DNA from: a virus
DNA length: 24,151 bases
Reading direction: 5' to 3' (one strand)
IMG/VR virus record: IMGVR_UViG_3300009701_000002
Span: 1 to 24,151 of that record
How positions within the stretch are numbered: position 1 is the first letter of the stretch; each line of letters starts with the position of its first letter. Position numbers and translations under genes: made by a program. The notes beneath the pieces are model-generated. The model saw nothing but the letters and a program-made list of their open reading frames with translations, ran no database searches and had not been told where the DNA came from. Shown piece by piece: positions 1-24,151 of the stretch.

Positions 1-123
1 CTTTGTTGGTTTTCGGTTAAGTCGTAAGCATAGTAGAGTTCCTCACAAGACATTTCTTCGTCTTTCATGTCTTTCTCCTGATCTCTCGTTCGAATTCGTC
101 CATTTCATTAATAACTTCTAATA
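1..123. repeat. Terminal direct repeat, copy 1 (identical to 24029-24151). Contains the 5' end of the 150-aa paralog (its ATG is at 66-68 on the minus strand).
   Basis: Base-by-base reading shows 1-123 equals 24029-24151. The repeat lies inside coding sequence, at the junction of two paralog genes. Confidence 0.9.
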
Positions 124-523
124 ACAATTCTTTGTAATCTTTGGCGTAGGGGGCGTGGGCATAGGCCCAGAAGGAGCCATAACCGACGGCGCCACATACG
201 GCGCAAATTGCGGCGAAATATATGGCTTCCTCCGATGCCACCCTGATACTATTCGAATCAGAAAGGTAAGAACCGCGCGGCAAGTAAGAATCATAATGGT
301 GGCGGGCGAAGAAAAAGGCTTTTTGTAATTCTTCTTTTGTAGATTGGCCTTTAATATAGCGCTCTACGACTTCGAGAGTTTTAATTACAATTTTATTTAT
401 TTCTTCATCTTTTGATTTTTCTAGCCAATATCTTGATATTTTTACAAGCCATTTCCTATTCTGGTTTTCGCTCAGGTCGTAAGCATTGTATAGTTCTTTT
501 AAAGTCATTTTTTTGTGGTTCAT
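65..523 (-). CDS. Hypervariable-core paralog P1 (152 aa), unknown function
   Basis: Shares an N-terminal block (LKELYxAYDLSENQxRKWLVK...ERYIKGQxTKEEL) and a C-terminal block (YKELLLEVINEMDEFEREIRRK) with five other ORFs. ATG 521-523 overlaps the upstream stop as ATGA. GAGG Shine-Dalgarno (SD) upstream. Confidence 0.85.
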   Translation of the reverse strand: MNHKKMTLKELYNAYDLSENQNRKWLVKISRYWLEKSKDEEINKIVIKTLEVVERYIKGQSTKEELQKAFFFARHHYDSYLPRGSYLSDSNSIRVASEEAIYFAAICAVCGAVGYGSFWAYAHAPYAKDYKELLLEVINEMDEFEREIRRKT

Positions 524-1671
524 GGTTTGACCTCTATGTTAATGGAACTGCCCCAAGACACTGGGGGTTTTTGAGTGCCAACTATAGCCCATAGAACAGG
601 ATAATTGGGACGTTTAATTTCTTCATTATCATAGCAGTCCATATCACCAAAATAGATTAATCCGTCTATAGCAATTCTTTGCTTATTAAACCAATCAAAA
701 GCTGGCTGGTAAGCCGTACCGCCCCTTCCTTTAATACTATACTTTTTCTTAGGATCAAATACGTAGCTATTCTTAACTTCGGCGTCCGCTTCCACGACTG
801 TCACTGTGGCGTATTTAGCTATTTCCGCGATTTCTGACATAAATTGGGTTAAAGCCTCGTCTGATACGCTTCCAGATGTGTCTATAGCAACTCCTAATTT
901 CAACCTTTCGATTTTTATATCACCGGGGATTGAAATGCCATATCTCCTGTTGCGCTTTTTTCTAGAGCTTTCAATGAAATATTCGACTTGTCTAGCTACG
1001 AAGCGCTTTAATTCTGCTCTCCAATCACGCGACGAGGCGTTTAACTTGGATACTAACAGCTCGTCATCACTACTCATTTTTCCAGCGCTTCTTGTGTTTT
1101 GGGCGGCCTCGTTAACCGCGTTTCTAATCTTTTGCCGCAAAGCATCAGTACTTTCTTCGGAATCGTCCCACAAGGGATGGCCGTCGTAGTCAGACCAATC
1201 TTTTGCTTTTTTGGATTTCTTTAAATTTTCATGATACCATTCCATGGTTTCCCCGTCGGGTAAGTCATAGAGAGCGGGCATTACAGCGAGAGAAGGAATA
1301 TTTGGAATACCGGGGTTAATGGAAAGATCACAGGCGACATTTATGAAGCGGTGTTTCATATTGTCAATCACGGCATCAGCCAGGTCTCTTTTTTTAGAAG
1401 AATATACATCGGGGGCTACTTCCCTTGAACGCGGTATATGATCGTGTAATATATGCTGGCATTCGTGTTTAAGAACAGCTACTTGCTCGGCGGGGGTTAA
1501 TTTATCAAAAAACTCCAAATTTACAAATAATTCTATTCGGTCTTTAATTCTTACGCCCGCCGTGTCAATAGATTTCGTTATTTTACGGTCCATTTGCATG
1601 ATAAGTTCACCATAGAAACGTTCCGATTCAAAAAGTCTAAGAATAGCTTTTGTAAGTGAATCTGCGCTCAT
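520..1671 (-). CDS. VWA-domain protein with an N-terminal HExxH metallopeptidase-like domain (DUF2201-like architecture)
   Basis: HECQHILHDH (HExxH) in the N-terminal half. MIDAS-like motif GVAIDTSGSVS in the C-terminal half. AAGGAG SD. ATGA overlaps at both ends. Confidence 0.8.
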   Translation of the reverse strand: MSADSLTKAILRLFESERFYGELIMQMDRKITKSIDTAGVRIKDRIELFVNLEFFDKLTPAEQVAVLKHECQHILHDHIPRSREVAPDVYSSKKRDLADAVIDNMKHRFINVACDLSINPGIPNIPSLAVMPALYDLPDGETMEWYHENLKKSKKAKDWSDYDGHPLWDDSEESTDALRQKIRNAVNEAAQNTRSAGKMSSDDELLVSKLNASSRDWRAELKRFVARQVEYFIESSRKKRNRRYGISIPGDIKIERLKLGVAIDTSGSVSDEALTQFMSEIAEIAKYATVTVVEADAEVKNSYVFDPKKKYSIKGRGGTAYQPAFDWFNKQRIAIDGLIYFGDMDCYDNEEIKRPNYPVLWAIVGTQKPPVSWGSSINIEVKP

Positions 1672-2105
1672 GCATTTCTCCTTATTTCTCGTTCAAACTC
1701 ATCCATTTCGTTAATAACTTCTAATAACAATTCTCTATATGAATTGTAGAAACGATCGTAAAAAGAATATGGTTGTTCGGAATTGTAAACGATTTGATCA
1801 GTGTAAATGGCCACCCTGGAAAAGGCAGCTCTGGCTGCGTAAGCAAGAGTTCCTGCATGATCGTACGTCATTGACCAGTAGGTACCGTAAGCGGCGTGCA
1901 ATTCTTCTTCTGTGGCTTGCTTTTTAGTGTAACGCTCCGCCACGTCTAAAATTTTTTTTGCAATTTTATTTATTTCTTGATCGGTTGATTTATTCATCCA
2001 ATATTTAGCGATTTTTACAAGCCATTTCCTTTGTTGGTTTTCACTCAAGTCGTAAGCGTCGTAGAGTTCTTTTAAAGACATTTCTTCGTGTTTTTTGTGG
2101 CTCAC
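1668..2105 (-). CDS. Hypervariable-core paralog P2 (145 aa)
   Basis: Same conserved termini as P1. GTG start overlaps the MoxR stop (GTGA). An ATG at 2081 is an alternative start. Confidence 0.8.
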   Translation of the reverse strand: MSHKKHEEMSLKELYDAYDLSENQQRKWLVKIAKYWMNKSTDQEINKIAKKILDVAERYTKKQATEEELHAAYGTYWSMTYDHAGTLAYAARAAFSRVAIYTDQIVYNSEQPYSFYDRFYNSYRELLLEVINEMDEFEREIRRNA

Positions 2106-3202
2106 GACGCACCTTTTGCTTCCTTTGTCATTTTAATTAAAATGTCTCTGTACTTTGGTTTGCTGTAAAAATCTTTGAAAATAGAATGCTCTAATTTTAT
2201 GATTTTTTTGATAGTCATAACCATAATGTCGCGAGGAATTGTAGTGAAATACTCCATAAGAGCCGCTTCTTCGTCTTTAGTAAAAGGTTGTTTATCTGTT
2301 TCGCGCTGCACGATATAATCGCGTAAATTGTCACCGGTAATCCCTAAGAGGCTCGAAGCTATGTTTTCAGGGTTAGACCATGTCTTTACTTTATTTAACC
2401 CGCTGCCGTTAAGGACTTCTGCCCCAGTCAAAGGTTTGTCTACGTTTTTTAAATGGAGTTCGTAAGCGACACTTCGCTCCAGACCTATTATACCGTGCAT
2501 GAGCTGGCTTAAAATATTATTTGGAACTCCAAGTTTAAAAAGTCTGTTAAGACGCTCGTAAGACCTTCTATCGACTTTTACTTGAAGATCAAAATTACTA
2601 TGTTTGTCTTCAAGAAAACTGGGCTGTTCTTTCAAAAAGCTAAGGATTGTAGGCTCAAAACTATTGCCTTTGGCGTATTCCATAAACTCTTCAAAGCTAG
2701 GTTCGAGTTTTATGTGCACAAACCGGGACATAAGTGCTGTGTCATTGACGTCTGTTACAAAGTATTCGTCTGTTGGTGGGTTACCGGCAGCAATGATGTG
2801 GCAGTTTTTTGGCAGTTTAATAGTGTGAAAAGTCTTGTCTAACGCCAAAGAGAACATACCGTTTAAAACGTCGCGTCTCGCCCGGTTAAACTCGTCCAAA
2901 AAGATAATAGCGCCGCTATCGGGGTTTTGTTCGCAGTAACGGATTGCGTCGTTAAGCCATTTAGGAGTCGCGAAATTTGTGGATTTGCTGCCGTCGCCGT
3001 TATCAACAAACTCAGCTAACCCCAAAACATCCCCTAAATCGCTTTGAGTGCCTAAATATAGCGGGAAAAAGTGGTAACCTTTACTCTGGGCGTATTGTTT
3101 GACGATAGAGGACTTTCCGATACCGGCTCGGCCCCAAAGAAACGCCGTTGTTTGGGCTTCGAAAAGATACGGAAGAGCAGTAGTCAAATCCTTGATATTC
3201 AT
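2102..3202 (-). CDS. MoxR/AAA_5-type AAA+ ATPase
   Basis: Walker A GRAGIGKSS. Walker B IIFLDEFNRA. Sensor-1-like IIAAGNP. Lies one gene upstream of the VWA partner, with paralog P2 between them. AAGGAAAG SD. Confidence 0.85.
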   Translation of the reverse strand: MNIKDLTTALPYLFEAQTTAFLWGRAGIGKSSIVKQYAQSKGYHFFPLYLGTQSDLGDVLGLAEFVDNGDGSKSTNFATPKWLNDAIRYCEQNPDSGAIIFLDEFNRARRDVLNGMFSLALDKTFHTIKLPKNCHIIAAGNPPTDEYFVTDVNDTALMSRFVHIKLEPSFEEFMEYAKGNSFEPTILSFLKEQPSFLEDKHSNFDLQVKVDRRSYERLNRLFKLGVPNNILSQLMHGIIGLERSVAYELHLKNVDKPLTGAEVLNGSGLNKVKTWSNPENIASSLLGITGDNLRDYIVQRETDKQPFTKDEEAALMEYFTTIPRDIMVMTIKKIIKLEHSIFKDFYSKPKYRDILIKMTKEAKGAS

Positions 3203-3245
3203 AAACTTTCCTTTGGCCTATGGCCATAATTGTTTTAGTTTAATA

Positions 3246-3506
3246 TTAGCACACGGGGGTGTTTTTGTATAGCTTTTCGAGGTTGGCTTTGATTTCCTCA
3301 TCGGTTAATTTTGGAGGCCGAGGAGCAAGGTATCTAGCCATGGCTTCTTCCTGAGCTTTTCTAGCGGCGCGGGTTTTGGCGTTAATTGAGATTTTTTCGC
3401 CGCCCCAAAGAATTAAAATGGCAAGCAAACTATCTAAAAAACTAAAGAGACAAAGCAGGCCAAAAATTGTCATTCCGAGATAAGCTAGTCCGTTAATAAA
3501 TCCCAT
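3246..3506 (-). CDS. Small membrane protein (86 aa); holin-like is only a guess
   Basis: Hydrophobic N-terminus (GFINGLAYLGMTIFGLLCLFSFLDSLLAILILWGG) followed by a charged tail. Strong AAGGAGG SD. Confidence 0.7.
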   Translation of the reverse strand: MGFINGLAYLGMTIFGLLCLFSFLDSLLAILILWGGEKISINAKTRAARKAQEEAMARYLAPRPPKLTDEEIKANLEKLYKNTPVC

Positions 3507-3616
3507 AAAATCCTCCTTAAAAGCAAGCTAGGTTTTACATCTTGCGACAACCGGTTTGATGCCCGAGGGCTTGACGCGGTTAACCTTGCTTACATAATAC
3601 TTATCGGACGACATCG

Positions 3617-3850
3617 TCAGGACTTTAGGCTATTGTTGAATTTATTTTTAAAAAATTCTACTACCTTGTCTTCAACTGACTTTACATGACGCTCAAATCC
3701 TTCCAGATCGTTTATGGCTTTTGTCTCAATCTGGTCCAACAAAAGCCTTACACTGTTACGTAAATTCCCGACTATATGGATTTCTGCGCCGCTCGTACAG
3801 TTACGAAGCGTCTCTTCTAAAGTCTCTAGCCTCTGTTTGTAGTCTATCAT
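3617..3850 (-). CDS. Hypothetical helical protein (77 aa)
   Basis: ATGA overlap with the upstream gene. No recognisable motif. Confidence 0.6.
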   Translation of the reverse strand: MIDYKQRLETLEETLRNCTSGAEIHIVGNLRNSVRLLLDQIETKAINDLEGFERHVKSVEDKVVEFFKNKFNNSLKS

Positions 3851-4425
3851 ACGCTGCTCGTACGTTTAGAAAGGCCGCTAACAAGCTCCATGAACTCTTG
3901 CATCGTCATTTTACCGGGTAAAGGGAACATGACGTTCTCGTTATCCACTATTAAAGTCAGGCCGACTTCGTAGTACCTAGCCTTTTTAGTTTCCTGTGGC
4001 ACGACTTTAGTAACTTCAGGTTGTACGGCAGCCGGTATTGGTAATTTGGTGAACTTAGGTTTGACTTCTTGCTTTTTTAGTGACTTATTTTGGGCCACAG
4101 CTGACATTCCTATACTTTGCAAAGTCATTGTTATACCGCCAAGCGAACGAAGCTTCCCACGAGGACTGAATTCAAGCTTACCGATACCGGATTGGCTCAT
4201 GAATTTCAGCTCAGCGCCTAACTGCTCTCGGCTAAACTCAAAGCCTTCTTTAGCCAGTGCTGTCTTTAAATTATGAATAGAGATTCTTTTCGTTGAACGT
4301 TCCCGCAAGGCAAAGACATGGCACATAGCGTTAAACGTCTCAGAAGACTTGGCGCGGTCTTGGAGTCTATTTATTAGAGTCGTGTTACCGTTGGCTGCTG
4401 CGGAAGTTACCATTGAAATTTCCAT
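3847..4425 (-). CDS. Hypothetical protein (192 aa)
   Basis: The ORF-track start at 4446 is a TTG. The ATG at 4423-4425 is preceded by AAAGGA plus a 6-nt spacer, so I moved the start to 4425. Confidence 0.7.
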   Translation of the reverse strand: MEISMVTSAAANGNTTLINRLQDRAKSSETFNAMCHVFALRERSTKRISIHNLKTALAKEGFEFSREQLGAELKFMSQSGIGKLEFSPRGKLRSLGGITMTLQSIGMSAVAQNKSLKKQEVKPKFTKLPIPAAVQPEVTKVVPQETKKARYYEVGLTLIVDNENVMFPLPGKMTMQEFMELVSGLSKRTSSV

Positions 4426-4593
4426 TTTACATCCTTTGTTTACCAACCGTGATTGGTTGATGATTATGGTTTATGCGAAGGATGTGCCACAGTCAATGCG
4501 GTTATAATTGATCTGGGCTTAAGCCTGTGTCAAAAGTCTTGTCGGAGGCCGTAAAATGTGAGGATTGTGGAAAGCCTTTGTGACGTGCAGCTG

Positions 4594-4620
4594 AATAAAA
4601 AAGCCCCCGTGAGGGGGCGC
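4594..4620 (-). terminator. Rho-independent terminator (minus strand)
   Basis: Minus-strand RNA reads GCCCCC-ucac-GGGGGC followed by UUUUUUAUU. It sits immediately 3' of pentamer array A. Confidence 0.85.
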
Positions 4621-4715
4621 AAAACAAAACATAACTTAACTAAACTCAACGTAACGCAACTCAACGCAACTAAACGTAACTTAACTTAACGCAACGAAAC
4701 GCAACTTAACTGAAC
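4621..4715 (-). repeat. Pentamer array A: 19 contiguous NNAAC units on plus (GUUNN in the minus-sense RNA)
   Basis: Read directly: aaaac aaaac ataac ttaac taaac tcaac gtaac gcaac tcaac gcaac taaac gtaac ttaac ttaac gcaac gaaac gcaac ttaac tgaac. Phase is never broken. Lies between the stop at 4747 and the terminator. Confidence 0.95.
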
Positions 4716-4746
4716 GCAAAAATTTTATTCAATATAAATTAAGTAA

Positions 4747-5283
4747 CTATTTTTCTCCGCGAAGCAAAGCTAGGGCTTTTAACTCATAATTAGCTTGGGC
4801 AATATAAGTCGCGTCTTTTACAGTTAACTTTTTTGAACCGTAAGCGTGATTTAAAAGTTGTGCGATGGCGCTGGTAGCCAATATTTTCGAGGTCACGATT
4901 TGTTTAAGATCAGCGCTGACTTGATCAAGGTCAATGTGTTCTAAACGCTTCCCAGTTTTTTCAACAGCGCTTATTAATTTAGTCTTTGCCTCGTCGTTAG
5001 CTGCATTATATTGGTTCTCGCCGGCGATTAGCTCGTACCCTTCGCCGTGTAAACGTTTTAAGCGCTTTTTGAGTTGACCGCCGATTTGCGGCTCCATGGA
5101 GCGGATACAGCTTTTAATTTCTGAAAGCTCAAGAGTTAAATTATTCTGTGTGCACATATCTTGTAGCGCGGAGTCTGTTAACTGTACCCCAGCTTGGGCG
5201 CTTGTTAAGTGTGACATAAGAATTTTTTTAAATTCTTCTCGTTTTACTTTTTTAGTAGCGTTTTTATCTGTACTTGTTAACAT
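4747..5283 (-). CDS. Hypothetical helical protein (178 aa)
   Basis: ATG preceded by a perfect AGGAGG. Flanked by pentamer arrays B (5') and A (3'). Confidence 0.8.
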   Translation of the reverse strand: MLTSTDKNATKKVKREEFKKILMSHLTSAQAGVQLTDSALQDMCTQNNLTLELSEIKSCIRSMEPQIGGQLKKRLKRLHGEGYELIAGENQYNAANDEAKTKLISAVEKTGKRLEHIDLDQVSADLKQIVTSKILATSAIAQLLNHAYGSKKLTVKDATYIAQANYELKALALLRGEK

Positions 5284-5285
5284 CT

Positions 5286-5320
5286 AATCCTCCTAGGATT
5301 GGTTAAAAAAATAGCGTAGC
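5286..5320 (-). promoter_or_regulatory. 5' leader: SD-sequestering hairpin (AAUCCU-AGG-AGGAUU) plus a conserved 17-mer box
   Basis: Inverted repeat at 5286-5300 includes the SD. The 17-mer taaaaaaatagcgtagc (5304-5320) is identical to 5941-5957. Confidence 0.6.
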
Positions 5321-5370
5321 AAAACACAACGCAACATAACTTAACTAAACAAAACACAACTAAACTTAAC
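5321..5370 (-). repeat. Pentamer array B: 10 contiguous NNAAC units
   Basis: aaaac acaac gcaac ataac ttaac taaac aaaac acaac taaac ttaac, bracketed by atagc/gtagc pentamers. Confidence 0.95.
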
Positions 5371-5386
5371 ATAGCTGAGAAAAAAA

Positions 5387-5920
5387 TCATTTTACAGTAA
5401 ATCTGCCGTATTCTGGACGATAATCGCCTACGCCTATAAATTTACCACCAACGTCTAAAAGTTCAAGTAAAATCTCGGGCGGAAACTGCTTTTCATCTGC
5501 AATTATGACATTAAGCGTTCCCGACCAGTCTTCAAGCTTAGGCCAAATCCTTAATATTTTTTTAGTGCCGTTCATACCGACAAAAGCCTGATGTTTATTT
5601 ACCTCGCTCACCGGTTGCTTTAAAAGCATGGAATCCGTAATAAATAGCACCGAATCAACTAAATCGGCGTATCCGCTTCGCTTGCCGGGTTGTTTAATAC
5701 CTGAGAATTTTGCGGCAGCTTTTAATGTTCCTTTCCAGACTCGGCTCGGAATGGCGAGCTTACCTCCTTCTAAATACATACGGGCGTTAAACATTTCGTC
5801 TCCCGCTTCCCAATCCTCGTGCTTTGTGCGCGCCGGCTTAGTTTTGGCCGTAAGCATCGAATTGATGTTATTCATTAACAGAGGCGTTACTGACTTTATC
5901 CCGTAGCTGACCGTTTTCAT
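5387..5920 (-). CDS. Hypothetical protein (177 aa) with RAMP-like motifs (tentative)
   Basis: Start moved to the ATG at 5918-5920 (MKTVSYG...), preceded by AGGAGG. The ORF-track N-terminal extension runs through the SD. The motifs AIPSRVWKGTLKAAAK and the C-terminal GVGDYRPEYGRF resemble the RAMP KG-x-LR motif and glycine-rich loop. Confidence 0.75.
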   Translation of the reverse strand: MKTVSYGIKSVTPLLMNNINSMLTAKTKPARTKHEDWEAGDEMFNARMYLEGGKLAIPSRVWKGTLKAAAKFSGIKQPGKRSGYADLVDSVLFITDSMLLKQPVSEVNKHQAFVGMNGTKKILRIWPKLEDWSGTLNVIIADEKQFPPEILLELLDVGGKFIGVGDYRPEYGRFTVK

Positions 5921-5957
5921 ATACCCTCCTAGGTATTTCTTAAAAAAATAGCGTAGC
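5921..5957 (-). promoter_or_regulatory. 5' leader: SD-sequestering hairpin (AUACCU-AGGA-GGGUAU) plus a conserved 17-mer box
   Basis: Same layout as 5286-5320 with compensatory stem changes. The 17-mer is identical. Confidence 0.6.
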
Positions 5958-5997
5958 AAAACATAACAAAACTGAACAGAACTAAACTCAACTTAAC
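5958..5997 (-). repeat. Pentamer array C: 8 contiguous NNAAC units
   Basis: aaaac ataac aaaac tgaac agaac taaac tcaac ttaac. Confidence 0.95.
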
Positions 5998-6026
5998 ACA
6001 TTACTAAGTTACTTATCGGAAGGTTG

Positions 6027-6167
6027 CTAGGAAACTTTAACTTTTTTAGTAGAAATATTTTTATTGTCTAAATCTGGGAATTTCTCTAAAGACCTACGAC
6101 GGCAGTTGCAATCTGGTAGTTTTGAATTGCACCGTGGGTAGATGCAGGAGTTTTTATTAGAGTTCAT
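6027..6167 (-). CDS. Small Cys-rich ORF (46 aa; MNSNKNSCIYPRCNSKLPDCNCRRRS...), not in the ORF track
   Basis: Hand translation. ATG overlaps the stop of P3 as ATGA. Four Cys in CxxxxC...CxC spacing. Confidence 0.45.
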   Translation of the reverse strand: MNSNKNSCIYPRCNSKLPDCNCRRRSLEKFPDLDNKNISTKKVKVS

Positions 6168-6583
6168 ATTTTTCTCCTTATTGTACGTTCAAACTCATCC
6201 ATTTCGTTAATCACTTCTAATAACAATTCTTTATAATCACTGGCACAGTAGGAATGATTCGTACGGCAATAACAGGAAACGGCGAAAGCAAGGTCACTGT
6301 TGTCAAGCGTGGCACATTCCGAAAGGCGGGAGGCGCCAGCGATGTTCAAGTCGTAGGAGCTGGAGGCCTCATGGTAAACTAATAGTAATTCTTCTTTTGC
6401 GGCTTCGCCTCTGATGTATTTCTCTACGATTTCTAGATTTTTATTTATAATTTTATTTATTTGTTCATCTTTTGATTGTTTTAGCCAATGTCTTGTTGTT
6501 TTTACAAGAAATTTCCTTTGTTGTTTTTCGGTTAGGTCGTAAGCCTCATGGAGTTCTTTTAAAGACATGTCTTGGTCTTTCAT
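6164..6583 (-). CDS. Hypervariable-core paralog P3 (139 aa)
   Basis: Conserved termini. ATGA overlap with P4. AAGGAGAAAG SD embedded in the last codons of P4. Confidence 0.85.
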   Translation of the reverse strand: MKDQDMSLKELHEAYDLTEKQQRKFLVKTTRHWLKQSKDEQINKIINKNLEIVEKYIRGEAAKEELLLVYHEASSSYDLNIAGASRLSECATLDNSDLAFAVSCYCRTNHSYCASDYKELLLEVINEMDEFERTIRRKI

Positions 6584-7008
6584 ATCTTTCTCCTTATCTC
6601 TCGTTCAAATTCATCCATTTCGTTAATAACTTCTAATAAGAATTTTTTCGACTCGAATTGAACCCAACTGTTTGCTTTTACTATGAAACGCCAATTAGCT
6701 TCTGGAGAAAGAATTATCTCTTTTGCGGCGACGGCAAAAGCTACGCAAACGAATTCATTGCCGCGGTATCGAATGCCCTTGGCCAAGTTTCGTGCTTCTT
6801 CTAGTTCTTTTTTTGTGGATTGGCCTTTAATGTAGCGTTCTACGACTTCTAAACCTTTTGTTAAGATTTCGAGGGATTTTTTGTCTTTTACGTTTTCTAG
6901 TTCACCTTTTGCTACTTTGACAAGAAATTTTCTTAACTGGTTTTCGCTCAGGTCGTAAGCAGTGTAGAGTTCGTCTGAAGACATGTCTTGGTCTTTTTTG
7001 TTGTTCAT
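6580..7008 (-). CDS. Hypervariable-core paralog P4 (142 aa)
   Basis: Start moved to the ATG at 7006-7008 (MNNKKDQDMSS...). This matches the other paralog N-termini, and the longer ORF-track version runs into the terminator hairpin. Confidence 0.75.
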   Translation of the reverse strand: MNNKKDQDMSSDELYTAYDLSENQLRKFLVKVAKGELENVKDKKSLEILTKGLEVVERYIKGQSTKKELEEARNLAKGIRYRGNEFVCVAFAVAAKEIILSPEANWRFIVKANSWVQFESKKFLLEVINEMDEFEREIRRKI

Positions 7009-7042
7009 ATAATAATACATTACTACAGAATTATGATTATTC

Positions 7043-7075
7043 AAAATAAAAAAGCCAGGATTTTTAGTCCTGGCT
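7043..7075 (-). terminator. Rho-independent terminator after the capsid gene
   Basis: Minus-strand RNA reads AGCCAGGA-cuaaaaa-UCCUGGCU followed by UUUUUAUUUU. Confidence 0.85.
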
Positions 7076-7100
7076 CAAAATAGCTAAATTAAGCTATTAA

Positions 7101-8296
7101 TTAAGCTGATAATTGAACAACGCAGTTCCATCCCGGGGCACTACAGATGAGGTTCCCGTAATAGCCGATGCGAATCTCAAGGGCGTCGGCGTTACCAACA
7201 CGCAGTCCTTCGAGACCTTCCATTCCATACGTCAGGATATGCGGTACTTTGCCCAAGGAGCGAAGTTTCCACGTATTCATAGTAAGGAGGTACGCAGTCT
7301 GGGGAGGGCAGCTACGATCAGCCAACACGGTCACGCGACCATATGCGGACTGGAACGTAATACCTTCGAATGCGACTTCAACTTCATCGTGGTTGACTTG
7401 AACGTACTGGACTTTAGCGCCCAAAGCGTTTACAAGTGCGGCATACGATGCGAAGTCCATGATGCAAAGGTCTGGTTTTCCGCCTTCACGGTTCAAGAAT
7501 GCCAACGCGTTCGTCAGACCTTCCTCGATGGTGTAGGCCTGTGCGTTATAGCGACAGCCAGCCAAACGAGTAGGATCAGCAGAACGGTTAACGCCCCAGA
7601 ACGAGTCGTTAGCAGCAGGGCTAGTAACAGGCAACCAAGCAGCTAAGCCGCTCAAAGCGAGGTACGAGCCAGTGTTGCTAGCGCCAGTTGCCGGCAAGTC
7701 ACCAGAAACGGTGAGGTAAGCCAATCCAGTTCCGATAGCCCAGTTACCAGACAAAGTAGCAGCCGAAGCTGTTCCGTTGATTACACCGGTTGCACGGTTA
7801 ACTGCAGTGATCAGCACGGTGTCCGTCGAAGGAGCTCCACCATCAGAAGCCGAAGCAACTAACAGCATTCCAACTTCGAAAGCAACGATTTGCTGAGCGT
7901 TGGTCAAAGGAAGGGTTACACCACCGGGTGCAATACCGCCGACTTGGCTAGAAGCAGCCGAGGAAACGCCACGGGTAGCAGTACCAGAACCAAACAACTC
8001 AAAAGCGATGTTGTTAGTAATGTTACGGAAACCGCCGTCCATTTGAAGCTTAGCAGCGTCAACAAAAGCGCCTGCATTTGTCTTAGTCTGTTCCATCAAC
8101 AAGTTAGTGATAGTAACTAATTGATAGTCTTCGATTACGTACACGAAGTACGAAACAAGTGCTGTAGGCGTTTGCTGTGCTTGCGCGTTAGCAAACTGGT
8201 GAGAACGACCCTGGGGGGTTCCATACTCAAGGGGGACTGGTATGTATTTACCAGCGAACCCGTCTGGGCTTTCATTTTTTGGTACAAGGGCTAAGA
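7101..8296 (-). CDS. Major capsid protein, exon 2
   Basis: The frame stays open upstream of the ORF-track GTG (8144) to 8296 without any start codon (..FLALVPKNESPDGFAGKYIPVPLEYGTPQGRSHQFANAQAQQ..). Position after portal and scaffold, higher GC than neighbours, terminator downstream. Confidence 0.8.
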
Positions 8297-9030
8297 CAAA
8301 TTGTTATCGTGCTGGCTTTTTATCCTGCACTTCTAATGCTTAGAGAGCTTTATTAGACTTTCGTCTATTTTGCTCGACAGTTAAATACTGTAAGTTCCAA
8401 GGAACATGCAGACCTTTAACGTTCTTTCCTTGAAGCGGTATAATATGATCTACTTCACAGCCTTCTGGACAATTGATATAGATTAATTCCATATCTCTGA
8501 GTTGTGTTTCAGATAGCCAGTAAGGAGTAGCATTCAGCTTAGCGGCTTGGTACTTTCGGGTTTTAGCTAATACTTTTTTATTATTAGCTTTATTCCAATT
8601 TGACTTACTATTTTTTACGGCTTGGGGGTTTTCTTTGACGTACTTGTCTTTGAGTGCCTTTGATCGCTCTGGATTCTTTTGTCTCCAAGCTGTTCCGTAT
8701 TTTTTAAGTCTACCTTGCTCGTTTTTGCATGCCTTACACCAACTGTTAAGCCCATTTAGATTTCTAGCGTCTTTCGAAAAATCGCTAAATTCTTTAGACT
8801 TTGTGCATTTAGTGCAAGTTTTCATACCCTTCTTCGCATTAGTTCGGCGTACATTTTCAACTCGTAAAAGTTGCCTACCACTCTTGGTACTATTTTATTC
8901 TAGCATTATCCCTGCTAGGTTCAAGTACTACGCTCTACACTGGTACAGTCTTATTATGGACCATACTTAGCACGGTATTAGCATTTCAGCCTTCACCGTT
9001 TTTGGTTGGTTTTAAATCCCCGCTTAATCC
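8297..9030 (-). mobile_element. Group I-like self-splicing intron (734 nt) carrying an HNH homing endonuclease ORF
   Basis: - P1 helix: exon AAAUCCCU (9038-9031) pairs with intron GGGGAUUU (9021-9014), with a G-U wobble at the splice-site U.
- The intron ends in G (8297).
- Joining the exons restores the frame: ..KENP-F-LALVPK.
- A 7-bp helix, CUAAUGC (8842-8836) with GCAUUAG (8339-8333), loops out the ORF. Confidence 0.75.
8340..8825 (-). CDS. HNH homing endonuclease (161 aa)
   Basis: N-terminal CxxC...CxxC zinc motif. C-terminal EVDHIIP...HVPWNLQYLTVEQNRRKSNK (the H-N-N/H core). Has its own SD (GAAGAAGGG). Confidence 0.85.
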   Translation of the reverse strand: MKTCTKCTKSKEFSDFSKDARNLNGLNSWCKACKNEQGRLKKYGTAWRQKNPERSKALKDKYVKENPQAVKNSKSNWNKANNKKVLAKTRKYQAAKLNATPYWLSETQLRDMELIYINCPEGCEVDHIIPLQGKNVKGLHVPWNLQYLTVEQNRRKSNKAL

Positions 9031-9181
9031 AGGGATTTTCCTTGTAAACAAGGTCCTTCATATATTCTTTCATGATATCAAGGACTTACAAGAAAAGACG
9101 ACAAAGAATTTAAATATCGTCTGTATACAATTCTTTTAACGCAGCGATTTGGTTCGCTGAGTTGGCATATGTTGCAGCCAT
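9031..9181 (-). CDS. Major capsid protein, exon 1. It is interrupted by in-frame TAA codons at 9110-9112 and 9086-9088, and the start is unresolved between ATG 9181 and ATG 9073.
   Basis: The ATG at 9179-9181 has AGGAG plus 8 nt upstream (MAATYANSANQIAALKELYTDDI*). In the same frame, 9073-9031 encodes MKEYMKDLVYKENP before the 5' splice site. Confidence 0.55.
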
Positions 9182-9363
9182 TTGGCTACTCCTATATTAA
9201 AATTAACTGAGATATGTCGACATGACATATTTGTCAGGTTCCTTAAATTCTTACGATGAGTGCCCAGGTCGTGGGTCTAGCATCCAAATCAAGGACTCCA
9301 ATGCCGAAGCAAGGGAGGGGGTTAATTCACCGATTGCTAATACTATGCGGTAAACGCCGAAGC

Positions 9364-10368
9364 TTATTGCTTCAGCTCGCCTTTAAACGCCAGCACTGCC
9401 CTCTCCTTCGCGCTTAGCGGGCGCGTCGAAGCAGCTGAATTCGTTAAGGTTTTCATAGTTTGTGGCTGCGGAGATTTTGGTGGCTGCTTCTGGGCTGTCG
9501 TCTCAGGTGCTAATTGAGGCGCCAGTCGCTTTTTGATCTTCTCTATACGTGTTAATTTGTCAATTTCTTCAACTAGGTGTTCTTCCACGAGTTTTGCGGC
9601 TTCTTCAACGGACATGACTTCTTGGGTGTCTTTAAAATGTGCCTCTATAAGCTCTACGACGTCTTTAATAGAATTTGTGGCTTTAATTGTTTCAAACTCT
9701 GGATTCGACATTACTAAGCTTTTGGCGTCTTGAGTGATTTGCTTTACAGCCGCTTTATAAGCCTCGCCTTGCTGTTCTTGGGCTTGGGCCTTACTAGCGG
9801 TCAATTCAGCTTCTAACTTGGCTTGGCGGGCTTCTAGGCGATCTATATACGATTTTACCGCGGGGGGTACGGTTCCGGCGGAGAGTTGCTGCTGAGTGAC
9901 TTCATCGTATGTCACACCGGCTTCTGCCAATGCGTCCAGTGTCTGTTCTTTAAGTCTTTGTTTTGAAACGTAATTGGATTCGTATTCGGCGAGTTTTGCG
10001 TTTAATTCAGCTTCTTTAGCCTTAAAAGCTTCTTCCCTGGCTTTAATAGCTTTTTCTTGTTCTTGTTGTTTGGCGCGAAGTGCTCTTTCTTTTCTAGCCA
10101 AGAGCTGGAGTTGGGCACTATAAGTCGTCTCTTCAGTCTTAGGTTCTTCGGTTTTTGGTGTTTCTTTGACTTCGGGCTCATTTTCCGTTGGTTTTTGAGC
10201 ACTCACCGCTCCTAATTCTTCTACGGAGATGTTTTGTGGGTTTTCTAGCGGTACGGGTTGTTGGCTCCTGAGCTGTTCAAAGGCGGCTATGGCTTTGGCT
10301 CTAGAGTCTTGGCCGCTGCTTTGGGCGTTGCTAGGCGAAGTTGGGGCGGTGAGTGGTGTGACTTTCAT
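9364..10368 (-). CDS. Scaffolding protein (334 aa)
   Basis: A/E/K/Q-rich coiled-coil composition. Lies between the portal and capsid genes. Confidence 0.65.
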   Translation of the reverse strand: MKVTPLTAPTSPSNAQSSGQDSRAKAIAAFEQLRSQQPVPLENPQNISVEELGAVSAQKPTENEPEVKETPKTEEPKTEETTYSAQLQLLARKERALRAKQQEQEKAIKAREEAFKAKEAELNAKLAEYESNYVSKQRLKEQTLDALAEAGVTYDEVTQQQLSAGTVPPAVKSYIDRLEARQAKLEAELTASKAQAQEQQGEAYKAAVKQITQDAKSLVMSNPEFETIKATNSIKDVVELIEAHFKDTQEVMSVEEAAKLVEEHLVEEIDKLTRIEKIKKRLAPQLAPETTAQKQPPKSPQPQTMKTLTNSAASTRPLSAKERAVLAFKGELKQ

Positions 10369-10378
10369 TTGTTATTCC

Positions 10379-12268
10379 TTATGCTTGGGGGGTTGCGTTA
10401 GGGACTAAAGGACTCTGTGGCTGTGGTTGGGGTTGGGCCTGAGGCGGATTGGCCATAGGCATAGGTGGAGGCATGGCGGCTTGTTTAATGGCTTGTAATT
10501 GGTTAAAGAAATCACGGAGTTTTTCAGCCTTTGATTCTTCTAACTTGGCCTGGGTATATAGATTTATATACTGGGTCGTCAGCGTTGTGGCTAAGGCTAT
10601 GTCCATAAACGGATCTGGCGGGGTGTATTTACCAGACTCTACGATTTCGTCTAGGATTTGTAAGATACGTTCTTCTGAGGCGTTAGCAAGCTTTTCGACC
10701 TGCTCTAGATCTGGGTAGTCTAATAGCCTCCTGCCTTCTTGGAGGCTTACCATACCGCTTTGGACCATCTCGGTGACTTTTTGGAGACGGCCTGCTGGGT
10801 CTTTAGGTAGACTACTCTGGGTGAAACACTGGATTACGAAATCGTCGTGTATTAACGCCGCTTTAGGAAGGTCAATTTCTTTTGTACCGTTTTTATTAGG
10901 ATAGACGGTCTGATACTCTCCGTCGCGAATTGCGATATCTTTAGCCAAATCAATAACCTGATAGGCAAGATCGATAAAGCAGTTATCATACCGACGGGAC
11001 AGAGACGCGAAACGATCTGTTGAAATATCATCATAGGTCCTGATCGCTTCACCACTATCAAGACCTTGTGGCTTTTGAGAGGACGCCTGCAAAGCAGACA
11101 CTCCGGATTGCTGATAACCATATTGTATAAGCTTGTCTCGTTCTGCGTATAACTCGGGCGCATTACAAGGAGCAACCTCGTAACTCGGTTTAGTTCCACG
11201 ATACTTGACAATGACTCCGACCTCGTTATTATGAGCGGCAGCCATAACTTTTGAACCGTCCTCTTGAAATACTCGAGGAACACCAACAAGCTTAATAGCA
11301 CGAGATATAGTGAACAAAATACTGTTAAGCTCCATTTGCGTACCCATGAGTTGTTCAGCGACTCCCTGGGACCAAAAGCCAAGTAACCGAGGGCTATAAT
11401 GGAGAAAAGTAAAAGGAAAGCGATCTTTAGTATATTCCTCATCGATTAAGCTTCCTGCGCTACACGCCAACGTATGCCGTCCGTCATTGACATTTTTACC
11501 AGACGGTAAAGACCAGCCCTCTACAACCATTACTAAATCGGATACGGTTTTTGAGCTATCAGCGGAATTGTCTGGGAAAGCTTTTGCCGCCATAGCAATC
11601 TTGTCTTTAAATTTAGGGAAATTAGCAAATAAGACGTCCCTATCGATGAGTTTGATCCGGTATATACGTCTCGGCTCTCCGTACATGCTTTCGTTGGGGT
11701 CTACAAGTAATTCCGTTAATAGGACTCGCTCTAGGCCTACTTTTCTGTCAGGGGTCTCAAACGTATGGAATACGCCTGTCCCTGCCACTAAAGCGTCCCT
11801 AAGGACTATAGGAGCCAAGTCATAAGCCTTTGTCTGGTAAAACTCTCCCAAAAGGAAGTTGTTTAATTTCTTGGCTAGGTTTCTTTGCTTATAATCAGCG
11901 TTGTCAGTTAAAAACACCGGTTGGGGCCTGGATTGCGAGATACGCGATACCAGGGTATCTACTACGCTTTGGATGAGGTTAAACGTAGGCCGCTCCATTG
12001 GAAGGCCGTAATTCTGATCCATTTTGCTAATATTGTTACCGGCAAAGGAATAGAGGCTTTGGTTACCATAGAGTCTTGCGTAAACCGCGGTTTGTCTATA
12101 CCGGTAAGTCTGTGTTTCTTTTAAATATGCTGCTTTGGTAAGCATCTCCGCTGCGCATTTATCGCTGTCTTCGGCTTCCCACCATTTTGCTAGCGTAGTC
12201 GTTTCGTCGACGTTACGCGTCTTCATGGTGATTTTAGAGGGCGGTCCTTTGGCGTTGCTGACTTTCAT
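10379..12268 (-). CDS. Portal (head-tail connector) protein (629 aa)
   Basis: Size and position upstream of scaffold and capsid, downstream of the terminase region. P/Q-rich C-terminal tail. Assigned by synteny only; no diagnostic motif was readable by eye. Confidence 0.65.
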   Translation of the reverse strand: MKVSNAKGPPSKITMKTRNVDETTTLAKWWEAEDSDKCAAEMLTKAAYLKETQTYRYRQTAVYARLYGNQSLYSFAGNNISKMDQNYGLPMERPTFNLIQSVVDTLVSRISQSRPQPVFLTDNADYKQRNLAKKLNNFLLGEFYQTKAYDLAPIVLRDALVAGTGVFHTFETPDRKVGLERVLLTELLVDPNESMYGEPRRIYRIKLIDRDVLFANFPKFKDKIAMAAKAFPDNSADSSKTVSDLVMVVEGWSLPSGKNVNDGRHTLACSAGSLIDEEYTKDRFPFTFLHYSPRLLGFWSQGVAEQLMGTQMELNSILFTISRAIKLVGVPRVFQEDGSKVMAAAHNNEVGVIVKYRGTKPSYEVAPCNAPELYAERDKLIQYGYQQSGVSALQASSQKPQGLDSGEAIRTYDDISTDRFASLSRRYDNCFIDLAYQVIDLAKDIAIRDGEYQTVYPNKNGTKEIDLPKAALIHDDFVIQCFTQSSLPKDPAGRLQKVTEMVQSGMVSLQEGRRLLDYPDLEQVEKLANASEERILQILDEIVESGKYTPPDPFMDIALATTLTTQYINLYTQAKLEESKAEKLRDFFNQLQAIKQAAMPPPMPMANPPQAQPQPQPQSPLVPNATPQA

Positions 12269-12511
12269 TTATTGTTGTCCGCCTGCTGAATAAAACATGA
12301 GCTGTTCTTCTGTCAGGGAGTCTGGCGTATCAATTTTTGTATCTTCTGTTATGCCCTGGTATACCGTTGTAGCCATTGGCTGTGTGGGTTTGGCTTGAAT
12401 TGGTTGGTCGTCAAGCCTAAACTCTATGTTGTCGACCTTAATAGTCAGTACACCGCGTTTACGGCATAATAGCATGAGCTTATCGAGCTCTTTTAGCGAC
12501 TTAATTTCCAT
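12269..12511 (-). CDS. Hypothetical protein (80 aa)
   Basis: Tightly packed ORF whose stop abuts the portal ATG. Confidence 0.6.
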   Translation of the reverse strand: MEIKSLKELDKLMLLCRKRGVLTIKVDNIEFRLDDQPIQAKPTQPMATTVYQGITEDTKIDTPDSLTEEQLMFYSAGGQQ

Positions 12512-12518
12512 CGGCCAC

Positions 12519-13619
12519 CTATTTGATTAGGGCGCTTTTAATCTTCATTTTGCGACGAATAGCTGACACAATGTCAGAATCGTGGATGTTTTGAGCAGCG
12601 TCTTCGCGGCTATCGCCCATTTCGTTACTGTCTTCTGGGCTGTCTAATTCATCTAAACCAGCAGATTCACTGTAGTTTTCTTTACGTAAAGCATTGAATG
12701 AACTCTGATCTTCCATGTTGGCGTCTTCGTCTGCGTTGCGGCTCAGATCTGCTTCGCTGCTATCGTCGGAATCCATTGAATCCATAGACTTAATAGCTCC
12801 GCCTTCAGCCATCATCTTTTTCTTCATTTTCATCATAATGGCTGCTGCAATAGAAGCTGCGTGTTCGATTTCTTCTTCGTCGCTGACTTCTCCGCCGTCT
12901 GCGTAAGCGGCGGCATCTCTCATAGACATGTAATCGTCTTCTGCTGGACGCATCATATCGTCGTCAGACTCAAGCCCTGCGGGGTCGTCTTGCATATCTT
13001 CTTCTGGACTTGATCCGTATTCTTCACTTACGTTGCTTGAGAGTTTTGCTCGCTTGGCTTCGTCTTCATCTTTAGAGCCCGAAGCCATTCCACCTTCTGC
13101 GTAGGCTTTGCGGGTAGTGTGGGGTTTTGCCATATCAGGGCTTTTACCCATTTTTTTGGCGTCTTTCTCGTCGTCTACTTCTGGGGGCTGTTCTTCTGGG
13201 CTTGCGGGTGCGTCTACGTCTTGTAAGTGTGCTTCGTCGTCATATAACCGTACGCTGAACGCGTCACTAGGGACCATTCTGGGGCGTTTAATGGGCATTA
13301 CTTTACGGCCGTTGTTCATGACGGCTTGTTTTTCGGTGGGTTTATCCGTCCAACTGTCTTCTTTTGGAGCTTTATTGCCGGAATTCTTAGCGGCCATTTT
13401 TGAGTCATCGTATTTGTTGTCTGGCATTGGCCGTTTTTCGTCACTAGCGCTTACGGATCCACCTTCAGCCATCATTTTACCGCCCATTGCTTTTTTGGGG
13501 GCTTTGCGCTTAACTGAGTACGCTATGGCCAATGATTGCTTCATTGGTTTACCGGCGTCCATTTCTGCAGCAACGTTTTTACCGAATGCTTTTTTTGATT
13601 TAGAGTTCATTAGTGGCAT
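12519..13619 (-). CDS. Acidic low-complexity protein (366 aa) with four (M/Y)A(E/D)GG motifs; possible internal or ejected virion protein
   Basis: Repeated motifs MMAEGG, YAEGG, YADGG and MMAEGG are separated by D/E/S-rich stretches. Basic N-terminus (KQSLAIAYSVKRK). Confidence 0.65.
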   Translation of the reverse strand: MPLMNSKSKKAFGKNVAAEMDAGKPMKQSLAIAYSVKRKAPKKAMGGKMMAEGGSVSASDEKRPMPDNKYDDSKMAAKNSGNKAPKEDSWTDKPTEKQAVMNNGRKVMPIKRPRMVPSDAFSVRLYDDEAHLQDVDAPASPEEQPPEVDDEKDAKKMGKSPDMAKPHTTRKAYAEGGMASGSKDEDEAKRAKLSSNVSEEYGSSPEEDMQDDPAGLESDDDMMRPAEDDYMSMRDAAAYADGGEVSDEEEIEHAASIAAAIMMKMKKKMMAEGGAIKSMDSMDSDDSSEADLSRNADEDANMEDQSSFNALRKENYSESAGLDELDSPEDSNEMGDSREDAAQNIHDSDIVSAIRRKMKIKSALIK

Positions 13620-13996
13620 TAGAAAGCACCTTCAGACACCGAGAGTGTCATTTTGACCGAGTTAAGCATTGCGGAATCCGATGCCAGACTTGAGCTCAGT
13701 ACAAACGTAATGACATCGCCGGCCGAACACGATACCGCCAAAAGACCAAAACCTAATGCACCTGCTTGACCGGTATATATGGTCGTGCCGTTTTGTTTTA
13801 CAGTGACTACGACTTGTGACGGGCTGATAGAAGCTACTGCCGATCCAGTCCCAGCTCCACCGCCTGGACCTTGAGCCGCTGTAGGTACTGCTGTTGGTAC
13901 AGTCAAAGTTCCTTCAAAGTTGTATAAATCGGTTGTGGGGATGTTTACGGTGTATGTCTGTAATCCTGTGTAAGTAGCGCTTTGTACAAATGCCAT
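13619..13996 (-). CDS. Small beta-rich, Gly/Thr/Val-rich structural-looking protein (125 aa)
   Basis: Composition and raised GC resemble the capsid gene. TAATG overlaps at both ends. Confidence 0.65.
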   Translation of the reverse strand: MAFVQSATYTGLQTYTVNIPTTDLYNFEGTLTVPTAVPTAAQGPGGGAGTGSAVASISPSQVVVTVKQNGTTIYTGQAGALGFGLLAVSCSAGDVITFVLSSSLASDSAMLNSVKMTLSVSEGAF

Positions 13997-14292
13997 TATT
14001 CTTGTCCTGCTTTACGGTTTTGTGCGTCGTAGGTATGGGGGCTGACATGTTCGCCTTCGACGTGGGGTTGTTCGTCACATGATTGGAATGCTGCTTTAAA
14101 AGCTACGGAAGCTGCTTTCATGTCGCCAGACTCCAAGGCTTTTTTAAGGTCTTGCATGCAAGCCATAAGTCCTTGATCTTCTTGGTCTTTTTCTTCTGGT
14201 TTTTCGTCAGGCTTACGATCGTGGACTATTACACCAGATTGTTTATAATTTTTATTCAAAAAGGGCAGCAATTTGCCTCCAAAGCTGTTCAA
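13996..14292 (-). CDS. Hypothetical protein (98 aa); start uncertain
   Basis: The ORF-track start is a TTG without an SD. The first in-frame ATG is at codon 42. Confidence 0.5.
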   Translation of the reverse strand: MNSFGGKLLPFLNKNYKQSGVIVHDRKPDEKPEEKDQEDQGLMACMQDLKKALESGDMKAASVAFKAAFQSCDEQPHVEGEHVSPHTYDAQNRKAGQE

Positions 14293-14325
14293 TAAGGCTA
14301 AAACAACAGCATTTTGGGCAATATT

Positions 14326-15762
14326 TTAGTCGTATTCACCTTTTAGCCATTTTGAATAAGAATCTTCTTGTTGGTATCCTTCGAGTTCTTTTTCAAACAT
14401 GCCGGTCTCTTGTAACTCGGCCCATTCCTTTGTACCCCACTTTGGCTTTTCTGGACCCGGGGGCTGATGGGTAAATGCGTAGCTTTCTTTGAAAGCGTAA
14501 AGAACGGCGTCAATTATGTCGCTATGGGGTTTTTTCTTTACCACGATTTTATTAGGAGTAGTTCTGTCCCAATCGATTTGAATTAAATAACTGTCTTGCG
14601 CAAAGCGGGAATTGTTTTTGGCTTTGAATTTACCGAGTCTCAAAGAATCGTTTAAAAGTTCGACGTTTTCTTGTTTACGGAGTTTATCTGCCGGCTCTAC
14701 GTTAATGGCGTGCCTGCGCCTGACTTCTTCGGCTAGTTTTTTACCCAAGCCGCCTTCATCCATGACAACTTTTGATATGTCGTATTTTTTGTGCATACGG
14801 TTCATTTGTTCTACGAGTTCGGTCAAGCCTTGTTTTTTAGTAATACACTCTTCTACCAAGTAAGTCTCAGGGCTAGTATCTGACCATGCCAATATTGCTA
14901 TGGCGTCGGCGTCGTTATAGCCTATATCTACGCCCATTATGTAACTCCATGCATGACCAGAAGGGAGGTCTTGGTAATGGTTTTTAGCGGCGCTGTACCT
15001 TACCCATAGAGACTCGACATCCAGTACCCACTGATTCCGGTATTCACGTAAAAGCGTGGGGTTGTCTGGTTGCCATTCGCGTTTCTTTATTATGTCCGCA
15101 ATGAAAGACTCTGGGTCTGGCATATGAGGGTTATCTAACAAAGTCCATTCATGGTGGCTATACCCGTATTTGTGATTCTTTGTTACGTCAAAAAAATAGC
15201 CTTGAGGAACTGGTCCTGGAGTACCGGTTAAAGCTAACCAGCCGTCCGTATAGTCGGCTATGGACGGAGTTAGGACGTCATCTACTAGGGACTGGAGATG
15301 TATCCCAAAGTCTTGCGCTTCGTCTATACCAACTCCGGGGTATTTACGTCCTTTGAGGCGTTTAATGAAGTTTTTCATGTCGGCGCCAAATAGCCTAAGG
15401 GTAGATCCGTTTGGGTGTTTCATAGTCAGCTTTGACTCGGTGAAACTACAGCCTATTTGGTATTTGTCGTTTATTTCTTGTAATACCGGCCATAGAATCT
15501 CTCGAGCCGACTCAAGAGTAAGTCCTAAATAGATACACTGAGATTTTGGATGTTTTTCTAGTGTTTTAAAAAATCTCAAAGCTAGCCCATTAGTTTTACC
15601 GGCGCGTCGGGAGCACTGTGCACTTATGTAACGTGAGGTGTCTTCAACAAAAGAGTTTTGCTGAGGAAAATTCCCGCTAAGTCTAACTTCATTTGAAATG
15701 ATCTTGGAATTACGCTTAACGATTTCGTTTAAAATACTGGTTTTGCTGCTGTTTTGACCCAA
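14326..15762 (-). CDS. terL: Terminase large subunit (478 aa)
   Basis: Walker A-like SRRAGKTNG. Walker B-like VGIDEAQDF. C-terminal nuclease-like MGVDIGYNDADAIAIL. TTG start directly after the upstream TGA; no in-frame ATG before the Walker A. Confidence 0.85.
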   Translation of the reverse strand: MGQNSSKTSILNEIVKRNSKIISNEVRLSGNFPQQNSFVEDTSRYISAQCSRRAGKTNGLALRFFKTLEKHPKSQCIYLGLTLESAREILWPVLQEINDKYQIGCSFTESKLTMKHPNGSTLRLFGADMKNFIKRLKGRKYPGVGIDEAQDFGIHLQSLVDDVLTPSIADYTDGWLALTGTPGPVPQGYFFDVTKNHKYGYSHHEWTLLDNPHMPDPESFIADIIKKREWQPDNPTLLREYRNQWVLDVESLWVRYSAAKNHYQDLPSGHAWSYIMGVDIGYNDADAIAILAWSDTSPETYLVEECITKKQGLTELVEQMNRMHKKYDISKVVMDEGGLGKKLAEEVRRRHAINVEPADKLRKQENVELLNDSLRLGKFKAKNNSRFAQDSYLIQIDWDRTTPNKIVVKKKPHSDIIDAVLYAFKESYAFTHQPPGPEKPKWGTKEWAELQETGMFEKELEGYQQEDSYSKWLKGEYD

Positions 15763-16065
15763 TCATGCCCCAATAGCTTCTTTGGCTTTGGCTTGAAGTT
15801 CCTCGTCTGTCATGCCTTTTAGCAATTCAGCCTCGCGGTTTTTCAACTCAAATAAAAGCTTTAGATGATCCCGCAAATCCCTAGCGTCATTTGGCTCTAG
15901 TTTGCCTTTTACGCTTAAAATCATTAAATTTTTGATTTCTCGGTATAAAACTAAAAGCCCGTCATCAATTAGCCTATCGATACTAATCTCAGACACCGGA
16001 ATGTCTGGTACTTTCTCTTTAGGCGTATAATCAACAGGCTTGGATTGCATTATTCGACGCTGCAT
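15763..16065 (-). CDS. Hypothetical protein (100 aa); small terminase candidate by position only
   Basis: Lies immediately upstream of terL. Helical and charged. Confidence 0.5.
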   Translation of the reverse strand: MQRRIMQSKPVDYTPKEKVPDIPVSEISIDRLIDDGLLVLYREIKNLMILSVKGKLEPNDARDLRDHLKLLFELKNREAELLKGMTDEELQAKAKEAIGA

Positions 16066-16301
16066 TACTCTGCTTCTGGCGACAGCTCAATTGATTGACA
16101 GTTAGCAATAGGAATAACAAACTCAACTCTAATGCCAGTAGGCCCAACTCCTTTGGCGTGAACTCCGTATTCGCAGAGTGTGAGCTGTAACTTTCCTTTA
16201 CCCTCAGGTATTAAGGGAGTTCCAAGCTGACCGTAGCTGTTGATGTGCACCGCGGTTTGCATCCTGACTAAACGCACGCTTCGACCATTAAGGTTGTTCA
16301 T
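16065..16301 (-). CDS. Hypothetical protein (78 aa)
   Basis: Start moved to the ATG at 16299-16301, preceded by GAGG. The ORF-track start is a TTG. Confidence 0.55.
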   Translation of the reverse strand: MNNLNGRSVRLVRMQTAVHINSYGQLGTPLIPEGKGKLQLTLCEYGVHAKGVGPTGIRVEFVIPIANCQSIELSPEAE

Positions 16302-16560
16302 TGCTAGCCTCGTTTTTCTTTGCTTCTTGGTCAAGTTTTTGGCGCGCCAAGAACTCTTGGTTAATAGCGTACATTTTGTCGTTAAGCTCCGACAACTTGC
16401 GTTGATGCAAATACAGCGCGTATTGGGCGTTTACAACTTCTGAGCCTATTTGTTGGTACTCCTTGTTGAGCTCTTCGGCAGACCTTGGGACTGGGGGCGT
16501 AGACATTTTGACTCCTTTGTTTTTTAGTTTCATTAATTTTCGTCTATCGGCACGGTTCAT
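16288..16560 (-). CDS. Hypothetical coiled-coil protein (90 aa)
   Basis: ORF in the gene series. No motif. Confidence 0.55.
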   Translation of the reverse strand: MNRADRRKLMKLKNKGVKMSTPPVPRSAEELNKEYQQIGSEVVNAQYALYLHQRKLSELNDKMYAINQEFLARQKLDQEAKKNEASNEQP

Positions 16561-16566
16561 AAATCC

Positions 16567-16995
16567 TCACAGAGCAAACGGGTTAAACACAGAGTCTTTA
16601 AGCTTAGGCATTAATTGCCGCCCTAGGTGTGTTAAATGTGTAACTGCTTTTGCTGTTTTTGGTACTAATCCAGATGCTATCCCTTGTTTACGCCAAGCCT
16701 TTTTAACAAAAACAAAATGAACAGTTTCGTAGTCAGCGCTTAATATGCTGTATCCTAGTATCACACTAGGGTCTTCTTTTAAGCAAGCAATTTTTACCGT
16801 ATTTGTGCTCCTAGATATAATCGCCGCTGCTATTTTTTTGTAGTTATTCATAAAAATATCTTTAGGGACGTAACTAAACCAGCTATCCCCGTAGTACAAC
16901 CCGCGCAAAAAAGTAGCCATAACAAAAGCTTCGTCTTCCGGAAGGTAGTTGCGCACCTGACATAAAGATTCTATTTCTTTATTCACTTTGTTCAC
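16567..16995 (-). CDS. GNAT-like acetyltransferase (142 aa), tentative
   Basis: VFVKKAWRKQGIASGL resembles the GNAT motif A (R/Q-x-x-G-x-A/G). GTG start is uncertain. Confidence 0.5.
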   Translation of the reverse strand: MNKVNKEIESLCQVRNYLPEDEAFVMATFLRGLYYGDSWFSYVPKDIFMNNYKKIAAAIISRSTNTVKIACLKEDPSVILGYSILSADYETVHFVFVKKAWRKQGIASGLVPKTAKAVTHLTHLGRQLMPKLKDSVFNPFAL

Positions 16996-17404
16996 CGTGG
17001 GGGGTTAAGTACATGGCGTACATGGAGCCGCGGAGGCGTTTAACAATGTTTAAAACATCTGTGCGGTTGGTTTTTTTTACTTTTGCTTTGGTTAGTAGCA
17101 TGGCGATGTTTTGACCGCTAATCCCGTGGGCGTGGTAAGCCCAGATGATTTCTTCTAGTCGAGTCTTGAAAGGGTAGTCGTTTAGGAAGTTTTCTGCCAT
17201 TTGGTAGTAGTCACGTTTTGCGGACCATGTAGTTTCGTTGCCGTAGTTCATAAGGACCGTTGAATAACTGTGGAGGCGCCATTCGTCCTTTTCTATATCT
17301 TTGAAAGCGCCGTCGGGGTGTTTATGGTTGTTTGCTAGTTTTTTGTACCACTTTGCTTGCAGTTCTTTAAACTTTTGGGCTTCAGTTTTGCGGGGGTGTC
17401 TCAT
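16979..17404 (-). CDS. Hypothetical protein (141 aa)
   Basis: ATG start. Overlaps its neighbours. Confidence 0.6.
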   Translation of the reverse strand: MRHPRKTEAQKFKELQAKWYKKLANNHKHPDGAFKDIEKDEWRLHSYSTVLMNYGNETTWSAKRDYYQMAENFLNDYPFKTRLEEIIWAYHAHGISGQNIAMLLTKAKVKKTNRTDVLNIVKRLRGSMYAMYLTPHGEQSE

Positions 17405-17741
17405 TAGCTACCACAGATGGTTGTGTAGTAGCTTCTACAGGTTTAGCGGCAGCGGCGGCTTGAGCTTCTTGCTGCTTAGTTTTAATGTCTTGAAATACTT
17501 GGCTTGCAACCTGGTTAGCTGCAGATTTACGCAAGCGGCTGATGAAATAGTGCTTGGGTAAAGCACCTTTGCTAGAATCGGCGTGTATCAAAATACTCGC
17601 TATCGCAAACCTCATAGAATCTTGGTCTGCAAACTGTCCGGATAACTCAATGATGGAATCCATCCAAACCGTCATTTCTGTCATTCCGACTGGCAGTTTA
17701 GTTGGAACATATGCTAGTAAGCGTTTTAAAAAAAGTCTCAT
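17382..17741 (-). CDS. Hypothetical protein (119 aa)
   Basis: AGGAGG SD. First gene after the promoter at 17759-17787. Confidence 0.65.
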   Translation of the reverse strand: MRLFLKRLLAYVPTKLPVGMTEMTVWMDSIIELSGQFADQDSMRFAIASILIHADSSKGALPKHYFISRLRKSAANQVASQVFQDIKTKQQEAQAAAAAKPVEATTQPSVVANETPPQN

Positions 17742-17758
17742 TTAGACCTCCTAAAGTA

Positions 17759-17787
17759 ATACTAATGGGCTAAAATGAGAATGTCAA
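17759..17787 (-). promoter_or_regulatory. Sigma70-type promoter (minus strand)
   Basis: TTGACA (17787-17782), a 17-nt spacer, then TAGTAT (17764-17759). AGGAGG and the ATG follow. Confidence 0.7.
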
Positions 17788-17792
17788 CTTTT

Positions 17793-19925
17793 TTATACGT
17801 CAGCTAAAGTTTTTCCTATTTTAGGAATAGCTTCTAAATCAATACCTTCGAGATGGACGGTATTCACCATGGCGTCTTCTAATAATAAAGCGACATTTTC
17901 GGCGTCTCTTTCAAAACACTCTACTACTAAGCTATCATGGACTTGTACTACTAACTTACAATCTATTCCCGCAATCTTACAATTCTTGTGAAAAGCTATG
18001 GCGGAGCGGTTCACTATACTAGCACCGGTGCTTTGAATCCGGTGATTAACCGCTAAGTTTAATATATTGCGGATTTCATATGGTAATTCGGCATGCGGTA
18101 TGCCTTTATAGACTTTATCAATCCGCTTAGCTTCCGGCATTCTGCGGGGACGGCCAAAAAGATTTGTGACTTGCCCTTCAGATTTAGCCATTTTGTGGCT
18201 ATTGAGCATCATTTCTCGGACACCAGGGAACCTCTCAAAATAGTTGTCAATGTCCTTTTGAGTATCTTCGATGCTTTTACCCGTTGTTGGGGCGAGCTGG
18301 TGCGGAGTTGCTCCGTAAGTAGACGCAAGTGCAATAACCTTTGAAAGATCTCGCAACCTCTTGTACTTGACCCCAAACGCATCTGGGCTGCCTTCTTTTT
18401 GCGGCGTGCAATCCGTTTTGTCATATACTTCCATCCCTATGACTGAATAAAAATCGTCTGAACCTTTAAAAGCGTTTAACAATCTCTTATCTTGACTAAA
18501 ATAAGCAAAAACCCTCGGCTCGAGCTGTGAATAATCTGCCCCGACAAATACCTTCCCCGGCCTAGCTGTAATAAACGACTTGACGCGTTTATCGTCTCTA
18601 GGTAAGTTTTGAAAGTTTGGATTTCTACTAGAGTACCGTCCAGAAGTTGTTCCGTGCTGCAGGAAACTGGGCCGTATAATGCCATACTGAATCCTCTGTT
18701 CTATGCCTTTTACATAAGTGTTTAATATTTTGTATTTCCTTTGAAATTCAAGAAGTTTTTCAATCCATTTGTGCTTGGGGGCTAATTTGGCTAAAGTCTT
18801 TTTATCAACCGCTATATAACACCAGGGATCTTTTATTTTAGTCCCAGATTTTTTCTTACCGTTAACAACGGAAGGCGGCATTAAACTATTACCAACCGCG
18901 GCCCGGCAAGACCGCATAAAATCCCTACGTGGACCAGGGCCGTAAGGAATTTTTAAATTGAGGTGCTTGCAAACCGCCTTTCCCCCGTCCGTTAGTTTAT
19001 CATAATCTAACCCCATTTTTTCAAATAACAACCAAGCTAACTGCTGGCTAGACCCTATGTTAAAAACGTTAGTTTTTTTATCGCCCGGGTACTTCTCTTT
19101 TACGTGGGGGGTTATTTCTTTGTAGACAAAATCTTTGGCTTCTGCGCATTCTGCTTCTAAATTCTTTTTAAGCGTCGTAAGGACTTGGTTATCTACTTTT
19201 AAACCAACTGTGTTCAGCTCGTAAGTAGGTCCCCTGAGAAGAGGCATGCTTTCGTCTTCGTAAAAAAATTTATCAAGCCCTTGTTCGAAAAGCTCCGGTA
19301 CCAATCGGTAGAACAAATTATAAGTCAATAAAGCGTCTTTTGCGCCGTATTTGCCGATCAGCTGGGCGTCTCCTTTAAAAAGTTCAAAAGTTTTTTTAGT
19401 GAGTTTACCGCCGTTTTTGACAATTGAATCGTGTAAGTCGGTCTGCTCATCAGCTGCGTCTTTTCCAAAATAATGCTTTCCAAGCTCTTTTAACCCGACT
19501 TTTCTGTTTTCATCGAGTAAATGTGCAAGAATCATAGTGTCTGTGTGAAGCGCTTCTATTAATTTGACCTTGAAATTAGATTCCGCCATCTTGCAATCAA
19601 AAACACCGTTGTGCATCACAAGCTTCTTTTGCGACAAAAGTGACATTATTTCCGAAATATGTCGACTTTCAACAGAAGTTTTTACCATTGATTGGGCCAC
19701 GGGGTCCCATTGCGATAATACCACGTAATACGCAGTAGTTTCTTCCCAACACATAGAAAAACCAATGACTTGGCTTTCTTCCGACAAACCAGTCGTCTCG
19801 CAATCGTAAGCCACGTATTCGGCTTTTTGCAAAGCTTCTATTACCGGCTCAATGTCTTGTGCTTTGTCTATCACTTTCAGCGTATACAATTTGTTCCCCA
19901 TTATACGGTACGGATTGGTAAGCAA
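17793..19925 (-). CDS. Family A DNA polymerase with 3'-5' exonuclease domain
   Basis: - Exo I: AYDCETTGL.
- Exo II: MHNGVFDCKM.
- Exo III: YGAKDALLTYNLF.
- Pol motif A: GADYSQLEPRV.
- Pol motif B: RDLSKVIALASTYG.
- Pol motif C: VVQVHDSLVVE.
- The start at 19925 is a TTG; the ATG at 19901 is an alternative. Confidence 0.9.
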   Translation of the reverse strand: MLTNPYRIMGNKLYTLKVIDKAQDIEPVIEALQKAEYVAYDCETTGLSEESQVIGFSMCWEETTAYYVVLSQWDPVAQSMVKTSVESRHISEIMSLLSQKKLVMHNGVFDCKMAESNFKVKLIEALHTDTMILAHLLDENRKVGLKELGKHYFGKDAADEQTDLHDSIVKNGGKLTKKTFELFKGDAQLIGKYGAKDALLTYNLFYRLVPELFEQGLDKFFYEDESMPLLRGPTYELNTVGLKVDNQVLTTLKKNLEAECAEAKDFVYKEITPHVKEKYPGDKKTNVFNIGSSQQLAWLLFEKMGLDYDKLTDGGKAVCKHLNLKIPYGPGPRRDFMRSCRAAVGNSLMPPSVVNGKKKSGTKIKDPWCYIAVDKKTLAKLAPKHKWIEKLLEFQRKYKILNTYVKGIEQRIQYGIIRPSFLQHGTTSGRYSSRNPNFQNLPRDDKRVKSFITARPGKVFVGADYSQLEPRVFAYFSQDKRLLNAFKGSDDFYSVIGMEVYDKTDCTPQKEGSPDAFGVKYKRLRDLSKVIALASTYGATPHQLAPTTGKSIEDTQKDIDNYFERFPGVREMMLNSHKMAKSEGQVTNLFGRPRRMPEAKRIDKVYKGIPHAELPYEIRNILNLAVNHRIQSTGASIVNRSAIAFHKNCKIAGIDCKLVVQVHDSLVVECFERDAENVALLLEDAMVNTVHLEGIDLEAIPKIGKTLADV

Positions 19926-21714
19926 CTATCTCAGTTTTACGGTCGGCTTTGCGCTTATTTGTGGCTATTGGTAAAAAGTAGTCAAAAGCTGTTTTTTCAT
20001 CCTGAGTCATATCTCTAAGCAATTCCCTCTCAGAATCAAAATAAAAATAATAAGGCACGTCTTCTTTAATAACGTCTTGTTTTGCTTTTTTGTGCCGGAT
20101 TTTGCAAAATTTAAACGCGGTGACGGTTGGGCATGCTTCTTGGCTGTGACACCGCTTCAACGGCTGCCACAAAGTAATCAAATAATCACAATAACTTTCG
20201 AAAAACAAAGTCCCATAAGCGGCGTCTTTGTTAAGCTCTAAATCTCCAATTCCCGCCTTTTCCCGACTTGTCTGGGATTGCATGACTAACAAAGTGTTAG
20301 TCTGGACTGCAAAAGCTTTCATACTATGGCAAATAGTCATAAGGTCTTGGTTTTCGTCGTTACTGCCTTTCTTTTTTAAAGCGCCTATATGATCTATAAC
20401 AACGCAGCCGACTTTATTCCCAGTGGTTTTTTCCCAGTCTTGTATATGTATTTTAATTTCTTCTAACGATAAATGACGAAAATTGCCTTCGCTGTCATAA
20501 TTGCTCATGATGTGGACTTTTTTGTTCATCGTCGTATCGCCGCAAGACATTGTCGCCCAACGATCCGCTATCTCGTGCGCGGGTTGCTCTAAAGGTATGA
20601 AAAAATGGTGGTAATCAGGGTTTTGTTGACTAAACCACTGAAACATGTTTAAAGCAAAAGCTGTTTTACCTACCCCTGACCCAGCTACAAGGCCTATGAC
20701 TTGTCCTAACCTAAACCCATGCACAGTGTTGTCTATACGTTTGTGACAACGAAACGGTTTACCTTTCACGGTATCCACCGAGCGGCTCAATATTGACTCA
20801 ACCGTGTCCGATAAAGGCTCTTTTGTGTCGTTATTTTCTAATTCGTATGTCCATATCTTTGAAACAATGCCTTCAGCATATCCTAACCGGTGCACCGGGG
20901 ATCGAGACATTGCTTTGGCGCTGTTAACAAGGACTCTCAACGCCTCTTCTCTAGTAAAGCCGTTGGCCAGCATTATATGACCAAGGCGGTAATCGTTTTT
21001 GCTACGGTCTGTGGTATCGCCGGACCATATAGCTTTTGCTTCATGATTTTCGGCGATTAACCTACCAAATTTTGGCGGCAAGACATCACTAATGGTAACA
21101 TCGTTTGGTATTTGGTGCGTCGTGTTATAATGCTGCTCACAGTAAGCTTCATCGGCAATTGTTATAGGAGGCAGTAGTTTTGTTAATTCCTCACAAGTAT
21201 ACTCAATTTGTGAATCGTGGATAATCTCGCATTTCAACGGTTCATTTTCAACTTTTGTGTTAAAGGTACCGGGATACCGCATCAATTGAAAAATCTGTCC
21301 AACAGCTTCATCAGTATTTAACAACCGCATAAACCGTCTGGACAGCCTTAAATAGCTTTTAGCGTCTAAATCTGATACTTTCCAATAGGCGTGTATACCG
21401 TTGCCAGAATCGACTATGCGCGTTGGAATAATACCGACTTCGCCGATTTTAGCAATGAAGTCATCTTTTGAAGCATAATTCTTAGACTTACAATCATAAT
21501 CAACAAACACAAAATCAAAGACATCAATATCCCGACCGCTCGTAATCCTACTCTTTTCATAAAAAAGCGGGTAGTTCGGTAAATAGTAGACATTATAACC
21601 TTGCTCATTGTACTTCCTTATTTGTTCATCATTAAACTGACCTTCAAGGACCCTTCGAACTGAGGGGTCCTTTTTAATCAACCAGTCTGGGGCTATAAGT
21701 CTAAAAAGAGTCAA
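19849..21714 (-). CDS. Primase-polymerase (AEP-like) fused to an SF4/DnaB-like helicase (621 aa)
   Basis: N-terminal FVFVDYD and DSGNGIHAYW (AEP-like). C-terminal Walker A GSGVGKTAF and Walker B CVVIDHIG. TTG start is the only option before these motifs. Confidence 0.8.
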   Translation of the reverse strand: MTLFRLIAPDWLIKKDPSVRRVLEGQFNDEQIRKYNEQGYNVYYLPNYPLFYEKSRITSGRDIDVFDFVFVDYDCKSKNYASKDDFIAKIGEVGIIPTRIVDSGNGIHAYWKVSDLDAKSYLRLSRRFMRLLNTDEAVGQIFQLMRYPGTFNTKVENEPLKCEIIHDSQIEYTCEELTKLLPPITIADEAYCEQHYNTTHQIPNDVTISDVLPPKFGRLIAENHEAKAIWSGDTTDRSKNDYRLGHIMLANGFTREEALRVLVNSAKAMSRSPVHRLGYAEGIVSKIWTYELENNDTKEPLSDTVESILSRSVDTVKGKPFRCHKRIDNTVHGFRLGQVIGLVAGSGVGKTAFALNMFQWFSQQNPDYHHFFIPLEQPAHEIADRWATMSCGDTTMNKKVHIMSNYDSEGNFRHLSLEEIKIHIQDWEKTTGNKVGCVVIDHIGALKKKGSNDENQDLMTICHSMKAFAVQTNTLLVMQSQTSREKAGIGDLELNKDAAYGTLFFESYCDYLITLWQPLKRCHSQEACPTVTAFKFCKIRHKKAKQDVIKEDVPYYFYFDSERELLRDMTQDEKTAFDYFLPIATNKRKADRKTEIVAYQSVPYNGEQIVYAESDRQSTRH

Positions 21715-21715
21715 T

Positions 21716-22210
21716 TTATTTCTTACCTTTGCCGTTCAAAAGAGCGTTTACGCGAGATTTATCGACAGTTTGCTTGGTAATTACCGCCGCTGGAACTTCC
21801 GTAAATTCTTCTGAATCTTCTTCCTCCGACCAGCTGTCAGTCTCTTGTGTCGCTGTCAACTCTCCTACTTCAATAGTGTTATCCGCGTCGGCCTCTACGC
21901 GGTAAGTATACATTTCACCGTTTGGTGTGGGTCGCATACCAGTAAAAGTAATTCGGGTCATAACCCCCGGTGTAGCCGCAACCATCTTTTTATCAATGTC
22001 TGTTTTGCCCCACACGCCGACGTTTCCTTTAGCCGTCTGAAAAATGTAAATATAGCTCTTTCCAGTCTTACGCTTAGCATCTACGATTTCTCGTTTACCA
22101 AGGTAATAACCTTCGATTTGGTCGGGATTTTTCTTACCAGTTTTTCTATTAGTTCCGCCCAGCGCAACTGTTGTGTCTGCGTCTAGACCGTTAATTTCCT
22201 GAAATGCCAT
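21716..22210 (-). CDS. Hypothetical protein (164 aa); possible ssDNA-binding protein
   Basis: Located in the replication module with an acidic tract (SWSEEEDSEEF). No motif-level proof. Confidence 0.55.
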   Translation of the reverse strand: MAFQEINGLDADTTVALGGTNRKTGKKNPDQIEGYYLGKREIVDAKRKTGKSYIYIFQTAKGNVGVWGKTDIDKKMVAATPGVMTRITFTGMRPTPNGEMYTYRVEADADNTIEVGELTATQETDSWSEEEDSEEFTEVPAAVITKQTVDKSRVNALLNGKGKK

Positions 22211-22211
22211 A

Positions 22212-22604
22212 CTATGCTCCTTTGGCTGTTAAGCCGGTTATTGCGTACGTAGAACCATTATCTAAATAAATTCTTTCGCCCATCCATTCTTGACATGGCT
22301 TATCGTCAATATAAGCTATCGGCTTAGACATTACAACCAATCTTTTGTGATCAATGTTAAGAGCTCGTAAAGCAGCTCTAGCCCATTTCCAGCCAGCTGC
22401 AGACCACACAAACACCGTGGCACCGCGCTCAAGTCGGTCTTTTAATATCTTTACGTGTGCCCGGTGAGGCTTTACATAAAGCTGAGCCTTAGTATAAGGG
22501 TCTGTAAACTGTACACATTCCTCTCCTTTGGCTATCTTGCCCCAAAGCAAAAGCGTAAAATCTACGTCTACCATCAAGACTTGCTCACTTTTTACTGTTA
22601 GCAT
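22212..22604 (-). CDS. HAD-superfamily hydrolase-like protein (130 aa)
   Basis: Motif I LMVDVDFTL (DxDxT). Start moved to the ATG at 22604, preceded by AAGGAA. Confidence 0.55.
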   Translation of the reverse strand: MLTVKSEQVLMVDVDFTLLLWGKIAKGEECVQFTDPYTKAQLYVKPHRAHVKILKDRLERGATVFVWSAAGWKWARAALRALNIDHKRLVVMSKPIAYIDDKPCQEWMGERIYLDNGSTYAITGLTAKGA

Positions 22605-23034
22605 TGCTATTTCCTTTGTAGCGGTCATCTAATTCTTTGTGAGTTTCTTCAAACTCCAAGACAAACAGCAAACAACAAGCACAGTGTGCCAAATGACTAA
22701 GGCCGGTTTCCGGGTCTTTATCTTCTCCACCTATATAGGCGTAGAGGTGTCTAGCAGCAGCTGCTAAGGGTCTGCTCCAGGCAAACCCACCTCTCCAGTT
22801 GTCACGACTATATTTCTTGCTTCCAAAAGTCATGACTTCGGCAATCTTAACGAGTCCGATGTGGCTTAACAAACTCATGTCAGGTTTACCTTGGTCGTGT
22901 TTTACTCCATTAGCCACCAAAGCTATTGGTGCTCCAGCTTTTTGTTGGCAACCAGGGCACGGCCCTAATACGTAATCATGTCCGTGTTCGTGGCAAGAAT
23001 AAAGTGACGTTAAATCTATTTTACTGGCTTGCAT
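22585..23034 (-). CDS. MazG-like / dATP-dGTP pyrophosphohydrolase-like protein (149 aa)
   Basis: KHDQGKPDMSLL...FGSKKYSRDNW...ARHLYAY..GEDKDPETGLSHLAHCACCLLF matches, from memory, the phage dNTP diphosphohydrolase N-terminal domain pattern. AAAGGAG SD. Confidence 0.6.
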   Translation of the reverse strand: MQASKIDLTSLYSCHEHGHDYVLGPCPGCQQKAGAPIALVANGVKHDQGKPDMSLLSHIGLVKIAEVMTFGSKKYSRDNWRGGFAWSRPLAAAARHLYAYIGGEDKDPETGLSHLAHCACCLLFVLEFEETHKELDDRYKGNSNANSKK

Positions 23035-23171
23035 TTCTGTTCTCCTTTGTACTTTGGACAGTATTCGCTATGCTTGTCTGATGAAATGCTAGCACAACCG
23101 CATTCGCATTGCAAATAATCCTTCCATAACTTTTGGTGTTTAGGAACCGGTAATCTAACTATTTCTTTCAT
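23016..23171 (-). CDS. Small Cys-rich ORF (51 aa; ..YLQCECGCASISSDKHSEYCPKYKGEQKC..), not in the ORF track
   Basis: Hand translation. ATGA overlap with the stop of P5. Contains the SD of the next gene. Confidence 0.45.
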   Translation of the reverse strand: MKEIVRLPVPKHQKLWKDYLQCECGCASISSDKHSEYCPKYKGEQKCKPVK

Positions 23172-23647
23172 GTCTTTCTCCTTATTATGCGTTCAAATTC
23201 ATCCATTTCGTTAATGATTTCTAATAACATTTTTTTGTAACCGGCGGCGCTGTAGGTGTAGGCATAGTCGGTCGGCCAAACGGCGGCATGGGCGAAAGCT
23301 AAAGCGGCATAGGCGGTGTCGGCGGCGTCAAAGGCGTAGGTGATGGCCCAAGCGGCGGCTTGGCCCAAGGCGGAGTTGAAAGCGAAGTTGGGGTCGGAAG
23401 CGACAACGACGGCAGCCCAAGCAACGCCGGCCGCTTTTTGTAAATCTTCTTTTGTAGCTTGGCCTTTTATATAACGTTCTACAATATCTAGAGTTTCAAT
23501 TACGACTTTATTTGTTTCTTCATCTTTTGATTTTTCTAGCCAATATCTTGATATTTTTACAAGCCATTTCCTTTGTTGTTTTTCGCTCAGGTCGTATGAT
23601 TCATAAAGTTCTTGGCAAGACATTTCTTCGTCTTTTTTGCGGTTCAC
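23168..23647 (-). CDS. Hypervariable-core paralog P5 (159 aa); Ala/Trp/Tyr-rich core
   Basis: Conserved termini. GTGA overlap with P6. Confidence 0.85.
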   Translation of the reverse strand: MNRKKDEEMSCQELYESYDLSEKQQRKWLVKISRYWLEKSKDEETNKVVIETLDIVERYIKGQATKEDLQKAAGVAWAAVVVASDPNFAFNSALGQAAAWAITYAFDAADTAYAALAFAHAAVWPTDYAYTYSAAGYKKMLLEIINEMDEFERIIRRKT

Positions 23648-24096
23648 ATCTTTCTCCTTATGATGCGTTCAAACTCATCCATTTCGTTAATCACTTCTAG
23701 TAACAACTCTTTGTAACCGTCGGCGGAGCGAGCGGCGACGGCGTAGACGGTGGCGGCGTAGGCGGCGGAGGCGGCGGAGGCGGCGGCGTAGGCGGTGGCG
23801 TCGTAGGCGGCGGTGGTGGAGGCGTAGGCGGCGTAGGCGGCGGAGCGAGCGGCGTAGGCGGCGTAGGCGGCGGCGTAGGCGGCGGCGGAGGCTTTTTTTA
23901 ATTCTTCTTCTGTAGCTTGGCCTTTAATATATTTTTCTACAACATCTAGAGTTTCAATTACGACTTTATTTAATTTTAGATTGATTGATTTTTTTAACCA
24001 ATGTCTTGATATTTTGATAAGCCATTTCCTTTGTTGGTTTTCGGTTAAGTCGTAAGCATAGTAGAGTTCCTCACAAGACATTTCTTCGTCTTTCAT
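23644..24096 (-). CDS. Hypervariable-core paralog P6 (150 aa); Ala/Tyr repeat core
   Basis: Conserved termini. The core is AAAYAAAYAAYAARSAAYAAYA.... Its ATG overlaps the stop of the duplicated P1 3' end (24093-24151). Confidence 0.85.
   Translation of the reverse strand: MKDEEMSCEELYYAYDLTENQQRKWLIKISRHWLKKSINLKLNKVVIETLDVVEKYIKGQATEEELKKASAAAYAAAYAAYAARSAAYAAYASTTAAYDATAYAAASAASAAYAATVYAVAARSADGYKELLLEVINEMDEFERIIRRKM
23716..23889 (-). repeat. GC-rich, triplet-periodic, imperfect tandem repeat encoding the Ala/Tyr core of P6
   Basis: The plus strand is built from reiterated gcggcgtaggcggc / ggcggagg units, inside otherwise AT-rich flanks. Confidence 0.8.
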
Positions 24097-24151
24097 GTCT
24101 TTCTCCTGATCTCTCGTTCGAATTCGTCCATTTCATTAATAACTTCTAATA
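24029..24151. repeat. Terminal direct repeat, copy 2 (identical to 1-123). Includes a duplicated partial 3' end of P1 (24093-24151, minus strand).
   Basis: Identical to 1-123 on direct reading. Confidence 0.9.

Follow-up and report, generated by a model that had tools for sequence, protein, structure and literature searches.

A MoxR ATPase encoded beside a vWA domain that is fused to an N-terminal metallopeptidase has been described in the group 2.2 jumbo phages (Iyer et al. 2021, Viruses 13:63), and the sections of that paper drawn on here mention no Imm5-like partner for the pair. The same pair is found in N4-like phages as phrog_1297 and phrog_1314. A MoxR-vWA core is also the basis of the NTP-dependent ternary conflict systems, where it is combined with a fast-diversifying third component and where a peptidase can be fused to the vWA domain (Kaur, Burroughs, Iyer and Aravind 2020, eLife 9:e52696). 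In peptide-processing systems of the FxSxx-COOH type, presented in the same study, a zincin metallopeptidase accompanies a small, fast-diverging precursor with a conserved C-terminal peptide. Imm5 was originally defined by its association with DYW deaminases (Zhang et al. 2012), and its partners on record are deaminase and CdiA-CT toxins, not metallopeptidases. Zhang et al. 2012 also defined the polyimmunity locus, and the cases known are bacterial, not from phage late regions.

The locus compared here lies in the window, a stretch of 24,151 nt of virus DNA (positions 1-24,151 of IMG/VR record IMGVR_UViG_3300009701_000002). In the late region of this phage clade, between the capsid and tail genes, MoxR and a metallopeptidase-VWA gene travel with a third, Imm5-like gene, which encodes a small all-helical protein, lies directly 3' of VWA and is translationally coupled to it. 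In the lineage of the window this third gene has multiplied to at least ten copies in three arrays. The features of the window are as follows.

1..123, no strand: first copy of a 123-nt terminal repeat, identical to 24029-24151
65..523, minus strand: paralog P1, 152 aa, directly 3' of VWA with an ATGA overlap, in the slot conserved for the Imm5-like gene in relatives
520..1671, minus strand: HExxH zincin-like metallopeptidase fused to VWA, 383 aa (DUF2201_N, DUF2201, phrog_1314)
1668..2105, minus strand: paralog P2, 145 aa, GTG start, exactly at the MoxR/VWA junction, GTGA upstream and ATGA downstream
2102..3202, minus strand: MoxR-type AAA+ ATPase, 366 aa, Walker motifs (AAA_5, phrog_1297)
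6027..6167, minus strand: orf46, a 46-aa ORF with 4 Cys, closing the P4-P3 array
6164..6583, minus strand: paralog P3, 139 aa, ATGA overlap on each side
6580..7008, minus strand: paralog P4, 142 aa from the ATG at 7008 (P0006 is this 142-aa form), ORF extendable to a TTG at 7044
7076-7052: terminator-like hairpin, after the major capsid gene and just ahead of P4
23016..23171, minus strand: Cys51, a 51-aa ORF with 6 Cys, closing the early-region array, ATGA overlap with P5
23168..23647, minus strand: paralog P5, 159 aa, GTG start, GTGA overlap with P6
23644..24096, minus strand: paralog P6, 150 aa, Ala/Tyr-rich core
24029..24151, no strand: second copy of the 123-nt terminal repeat, identical to 1-123

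The minus-strand order MoxR, P2, VWA-HExxH, P1 had been given in an initial annotation, which also suggested AAA_5, DUF2201_N and DUF2201 for 2102-3202 and 520-1671; the ORFs lie where it put them, and all three Pfam models score above their cut-offs. MoxR matches AAA_5 at 6.7e-10 (39.6 bits, cut-off 22) and phrog_1297 at 2.4e-57, and with this score and both Walker motifs (A, GRAGIGKS; B, IIFLDEF; read from the translation) it belongs to the MoxR-type AAA+ (AAA_5) ATPases. Its orthologues in relatives are 54-74% identical and adjoin VWA. The VWA protein matches DUF2201_N at 6.4e-15 (55.9 bits, cut-off 23.2), DUF2201 at 5.3e-18 (65.8 bits, cut-off 26.4) and phrog_1314 at 5.4e-59, and its membership in DUF2201_N plus DUF2201 is further supported by the presence of HExxH and DxSxS...T...D. 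In an alignment of 25 sequences, residues H69, E70 and H73 of the HExxH motif are invariant, as are D264, S266, S268, T319 and D343 of the MIDAS (metal-ion-dependent adhesion site), and since HExxH is invariant, the metallopeptidase is probably active. As far as the sections cited from Iyer et al. 2021 describe it, the phage pair is the same: AAA_5 with DUF2201_N and DUF2201, encoded by adjacent and usually overlapping genes, with Walker, HExxH and MIDAS motifs intact. The pair of the window clade differs from known phage pairs in its position between capsid and tail genes, in phages of ~55 kb, and in the added Imm5-like gene, which in the window even lies between MoxR and VWA, genes that usually abut or overlap directly in relatives. 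In the N4-like example that was scanned (L051), no Imm5-like gene adjoins the pair. The initial annotation had recognised no described system of this kind. That holds for the linkage to an expanded Imm5-like family, which we did not find described in the literature, but not for the phage MoxR-VWA-metallopeptidase pair itself, which the cited part of Iyer et al. 2021 already covers.

The locus shares with the ternary conflict systems its MoxR-vWA core and a fast-diversifying third component, and a link to these systems had been raised initially. However, the third component of the window is not of the VMAP (vWA-MoxR associated protein), beta-propeller or FtsH type, and no third gene of these types was found among the ORFs of the window and of contig L001. 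The bpMoxR model scores the MoxR of the window at 21.1 bits, under its cut-off of 27, there are no effector domains and no PADLOC match, and the context is a phage late region; the assignment was not upheld.

The 123-nt repeat spans the ATGA junction, with the final 55 nt of P1 on one side and the initial 68 nt of the following paralog on the other. At the end of contig Ga0116228_10001531 (L001), nt 1-123 are 100% identical to this repeat, and no other paralog junction exceeds 86% identity to it. The repeat acts as a branch node of the assembly and does not prove circularity. L001 carries three additional paralogs and tail genes. In relatives the L001 genes come after VWA-Imm and those of L002 sit ahead of MazZ, which by synteny places L001 after P1 and L002 before P6. 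Family-profile scans of the window found no tail genes; they are present on L001, in the order seen in relatives of 55-58 kb. Because synteny with L001 and L002 flanks P1 and P6, the window is, judged by gene order, a repeat-bounded fragment of a tailed-phage genome of ~55 kb. The join from P1 to P6 is most likely a graph loop through the repeat, since the 123-mer also ends L001 and the gene order of relatives places L001 and L002 there. A complete circular genome of 24 kb was rejected, the overlap lying in a repeated gene junction common to the L001 end and tail genes being absent. Two initial statements are thereby corrected, that this is a small phage genome and that one continuous chain runs across the end overlap through P6, P5 and Cys51. 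The interleaving of MoxR and VWA with translationally coupled paralogs stands, and an independent Logan assembly (L066) reproduces MoxR, P2, VWA and the start of P1. The ~55-kb genome holds at least ten paralogs in three arrays, located around MoxR/VWA (P2 and P1 plus three copies on L001), after the capsid gene (P4-P3) and before the replication genes (P6-P5 plus one upstream copy). The stretch from the capsid to the tail genes is plastic and holds accessory genes.

In all six paralogs of the window an unalignable core is framed by conserved flanks, ~70 aa on the N-terminal side (N flank) and ~24 aa on the C-terminal side (C flank). Their junctions read MoxR-GTGA-P2-ATGA-VWA-ATGA-P1-ATGA-next paralog in the main chain, and P6-GTGA-P5-ATGA-Cys51 and P4-ATGA-P3-ATGA-orf46 in the other arrays, which confirms the 4-nt overlaps initially described for MoxR, VWA and the paralogs. 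The proposed Shine-Dalgarno (SD) sequence within the last codons of each paralog was also found, ending 5-6 nt ahead of the next start; these codons are AGGAGAAAG in P1, P4, P5 and P6, with the variants AGGAGAAAT in P2 and AGGAGAAAA in P3. Gene overlaps of 4 nt are common in phages; counted from ORF coordinates, 9/10 of those in the window affect a paralog or the MoxR/VWA pair, since the repeated unit carries its own overlap and SD. Each paralog is a self-contained cassette: its start overlaps the prior stop, and its conserved C-terminus contains both the SD for the next gene and the stop/start overlap with it, which allows a copy inserted between MoxR and VWA to leave their coupling intact. 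Cys51, at the end of its array, overlaps the MazZ-like gene by 19 nt and has no family match in Pfam and PHROG scans.

The paralog flanks have a GC content of ~30% and the cores 44-79%, the P6 core being 56% Ala, 15% Tyr and 79% GC. The core, initially called hypervariable, is a helical, GC-rich segment of Ala/Tyr low complexity. The flanks are under selection, given that the proportion of synonymous differences per site (pS) is above that of non-synonymous differences (pN) on both (N flank, 0.36 vs 0.20; C flank, 0.47 vs 0.11). Between copies they are 65-94% identical in nucleotides with substantial synonymous divergence, which indicates that the copies are old. The layout of conserved flanks and variable core has a superficial likeness to a variable region bounded by sites for recombination or targeting, which would favour dedicated diversification (a diversity-generating retroelement or cassette switching) as the origin of the cores, rather than ordinary divergence and slippage. 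That origin is extremely improbable given the age of the copies, and the same low-complexity core is found family-wide, in thousands of unrelated genomes. Targets of a diversity-generating retroelement are recognised by a reverse transcriptase and by a template repeat with about 90% identity to the variable region. The window contains no template copy of any core and no reverse transcriptase among the ORFs scanned, and the cores were rejected as such targets; the only core repeats found in a search of the window are internal units of 9-15 nt, in P5 and P6.

The AF2 model of P1 is all-helical (pLDDT 80.4), and that of P6 is confident over the flanks, with a pLDDT of 28-52 in the core. The C-terminal helices are packed on the N-terminal helices, with pLDDT about 95. 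The window recalls the FxSxx-COOH type in that a metallopeptidase adjoins small proteins that diverge fast and are best conserved over their last 20-25 residues. However, the N-terminus of the paralogs is conserved too and, because of the modelled helix packing, their C-terminus appears to be part of the fold and not a released peptide.

In direct Pfam searches, neither the six window paralogs nor the L001 copies (P0007-9) matched Imm5_like (PF21805), Imm5 (PF14423) or DUF6931, at E<=0.1 for the window set, and the window paralogs directly reached no model of Pfam, NCBIfam or PADLOC and no PHROG with a function. A profile built from the six finds P0011 at 8e-6 among 5.8 billion sequences, and P0011 scores 29.6 bits against Pfam Imm5_like (cut-off 25). 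A gene of a relative (L009 11145-11624) matches Imm5_like at 46.3 bits and Imm5 at 3.6e-4. When the window paralogs were compared by hhalign with an alignment of clade copies that contains both of these sequences, the match covered the full length, including both flanks (98.7% probability, E 2e-16, 143 columns). These profile methods establish full-length homology to bona fide Imm5-family members, and by this homology the paralogs are placed, as divergent members, in the Imm5/Imm5_like/DUF6931 superfamily, whose proteins are predicted to confer immunity to toxins; the Imm5-like family is large, with 11,010 representatives at E<=1e-3. The best fold matches, obtained with the variable core modelled at low pLDDT, were an "Imm-5-like domain-containing protein" of an uncultured phage in BFVD (probability 1.00, weak E of 0.024, query-normalised TM-score 0.47) and 7jtu_B in the PDB (probability 0.99, weak E of 0.25, TM-score 0.42). 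The latter is the non-toxin chain of 7JTU, which contains the DYW-like deaminase toxin SsdA and the all-alpha immunity protein SsdAI. The immunity-like set entertained in the initial annotation fits these profile and fold matches, the structural part of them at weak E-values.

Like Imm5, Imm5_like and DUF6931 proteins, of which SsdAI (PDB 7JTU) is a structural example, the paralogs are small and all-alpha, with an N-terminal helix pair, '...VExYxxGxAT..EL' and then an Ala-rich segment, and their tandem arrays resemble polyimmunity loci. Unlike them, they fall under the Pfam cut-offs, are phage-encoded and linked to a MoxR-VWA-protease, have a distinctive conserved acidic C-terminal helix, and have no deaminase, CdiA-CT or other toxin gene identified beside the arrays. 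The array neighbours are MoxR, the VWA-metallopeptidase, the capsid gene, small Cys-rich ORFs and the MazZ-like gene, and family-profile scans of neighbours found no recognised toxin domain beside any array. The functional class of polymorphic-toxin immunity protein was not assigned on this ground. Tandem immunity-family arrays without an associated toxin gene are what defines a polyimmunity locus, and such arrays are found here.

The survey of relatives proposed initially, in which a lack of co-occurrence would have told against the first reading, found the family together with MoxR/VWA. In 9/12 assessable relatives the gene next to VWA on its 3' side is Imm5-like (L007, L009, L012, L013, L014, L015, L019, L020 and L022), and the same is true of a distant lineage (L048, VWA 37% identical); other genes intervene between VWA and the nearest copy in L010, L016 and L017. 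The stop/start overlap of VWA and the Imm5-like gene in relatives is 1-8 nt, mostly 4 nt. MoxR varies in position: it precedes VWA or, in L012 and L020, follows the Imm5-like gene. Copies number 1.37 per 10 kb around MoxR/VWA vs 0.05 per 10 kb in 215 kb of replication-to-portal DNA of the same clade. It is rather unlikely, but deserves serious weight, that the paralogs are autonomous, moron-like anti-toxin or anti-defence genes with no tie to MoxR/VWA, gathered in a hotspot for accessory genes with local duplication. The capsid-to-tail interval contains many small ORFs of unrelated kinds along with HNH and S8 peptidase genes, a content that changes from one relative to another, and copies also occur away from MoxR/VWA (P3/P4 and P5/P6; other positions in L010, L013 and L016). 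Distant family members are found in early regions of unrelated phages without MoxR/VWA (L003, L004), and most MoxR-VWA phages, N4-like ones included, have no Imm5-like gene, with one copy in 310 kb around distant VWA homologues. Such independence is, however, at odds with the filling of the overlapping slot 3' of VWA in most relatives and in L048, and with its remaining filled when MoxR switches sides; with ~25 genes per locus, we estimate that placement at random would fill it in about 1 in 10. The adjacency may be inherited in part rather than selected.

A peptidase gene followed by a small immunity-family gene, with an overlap of 1-8 nt, is the classic toxin-immunity layout, and with the invariant HExxH and a probably active peptidase this would suit an Imm5-like protein that is the cognate inhibitor of the HExxH-VWA peptidase, with MoxR releasing or resetting the complex and extra paralogs as diverged or spare inhibitors. 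We give this a low probability, as one conserved peptidase would not need at least ten diversified copies, no link of Imm5 to metallopeptidase toxins is on record, and the many phage DUF2201 proteins examined do without such a neighbour.

In the surveyed relatives, nearly all copies are late-region genes located between those for capsid and tail, and P4/P3 come directly after the capsid gene. By analogy, the paralogs might belong to the virion or act in its assembly, as scaffold-like, decoration or packaged internal proteins, and be processed and loaded by the MoxR-VWA-protease. A parallel in favour of this role is phage T4, whose internal proteins come from a hyperplastic set of late genes and have a conserved targeting end. 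In the sections used here, Iyer et al. 2021 suggest that MoxR with metallopeptidase-vWA functions in assembling the virion and in peptidolytic processing, and report that the MoxR-vWA pair of Acidianus two-tailed virus (ATV) is required for tail assembly. A virion role is nonetheless improbable for the paralogs: they have no structural-protein family match in Pfam and PHROG, the window lineage has copies ahead of the replication genes too, and homology indicates immunity proteins rather than structural ones.

The account that we tentatively prefer, at slightly short of an even chance, is that the window is a fragment of a ~55-kb phage in which a VWA-linked family of Imm5-like cassettes has expanded, encoding immunity-like binders that serve the MoxR-VWA-protease as clients or partners. 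In these proteins a scaffold would be formed by the conserved helices at the N- and C-termini, and a variable binding surface by the Ala/aromatic-rich, GC-rich and slippage-prone central segment, the paralogs acting as immunity-like binders in a phage "polyimmunity" set. Adjacency suggests that they may be clients or partners of the machine, for which the initial annotation had proposed substrates, adaptors or specificity subunits. The VWA MIDAS of the machine would engage them, possibly via the invariant acidic C-terminal helix NEMDEFE; MoxR would remodel them, and the HExxH domain might process them. The stronger idea, that MoxR chaperone, MIDAS adaptor and zinc protease form a dedicated machine maturing, loading or deploying diversified Imm5-like binders, an expandable phage "polyimmunity", is unlikely on present evidence. 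If true, the binder set would be aimed at host toxin-type defence effectors (e.g. deaminases or nucleases) and possibly delivered by the virion, with the variable Ala/aromatic hairpin setting the target and the invariant acidic C-terminal helix serving as the handle for VWA.

Every substantial ORF of the window lies on the minus strand, including a MoxR-type ATPase gene, a VWA gene, six paralogs (P1–P6) and two small ORFs (Cys51 and orf46) that each end a paralog array:

65-523, minus strand: paralog P1
520-1671, minus strand: fusion of a zincin-like metallopeptidase domain (DUF2201_N, 55.9 bits) and a VWA domain (DUF2201, 65.8 bits); phrog_1314, 5.4e-59
1668-2105, minus strand: paralog P2
2102-3202, minus strand: MoxR-type AAA+ ATPase; Pfam AAA_5, 6.7e-10, 39.6 bits (cut-off 22); phrog_1297, 2.4e-57
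6027-6167, minus strand: orf46, 46-aa ORF with 4 Cys, ATGA-coupled
6164-6583, minus strand: paralog P3
6580-7008, minus strand: paralog P4
23016-23171, minus strand: Cys51, 51-aa ORF with 6 Cys, ATGA-coupled
23168-23647, minus strand: paralog P5
23644-24096, minus strand: paralog P6

The matches to AAA_5, DUF2201_N and DUF2201 bear out the MoxR and VWA/HExxH calls of the initial annotation. The ATPase has Walker A (GRAGIGKS) and Walker B (IIFLDEF) motifs. In an alignment of the VWA protein with 24 homologues, the HExxH residues (H69, E70 and H73) and those of the metal-ion-dependent adhesion site (MIDAS; D264, S266, S268, T319 and D343) are invariant, on which grounds both the metallopeptidase and the MIDAS activities are probably intact. 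The PHROG label of this protein, HNH endonuclease, is a mislabel, its domains being those of a metallopeptidase and VWA protein (DUF2201_N and DUF2201); members of phrog_1314 commonly carry that name in phage records, for example at 51655-52779 of the N4-like GenBank entry OZ196215.1. The MoxR-VWA-metallopeptidase pair is common among phages, being found in N4-like phages, jumbo phages and the clade of the window, and we know of no client for it.

The six paralogs have in common an N-terminal flank of about 70 residues and a C-terminal flank of about 24 residues (...YKELLLEVINEMDEFEREIRRK), which enclose a core of 48–65 residues that cannot be aligned among the six copies. Their junctions are the ATGA or GTGA stop/start overlaps described previously, and run MoxR-GTGA-P2-ATGA-VWA-ATGA-P1-ATGA, P6-GTGA-P5-ATGA-Cys51 and P4-ATGA-P3-ATGA-orf46. 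The final codons of the paralogs, AGGAGAAAG (AGGAGAAAT in P2 and AGGAGAAAA in P3), end 5–6 nt upstream of the next start, so that the paralog unit brings its own coupling signals. P2 occupies the exact site where, in relatives, MoxR and VWA overlap directly or are separated by no more than a short spacer. The arrangement from MoxR through P2 and VWA to the start of P1 is also present in an independent Logan assembly of another run (L066). Cys51 and orf46 matched no family; they could be partners that bind zinc, or simply small ORFs.

None of the window paralogs matched a model in Pfam, NCBIfam or PADLOC, MoxR and VWA were likewise without a match in PADLOC and NCBIfam, and P6 alone matched a PHROG family (phrog_18326, function unknown). 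A profile of the six copies, searched against 5.8 billion proteins, retrieved the copies on two further contigs, L001 (Ga0116228_10001531) and L002 (2.3 kb, from the same metagenome), and then distant small proteins of identical layout: an N-terminal helix pair, a ...VAERYanGeATeeEL signature, an AAYAAAYDAA-type run and, at the C terminus, an amphipathic helix. Among these distant proteins, P0011 scores 29.6 bits with Pfam Imm5_like, which is above the cut-off. Among genes directly after VWA in related loci, that of L009 matches Imm5_like (46.3 bits) and Imm5 (3.6e-4), those of L019 and L020 match DUF6931 (25–26 bits), and the gene listed in this position in L017 matches Imm5_like (24 bits). 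Profile-profile comparison of the window paralogs with the copies of relatives gave a probability of 98.7% (E 2e-16) over both flanks, and the likeness is therefore more than a common alanine content. Phage proteins are already among the members of Imm5_like, a curated Pfam family. The superfamily is large: a 22-sequence profile retrieved 11,010 cluster representatives with E<=1e-3, and 1,907 with E<=1e-10. Searches of the PDB with the family profile gave nothing significant, tblastn of P1 and the L009 protein against GenBank phages gave no match, a scan of IMG/VR with the paralog alignment gave pattern matches but no relatives, and exact-protein look-ups of P1, P5 and three L001 copies (P0007, P0008 and P0009) found none on record.

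AlphaFold models of P1 (pLDDT 80.4) and P6 (73.5) are all-helical, with the N-terminal helices and two C-terminal helices confidently predicted and packed together, and the core of low confidence. Both best fold matches have weak E-values: among viral proteins, an 'Imm-5-like domain-containing protein' (probability 1.00, E 0.024), and in the PDB, 7JTU chain B (probability 0.99, E 0.25), an entry in which the SsdA deaminase toxin is bound to its all-alpha immunity protein SsdAI. The original definition of Imm5 rested on its link with toxins of the DYW-type deaminase and CdiA-CT kinds, and on its presence in polyimmunity loci (Zhang et al. 2012). An Imm5-like protein could be the cognate inhibitor of the phage's own peptidase, in a toxin-immunity relation; this would suit a gene coupled to that of a peptidase, but a single conserved peptidase would not need ten or more diversified inhibitors, and we regard it as improbable. 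No experimentally shown phage role was found for the Imm5_like/DUF6931 superfamily.

The initial annotation had set co-occurrence of the paralog family with MoxR/VWA in related genomes as a test of their association. Every ORF was scanned with the paralog profiles in 13 distinct close-clade VWA loci, 28 loci with more remote VWA homologues and 14 same-clade loci surrounding DNA polymerase. At least one Imm5-like copy was present in 12 of the 13 close loci (21 copies in total, or 1.37 per 10 kb), as against one copy in 215 kb of the clade's replication-to-portal regions and one in 310 kb of the distant VWA loci. The association was upheld: a copy lies immediately 3' of VWA in nine of 12 assessable relatives, and again in L048, a contig of 113 kb in the bin of an Ignavibacteriaceae MAG, where a VWA protein of 37% identity stands in the order MoxR-VWA-Imm, followed by two more copies. 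In the nine relatives, the VWA/Imm5-like junctions are mostly ATGA and overlap by 1–8 nt; the overlap is 14 nt in L009, and in L007 a few bases separate the two genes. MoxR varies in position, the order being MoxR-VWA-Imm in six relatives (L007, L009, L013, L014, L019 and L022), VWA-Imm-MoxR in L012 and L020, and Imm-MoxR-x-VWA-Imm in L015. In L010, L016 and L017, other genes lie between VWA and the nearest Imm5-like copy. A GTDB genome scan with the VWA alignment found only three distant MAG loci, L048 among them, which gave no host clue. Within a few kb of MoxR, VWA and the Imm5-like gene, several loci carry a subtilisin-type, secreted-looking gene (L009, 11701-12330, Peptidase_S8; L048, 1322-2059; L010, 6067-6720; L016, 7697-8317), which is absent from the window.

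A VWA gene followed by an Imm5-like gene is thus a genuine pair, conserved in this clade and in at least one other lineage, but is not universal to either family. No adjacent Imm5-like copy occurs in the other distant VWA loci, the N4-like Vibrio phage L051 has an ATPase-VWA pair in its replication module with no Imm5-like copy detected, and distant family members are present in early regions of unrelated phages without MoxR/VWA. Such cases would be expected if the paralogs were stand-alone anti-toxin genes of the accessory kind, found together only because this zone is plastic, an explanation less at ease with the recurrent position directly after VWA, and one that we consider rather unlikely.

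The paralog cores had been described as hypervariable. In P5, P6, P0007, P0008 and the relatives, the core consists of low-complexity Ala/Tyr/Ser/Asn sequence and varies in length; that of P6 is composed of internal 9–15-nt repeats. The cores of P1–P4 and P0009 are more complex, yet also GC-enriched. Paralog flanks have a GC content of 26–36% and cores 44–79%, making the core compositionally foreign to its own gene. Synonymous differences per site are high and exceed non-synonymous ones in the C flank (pS 0.47, pN 0.11) and in the N flank (pS 0.36, pN 0.20), which indicates that purifying selection acts on the flanks, and that the core can change freely or is driven to do so. The high synonymous divergence speaks against recent gene conversion as the sole cause of flank conservation, except in the P6/P0008/P0007 group, where N flanks are 90–94% identical. 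A DGR/retroelement or cassette-switching origin of the cores was also rejected, given this divergence, with no template repeat found in the window and no reverse transcriptase match among the window ORFs scanned. In the closest relative, L007, the Imm5-like gene 3' of VWA (8501-8866) has an apparent frameshift inside its low-complexity core, after which the translation becomes an Arg/Leu/Cys-rich string and terminates early; this is either a sequencing error in a GC-rich repeat or real frameshift-prone core evolution.

Two further features bear on the layout of the genome:

7052-7076, minus strand: strong terminator-like hairpin (9-bp stem and T run), immediately following the major capsid gene and preceding P4
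22585-23034, minus strand: MazZ-like dATP/dGTP diphosphohydrolase (PF18909, 1.7e-33; phrog_801, 2.6e-39)

Since the hairpin separates the capsid gene from P4, expression of P4-P3-orf46 would need read-through or a signal of its own. The MazZ-like gene stands at the head of the replication module; the MazZ family is linked to phages with a modified base (2-aminoadenine), although no PurZ/DatZ-like gene was noticed among the ORFs of the window.

The first and last 123 nt of the window are identical, and the initial annotation had continued the gene chain of a small phage genome across this overlap. The 123-mer spans the ATGA junction, taking in the final 55 nt of P1 and the initial 68 nt of the next paralog, and therefore sits in the most repeated part of a repeated gene; other paralog junctions are 63–86% identical to it. 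It also forms, with 100% identity, the end of L001 (19,286 nt), beyond which follow P0008, P0009 and P0007, again with ATGA/GTGA joins, then a 91-aa ORF and genes of tail type. No tail genes are recognisable in the window. Contigs with close VWA relatives (52–69% identity) are mostly 55–60 kb, and their order (portal - scaffold - capsid - ... - MoxR - VWA - Imm5-like - orf90 - ... - 356-aa - 98-aa - fibre - ~1000-aa protein) corresponds in its first half to the window and in its second half to L001, the 356-aa protein of which is 88% identical to its L007 counterpart. Encoded on L002 are an HNH protein, a metallophosphatase and an SLT-like lysozyme, as well as the beginning of another paralog; in relatives, the first three immediately precede the MazZ-like/orf138/SSB-like/primase block, and no Imm5-like copies intervene. 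A complete 24-kb circle is therefore rejected, the 123-mer also ending L001 and the synteny of relatives placing L001 and L002 genes at the junctions.

The most economical reading of these sequences is one genome of about 55 kb that covers the window, L001 and L002, in the order HNH - phosphatase - SLT - paralog(s) - P6 - P5 - Cys51 - MazZ-like - replication - packaging, then portal - capsid - P4 - P3 - orf46 - ... - MoxR - P2 - VWA - P1 - P0008 - P0009 - P0007 - orf91 - tail genes. On this reading, the join from P1 to P6 would be an assembly-graph loop, so the single chain from MoxR to Cys51 proposed earlier is not established; the overlap would equal the largest k-mer (123), as expected from a de Bruijn assembler. 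Such a genome would therefore hold at least ten paralogs in three arrays. Repeated gene cassettes with near-identical junctions can thus yield a false 'circular complete genome' in metagenomic assembly. Megablast of window positions 1-8200 against GenBank phages gave no match, and tRNA and Rfam scans of the window found nothing.

Pentamer-periodic (GTTNN)n tracts of about 11–19 units occur on the minus strand in intergenic regions (4623-4720, 5318-5375 and 5955-5997), where the pattern matches 23 times and shuffled sequence leads one to expect 0. Two lead via TTTTGCTACGCTATTTTTTTAA and AGGAGG to the start ATG of the gene that follows (5283 and 5920), and after the third comes a GC hairpin terminator (4618-4603). 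Of 66 loci, only L066, from the same phage, showed the pattern. The tracts may be a promoter-associated or protein-binding array.

The MoxR, VWA and Imm5-like genes are co-oriented, translationally coupled and in the late region, and the ATPase, protease and MIDAS motifs are intact. In MoxR-VWA systems generally, the VWA protein is an adaptor that brings a client to the ATPase (Kaur et al. 2020, eLife 9:e52696). The pair of MoxR and metallopeptidase-vWA is already known in phages; a role in virion assembly and proteolytic processing is proposed for it, and the ATV MoxR-vWA pair is required for tail assembly (Iyer et al. 2021, Viruses 13:63). A late, assembly-linked setting would also accommodate the paralogs as structural or packaged proteins, to which we assign a slim chance, the P6-P5 array lying next to the replication module. 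Gene order points instead, tentatively and at somewhat under an even chance, to the Imm5-like proteins as binders, the target of which would be set by the variable central hairpin, and as clients or partners of the MoxR-VWA-protease machine, with the invariant acidic C-terminal helix as a plausible MIDAS ligand.

The window system differs from the NTP-dependent ternary conflict systems in their defining features, and membership of the VMAP/beta-propeller conflict systems (Kaur et al. 2020, eLife 9:e52696) was rejected on these features and the lack of a PADLOC match. Full-text literature searches found no description of the conserved linkage of VWA to an Imm5-like gene, of growth to at least ten cassette-like copies with mosaic GC, or of a paralog copy inserted between MoxR and VWA. 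Growth to at least ten Imm5-like copies in one phage suggests an arms-race function. The translationally coupled, conserved third gene is a concrete candidate for a client or partner of the phage MoxR-VWA-metallopeptidase pair; it would be the first candidate client for this widespread chaperone-protease pair, and gives a phage context to a large immunity-like family.

Follow-up and report, generated by a model that had tools for sequence, protein, structure and literature searches.

A tailless 24-kb viral record is very probably an assembly loop closed through a repeated paralog junction

Introduction

How can a viral genome scored as complete hold replication and head genes and no recognisable tail genes? 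The question is raised by record IMGVR_UViG_3300009701_000002, the whole 24,151 nt of which we call the window, and whose source habitat is probably peat-moss. A first-pass annotation, made from the letters of the window, had offered three explanations for the missing tail: a capsid-encoding satellite that borrows tails from a helper, minimal tail proteins among the small ORFs, or an incomplete assembly closed through paralog repeats. The evidence presented here bears on the gene content of the window, on its two ends, on a second contig that shares the sequence of those ends, and on full-length relatives. It makes the third explanation very probable, namely that the window is an incomplete genome, a loop closed by the assembler via a repeated paralog junction, and that the tail genes are on the second contig. 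On this reading the window makes up about 43% of a ~55-kb genome, that of an uncultivated podovirus whose head and adaptor proteins are SU10-like.

Results

Gene content of the window

Every real gene of the window lies on the minus strand. The replication, packaging and head genes, listed in the direction of transcription, are the following.

22585-23034, minus: dATP/dGTP diphosphohydrolase N-domain protein (PF18909, E 2e-33)
19849-21714, minus: primase-helicase with a DnaB-like C-terminal domain and a primase-like N-terminal domain (Pfam/PHROGs)
17793-19925, minus: family A DNA polymerase (PolA) with a 3'-5' exonuclease domain (DNA_pol_A, E 1e-65)
14326-15762, minus: large terminase subunit (phrog_2, E 1e-29)
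12519-13996, minus: 366-aa and 125-aa proteins between terminase and portal (positional homologues in relatives G001-G003)
10379-12268, minus: portal (P22_portal, 30.4 bits, cut-off 26.1; phrog_156, E 7e-13)
9364-10368, minus: putative scaffold, named by position (42-50% identity to a 345-351-aa protein of G001-G003)
9026-9181, minus: 5' part of the capsid gene, covering residues 1-37 (located with the G001 capsid by tblastn, with a 15-codon alignment gap)
8340-8825, minus: Endonuclease VII/HNH-like ORF in an insertion that splits the capsid gene (phrog_1035, E 7.5e-20)
7101-8294, minus: 3' part of the major capsid protein gene, corresponding to residues 37-432 of the 432 aa in relatives (92% identical to the capsid of G001)

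The DNA polymerase, primase-helicase, terminase, portal and capsid named by the first-pass annotation each have a family match. The scaffold that it also named is favoured by position and by homology to the relatives' 345-351-aa protein, which stands between portal and capsid in G001-G003, while neither Pfam nor PHROGs gave a family match. The portal reaches 17.4 bits with SU10_portal (PF23899), under the cut-off of 30, and scores better with P22_portal. The capsid ORF at 7101-8144 matches SU10_MCP (PF17236) along residues 181-299 and passes its cut-off of 24.1 bits with a score of 26.3; the capsid gene extends past this ORF, its first 37 codons lying at 9181-9026, upstream of the insertion, so that the endonuclease ORF sits between two capsid-matching segments. 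For the 366-aa protein, the Atlas model (pLDDT 0.44) predicts a mostly disordered chain, and the proteins of the 12519-13996 region had no match among solved structures.

Pfam and PHROGs scans of the 34 minus-strand ORFs gave no match to tail, lysis or RNA polymerase families, in agreement with the earlier description of a head and replication set without recognisable tail, endolysin or RNA polymerase genes. The same scans of the window ORFs detected neither an integrase or recombinase nor satellite-type genes. The window has no host-like flanking sequence and holds no RNA family (Rfam at gathering thresholds) or tRNA (ARAGORN). Neither megablast with the whole window nor tblastn with the portal found a match among 50,697 phage records.

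The region following the capsid gene

On the 3' side of the capsid gene the window contains only paralogs of one family, small ORFs (46, 190, 178, 199, 77 and 86 aa), three (GTTNN)n arrays, MoxR and a VWA/DUF2201 protein; our gene listing bears out what had been reported for this side.

6164-7044, minus: tandem paralog pair directly after the capsid gene (154 aa at 6580-7044 and 139 aa at 6164-6583; paralog alignment; repeat families D1, D2 and D4)
5958-5997, minus: (GTTNN)8 array upstream of the 190-aa ORF
5387-5959, minus: 190-aa ORF (phrog_4652, function unknown, E 1.5e-18)
5321-5370, minus: (GTTNN)10 array upstream of the 178-aa ORF
4747-5283, minus: 178-aa orphan ORF (weak match to phrog_5926, E 0.004)
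4596-4715, minus: (GTTNN)19 array, then a GC hairpin and T run resembling an intrinsic terminator
3246-3506, 3617-3850 and 3847-4446, minus: three accessory ORFs of 86, 77 and 199 aa (no Pfam or PHROG match)
2102-3202, minus: MoxR-type AAA+ ATPase (AAA_5, E 7e-10)
1668-2105, minus: 145-aa paralog between MoxR and VWA (paralog alignment)
520-1671, minus: VWA-like protein whose N-terminal part is a putative metallopeptidase domain (DUF2201_N and DUF2201; Pfam E 5e-18 and 6e-15)
65-523, minus: 152-aa paralog directly after VWA, the last gene before the junction (paralog alignment)

Positions 3246-7100 belong to an accessory island that is specific to the strain and occupies a hypervariable site between capsid and adaptor genes. 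The 190-aa ORF has no relative in viral contigs or in 115 related loci, and homologues of the 178-aa and 86-aa proteins are likewise absent from these loci. The 199-aa protein has 32%-identical homologues in eight loci, the G001 copy lying between capsid and adaptor, and G001 also has a 30% match to the 77-aa protein. MoxR homologues occur in 12 related loci and VWA homologues, at 56-59% identity, in 11. Translation with TGA read as W, or with TAG read as Q, still left the small ORFs at 3000-9500 separate and gave no long genes there. A 177-aa ORF earlier listed as a tail candidate lies on the plus strand (7113-7646), antisense to the capsid gene.

The window ends within a paralog junction

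Six paralogs of about 150 aa, 62-86% identical to one another, are found in the window, and in G002 and G003 a member of the family also directly follows VWA. Both window ends fall in this family.

23168-24096, minus: tandem paralog pair at the upstream end of the window (150 aa at 23644-24096 and 159 aa at 23168-23647; paralog alignment)
24029-24151, no strand: right copy of the 123-nt end overlap, 100% identical to 1-123
1-123, no strand: left copy of the 123-nt end overlap, 100% identical to 24029-24151

Read on the minus strand, 1-123 comprises the last 19 codons and the stop of the paralog at 65-523 and the first 22-23 codons of the next paralog; the 'direct terminal repeat' lies on the conserved junction of two tandem paralogs. 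The internal paralog junction at 6516-6638 is a third copy of the overlap, 86% identical. Among the 115 related loci, full-length close copies of the paralogs were found only in the window and in contig Ga0116228_10001531.

The overlap is as long as the largest k of JGI's MEGAHIT k-list, which ends at 123 (PMC9302102, PMC6646334). Closed assembly paths keep a k-long end repeat, and repeats that occur away from the termini lead to false DTRs (CheckV paper, PMC8116208). Since the overlap equals the assembler's k, it is no independent evidence of circularity. The terminal repeat is exactly 123 nt and does not extend beyond the k-mer overlap, and its sequence is not unique to the ends, being shared with Ga0116228_10001531 and with the 86% copy.

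A second contig shares the junction and carries a putative adaptor gene

Ga0116228_10001531 is a 19.3-kb metagenome contig whose last 123 nt are 100% identical to the end repeat of the window (L068:14780-14902); the base immediately before the repeat differs between the two. Together the two contigs imply a 'lollipop' graph in which, along transcription, one path leads into the 123-mer and two lead out. Behind the repeat, on one strand, the contig encodes three paralogs followed by proteins of 91, 140, 356, 98, 362, 1108, 135, 507, 828 and >824 aa, a block collinear with the one after MoxR/VWA in G001-G003.

The 356-aa protein is a putative adaptor of FN3-SU10 type, with an N-terminal FN3 domain. 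In its family, SU10_adaptor (PF24175) is matched by 12 of 25 members at 70-95% identity (best E 4.5e-7), and one homologue, P0014, passes the cut-off of 27 bits with 27.3; the protein encoded by the contig itself stays short of E 0.01 with this family. The structure model of the adaptor is poor outside the FN3 domain, and its profile found FN3 domains only among solved structures; Foldseek and VIA searches with the model were taken up by FN3 matches and so effectively covered the FN3 domain. Residues 94-494 of the 1108-aa protein are confidently predicted to fold as a beta-propeller (pTM 0.76), which matches propellers in general (Z 20-28.6, rmsd 3-4 Å, about 280-345 residues aligned) and podovirus nozzle proteins not in particular. 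The large proteins of the contig and their G001 homologues match no tail family in Pfam or PHROGs, apart from the adaptor N-terminus, which has an Ig/FN3-type match to 'major tail protein' or Hoc-like families. We infer that the large proteins following the adaptor are tail parts.

In tetranucleotide usage, with five sequences compared, the best match of Ga0116228_10001531 is the window (r = 0.78). Its paralogs are 72-85% identical in DNA to those of the window, and GC content differs between the two (46.4% vs 42.9%). A third contig with early genes was sought by the same junction: a 70-nt repeat pattern found no match in viral contigs, a 40-nt pattern had Ga0116228_10001531 as its sole match in metagenome contigs, and a degenerate 20-mer from the conserved C-terminus of the paralogs gave 28 matches in viral contigs, none of them encoding the paralog family.

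Full-length relatives

A search with the adaptor returned >4,000 homologous proteins; the phage lineage is abundant, with no isolate known. Five relatives with capsids 85-92% identical to that of the window are 54-59 kb long (CheckV estimate 100%), and the closest full-length relative is a 56.7-kb contig holding a 95%-identical adaptor (P0001). The five share the gene order replication, terminase, portal, capsid, variable island, adaptor and large-gene block. Of the 22 relatives with 10 kb of sequence downstream of the capsid, 18 have the adaptor there, at a distance of 0.8-10 kb. The distance is 13.5 kb in G003, and joining the window to Ga0116228_10001531 would make it 9.2 kb.

With 24 kb against 54-59 kb, the window lacks the adaptor and the large-gene block of these relatives, and also their early genes, among them SbcCD and RecA-like genes. 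No closed 24-kb form was found among 57 capsid-bearing related loci from other samples, and the 24-28 kb relatives checked are linear fragments of 46-57% estimated completeness. G001-G003, which have the positional homologues of the 366-aa and 125-aa proteins, also carry a separate adaptor and tail block. No endolysin was identified among the scanned proteins of G001 and G002, and a search with PF00940 (T7-type RNA polymerase) gave no match in the five full-length relatives, nor in the control genomes, so that this negative does not speak for absence.

Discussion

The closure of an incomplete genome through a paralog junction, for which we argue, builds on direct observation of the shared 123-mer, of the gene content of the second contig, and of the synteny and genome size of the relatives. 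The genome would hold at least nine copies of the ~150-aa gene with both ends highly conserved, and as a consequence of these conserved ends one tandem stop-to-start junction would be identical over at least 123 nt at more than one place in the graph. At k = 123 a path could then leave the junction, pass through replication, packaging, head, island, MoxR/VWA and paralog, and return to the same 123-mer, giving a contig with identical ends that is scored 'DTR, 100% complete'. Beyond VWA and the 152-aa paralog, the true path most likely enters Ga0116228_10001531, which would supply three paralogs, two small genes, the FN3-adaptor, the 1108-aa beta-propeller protein and further large virion proteins. 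Early genes like those of the relatives would be expected on a third piece; our contig searches did not find it.

We infer that the window and Ga0116228_10001531 come from one genome. It is unlikely, if less so than the readings that take the 24-kb unit as real, that the window is incomplete and a co-occurring sister strain is the source of the second contig, with the true continuation similar and on another contig. The 72-85% DNA identity of the paralogs and the difference in GC would fit such a strain; however, the window paralogs differ equally among themselves, the GC gap matches the one within a genome between head/tail regions and other regions, and an identical 123-mer at the exact end of a contig is the outcome to be expected of a single assembly graph.

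A real 24-kb circle, a satellite-like or defective mini-genome that arose from the 55-kb phage by recombination at paralog junctions and borrows tails and early functions, seems to us quite improbable. The single path into the 123-mer would suit a true circle and a second molecule sharing the junction, and conserved paralog junctions are plausible recombination substrates, but an overlap of the assembler's own length gives no independent sign of circularity, the closed form is absent from the 57 loci, and neither an integrase nor satellite-type genes were found in the Pfam and PHROG scans. Furthermore, a capsid 85-92% identical to that of 54-59 kb relatives suggests a head sized for about 55 kb. 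Its parasitic version, in which a sub-genomic circle with its own polymerase, helicase and heads exploits the full-length phage for tails and early functions, is very improbable; if true, the loop would be a satellite descended from the very phage that serves as its helper. The capsid-encoding satellite of the first-pass annotation is not supported, given a unit that is not closed, no integrase match in the scans and no closed 24-kb form among the 57 loci.

Scarcely credible is a complete 24-kb unit with a tail built of very divergent small proteins (125, 366, 190, 178 and 199 aa). Most of these ORFs lack a family match, which leaves their folds unconstrained, yet the 125-aa and 366-aa proteins have their positional homologues in 54-59 kb relatives that possess an adaptor and a block of 350-1200-aa proteins, and the 366-aa model is mostly disordered. 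Unlike those of the 199-aa protein, homologues of the 190-, 178-, 86- and 77-aa ORFs are absent or nearly so from the 115 related loci; essential tail parts would be conserved. The minimal tail proteins first proposed are not supported. With the assembly loop as the explanation, the missing tail genes have no biological meaning, and the idea of a satellite is best abandoned.

Taken as it stands, the window resembles satellites of cf-PICI type in having packaging and head genes without tail genes. It differs from them in encoding its own DNA polymerase and primase-helicase, in its lack of an integrase match and of the host-like flanks of a chromosomal resident, and in being neither closed nor a discrete tailless element that recurs in the 57 related loci; its tail genes would be on the adjoining contig. 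The lineage shares with Escherichia phage SU10 and Kuravirus-type phages a capsid that passes SU10_MCP, an adaptor family with some members matching SU10_adaptor, the order portal, scaffold, capsid, then adaptor and large virion proteins, and the fact that no T7-type RNA polymerase was seen. It differs from them in its ~55 kb genome, the N-terminal FN3 domain on the adaptor, a hypervariable island of 0.8-13.5 kb between capsid and adaptor, a portal scoring above SU10_portal with P22_portal, and no detectable similarity to isolated phages in the 50,697 phage records.

Like the false 'DTR complete' contigs that Nayfach et al. (2020, PMC8116208) describe in connection with CheckV and IMG/VR, the window has an end repeat equal to the assembler's k, carries this repeat away from the termini as well, and is far shorter than its relatives. 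Unlike them, its repeat is the stop-to-start junction of a coding family and not a low-complexity or CRISPR-like array, and consequently the usual filters (low complexity, >5 copies) fail to catch it. The false label arises because the conserved junction of a multi-copy coding family matches at the assembler's largest k, a case that standard false-DTR filters miss. A public record labelled 'DTR, 100% complete' here holds about 43% of a genome. Such records can bias statistics on genome size, surveys for satellites and the reference sets in which complete genomes are collected. The hypervariable island between capsid and adaptor may merit study in its own right.

Gene content of the record

IMG/VR lists the 24,151-base record as 100% complete, with direct terminal repeats. 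All credible genes of the window are located on the minus strand, and Pfam and PHROG scans gave them the following identities.

Window genes identified by Pfam and PHROG
22585-23034, minus strand, dATP/dGTP diphosphohydrolase-domain protein
19849-21714, minus strand, primase-helicase
17793-19925, minus strand, family A DNA polymerase
14326-15762, minus strand, large terminase
10379-12268, minus strand, portal
7101-8144, minus strand, capsid protein of the SU10_MCP family
2102-3202, minus strand, MoxR ATPase
520-1671, minus strand, VWA/DUF2201 protein

Tail, lysis and RNA polymerase families had no match among the window ORFs in these Pfam and PHROG scans, and reading TGA or TAG as sense created no long genes in the window. 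By these scans and the recoding check, the first-pass annotation described this record correctly as head and replication genes without recognisable tail, endolysin or RNA polymerase genes. The interval 3246-7100 contains only ORFs of 86, 77, 199, 178, 190 and 46 aa, three phased (GTTNN)n arrays and two members of a family of paralogs of about 150 aa. A 177-aa plus-strand frame at 7113-7646 is antisense to the capsid gene; it lies within the window's single kilobase of positive AT skew and 50% GC, and is most likely no gene.

The end repeat and the completeness call

The lack of tail genes is an artefact that stems from calling the record complete when it is not. Positions 1-123 are identical to 24029-24151, and this repeat is coding rather than intergenic: a 152-aa paralog ends in it (its final 19 codons and stop), and the next paralog begins in it (its opening 22-23 codons). 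The paralog family is most strongly conserved over the stretch that the repeat spans, and an internal junction (6516-6638) matches this stretch at 86% identity.

Members of the paralog family
65-523, 1668-2105, 6164-6583, 6580-7044, 23168-23647 and 23644-24096, minus strand, six copies in the window
L068:13548-14847, copies in the second contig, Ga0116228_10001531

JGI assemblies run MEGAHIT with the k-list 23, 43, 63, 83, 103, 123 (PMC9302102, PMC6646334), and the repeat length equals its final value. Closed assembly paths keep a k-long repeat at both ends, and false calls of direct terminal repeats arise from repeats also present away from the termini (CheckV paper, PMC8116208). The repeat therefore shows no more than that the assembly graph looped back on itself at this 123-mer.

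A search for contigs sharing this node, made with 40 nt taken from the centre of the repeat, matched one metagenome contig, Ga0116228_10001531 (19,286 bases). Its final 123 bases are identical to the repeat and end on the same base, and the base immediately preceding them differs from that of the window; consequently, the 123-mer is a branching node and not part of an isolated cycle. On the window's coding strand this contig carries three further paralogs (141, 146 and 146 aa), genes of 91 and 140 aa, and then genes of 356, 98, 362, 1108, 135, 507, 828 and more than 824 aa. Among 115 related loci, close full-length copies of the paralogs were found in the window and this contig only. Followed in the direction of transcription, the graph implied by the two has a single path entering the 123-mer and two leaving it. 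Searches of viral and metagenome contigs with patterns derived from the repeat and the paralogs found no third contig bringing early genes into the loop.

The suggestion that an incomplete assembly had been closed through the paralog repeats is thus supported, since the repeat lies on a paralog junction, has the length of k and is common to the end of Ga0116228_10001531. Alternatively, the 24-kb circle could be a real product of recombination. We consider this very improbable: the overlap equals k and no closed 24-kb form recurs in other samples, so that such a product lacks positive support. The significance of the false closure is one of data quality, in that the record was wrongly called complete.

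Comparison with relatives

In IMG/VR, 57 loci are related to the window by their capsid protein; contigs of 53-59 kb are among those with 85-92% identity. Five of the latter set (G001-G005, 54-59 kb) have a CheckV completeness estimate of 100%. The three relatives compared with the window over their whole length are collinear with it: the common order starts at the diphosphohydrolase, passes polymerase, terminase, portal and capsid, and reaches MoxR/VWA in those that have the pair. Past that point they run into the large-gene block of Ga0116228_10001531, at 30-73% identity, and beyond it into more genes, including those for SbcCD-like, RecA-like, Clp-protease-like and collagen/PA14 proteins. 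In the relative G004, the DNA polymerase match (G004:C1:13106-15193) contains one in-frame TAA.

The 356-aa protein of the second contig, here called the adaptor, has an FN3 domain at its N-terminus and belongs to a family for which more than 4,000 database proteins were returned. Pfam SU10_adaptor was matched by 12 of 25 close members (best E-value 4.5e-7; one at the curated cut-off), and the protein's own structure model is poor beyond the FN3 domain. In 18 of the 22 loci with 10 kb of downstream sequence, the adaptor lies at most 10 kb downstream of the capsid gene; the distance is about 1 kb in two distant relatives, 13.5 kb in G003, and 9.2 kb when the window is joined to Ga0116228_10001531. 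Residues 94-494 of the 1108-aa protein are predicted with confidence to form a beta-propeller (pTM 0.76), a model that would fit a nozzle or tailspike protein, its matches being to propellers generally and not diagnostic. Pfam and PHROG gave no family matches for the remaining large proteins. The inference that the adaptor and the large-gene block form the tail module rests on where they lie, on their size and on the adaptor match, and is not made protein by protein.

The closest database homologue of the adaptor (L068:11592-12662), P0001, at 95% identity, is entered at NCBI as an unnamed Sphagnum balticum protein on a 56.7-kb contig, probably a phage contig within the peat-moss genome assembly. 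This filing points to a peat-moss habitat.

The capsid-to-adaptor interval

Positions 3246-7100 belong to a variable accessory island that separates the capsid gene from the adaptor gene. Across the related loci L002-L058 the interval between these two genes is as short as about 0.8 kb and as long as 13.5 kb. Among the 115 related loci, homologues of capsid, portal, scaffold and terminase occur in 51-90 and MoxR/VWA in 11-12. For the 199-aa ORF, eight of these loci gave homologues at 32% identity, the 77-aa ORF drew a single weak match, and nothing homologous turned up for the 86-, 178- or 190-aa ORF. The interval looks like an insertion hotspot for accessory genes, including MoxR/VWA, the paralogs and the orphan ORFs. 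The idea that the 125-aa and 366-aa proteins are minimal tail parts is not supported, because their positional homologues occur in relatives with their own adaptor and tail block.

Strictly phased arrays in the island
4596-4715, minus strand, (GTTNN)19
5321-5370, minus strand, (GTTNN)10
5958-5997, minus strand, (GTTNN)8

Related loci totalling about 990 kb contained no (GTTNN)n array of at least 6 units. Directly after the 4596-4715 array come a GC hairpin and a T run resembling an intrinsic terminator. The other two arrays are each succeeded by the same GCTACGCTATTTTTTTAA, then by a Shine-Dalgarno sequence and the start codon of the 178-aa or 190-aa ORF.

Next to the island, the capsid gene is in two parts within 7101-9181, compared with the 432-aa protein of relatives. 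Residues 37-432 correspond to 8294-7104 and residues 1-37 to 9181-9026, with a 15-codon gap. Rfam detected no intron family in the window at gathering score; the stretch of about 730 nt separating the parts contains an endonuclease VII/HNH-like ORF (8340-8825).

The paralog family itself numbers at least nine copies in the window and the second contig. Its members have about 80 conserved N-terminal residues, a hypervariable core, often rich in Ala and Tyr, and a conserved C-terminal 'LLEVINEMDEFER.IRRK' motif. Distant members are dispersed in relatives (none in G001, two in G002, five in G003), and one lies immediately after VWA in both G002 and G003.

Follow-up and report, generated by a model that had tools for sequence, protein, structure and literature searches.

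Three unbroken runs of a five-base unit punctuate a two-gene operon on one strand of this viral DNA (the window, by which we mean the whole stretch analysed, 24,151 bases), and they raise the question of what a fixed triplet, repeated in strict phase and separated by two variable bases, is doing in the transcript of a phage. An earlier note on this DNA knew of no described element with such a structure. Two 2026 preprints (bioRxiv 10.64898/2026.04.26.720920, 10.64898/2026.04.26.720927) have since described one, the Viral Interference Programmable Repeat (VIPR). The element is best assigned to VIPR, and its fixed triplet, GUU (GUY in its clade), is what differs from the published GGY. As a whole, the locus is very probably a phage-encoded VIPR, in which arrays C, B and A are the vrRNA genes and accompany vipr (gene X) and a vap1-like gene (gene Y). 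By homology with the VIPRs of Escherichia phage SUSP1 and of a prophage in Pseudomonas fulva, it would silence a competing element.

Table 1. Features of the VIPR locus in the window, with positions counted from the first base.
Feature	Position	Strand	Description	Basis
Intrinsic terminator	4597..4620	-	GCCCCCUCACGGGGGC then UUUUUU; starts 2 nt past array A	Terminator scan, RNA fold
vrRNA array A	4621..4715	-	(GUUNN)19, 3' of vap	Phased-run scan, sequence, shuffle control
vap (gene Y)	4747..5283	-	178 aa, predicted remote Vap1 homologue; winged-helix-like core at about residues 37-86, then long helices	
Array B 3' extension	5303..5320	-	GCUACGCUAUUUUUUUAA	Flank comparison
vrRNA array B	5321..5370	-	(GUUNN)10, between vipr and vap; NN = AA UA GU UU UA AA AU GC GU UU	
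vipr (gene X)	5387..5920	-	177 aa, predicted RAMP-fold protein; ATG at 5920; phrog_4652	
Array C 3' extension ("tail")	5940..5957	-	GCUACGCUAUUUUUUUAA	Flank comparison
vrRNA array C	5958..5997	-	(GUUNN)8, 5' of vipr; NN = AA GA UA CU CA UU AU UU	

The arrays, which read as uninterrupted phased NNAAC runs on the plus strand, were recovered by a phased-run scan with the 19, 10 and 8 units first reported and were absent from shuffled sequence; no further phased run of at least three units was found in the whole window. G, U and U occupy positions 1-3 in 37/37 units, so the invariance claimed for the triplet stands, while in minus-strand sense position 4 takes all four bases and position 5 is A, C or U and never G. 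The pattern (GTTNN)7GTT gave 16 matches, 16/16 of them lying in arrays A, B and C, and no match was obtained from 100 dinucleotide-preserving shuffles; a 4-unit version matched 28 times versus 0.02 expected, and Tandem Repeats Finder called period 5 for the arrays. Arrays B and C have a common first unit, GUUAA, and a common last unit, GUUUU, and are followed by an identical 18-nt 3' extension composed of two in-phase GCU units and then a U-run. An independent Logan assembly of SRR5829580 (L331) is 100% identical over window positions 3747-5671, which include arrays A and B, so that an assembly artefact does not explain the arrays.

On the minus strand the order is C-vipr-B-vap-A. The gene limits and strand given earlier were correct on re-reading, and the arrays are noncoding and lie on the operon sense strand, as had been proposed. 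Directly past array A lie a GC hairpin (4603-4618) and then a T-run, confirming the strong terminator reported there; this terminator is predicted to close the operon and would cap array A RNA at its 3' end. Both vipr and vap are preceded by CCTAGGAGG, and arrays B and C end 22-33 nt 5' of the vap and vipr start codons without a common upstream motif. A promoter scan at the locus found no sigma-70-like promoter adjoining any array. With this placement near start codons and no common upstream motif, the arrays may not be transcribed independently. Folds predicted for the RNA of each array region, in a test without pseudoknots, were no more stable than shuffles (z +1.1 to -1.8), the terminator hairpin excepted, and for this reason a structured tail is unsupported apart from that hairpin after array A. 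Rfam over 4300-6400 returned sub-threshold noise only, with no hammerhead ribozyme. The neighbours of the locus are phage structural and replication genes, and megablast of window positions 3000-9000 against cultured phages gave no match.

Gene X is, on sequence homology and a predicted structure, a Vipr protein, a minimal RAMP homologous to SUSP1 Vipr. Its family profile matched PDB entry 36pp_D, "SUSP1 Vipr protein", over the full length (E 8e-21), and the single sequence also matched SUSP1 Vipr (E 8.9e-9), with the G-loop GVGDYRPEYGRF aligned residue by residue. BLASTP between the two gave 32% identity over the C-terminal 115 residues, G-loop included, and the overall identity is ~25-32%. 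The AlphaFold model of X (pLDDT 92.6) was compared with the PDB by Foldseek, where 50/50 listed matches were CRISPR RAMP subunits, with Cas7 and Csm3 on top and a type VII Cas7 as the best match (E 1e-6). Searches of X and Y against Pfam, NCBIfam and PADLOC returned nothing meaningful, with no defence or Cas family match.

Gene Y is predicted to be a remote Vap1 homologue, a relationship visible with profiles only. It is kept directly 3' of vipr in the related loci L124, L125, L128, L129 and L130 at 25-44% identity. Elsewhere, its profile matches only ORFs directly 3' of vipr, SUSP1 vap1 among them, and hhalign of Y against the Vap1 group gave 95.7% probability (E 9.4e-9). BLASTP of Y against SUSP1 Vap1 found nothing, and a word-indexed search with Y alone recovered only itself. 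The AlphaFold model of Y (pLDDT 82.9) had weak Foldseek matches, to winged-helix proteins.

According to the preprints (bioRxiv 10.64898/2026.04.26.720920, 10.64898/2026.04.26.720927), VIPR performs CRISPR-like RNA-guided DNA silencing against rival phages, in which the NN dinucleotides pair with dsDNA with one base skipped per unit and were shown to set the DNA target. In the text of the same preprints, as distinct from the logos in figure S17 of the discovery preprint, which cover seven types, vrRNAs are described as (GGY-NN)n with 9-16 and up to 30 units, with NNNGG, YNNNG and NNNNG as alternatives; their genes are placed in the intergenic DNA that flanks vipr, on the strand of vipr itself, and a GUU or GUY triplet is not named. 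Also expected of a VIPR system are vrRNAs that appear as discrete small RNAs and copurify with Vipr, an invariant, structured 3' tail past the repeats, and natural targets in rival mobile elements instead of the phage's own genome. For SUSP1, one Vipr protomer per repeat was reported to form a helical filament, and pairing with RNA is also possible (bioRxiv 10.64898/2026.04.26.720927). On direct re-reading, the SUSP1 locus carries pentamer arrays both 5' and 3' of the genes, on the same strand.

Like the type II VIPR of SUSP1 and the P. fulva prophage (bioRxiv 10.64898/2026.04.26.720920, 10.64898/2026.04.26.720927), the present locus has a phage-encoded RAMP protein of ~20 kDa, a Vap1-like gene directly 3' of it and same-strand pentamers in which three bases are fixed and two are hypervariable. 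Unlike either of them, it has one array between vipr and vap, and its arrays abut ribosome-binding sites. Compared with SUSP1, Vipr is identical at only about a quarter to a third of its residues and Vap is recognisable by profile comparison alone; in place of the SUSP1 pseudoknot tail there is a short 3' extension, for which no stable fold was predicted by the pseudoknot-free test.

By analogy with the SUSP1 and P. fulva systems, transcription, processing, RNP formation, the skip rule, a DNA rather than an RNA target, and silencing would apply here as follows. A minus-strand transcript would carry the arrays, and each fixed triplet would be bound by one Vipr protomer, whose thumb and glycine-rich loop might flip out the three bases. 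Stacked protomers would then form a helical filament with 8, 10 or 19 subunits, in which the two variable bases of each unit would be offered for pairing with the DNA target. Under the published one-base skip, should it apply here, the targets would be 23, 29 and 56 bp long with the pattern NNxNNx..., and a competing phage or other mobile element bound in this way would be silenced transcriptionally, an effect that the winged-helix Vap may enhance. The two bases regarded in the earlier note as free would thus be no spacer, for in VIPR it is these bases that carry the guide information and pair with the DNA target.

The backbone subunits of Class 1 CRISPR-Cas likewise assemble along a guide RNA, with bases flipped out at regular intervals. 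The predicted fold of X resembles these proteins (Cas7, Csm3, Cmr4 and type VII Cas7) in its RRM core, thumb hairpin and glycine-rich loop. However, the locus is unlike Class 1 CRISPR-Cas in having a single RAMP gene and no repeat-spacer array, other cas genes (such as those for Cas5, Cas6 or the large and small subunits) or adaptation module (Cas1/Cas2). Its repeats are 5-nt units instead of 25-40-nt repeats with spacers, and the period of 5 nt, with three bases sequestered and a non-contiguous guide, departs from the 6 nt with one flipped base of those systems. Membership of Class 1 was rejected on the one RAMP gene, the want of any PADLOC or NCBIfam Cas match and the 5-nt units.

TRAP also binds RNA triplets placed 2-3 nt apart through a repeated protein surface. 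The earlier note drew on this format for its idea of an RNA-protein wrapping or filament system, and one part of that idea holds, since a fixed triplet with a 2-nt interval is the format read by a protein polymerising along RNA in the SUSP1 filament. The comparison with TRAP or an attenuator does not, because X is Cas7-like. Unlike the beta-sandwich ring of TRAP, the predicted structure of X is a RAMP fold; unlike the closed 11-mer, a Vipr-type assembly would be an open helical filament with its length set by the RNA; and unlike in attenuation, the bases between triplets in VIPR would carry information, with DNA targeting as the output. A TRAP-type ring attenuator, which would call for a TRAP-fold protein and a leader switching between terminator and antiterminator, was rejected on the RAMP fold, the lack of a Pfam match to X and the position of the longest array 3' of the genes.

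The association of the arrays with Vipr extends well beyond the window. Among 120 viral contigs with (GTTNN)8 or longer, a Vipr homologue was present in 14/19 with diverse NN and in 0/101 simple-repeat contigs (Fisher p = 1.7e-14), which bears out the co-occurrence with homologues of X that the earlier note had suggested looking for. Over 88 Vipr loci, 245/245 arrays lie on the vipr strand, and a role in RNA is favoured over DNA priming on account of this co-orientation. All relatives have an array-vipr-array-vap core, with a third array 3' of vap only in some, and the cassette sits after PolA in certain relatives and after capsid genes in others. GUY is constant among the relatives and NN is entirely different, while array format and gene order are kept.

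Against the guide reading, X might, like TRAP, T4 gp32 or RegA, simply bind arrays within the mRNA that encodes it and control the translation or stability of vipr and vap, in which case NN would hold no targeting information. The short distance from arrays B and C to the two start codons would suit such an autoregulatory operator, as would the failure to detect a separate promoter and the first and last units common to arrays. However, the longest array, A, lies past the last gene, where control of translation is impossible, and complete NN turnover with GUY and gene order kept is the signature of a guide. In addition, the NN bases set the DNA target in the homologous system, and X is a RAMP and not a TRAP-like ring protein. 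We therefore consider a purely regulatory function unlikely, while autoregulation could coexist with VIPR targeting, as a by-product of filaments forming close to ribosome-binding sites.

The fixed triplet itself can be compared with the residues that read it. In SUSP1 Vipr, R138 and W178 sandwich G2, D177 reads G1 and R179 reads Y3 (bioRxiv 10.64898/2026.04.26.720927). Alignment to that protein shows both G2-sandwich residues changed in the window's clade (R138 to W126, W178 to Y167), and H17 replaced by N in X; X keeps D177 as D166 and R179 as R168, and both proteins have the G-loop motif GxGD(W/Y)RPxxGRF. The SUSP1 alpha-bundle contacts the skipped base and the non-target strand through K33 and R39 (bioRxiv 10.64898/2026.04.26.720927). 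These align to no basic residues in X, whose alpha-bundle is ~10 residues shorter, and the one-base skip is for both reasons not assured. [quoted passage not shown]

The triplet follows the Vipr lineage as GGC, GGT, GTC, GTT or GCA. Viprs 49-75% identical to X go with GUU or GUC (the GUY handle) and distant ones with GGU, GGC or GCA, which provides a natural specificity-swap series with candidate determinant residues identified; the predicted protein-bound repeat handle thus extends beyond GGY. At least five separate Vipr lineages carry GUU arrays, and one further lineage uses GCA. A one-residue rule linking triplet and pocket in all lineages was rejected, as R138 is retained and residue 178 is variable in other GUU lineages, and distant alignments are unreliable. 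The register could also be G2-Y3-N, which would place the arrays in the published YNNNG class with other guide bases.

We tentatively suggest, as a possibility well short of the confidence placed in the VIPR assignment, that GUY-handle VIPRs form a distinct orthogonal branch. In such a branch, U at position 2 might be read via the W126/Y167 aromatic pair, and the guides might reside inside the operon mRNA, bounded by in-phase handle units and without a pseudoknot tail. A different skip, register or target type is possible there because the alpha-bundle is shortened, and the triplet might serve as a lineage "address" against cross-loading by co-infecting VIPRs. VIPR, which came to light only very recently, is a minimal, PAM-free form of RNA-guided DNA recognition that has been proposed to be older than CRISPR. 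If handle specificity is true, co-resident VIPR systems could remain insulated from one another, orthogonal protein-guide pairs could be obtained for multiplexed use, and a structural model of triplet recognition would be directly testable.

Targets were sought under the NNx rule of the preprints with exact seeds spanning 8-10 units, and among the matches listed from viral, metagenome and genome collections no natural target was convincing; this negative result is weak, as it covers exact seeds and the matches listed only. For array A, exact seeds gave 0 matches in viral contigs (units 1-10 and 8-17) and 0 in metagenomes (units 5-14). One match of units 5-14 in genomes, to an uncultured archaeon, was set aside as chance, since its flanks do not extend (27/38). 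Array B gave only chance-level matches, namely one AT-rich match in viral contigs (units 1-9) and two unrelated AT-rich matches in metagenomes (units 1-10), and the 98 matches of array C equal the chance expectation. Self-targeting within the phage did not rise above the shuffled-guide null, and no cross-targeting was found between the window and six related loci with skips of 0-2. When 8-unit seeds of array A were combined with extension scoring, one borderline candidate, L311, was obtained. It matches array A units 2-12 at 22/22 nt, and a 165-aa ORF is its putative target. The match is in frame and the skipped base falls on the wobble position, an arrangement that has been published for DNA targets. 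However, this candidate matches only the 5' units 2-12, and according to the 2026 VIPR preprints target engagement by SUSP1 filaments starts at the 3' end.

These results also bear on whether a VIPR-like RNP might have some other output, such as an RNA target, a different skip or register, or a decoy titrating a rival VIPR or a host factor. The altered triplet and pocket residues, the shorter skip-measuring alpha-bundle, the ability of SUSP1 VIPR to pair also with RNA, and the absence of an NNx target in the exact-seed scans, among the matches listed, would all be compatible with such an output. It is nevertheless improbable in our judgement, given the conserved helix-1 lysines of X, the retained Vap1-like winged-helix partner, the low weight of the target scans and the in-frame, wobble-skipping character of L311.

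The weakest alternative is a DNA-level element, in which the (GTTNN)n strand would act as an array for primase recognition or as a replication origin: 5'-GTT-3' is the recognition triplet of T4-type primase, the phage encodes its own primase-helicase (19849-21714) and an AT-rich tract adjoins array A, but this part of the earlier note found no support and is very unlikely, because every array is co-oriented with vipr, arrays co-occur with the RAMP protein and not with primases, the triplet changes with the Vipr lineage, the cassette occupies different genome positions in relatives, and the primase-helicase gene lies 14 kb from the arrays. VIPR thus remains the preferred reading, and scans with the (GTYNN)n pattern pick up Vipr loci with high specificity.

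The locus formed by genes X and Y and the three pentamer arrays is a Viral Interference Programmable Repeat (VIPR) locus, in which X corresponds to the RAMP protein Vipr and Y to the accessory gene vap. Gene X found no match in Pfam, NCBIfam or PADLOC and was placed in phrog_4652, a PHROGs family without assigned function. A profile of X aligned with 14 homologues matched a single family among the PDB sequences, 36pp "SUSP1 Vipr protein", over its full length (E 8e-21). X alone also matched SUSP1 Vipr (E 8.9e-9), and in that alignment GVGDYRPEYGRF, a C-terminal motif of X, stands opposite GVGDWRPRFGRF. When the AlphaFold model of X (pLDDT 92.6, pTM 0.84) was searched with Foldseek, all 50 matches listed were CRISPR RAMP backbone subunits, the best among them being type VII Cas7 (E 1e-6), followed by Csm3, Cmr4 and Cmr6. 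The family of X is extensive: 4,311 clusters (50% identity) reach E <=1e-3. The earlier note had proposed an RNA-protein filament, which was right in kind but missed the RAMP identity of X and took as free the two bases that form the guide; its analogy with TRAP is unsupported, since the matches of X are Vipr and CRISPR RAMP subunits.

Published VIPR systems comprise Vipr (~20 kDa), the vipr-accessory gene vap and guide RNAs (vrRNAs) built from 9-16 pentamers in tandem, or as many as 30 in natural examples, in which a conserved GGY is joined to a hypervariable NN and the tract is followed by an invariant 3' tail (bioRxiv 10.64898/2026.04.26.720920, 10.64898/2026.04.26.720927). Elements of this format, of which the earlier note knew no description, have thus been described. 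Each repeat is bound by one Vipr protomer, which sequesters GGY (bioRxiv 10.64898/2026.04.26.720927), and NN pairs with dsDNA, with one target base skipped per unit, giving an R-loop triplex and silencing transcription; rival phages, satellites and prophages carry the natural targets, and the skipped base is usually the codon wobble position (bioRxiv 10.64898/2026.04.26.720920, 10.64898/2026.04.26.720927). In the SUSP1 locus, re-read here, vipr and vap1, in that order, are preceded by a (GGTNN)11 array and followed by three further arrays. By homology to these systems, the arrays of the window would be expected to be transcribed, processed and loaded, and to follow the skip rule in finding targets.

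The three arrays of 19, 10 and 8 unbroken, phased units were confirmed, as were the coordinates of both genes and the strong terminator directly after array A, and no further NNAAC run of at least three units was found in the whole 24,151-base window. Read on the minus strand, positions 1-3 are G, U and U in 37/37 units, while position 4 can be any of the four bases and position 5 is A, C or U. An eight-unit pattern gave 16 matches, all within the three arrays, against none in 100 dinucleotide-preserving shuffles, and a four-unit pattern gave 28 against 0.02 expected; Tandem Repeats Finder (TRF) also reported period 5 at the arrays. Because positions 3747-5671, including arrays A and B, are 100% identical to an independent Logan assembly (SRR5829580), the arrays are not an assembly artefact. 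A scan of the window found no sigma-70-like promoter adjoining any array, and the array regions matched no Rfam family and were no more structured than shuffles in RNA folding.

Features of the window (coordinates on the plus strand)
Feature	Position	Strand	Remarks
Array A	4621-4715	minus-strand sense	19 units; phased NNAAC run on plus strand
Array B	5321-5370	minus-strand sense	10 units; phased NNAAC run on plus strand
Array C	5958-5997	minus-strand sense	8 units; phased NNAAC run on plus strand
Gene X (vipr)	5387-5920	minus	177 aa; RBS CCTAGGAGG at 5921-5939
Gene Y (vap)	4747-5283	minus	178 aa; RBS CCTAGGAGG at 5284-5302
Terminator of array A	4597-4620		GC-rich hairpin and T-run, directly 3' of array A
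Cys-rich ORF	6027-6167	minus	46 aa; CIYPRCNSKLPDCNCRRR
Terminator	7052-7076		3' of capsid gene
SU10-like major capsid protein	7101-8144	minus	
Portal	10379-12268	minus	
Large terminase	14326-15762	minus	
DNA polymerase A	17793-19925	minus	
Primase-helicase	19849-21714	minus	
Endonuclease VII-like gene			in window
MoxR-like ATPase gene			in window
140-155-aa paralogues	65-523, 1668-2105, 6164-6583, 6580-7044, 23168-23647, 23644-24096	minus	
Paralogue fragments	3-68, 24099-24149		

When viral contigs were scanned for (GTTNN)7GTT, at least 120 loci matched. Among the 120 matches listed, 101 were simple tandem repeats and 19 had diverse NN bases, usually in several clustered arrays; a Vipr homologue lay beside the arrays in 14 of these 19, against 0 of the 101 simple repeats (Fisher p = 1.7e-14), which bears out the co-occurrence of such arrays with homologues of X. 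In 88 Vipr-encoding loci, arrays with six or more perfect G[G/U]Y-NN units numbered 245 on the vipr strand and 0 on the opposite strand, as predicted for a transcribed RNA element and not for a strand-neutral DNA site. The alternative reading, in which GTT served T4-type primase as a priming array or origin, is therefore unsupported.

Relative to published work, the window locus is a VIPR variant with five differences: the handle is GUY instead of GGY (by the preprint text, figure logos aside), the residues of the G2 pocket are altered in X, its alpha-bundle is shorter, the guides are embedded in the operon beside ribosome-binding sites, and a structured tail is not evident. GUU, GUC and GUY are absent from the running text of both preprints, figure logos aside. 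GUU is used by the window, L128 (Vipr 60% identical to X) and L130/L131 (49% identical), and five relatives with Vipr 60-75% identical (L124, L125, L126, L129 and L132) have GUC arrays that contain an occasional GUU unit, so the handle of the clade is GUY. The 58 Vipr loci found by protein similarity (21-35% identity over the best segment, one short match being higher) use mostly GGC or GGU, with GCA in one lineage; GGY is found in the cultured phages BPS15Q2, SUSP1, LESphi2, Trine and DSL-LC04, and in a rough neighbour-joining tree GUU arrays fall into five or more separate Vipr lineages. GCA, which adds a third fixed triplet to GGY and GUY, was seen in L276 (IMGVR_UViG_3300016469_000170, 379-714), where a Vipr homologue is preceded by three (GCANN)8-14 arrays, each with a GC hairpin after it; its sister loci L251, L256 and L261 have few or no arrays with the detector used.

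In SUSP1 Vipr, H17 and D177 read G1, R138 and W178 read G2, and Y3 is read by R179 with E71, M72 and C173 (bioRxiv 10.64898/2026.04.26.720927). Mapped onto X, D177 (D166, G1) and R179 (R168, Y3) are retained, both residues of the G2 sandwich are changed (R138 to W126, W178 to Y167) and H17 becomes N17; the clade of the window has W or F, Y, and N or H at the equivalents of 138, 178 and 17. R138 and H17 are present in 7/7 GGY loci of the residue table. Other GUU lineages differ from this clade: they retain R138, and position 178 is S, L, N or D. A single residue rule for the triplet does not emerge across lineages, and alignments between distant members are unreliable. The simplest register for GUY units is G1-U2-Y3 followed by N4N5; alternatively, the register may be G2-Y3-N/NN, which would belong to the YNNNG class, named with NNNGG and NNNNG among alternative repeat classes in the methods of one preprint (bioRxiv 10.64898/2026.04.26.720920).

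Gene Y has homologues (25-44% identity) directly 3' of vipr in every close relative recovered, and its family profile, run against all ORFs of the loci fetched to that point, matched only genes in that position, including LESphi2 P21_8, Medea1_0008, BPS15Q2_58 and SUSP1 vap1. Profile-profile comparison with the Vap1 group gave 95.7% probability (E 9.4e-9, 133 columns). The AlphaFold model of Y (pLDDT 82.9) shows a helix-turn-helix and beta-hairpin at residues 37-86, then long helices, and its Foldseek matches were weak (best E 0.04) and mostly winged-helix DNA-binding domains. Type II Vaps are predicted to bind DNA, and vap1 has been shown to enhance protection (bioRxiv 10.64898/2026.04.26.720920).

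The array-vipr-array-vap core is present in all relatives of the clade, with a third array after vap in some only, and 15-35 nt separate the end of an array from the ribosome-binding site that follows. In each clade locus the arrays share their first one or two units and their last units: GUUAA and GUUUU-GCUAC-GCUAU-U7 in arrays B and C of the window, and GUUGA-GUUGC and GUCGU-GUCAU-U8 in L128. Such common ends resemble 5' and 3' handles that frame a variable core. In L129 (Logan ERR11523662, 2074-3028; Vipr 60% identical), five GUC/GUU arrays occur, several in tandem with a conserved 21-nt spacer (GCATTCTATAAAGTTTAGCTC), a layout that resembles a multi-guide array. The NN bases differ wholly from relative to relative, and a GGC-type relative combines a 100% identical Vipr (P0016) with completely different arrays per sample (L133 and L135 vs L134), indicating guide turnover at constant protein. 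In some phages the cassette follows DNA polymerase A directly, in others it follows capsid genes (L124, L132 and L329, Gordonia phage Trine, compared with L125 and the window), and these differing positions suggest a mobile, moron-like module. In Trine (MH271318.1), a (GGCNN)12 array (L329 3116-3175) lies inside the CDS annotated as gene 40, a hypothetical protein directly 3' of the Vipr homologue gene 41; this annotation is probably spurious or overlaps a vrRNA.

Targets were searched for with the published NNx rule. Guides of the window and six relatives gave no match above a shuffled-unit null in the window and those relatives, and the matches listed in exact-seed scans of public collections did not exceed chance level. 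With array A, eight-unit seeds hit 33 loci, the best extension being L311 (IMGVR_UViG_3300035698_002850, 2093-2125), where units 2-12 match at 22/22 guide bases (28/38 overall). The match lies in frame (peptide KASAKKTYADA) within a 165-aa ORF that adjoins a DNA methyltransferase, every skipped base falling at a wobble position; corrected for the number of tests, p is estimated at ~0.01-0.06. In SUSP1, the filament takes hold of its target starting at the 3' end (bioRxiv 10.64898/2026.04.26.720927), whereas the matched part is the 5' half of array A. L311 is a possible natural target of borderline significance, to be taken as a lead only.

The window, a fragment of a phage genome, has all its large genes on the minus strand, where the order after the 7052-7076 terminator is two paralogous small ORFs, the Cys-rich ORF, C, X, B, Y, A and the terminator. 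The Cys-rich ORF immediately precedes array C and shares its transcription unit, and no homologue of it was found among the fetched loci. The palindromic RBS CCTAGGAGG, which can form a small hairpin in predicted folds, is kept 5' of vipr in the window, L124, L125 and L132, and 5' of vap in the window. Finally, at least six full paralogues of one 140-155-aa protein occur within the 24-kb window, two of them (6164-6583 and 6580-7044) upstream of array C. Their N-terminus (KDxxMSxxELYxAYDLTExQxRK) and C-terminus (LLLEVINEMDEFERxIRRK) are conserved around a hypervariable centre, and one copy carries an (AAYAA)-like repeat at 23732-23888, as detected by TRF.

Follow-up and report, generated by a model that had tools for sequence, protein, structure and literature searches.

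A multicopy phage gene family, apparently Imm5-like, with conserved end blocks and probably repeat-derived cores

The window analysed here, a stretch of 24,151 nucleotides (IMG/VR record IMGVR_UViG_3300009701_000002, positions 1 to 24,151), carries a family of small paralogous genes that is probably a divergent expansion of Imm5-like proteins, with conserved blocks enclosing cores built from repeats, and whose copies would together act as a panel of binding proteins. The new finding concerns the make-up of the cores, which have a high GC content, hold the third codon base nearly fixed and appear to derive from repeats.

A preliminary description of this DNA had proposed a family of six copies amounting to ~2.7 kb, or ~11% of the sequence. 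All six (6/6) are intact open reading frames on the minus strand at the coordinates given below, the motifs quoted for them are present in the translations, and the genes sum to 2679 nt, which is 11.1% of 24028 nt. They occupy three places in what is a lytic-type phage genome, and the features to which we refer are as follows.

65 to 523, minus strand: P1, a paralogue of 152 aa, core at 137-316.
1668 to 2105, minus strand: P2, a paralogue of 145 aa with a GTG start, core at 1740-1889.
6164 to 6583, minus strand: P3, a paralogue of 139 aa, core at 6236-6376.
6580 to 7008, minus strand: P4, a paralogue of 142 aa, core at 6652-6792.
23168 to 23647, minus strand: P5, a paralogue of 159 aa with a GTG start, core at 23240-23431 (GC 0.66).
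23644 to 24096, minus strand: P6, a paralogue of 150 aa, core at 23716-23889.
520 to 1671, minus strand: DUF2201_N/DUF2201 protein, a putative metallopeptidase with a VWA-like domain, between P2 and P1.
2102 to 3202, minus strand: MoxR-like AAA_5 ATPase, beside family genes both in the window and in related phages.
1 to 123 and 24029 to 24151, minus strand: the junction repeat J, 123 nt, an exact terminal overlap with both instances identical.
65 to 82, minus strand: example of the 3' end motif found in all six copies, AT[A/C] AGG AGA AAN NN[A/G] TGA.

Around the copies lie phage genes, encoding capsid, MoxR ATPase, VWA protein and dATP/dGTP pyrophosphohydrolase. P1 comes after the VWA/metallopeptidase gene, which it overlaps by 4 nt, P2 has the gene for the MoxR-like AAA_5 ATPase on one side and that for the DUF2201 VWA protein on the other, and P4, the most diverged paralogue, is the first gene after that of the major capsid protein; its start at 7008 is the one consistent with the paralogues, the mechanically called frame extending to 7044. 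Every member follows a three-part plan of N-terminal helical block, Ala/Ser/Tyr/Thr-rich middle and C-terminal helix, and the two blocks described earlier are common to all six paralogues, the N block spanning ~70 aa and the C block 23. The N block closes with V-x-E-[KR]-[YW]-x-x-G-x-[AS]-T-x-E-E-L, and the C-terminal helix reads LLExINEMDEFER. Antisense open reading frames conserved in the cores were considered from the list of open reading frames and rejected, none being consistent.

The 3' end motif combines a Shine-Dalgarno-like AGGAG or AAGGAG with the start codon (ATG or GTG) of the gene downstream, which overlaps the copy's own stop codon; the copies end in AGGAG-N7-ATGA or GTGA, with AAGGAG in 5/6. 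Each copy thus appears to equip the gene that follows it with a start codon and a ribosome-binding site, and because both are embedded in the copy, it could join a translationally coupled operon and leave it unbroken. J comprises the last 18 codons and stop of one copy followed by the first 21-22 codons of the next, the stop/start overlap being ATGA. As parts of J, the two ends of the window hold partial copies: positions 1-64 are the opening 21 codons of a further copy, and 24097-24151 the closing 18 codons of one. J is also identical to the end of Ga0116228_10001531, a second contig of the same metagenome, and since it ends this contig too, the 24-kb "unit" of the preliminary description is an assembly product and not a closed genome, its apparent circular closure being caused by the second J instance (24029..24151). 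At least four more copies (Q1-Q3 and R1) lie on sister contigs, which brings the total to at least ten, and the phage probably carries ten or more.

The resemblance to Imm5-like immunity proteins that the preliminary description had suggested is borne out by profile-profile links to PF21805 proteins, and hinted at by the best match among viral structure models, but not by any Pfam match, and its support is thus indirect. Pfam HMMs, including PF21805 and PF14423, left all six proteins unmatched even at E<=1, there was no direct match to NCBIfam or PADLOC models, and the single match in PHROGs was that of P6 to phrog_18326 (unknown function, 5.5e-6). Compared by hhalign with 15 distant relatives of the same three-part layout, the family profile matched at 99.5% probability (E 1.6e-22, 140 columns); against 23 PF21805-positive proteins, of which 23/23 match PF21805 with a best E of 5e-17, it matched at 97.1% (E 6e-11) over N-block residues 20-81. 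The top BFVD match was A0A6J5RNF9, a phage "Imm-5-like domain-containing protein" (probability 1.00, TM 0.62, rmsd 3.7 over 133 columns, E only 0.12). A HMMER search of 1.84e9 representatives returned proteins of 130-190 aa that share the layout. Relatives number 916 at E<=1e-5, many of them carrying PF21805 or PF14423 or, in some, PF22011 (DUF6931), and a profile search of 5.8e9 proteins found only nine members of the family proper, on two contigs. PF21805 (Imm5_like) and PF14423 (Imm5) resemble the window family in describing small all-helical proteins whose N-terminal helices close with (I/V)E.AE.W..G.AT.EE(L/V) and are followed by Ala/Tyr/Trp-rich repeats, and alignments of the family, like the sequences of genuine members, show the same order of a helical N domain closing in G-x-(A/S)-T-x-E-E-(L/V) and then Ala/Tyr/Trp-rich repeats. 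In contrast to typical Imm5_like members, the family lacks the Cys-x-Cys-Ala ("FAC.CA") signature in its N block, carries a strongly conserved, acidic helix of its own at the C terminus, LLEVINEMDEFER, and is phage-encoded in 10 or more copies without a toxin partner. Sequence comparison thus places the six genes, as a lineage-specific expansion, on a highly divergent branch within the Imm5-like superfamily, whose members are small all-helical proteins of 130-190 aa common in uncultured phages. Such relatives are nearly absent from GenBank phages, among which the window, P5 and the portal had no DNA or protein match and the terminase a distant one. IMG/VR and GTDB genomes contained no relatives of the family, a sequence search of solved structures found none, an exact look-up of P0007 gave no record, and a full-text search of one literature library for "Imm5-like" or "PF21805" gave no paper.

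Mean pairwise identity is 60% (aa) and 75% (nt) in the N block, 82% and 84% in the C block, and 19% and 38% in the cores, which are 47-64 aa long. The cores had been called unalignable by eye, and this holds when gaps are allowed: gapped DNA alignment of ten cores (the six and those of Q1-Q3 and R1) was no better than codon-shuffled controls, with a maximum z of 3.0 across 45 pairs and a z of 0.1 for P6 and Q1 despite N blocks that are 94% identical. Core GC rises to 0.80 against 0.30 in the flanks, and four-fold sites are C in 62% of cases within cores, 25% elsewhere in the genome and 23% in the flanks. In six cores the entropy at the third codon position is 0.17-1.49 bits, less than the lowest value (1.66) among 522 control windows; position by position it is 1.35/1.18/0.29 in P6 and 1.65/0.56/0.17 in R1. 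GCC (128), TCC (40) and TAC (35) are the most frequent core codons, and the P6 core is a degenerate GCC/TAC tandem array with a GC of 0.80 and 55/58 codons ending in C. Core GC, third-position C and GCC fraction all follow N-block similarity (Spearman 0.87-0.89), and on this scale the cores can be ranked as young (P6, R1, Q1, Q3 and P5), which are GC-rich and low-complexity, with GCC at 30-52% of codons and N blocks of their copies 85-94% alike, or old (P1, P3, P2, Q2 and P4), which are of complex sequence, a ranking that presumes N-block similarity to reflect age and that gene conversion can violate. TRF arrays are present in P6, Q3 and R1, whose self-similarity exceeds that due to codon composition (p = 0.034, 0.004 and 0.010, respectively), a modest signal; five old cores showed no such excess.

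Because they are GC-rich, end almost every codon in C, contain internal tandem repeats in the youngest copies and recur with the same layout in relatives, the cores behave as in-frame coding minisatellites. We propose that a core would arise when a small number of GCC-type codon units (GCC, TCC, ACC and TAC) is amplified, which would leave the third codon position nearly fixed while the first two vary, that slippage and internal duplication would then scramble the array, and that ordinary AT-biased point mutation would finally let it decay to complex sequence. Whole-unit indels, which the window family's cores are too scrambled to display, are seen directly on a contig of a related phage (L004), where two copies (P0010/P0103) are ~94% identical in the N block and have cores, built from GCG GCC NAC (AGC) units, that differ by unit indels of 12, 33, 12 and 3 nt. 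Related phages keep the same layout with another fixed third base (T, or G/C); in two cores of one of them (contig L010) 50/52 and 53/56 codons end in T. In-frame coding tandem repeats are known in other settings, for example as contingency-type repeats and as CGG/CCG-class triplet repeats. The cores are like these in their (GCC)n-based arrays, their multiples-of-three unit indels between close paralogues and their internal duplications, but the family's repeats are imperfect, lie in the middle of a helical folded protein and appear to age into ordinary sequence, and the on/off switching of contingency-type repeats is not implied for them.

AlphaFold models of the proteins are all-helical (pTM 0.74-0.77), with pLDDT, as 10-residue means, of 85-94 in the blocks and 47-75 in the cores (65-68 for the cores in the better P4 model), and suggest a constant helical base formed by the blocks with the core as a variable helical part. 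The lower core values would also suit a neutral filler, in which the N and C blocks carry all of the function, the core is a compositionally constrained linker that drifts and slips unselected for diversity, and copy number reflects selfish duplication or dosage; core alignments that equal shuffles, aromatic residues without a periodic pattern (their helical spacing is not significant) and length variation that slippage alone can explain also fit this account. We nevertheless consider it unlikely, as the reading frame is kept in 10/10 copies across cores of variable length but narrow range (47-64 aa), the A/S/Y/T-rich composition persists in relatives that are very remote, as it does in old cores whose codon usage is normal, and helices are predicted across the cores. 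An A/Y-rich stretch is moreover present in all PF21805-positive sequences inspected, and the Pfam match spans it in P0025 and P0114.

Both blocks are held by purifying selection at the protein level (dN/dS 0.46 with dS 0.47 in the N block, 0.14 with 0.72 in the C block). The preliminary description had taken them to be conserved as DNA too, and a DNA repeat finder did recover ~200 nt at the 5' end and ~70-100 nt at the 3' end, but the conservation is that of protein and not of DNA. This bears on the cassette model put forward there, in which old, unrelated cores are moved between copies by homologous recombination, with the 5' and 3' blocks as DNA handles. The model finds partial support: distances in the N and C blocks are uncorrelated (rho = -0.01), some pairs are clearly mosaic, P6 and Q1, with unrelated cores, differ at 11/198 sites in the N block and 11/69 in the C block (p = 0.011), and the identical 123-nt junction J terminates two different contigs, at loci that synteny suggests are separate. 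Since N- and C-block histories disagree, gene conversion among copies probably occurs, and between N blocks it would add mosaicism to repeat-built genes. As the means by which cores came to differ, however, cassette shuffling is improbable. At 69 nt, the C block would be a poor DNA handle because it is short and conserved as protein, and repeated exchange should give shared cores, yet no core is common to any two copies. Local generation of the cores is indicated instead by their internal repeats, their excess of GC and the near-constant third codon position.

A fixed third position beside variable first and second positions, as the P6 and R1 entropies show, is also what codon-phased targeted hypermutation would give, whether by a diversity-generating retroelement (DGR) or by something new, with positions 1 and 2 randomized and position 3 spared, so that NNC or NNT codons never become stops. 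NNY codons do prevail in three phage lineages that differ in which letter is fixed, and the variable codons on L004 are nearly all one step from AAC (TAC, CAC, GAC and AGC); like DGR targets, the family thus has a hypervariable, NNY-dominated, stop-proof stretch inside a conserved protein. We think this explanation very unlikely. No reverse transcriptase domain was found among the window proteins scanned, in a genome that is incomplete and may encode one elsewhere, nor among the proteins listed for relatives, and the window has no template-like repeat of any core. DGR variable regions are of equal length and differ at template adenines alone, whereas the cores range from 47 to 64 aa and do not align, and the family is helical and not of a C-type-lectin or Ig fold. 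With no reverse transcriptase found, no template repeat and no variable regions of equal length, a DGR, considered on account of the NNC/NNT codons, was rejected. The share of GCC in young cores is in addition not that of a random NNC mix, and amplifying a few units gives a fixed third base with very few mutations. That the assembler produced the cores, GC-rich and of low complexity, or some copies, as chimeras within a repeat family is scarcely credible, for even though three contig ends fall inside family repeats, contig L002 ends within the R1 core and the circular closure of the window is spurious, 6/6 copies are intact with both blocks in frame, a separate Logan assembly, if probably from the same reads, reproduces 6192-7306 exactly (100% identical), and the same architecture is seen again in unrelated samples and assemblers.

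The copies may be a panel of binding proteins that would neutralize different toxins or defence effectors of the host or of competitors early in infection. We infer this by analogy to Imm5-type immunity proteins and to tandem "polyimmunity" arrays. Polyimmunity loci of polymorphic toxin systems hold tandem paralogous immunity-type genes with no adjacent toxin gene (Zhang et al. 2012, PMC3482391), and likewise no toxin gene adjoins any copy, here or in the relatives examined, whose loci show no toxin domains. Those loci lie on bacterial chromosomes and often mix immunity families (PMC3482391), whereas the genes described here, whose immunity role is putative, are of one family, sit at three places in a lytic-type phage and have their variability focused in a repeat-built core. 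The family listed against DYW deaminase toxins is Imm5, and Imm5 immunity proteins of polymorphic toxin systems are encoded beside, or in one locus with, the toxin gene (DYW deaminase or CdiA-CT), unlike the window copies with their phage neighbours. Foldseek found nothing significant in the PDB; the best solved-structure match, not significant (E 0.37-0.49, TM 0.38-0.41), was 7jtu_B, which ranked top among PDB matches for one model and 9 for the other. This is SsdAI (PDB 7JTU chain B), which confers immunity to SsdA, a deaminase toxin of the DYW family, and contacts that toxin via a protrusion (PMC7901873). SsdAI is likewise all-helical, its protrusion has the role that we propose for the family core, and the weak similarity to it is the one hint that the copies may bind a cognate toxin, but the structural match is non-significant and no sequence link to the family was found.

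More speculatively, and in our view rather doubtful, the Imm5-like genes may amount to a built-in diversity generator, in which repeats, in frame and of triplet or 9-12-nt length, would continually rebuild the central part of a stable helical scaffold, without new stop codons because the third base is fixed, and so furnish each phage with a private, fast-evolving panel of binders against host toxins or defence effectors. If true, this would be a counterpart of lamprey VLRs or DGR targets that is driven by repeats and works without a reverse transcriptase.

Repeat families of this kind break metagenome assemblies and can yield false circular genomes, as in the window. Imm5-like proteins are a large family in uncultured phages, and this locus shows their expansion to ten or more copies per genome, with variability limited to a single region, the codon composition of which indicates how that variability is generated. 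Should host toxins or defence proteins be what the copies bind, they would represent a new class of phage counter-defence and offer a compact, naturally occurring helical scaffold whose binding region can be swapped.

The six open reading frames of the paralogue family lie at the coordinates of the preliminary description, and their translations match its account of conserved ends flanking a hypervariable core.

Family copies in the window and their 3' end motifs
65-523, minus strand, P1; motif at 65-82
1668-2105, minus strand, P2; motif at 1668-1685
6164-6583, minus strand, P3; motif at 6164-6181
6580-7008, minus strand, P4; motif at 6580-6597
23168-23647, minus strand, P5; motif at 23168-23185
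23644-24096, minus strand, P6; motif at 23644-23661

Mean pairwise identity is 60% (amino acid) and 75% (nucleotide) in the N block and 82% and 84% in the C block, compared with 19% and 38% in the core, and a repeat finder recovered the conserved 5' and 3' DNA blocks. The cores had been called unalignable by eye, and allowing gaps did not change this: across all core pairs, with four sister-contig copies added, gapped DNA alignments scored no better than codon-shuffled controls (highest z = 3.0 in 45 pairs). P6 and Q1, a copy on contig L001, give a core alignment z of 0.1, yet their N blocks are 94% identical. The pattern of conserved ends and an unalignable middle is real.

The cores are also set apart by composition, with a GC content of 0.43-0.80 versus ∼0.30 in the blocks, and with C at 62% of four-fold degenerate sites, a share that is 25% in other genes and 23% in the family genes' own blocks. 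In the P6 core 55 of 58 codons end in C, as do 38 of 39 (C3 0.97) in the core of R1, a truncated copy on sister contig L002, beyond its shared lead-in. Six cores have a third-position entropy of 0.17-1.49 bits, lower than in any of 522 control windows taken elsewhere in the window (minimum 1.66). GCC, TCC, TAC, GCT, and ACC are the codons used most in the cores, and the encoded protein is 31% Ala, 13% Ser, 9% Tyr, and 7% Thr. Tandem arrays are present in the youngest-looking cores, and self-similarity beyond codon composition was detected in R1 (lag 42, p = 0.010), Q3 on L001 (p = 0.004), and P6 (p = 0.034), with none found in the complex cores tested. Copies whose N block is more similar to the others also have cores richer in GC, in third-position C, and in GCC codons (Spearman 0.87-0.89, n = 10).

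Related phages share this core design with a different fixed third letter.

Fixed-third-base copies in related phages
L010 6493-6939, family copy
L010 8001-8444, family copy
L004 5374-5937, family copy
L004 10001-10480, family copy

In L010, 50 of 52 and 53 of 56 core codons end in T, whereas the L004 cores consist of GCG GCC NAC (AGC) units, an alternation of GCG GCC plus NAC; two L004 copies with ∼94% identical N blocks have cores that differ by whole-unit indels. Nearly all variable core codons of L004 are one step from AAC. Most simply, a core would originate when a few codon units are amplified, a process that needs hardly any mutations to account for the fixed third base; the core would then be scrambled by slippage and internal duplication, and would slowly decay to ordinary sequence under the AT bias of the genome while the Ala/Ser/Tyr/Thr-rich character of the protein is kept.

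A DGR-like mechanism for making the cores is attractive given their stop-proof NNY codons, but a scan of the window proteins found no reverse transcriptase, the window holds no template repeat, and the variable regions are unequal in length. Neutral low-complexity filler is a possible but less likely reading, being hard to square with the narrow range of core lengths, a composition conserved across distant relatives, and the helices predicted within them.

Nei-Gojobori estimates over all copy pairs give dN 0.22, dS 0.47, and dN/dS 0.46 for the N block and dN 0.10, dS 0.72, and dN/dS 0.14 for the C block, and the blocks are thus kept as protein. The C block gathers silent changes freely and is therefore a poor candidate for the DNA recombination handle that had been suggested for both blocks. 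Part of that suggestion stands, as gene conversion among N blocks is likely, given that N-block distances show no correlation with C-block distances (rho = -0.01), several copy pairs are significantly mosaic, and an identical 123-nt junction apparently occurs at two loci; P6 and Q1 differ at 11 of 198 N-block sites versus 11 of 69 in the C block. Gene conversion would account for the similar ends but does not explain the source of core diversity.

The exception to free silent change is the last 15 nt of every copy, whose 3' end reads AT[A/C] AGG AGA AAN NN[A/G] TGA. Each carries a Shine-Dalgarno sequence followed by the next gene's ATG/GTG, which shares bases with the stop codon of the copy itself (ATGA or GTGA), and therefore brings translation start signals for the following gene. 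AGGAG lies ∼7 nt before this ATG/GTG in all six copies (AAGGAG in five of six), so that the conserved C-terminal Arg-Arg-Lys codons double as the next gene's ribosome-binding site.

A profile search of 5.8 billion proteins returned only the six copies and Q1-Q3; the family is extremely rare, and no relatives were found in the IMG/VR and GTDB genomes searched. When 1.84 billion representatives were scanned in full with HMMER, distant relatives emerged at E 7e-9 and weaker, proteins of 130-190 amino acids with the same three-part layout, which match the window family in profile-profile comparison at 99.5% probability over 140 columns. A search seeded with these relatives gathered 916 proteins, many carrying Pfam Imm5_like, Imm5, or DUF6931, and 23 proteins that all pass PF21805 form a profile to which the window family's N block aligns at 97.1% (E 6e-11). 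AlphaFold models of P5 (pTM 0.77) and P4 (pTM 0.74) are all-helical, with high confidence in the blocks and lower confidence in the cores. Among viral models, the closest structure belongs to an "Imm-5-like domain-containing protein" from an uncultured phage. In the PDB, P4 comes nearest to SsdAI, the helical protein that confers immunity to a DYW-family deaminase toxin (PMC7901873); this match is not significant. Zhang et al. (PMC3482391) list Imm5 as the family that gives immunity to DYW deaminase and CdiA-CT toxins. The proposed Imm5-like resemblance thus holds at the superfamily level through profile-profile matches and does not extend to a direct Pfam match. Because Pfam models gave no direct match to the six proteins and no toxin gene was found near family copies, we file them as a divergent branch of the Imm5-like superfamily rather than as demonstrated immunity proteins. 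In L004, family copy P0010 is closely followed by a 76-amino acid ORF (10550-10780) that has nothing of the family except the C-terminal helix motif (SITLIEKIIYDL), placed after an unrelated N-terminal part; this ORF may be a remnant or a fusion.

All sizeable ORFs of the window lie on the minus strand, and tailed-phage genes are recognizable: a family-A DNA polymerase, DnaB-type primase-helicase, large terminase, portal, dATP/dGTP pyrophosphohydrolase, SU10-type major capsid protein, MoxR-like AAA_5 ATPase, and DUF2201_N/DUF2201 protein (metallopeptidase plus VWA-like domain). No tail genes were recognizable within the window, and no close relative was found among the GenBank phages searched.

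Further features of the window and related phages
Window 520-3202, MoxR/VWA pair with Imm5-like copies
L004 5374-8217, MoxR/VWA pair with Imm5-like copies
L010 4249-8444, MoxR/VWA pair with Imm5-like copies
Window 8145-8303, minus strand, upstream capsid extension, compared with L004 449-1663
Window 4618-4719, 5-nt-period array
Window 5298-5390, 5-nt-period array
Window 5935-5998, 5-nt-period array

In these three phages the gene pair of MoxR-like AAA_5 ATPase and DUF2201 (VWA) has Imm5-like copies next to it or within it, with P2 between the two window genes at 4-nt overlaps; this clustering may stem from a gene order that was inherited, not from a functional connection. Capsid similarity to the L004 homologue (87% amino acid) reaches 53 codons upstream of the first ATG/GTG/TTG of the window ORF (GTG at 8144), begins directly after an in-frame TAA, and shows GTA in the window where L004 has its GTG start; the capsid gene may start at an atypical codon or carry an error in its sequence. 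The arrays, which are (AACNN)n on the plus strand and so read (NNGTT)n on the coding one, occupy three intergenic gaps, and each closely precedes a minus-strand gene (3847-4446, 4747-5283, and 5387-5959); two share TTAAAAAAATAGCGTAGCAAAAC, and they may be promoter or leader elements.

An exact 123-nt overlap between the window ends (1-123 = 24029-24151) makes the window look circular, and the stretch had been called a unit. The window is not a genome: the overlap is a family junction, in which the C-block end of one copy runs into the start of the following one, and the identical 123 nt also terminates Ga0116228_10001531 (L001 1-123), a contig of 19.3 kb from this metagenome. L001 carries the three further tandem copies Q1-Q3 and then large genes without domain annotation in the tail-gene position; L002 carries endonuclease VII, metallophosphatase, lytic transglycosylase, and R1. 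By tblastx both are collinear with the 57-61-kb relatives L003, L004, and L010, implying the order L002, window (P6, P5 ... polymerase ... capsid, P4, P3 ... AAA, P2, VWA, P1), and L001 (Q1-Q3, tail genes). From this gene order the genome is probably ∼50-60 kb with at least 10 family copies in three clusters, which indicates a phage genome that was divided at family copies into at least three contigs; at these repeats the assembly was interrupted and falsely closed. Assembly artefact accounts for the false circle but not for the genes, which recur intact and in frame in several independent assemblies.

The phage genomes that hold Imm5-like relatives vary widely in size; the relatives occupy early or accessory regions, often as multiple copies and without toxin partners, and PADLOC found nothing in the six proteins. 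By analogy with Imm5-type immunity proteins and tandem polyimmunity loci, we propose a scaffold made of the constant blocks, with binding left to the variable core; the copies would then make up a panel of proteins that may neutralize host or competitor toxins or defense effectors. The locus belongs to a catalogued but unstudied family; distinctive here are the heavy paralogue expansion in a phage, the repeat-generated hypervariable core with its fixed third codon base, and the next gene's start signal embedded in each copy. Its interest to phage biology would be high if the copies do act as a panel of binders or as a diversity generator.

Follow-up and report, generated by a model that had tools for sequence, protein, structure and literature searches.

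A phage major capsid gene probably expressed from three exons, interrupted by a group I intron and a candidate core-less mini-intron

The major capsid gene examined here is carried by a virus of IMG/VR record IMGVR_UViG_3300009701_000002, whose positions 1 to 24,151 make up the window (the whole stretch of DNA that was analysed, 24,151 nt). It lies in a region where every gene is on the minus strand. Comparison with homologues places the gene at 9181 to 7101 (minus strand), as three exons and two intervening sequences, with the following features.

9116..9181, minus strand: capsid exon 1, 22 codons (MAATYANSANQIAALKELYTDD) ending in GAU, placed by translation, the N-termini of homologues and DNA alignment with the related loci L001 and L002
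9071..9115, minus strand: mini-intron-like insert of 45 nt, an exact 45-nt gap relative to homologues, between Asp22 and Lys23
9031..9070, minus strand: capsid exon 2, a 40-nt mini-exon encoding KEYMKDLVYKENP plus the first base of Phe36
8297..9030, minus strand: 734-nt insert read as a group I intron, on the evidence of the homologue junction, family alignment, pair counts and a covariance model
8340..8825, minus strand: putative nuclease ORF of 161 aa, in the P9 loop of the large intron
7101..8296, minus strand: capsid exon 3, from the last two bases of Phe36 through the stop codon at 7103-7101

The frame running down to 7101 specifies a major capsid protein from its C-terminus back over 398 residues, a protein assigned by Pfam to SU10_MCP and by PHROGs to the major head protein family. 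As an earlier reading made from the DNA letters alone (hereafter the sequence-only reading) had stated, this frame stays open from 8296 down to its stop at 7101 and has its first in-frame start at the GTG at 8144; the open stretch in fact reaches back to 8303, and exon 3 contains 50 codons without any start codon. The N-terminal coding piece described in that reading does end in ...KDLVYKENP, with CCCT at 9031, but it is not continuous, being split by the 45-nt insert at 9115-9071. The true start of the gene is the ATG at 9181, which has a good ribosome-binding site, and the N-terminus encoded by exon 1 is identical in 433-aa homologues. Together, the three exons amount to 1302 nt, corresponding to 433 aa and a stop codon, which is the length of the homologues (432–433 aa).

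A protein search with the conceptually joined capsid sequence returned more than 2,600 relatives, the best of which (432–433 aa, approximately 94% identical, 100% query coverage) read MAAxYANSxNQIAALKELYTDD-KEYMKDLVYKENP-FLALVPKNESPDGFAGKY. The alignment of the spliced protein to intron-less homologues, which had been proposed as a check, was carried out and recovers the predicted in-frame ligation KENP-F-LALVPK, since intron-less 433-aa homologues contain KENPFLALVPK exactly across the junction. At the DNA level, alignment with the intron-less L001 and L002 positions the 734-nt insert exactly between CCCT and TC, so that U is the last base of the 5′ exon, G (8297, as previously claimed) is the last base of the insert, and joining restores the Phe codon. 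Fifty of 80 related capsid genes are uninterrupted, with insert-plus and insert-minus alleles occurring among close relatives. Searches directed at cultured phages gave no match by megablast of the region and no cultured relative when the capsid protein was compared by tblastn with the 50,697 phage records of INPHARED, and blastn with the 5′ part of the intron yielded weak, unannotated matches only.

The 734-nt insert can be folded into the following elements, all on the minus strand.

9021-9014, minus strand: guide (IGS)
9027-9023, minus strand: P10 part
9009-9004 / 8879-8874, minus strand: P3
8999-8994 / 8977-8972, minus strand: P4
8991-8989 / 8982-8980, minus strand: P5
8966-8959 / 8950-8943, minus strand: P6
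8933-8929 / 8851-8847, minus strand: P7
8928-8924 / 8891-8887, minus strand: P7.1
8918-8913 / 8905-8900, minus strand: P7.1a
8873-8869 / 8862-8858, minus strand: P8
8842-8836 / 8339-8333, minus strand: P9
8330-8324 / 8315-8309, minus strand: P9.1
8297, minus strand: terminal G

In this arrangement P4-P6 are nested in P3, P8 lies between P3′ and P7′, and P7 crosses P3; the P7.1/P7.1a hairpin sits between P7 and P3′, which we take to be a feature of subgroup IA. Several of these elements had been anticipated. Exon AAAUCCCU (9038-9031) is indeed complementary to intron GGGGAUUU (9021-9014), forming a P1 whose junction pair is U.G; a P10-like interaction is available between UUAAG of the intron (9027-9023) and CUUAG of the exon (8295-8291); and CUAAUGC (8842-8836) and GCAUUAG (8339-8333) bracket the ORF at 8825-8340. 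Among the stems given as examples, CUAGCA/UGCUAG and CAACU/AGUUG correspond to real family helices (P7.1a and P8, respectively), but UACCA-AGAG-UGGUA does not form a helix and was rejected as a hairpin, since UACC supplies the 3′ side of P7.1 and UGGUAGG that of P3. A scan with Rfam and Infernal, also suggested at the time, gave no match to RF00028, either in the window at the gathering score or on 8150-9300 at E ≤ 10. A covariance model of the intron family (R1), in contrast to the Rfam model, scores 156 bits at 9030-8297 (E = 5.5e-38), its sole match in the 24-kb window. The P1 U.G pair, the terminal G, the exact junction and a covarying P3/P7 core thus support the reading of the 734-nt insert as a group I intron, with an IA-like architecture extended by P7.1/P7.1a, as far as this can be judged from sequence. 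Its splicing would proceed by pairing of the guide GGGGAUUU with the exon end AAAUCCCU and attack of free guanosine at the U.G pair, after which the exons, aligned by P10, would be joined after the terminal G at 8297.

The covariation evidence derives from a family of related introns. A 24-nt core motif, GGTGAAGGCTGAAAYGCTAATACC, is common to the window and to loci L004 and L005 and is present in 35 viral contigs, many of its copies being without an ORF. An alignment of 31 members supports P3, P4, P5, P6, P7, P7.1, P7.1a and P8, with 95.4% of pair cells paired vs. 67% in shuffled controls and 31–42% with slid partners. Because the extraction of these members had relied on P7 complementarity, the analysis was repeated with a covariance model built without P7, which returned 81 matches (73 distinct sequences) from 69 loci searched, P7 being added back for pair counting. 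Among the 73 distinct members, 94.6% of pair cells are paired, as against 65% in shuffled and 32–42% in slid controls. Changes on both sides are present in 36 of the 40 pairs. P7 itself, lying outside the aligning model, is 95% paired and contains two covarying pairs (C-G/A-U and G-C/A-U/C-G). ORF-less relatives likewise have no match to Rfam RF00028, and the family model also finds the intron of locus L109, which RF00028 does recognize. A widespread phage intron family escapes the group I model of Rfam. Scanning a genome collection with the core motif produced two matches only and no pointer to the host.

In one capsid gene family, members of this intron family occupy at least 10 different sites in the stretch formed by the first 60 codons, and at no fewer than eight different insertion sites the guide matches the local exon, as listed below.

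Exon end AAAUCCCU (window), guide GGGGAUUU
Exon end AUUUGGU, guide GCCAAAU
Exon end AUCUGGU, guide GCCAGAU
Exon end CUUGAGU, guide GCUCAAG
Exon end ACAUCCCU, guide GGGGAUGU
Exon end UAUACGGU, guide GCCGUAUA
Exon end UCACGGU, guide GCCGUGA
Exon end AGAUGGGU, guide GCCCAUCU

These matches include compensatory changes, such as AUUUGGU/GCCAAAU vs. AUCUGGU/GCCAGAU or UUACGGU/GCCGUAA vs. UCACGGU/GCCGUGA. The closest relative of the window's core, that of L005, is 85% identical and is inserted 17 nt upstream of the window's site with a different guide, which means that the intron has moved between neighboring sites.

The translation of the ORF at 8825-8340 displays a CxxC...CxxC region near its N-terminus and, toward the C-terminus, the His-Me (HNH-type) motif DH..P...N...N. 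The proposed assignment to HNH endonucleases finds support in matches to phrog_1035 ("endonuclease VII," 7.5e-20) and phrog_2255 ("HNH endonuclease," 3.4e-5), but not in Pfam, where PF01844 (HNH) reaches 10.5 bits (E = 0.74), below its cut-off of 21.4; a sequence search against solved structures found no relative of the nuclease. There are 153 relatives in IMG/VR, the closest of which (57–59% identity) belong to L004 and L005, where they reside in the same capsid gene and in the same intron family, within inserts whose non-coding parts resemble those of the window. The nuclease presumably drives homing into intron-less capsid alleles.

The sequence-only reading of this locus is incomplete rather than wrong, in that it overlooked a second interruption, of 45 nt, adjoining exon 2 and located 40 nt upstream of the large intron. 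With this insert left in place, an mRNA spliced at the large intron would still not encode the full capsid protein. On the coding strand, 9115-9071 reads ATT TAA ATT CTT TGT CGT CTT TTC TTG TAA GTC CTT GAT ATC ATG, and it is followed by AAA GAA..., from the Lys23 codon onward. The insert is in frame and contains two stops (TAA at 9112-9110 and TAA at 9091-9089), and its terminal base is the G at 9071. Its pairing elements are as follows.

9109-9103, minus strand: P10 part of the mini-intron guide (AUUCUUU)
9102-9096, minus strand: P1 part of the mini-intron guide (GUCGUCU)
9116..9122, minus strand: 5′ exon strand of the mini-intron P1 (AGACGAU), with U 9116 opposite G 9102

The guide AUUCUUU-GUCGUCU pairs with AGACGAU in the 5′ exon and AAAGAAU in the 3′ exon through 14 contiguous pairs (7 + 7), a match across the ligated junction that is equalled by 0.15% of shuffles. 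The 40-nt exon 2 hence carries signals for both inserts, its bases 9070-9064 pairing with the P10 part of the mini-intron and its bases 9038-9031 constituting the P1 exon strand of the large intron. The region of the insert has a fold with z = -4.6, and its tail (approximately 9093-9076) forms a duplex with the downstream exon at -17.5 kcal/mol (z = -4.1). The P1/P10 guide layout of group I introns is common to the mini-insert and the large intron, but the former has no catalytic core of its own (P3-P8, with the P7 guanosine pocket), and it is therefore not a self-sufficient group I intron. Scanning the window for further mini-intron signatures was not discriminating (33 matches vs. about 20 in shuffles), and the best other match, at 3737-3680, lies inside an intact ORF and was set aside as chance.

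Pattern scans of IMG/VR and metagenomes, together with a survey of 80 related capsid loci, identified 28 distinct inserts of 30–59 nt in related capsid genes, distributed over eight sites (after residues 22, 28, 30, 31, 34, 46, 51, and 414). All 28 share the same organization: the last base of the 5′ exon is a U that faces a G of the guide; the guide is located 8–16 bases into the insert, its 3′ part pairing with the end of the 5′ exon and its adjacent 5′ part with the first 4–7 bases of the 3′ exon; an in-frame stop appears within 1–5 codons; and the last base is G. Past the guide, 15–25 nt remain and pair with the 3′ exon, many of these tails doing so 5–25 nt downstream. Insert lengths leave remainders of 0, 1, and 2 on division by three in 10, 8, and 10 cases, respectively, and in eight cases the insert falls inside a Tyr codon (U|AU or U|AC), so that this conserved Tyr can be restored only by joining at the RNA level.

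Compensatory changes within sites demonstrate that the pairing is maintained. At the aa22 site, where 12 further copies exist beside that of the window, pairs covary: the seventh P1 pair (alignment columns 12/41) is A-U in seven copies, C-G in three, G-C in one and G.U in one (12 of the 13 copies), and the change of Lys23 from AAA to AAG is matched by a change in the guide from CUUU to CCUU (CUUU/AAAG to CCUU/AAGG). Invariance at this site is in part a product of construction, since 11 of the 13 copies were retrieved with a pattern fixing CTTTGTCGTC and AAAGAR. At aa31, exons starting AUAAGG, ACAAGG, AUAAA, and ACAAA face CCUUAU, CCUUGU, UUUAU, and UUUGU, respectively, and exon GAUCUCG vs. GACCUCG faces CGAGAU vs. 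CGAGG. The pattern GACGATN{3,14}CTTTGTCGTC was too unspecific, and the matches listed for it contained no new true copies. An origin of the mini-introns by internal deletion is plausible, and is put no more strongly because no full-length intron was found at an exact mini-intron site, the full-length sites near aa30 being 1–2 nt away; nor did a search of IMG/VR for the aa22 guide CTTTGTCGTC ahead of the core motif turn up any full-length intron. An element at aa46 of L305, considered as a full-length intron, proved to be another mini-insert, of 56 nt.

Of the 80 loci surveyed, 30 have a capsid gene with a large intron, and at least 19 of these contain a mini-insert, as against none of the 50 uninterrupted genes (Fisher, about 5e-11, a value in which the counts overstate independence, the loci being phylogenetically related). 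Among the copies from the metagenome scan, a large intron lies downstream in every case whose contig reaches far enough. Mini-insert and large intron are separated by 23 nt to about 300 nt, and for the aa414 insert of L319 the large introns lie upstream. In the 24-kb window, the only family intron is the one located 40 nt downstream of the 45-nt insert. Such co-occurrence could stem from shared history or co-conversion instead of functional dependence. A length of 30–59 nt is too short for a group I core, and this, combined with the association with large introns, leads us to propose splicing by a helper.

According to the helper model, the mini-intron would retain the P1 hairpin (AGACGAU/GUCGUCU), the P10 segment AUUCUUU, the terminal G and the exon-pairing tail, and would be removed by the same two transesterifications, for which a full-length intron of the same transcript would provide the active site. 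For the 45-nt insert the candidate helper is the large intron 40 nt downstream, acting in cis or after its own release. Group I cores recognize the shape of P1 and its wobble pair, not its sequence. This mode of recognition makes the helper step plausible, as does the trans excision of a separate intron by group I ribozymes engineered for the purpose (PMC4094466).

Other explanations for the short inserts have to be weighed against this model. It is improbable that the mini-intron splices itself with no helper, in a minimal active site built by pairing with the 3′ exon. Fungal PaSSU-type introns, for which splicing in vitro has been reported, keep P1, P10, and a pairing between their middle and the 3′ exon (PMC3160393), and tail pairing with the 3′ exon is seen in many of the phage mini-inserts; the phage inserts, however, are shorter (30–59 nt) and have no P7-like guanosine pocket, their tail/exon pairing is weak in about a third of cases, and they were never seen in a capsid gene devoid of a full-length intron.

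Less probable still is a split gene, in which translation would stop at the TAA at 9112-9110 and restart at the AUG at 9073 to yield a 23-aa peptide and a capsid protein lacking its first 22 residues, with MKEYMK as its N-terminus. The window's insert does end in an AUG in frame with exon 2, and an in-frame NUG precedes the next exon in 17 of the 28 inserts, so that restart suits the NUG endings found at phase-0 sites, but NUG endings are to be expected from the ...UG 3′ end of this capsid intron family. Moreover, these NUGs have no Shine-Dalgarno sequence, in contrast to the true start; the insert of L092 has ACG as its last three bases; an in-frame start is absent from all nine inserts of the aa30, aa31, and aa414 sites (eight of the nine split a codon); and restart after the aa414 insert would leave a C-terminal fragment of 19 aa. 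The first 22 codons are, in addition, conserved in insert-bearing genomes, with mostly synonymous differences, a conservation that restart leaves unexplained.

A translational bypass of the T4 gene 60 type, with take-off at GAU (9118-9116) or at the AUU that directly precedes UAA and landing at GAU AUC (9079-9074), ranks lower again and is very unlikely. It would draw support from the GAUAU repeat at both ends of the insert, from the stop one codon after GAU, from a hairpin that in the window includes the take-off codons, and from the nearby nuclease gene, reminiscent of MobA beside the gene 60 gap (bioRxiv 10.1101/2022.08.31.505936). The bypass product would read ...TDD-IM-KEYMK... (peptide ELYTDDIMKEYMK), as opposed to the ELYTDDKEYMK given by splicing, and the homologues have no extra Ile-Met. 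A matched codon pair is present in only seven of the 28 inserts, the conserved Tyr could not be restored in the eight codon-splitting ones, and bypass gives no reason why the guide should match both exon ends, why it should change in a compensatory way or why the terminal G should be invariant. Restart and bypass were consequently rejected as general explanations of the 28 inserts, and each is formally possible for the window's single copy, given its GAU..GAU pair and terminal AUG. Lastly, that the 734-nt insert stays unspliced, as a free-standing nuclease gene that has split the capsid gene or as part of a defective genome, is scarcely credible, for although the insert has no Rfam match, exon 3 has no start for 50 codons, the non-coding parts form a group I core supported by covariation, and the same arrangement is repeated in many near-complete contigs of 55–59 kb.

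The comparisons document the splice-site signals and boundaries of both inserts and their conservation in evolution, together with the core structure of the large intron and the restoration of the protein. From them we infer the splicing of both inserts, a helper role for the large intron and homing by the nuclease, and consider it likely that the capsid gene of the window would be expressed from three exons, separated by a group I intron and a core-less mini-intron spliced with the ribozyme of its neighbor; the 45-nt insert itself probably depends on that neighboring intron for its excision. The broader proposition, that phage capsid genes carry non-autonomous group I introns of 30–59 nt (P1, P10, terminal G) that are spliced by a full-length intron and represent the smallest known such introns and the first natural instance of a shared core, appears to us evenly poised between holding and failing.

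Taken alone, the large intron is an ordinary if neat case, and it explains why gene callers truncate this capsid gene; introns in capsid genes are already known (PMC3706429). The mini-introns matter more. Should splicing take place in the way that their signals point to, a guide-bearing, core-less substrate would be processed by a group I active site, providing a natural helper-dependent intron and a ribozyme counterpart of the non-autonomous transposon. The minimum RNA recognized as a group I substrate would then become testable, and the system would show how an intron can decay without killing an essential gene. It would likewise follow that a short insert with stops, met in a phage gene from a metagenome, is not necessarily the scar of a pseudogene, and that a spliceable cassette of 30–50 nt is available for engineering. 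In the literature consulted, the coverage of which was incomplete, neither phage inserts of a core-less group I type nor natural group I splicing that depends on a helper had been described.

[quoted passage not shown] The large intron resembles known phage group I introns in its P1 U.G pair, terminal G, P3-P9 core, early in-frame stops, nuclease ORF in a peripheral loop, and presence/absence polymorphism; unlike them, the capsid family is missed by RF00028 and occupies at least 10 sites in one gene family. For the mini-introns, a first point of reference is provided by the small degenerate group I introns that interrupt nuclear rDNA in fungi (PaSSU of Phialophora, with its relatives), which measure 56–81 nt (PMC3160393). 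Both groups are far below normal intron size and present P1, P10, and tail/exon pairing. The fungal introns, however, have a P7-like pocket, end in U, reside in rRNA and are said to self-splice (PMC3160393), whereas the phage mini-inserts are 30–59 nt long, end in G, have no P7-like hairpin, interrupt a protein-coding gene and are always accompanied by a full-length intron.

The T4 gene 60 gap, with its MobA HNH cassette (bioRxiv 10.1101/2022.08.31.505936), is comparable in that an essential phage gene is interrupted by a short insert that cannot be translated (50 nt, against 45 nt in the window), with an adjoining HNH nuclease and with a hairpin and a stop at its 5′ end; the conserved features of the capsid mini-inserts, in contrast, are group I splice signals. 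Spliceozymes (PMC4094466) offer a parallel in which one catalytic core serves a separate intervening sequence, the guide being carried there by the ribozyme. In the phage mini-introns, on the other hand, the guide is on the substrate. MITEs and the group III introns of Euglena are non-autonomous mobile elements, and the mini-introns resemble them as stripped-down elements that keep only the ends recognized by the machinery.

The first 60 codons of the capsid gene family, as compared across the related viral loci L004-L329, are a hot spot for introns. In these loci, full-length introns of one family interrupt the capsid gene after residues 15, 26, 30, 36, 46-56 and 59, and additional full-length introns lie near residues 123, 311, 347 and 407. 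Capsid genes carry at most four interruptions, which in locus L296 measure 47, 870, 616 and 216 nt. The mini-inserts, core-less inserts of 30-59 nt bearing group I splice signals, have similar 3' ends, UUGAUAU(N)1-3UG, at different sites:

Window, 9080-9071: 3' end of the 45-nt mini-insert
Related loci L288, L305 and L319: similar mini-insert 3' ends

This sequence resembles the end of the full-length introns, GAUAAC(A)...UUG, a likeness that may stem from shared ancestry or from a recognition element common to both.

Three further features of the window were identified around the capsid gene and beyond it:

7045-7085, minus strand: G+C-rich hairpin that leads into a T run (GCCAGGACTAAAAATCCTGGCTTTTTT), directly 3' of the capsid stop codon
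6164-6583 and 6580-7044, minus strand: neighbouring, overlapping ORFs of 139 and 154 aa
520-1671, minus strand: another nuclease gene, free-standing and encoding 383 aa (match to phrog_1314 'HNH endonuclease', E = 5e-59)

The hairpin and its T run likely constitute an intrinsic terminator. The two ORFs, immediately downstream of the capsid gene, have a common start (...KDQDMS.ELxxAYDLxExQxRKFLVK) and a common end (LLEVINEMDEFERxIRRKI), and are paralogues: a small gene of unknown function has been duplicated in tandem. The free-standing nuclease shows no kinship with the nuclease encoded within the capsid intron.

The covariance model built here recovered 81 copies of the intron family in 69 loci. 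On several contigs, two to four family introns form tandem arrays within a few hundred bases in non-capsid genes:

L087, 8022-8510
L090, 850-2390
L097, 596-1031
L116, 3470-4680

The Rfam group I intron model, RF00028, missed the entire family, including compact copies, about 250 nt long, that lack an ORF (L084, L085, L096, L097, L099, L101, L114, L115 and L117), in what looks like a gap in curated group I coverage.
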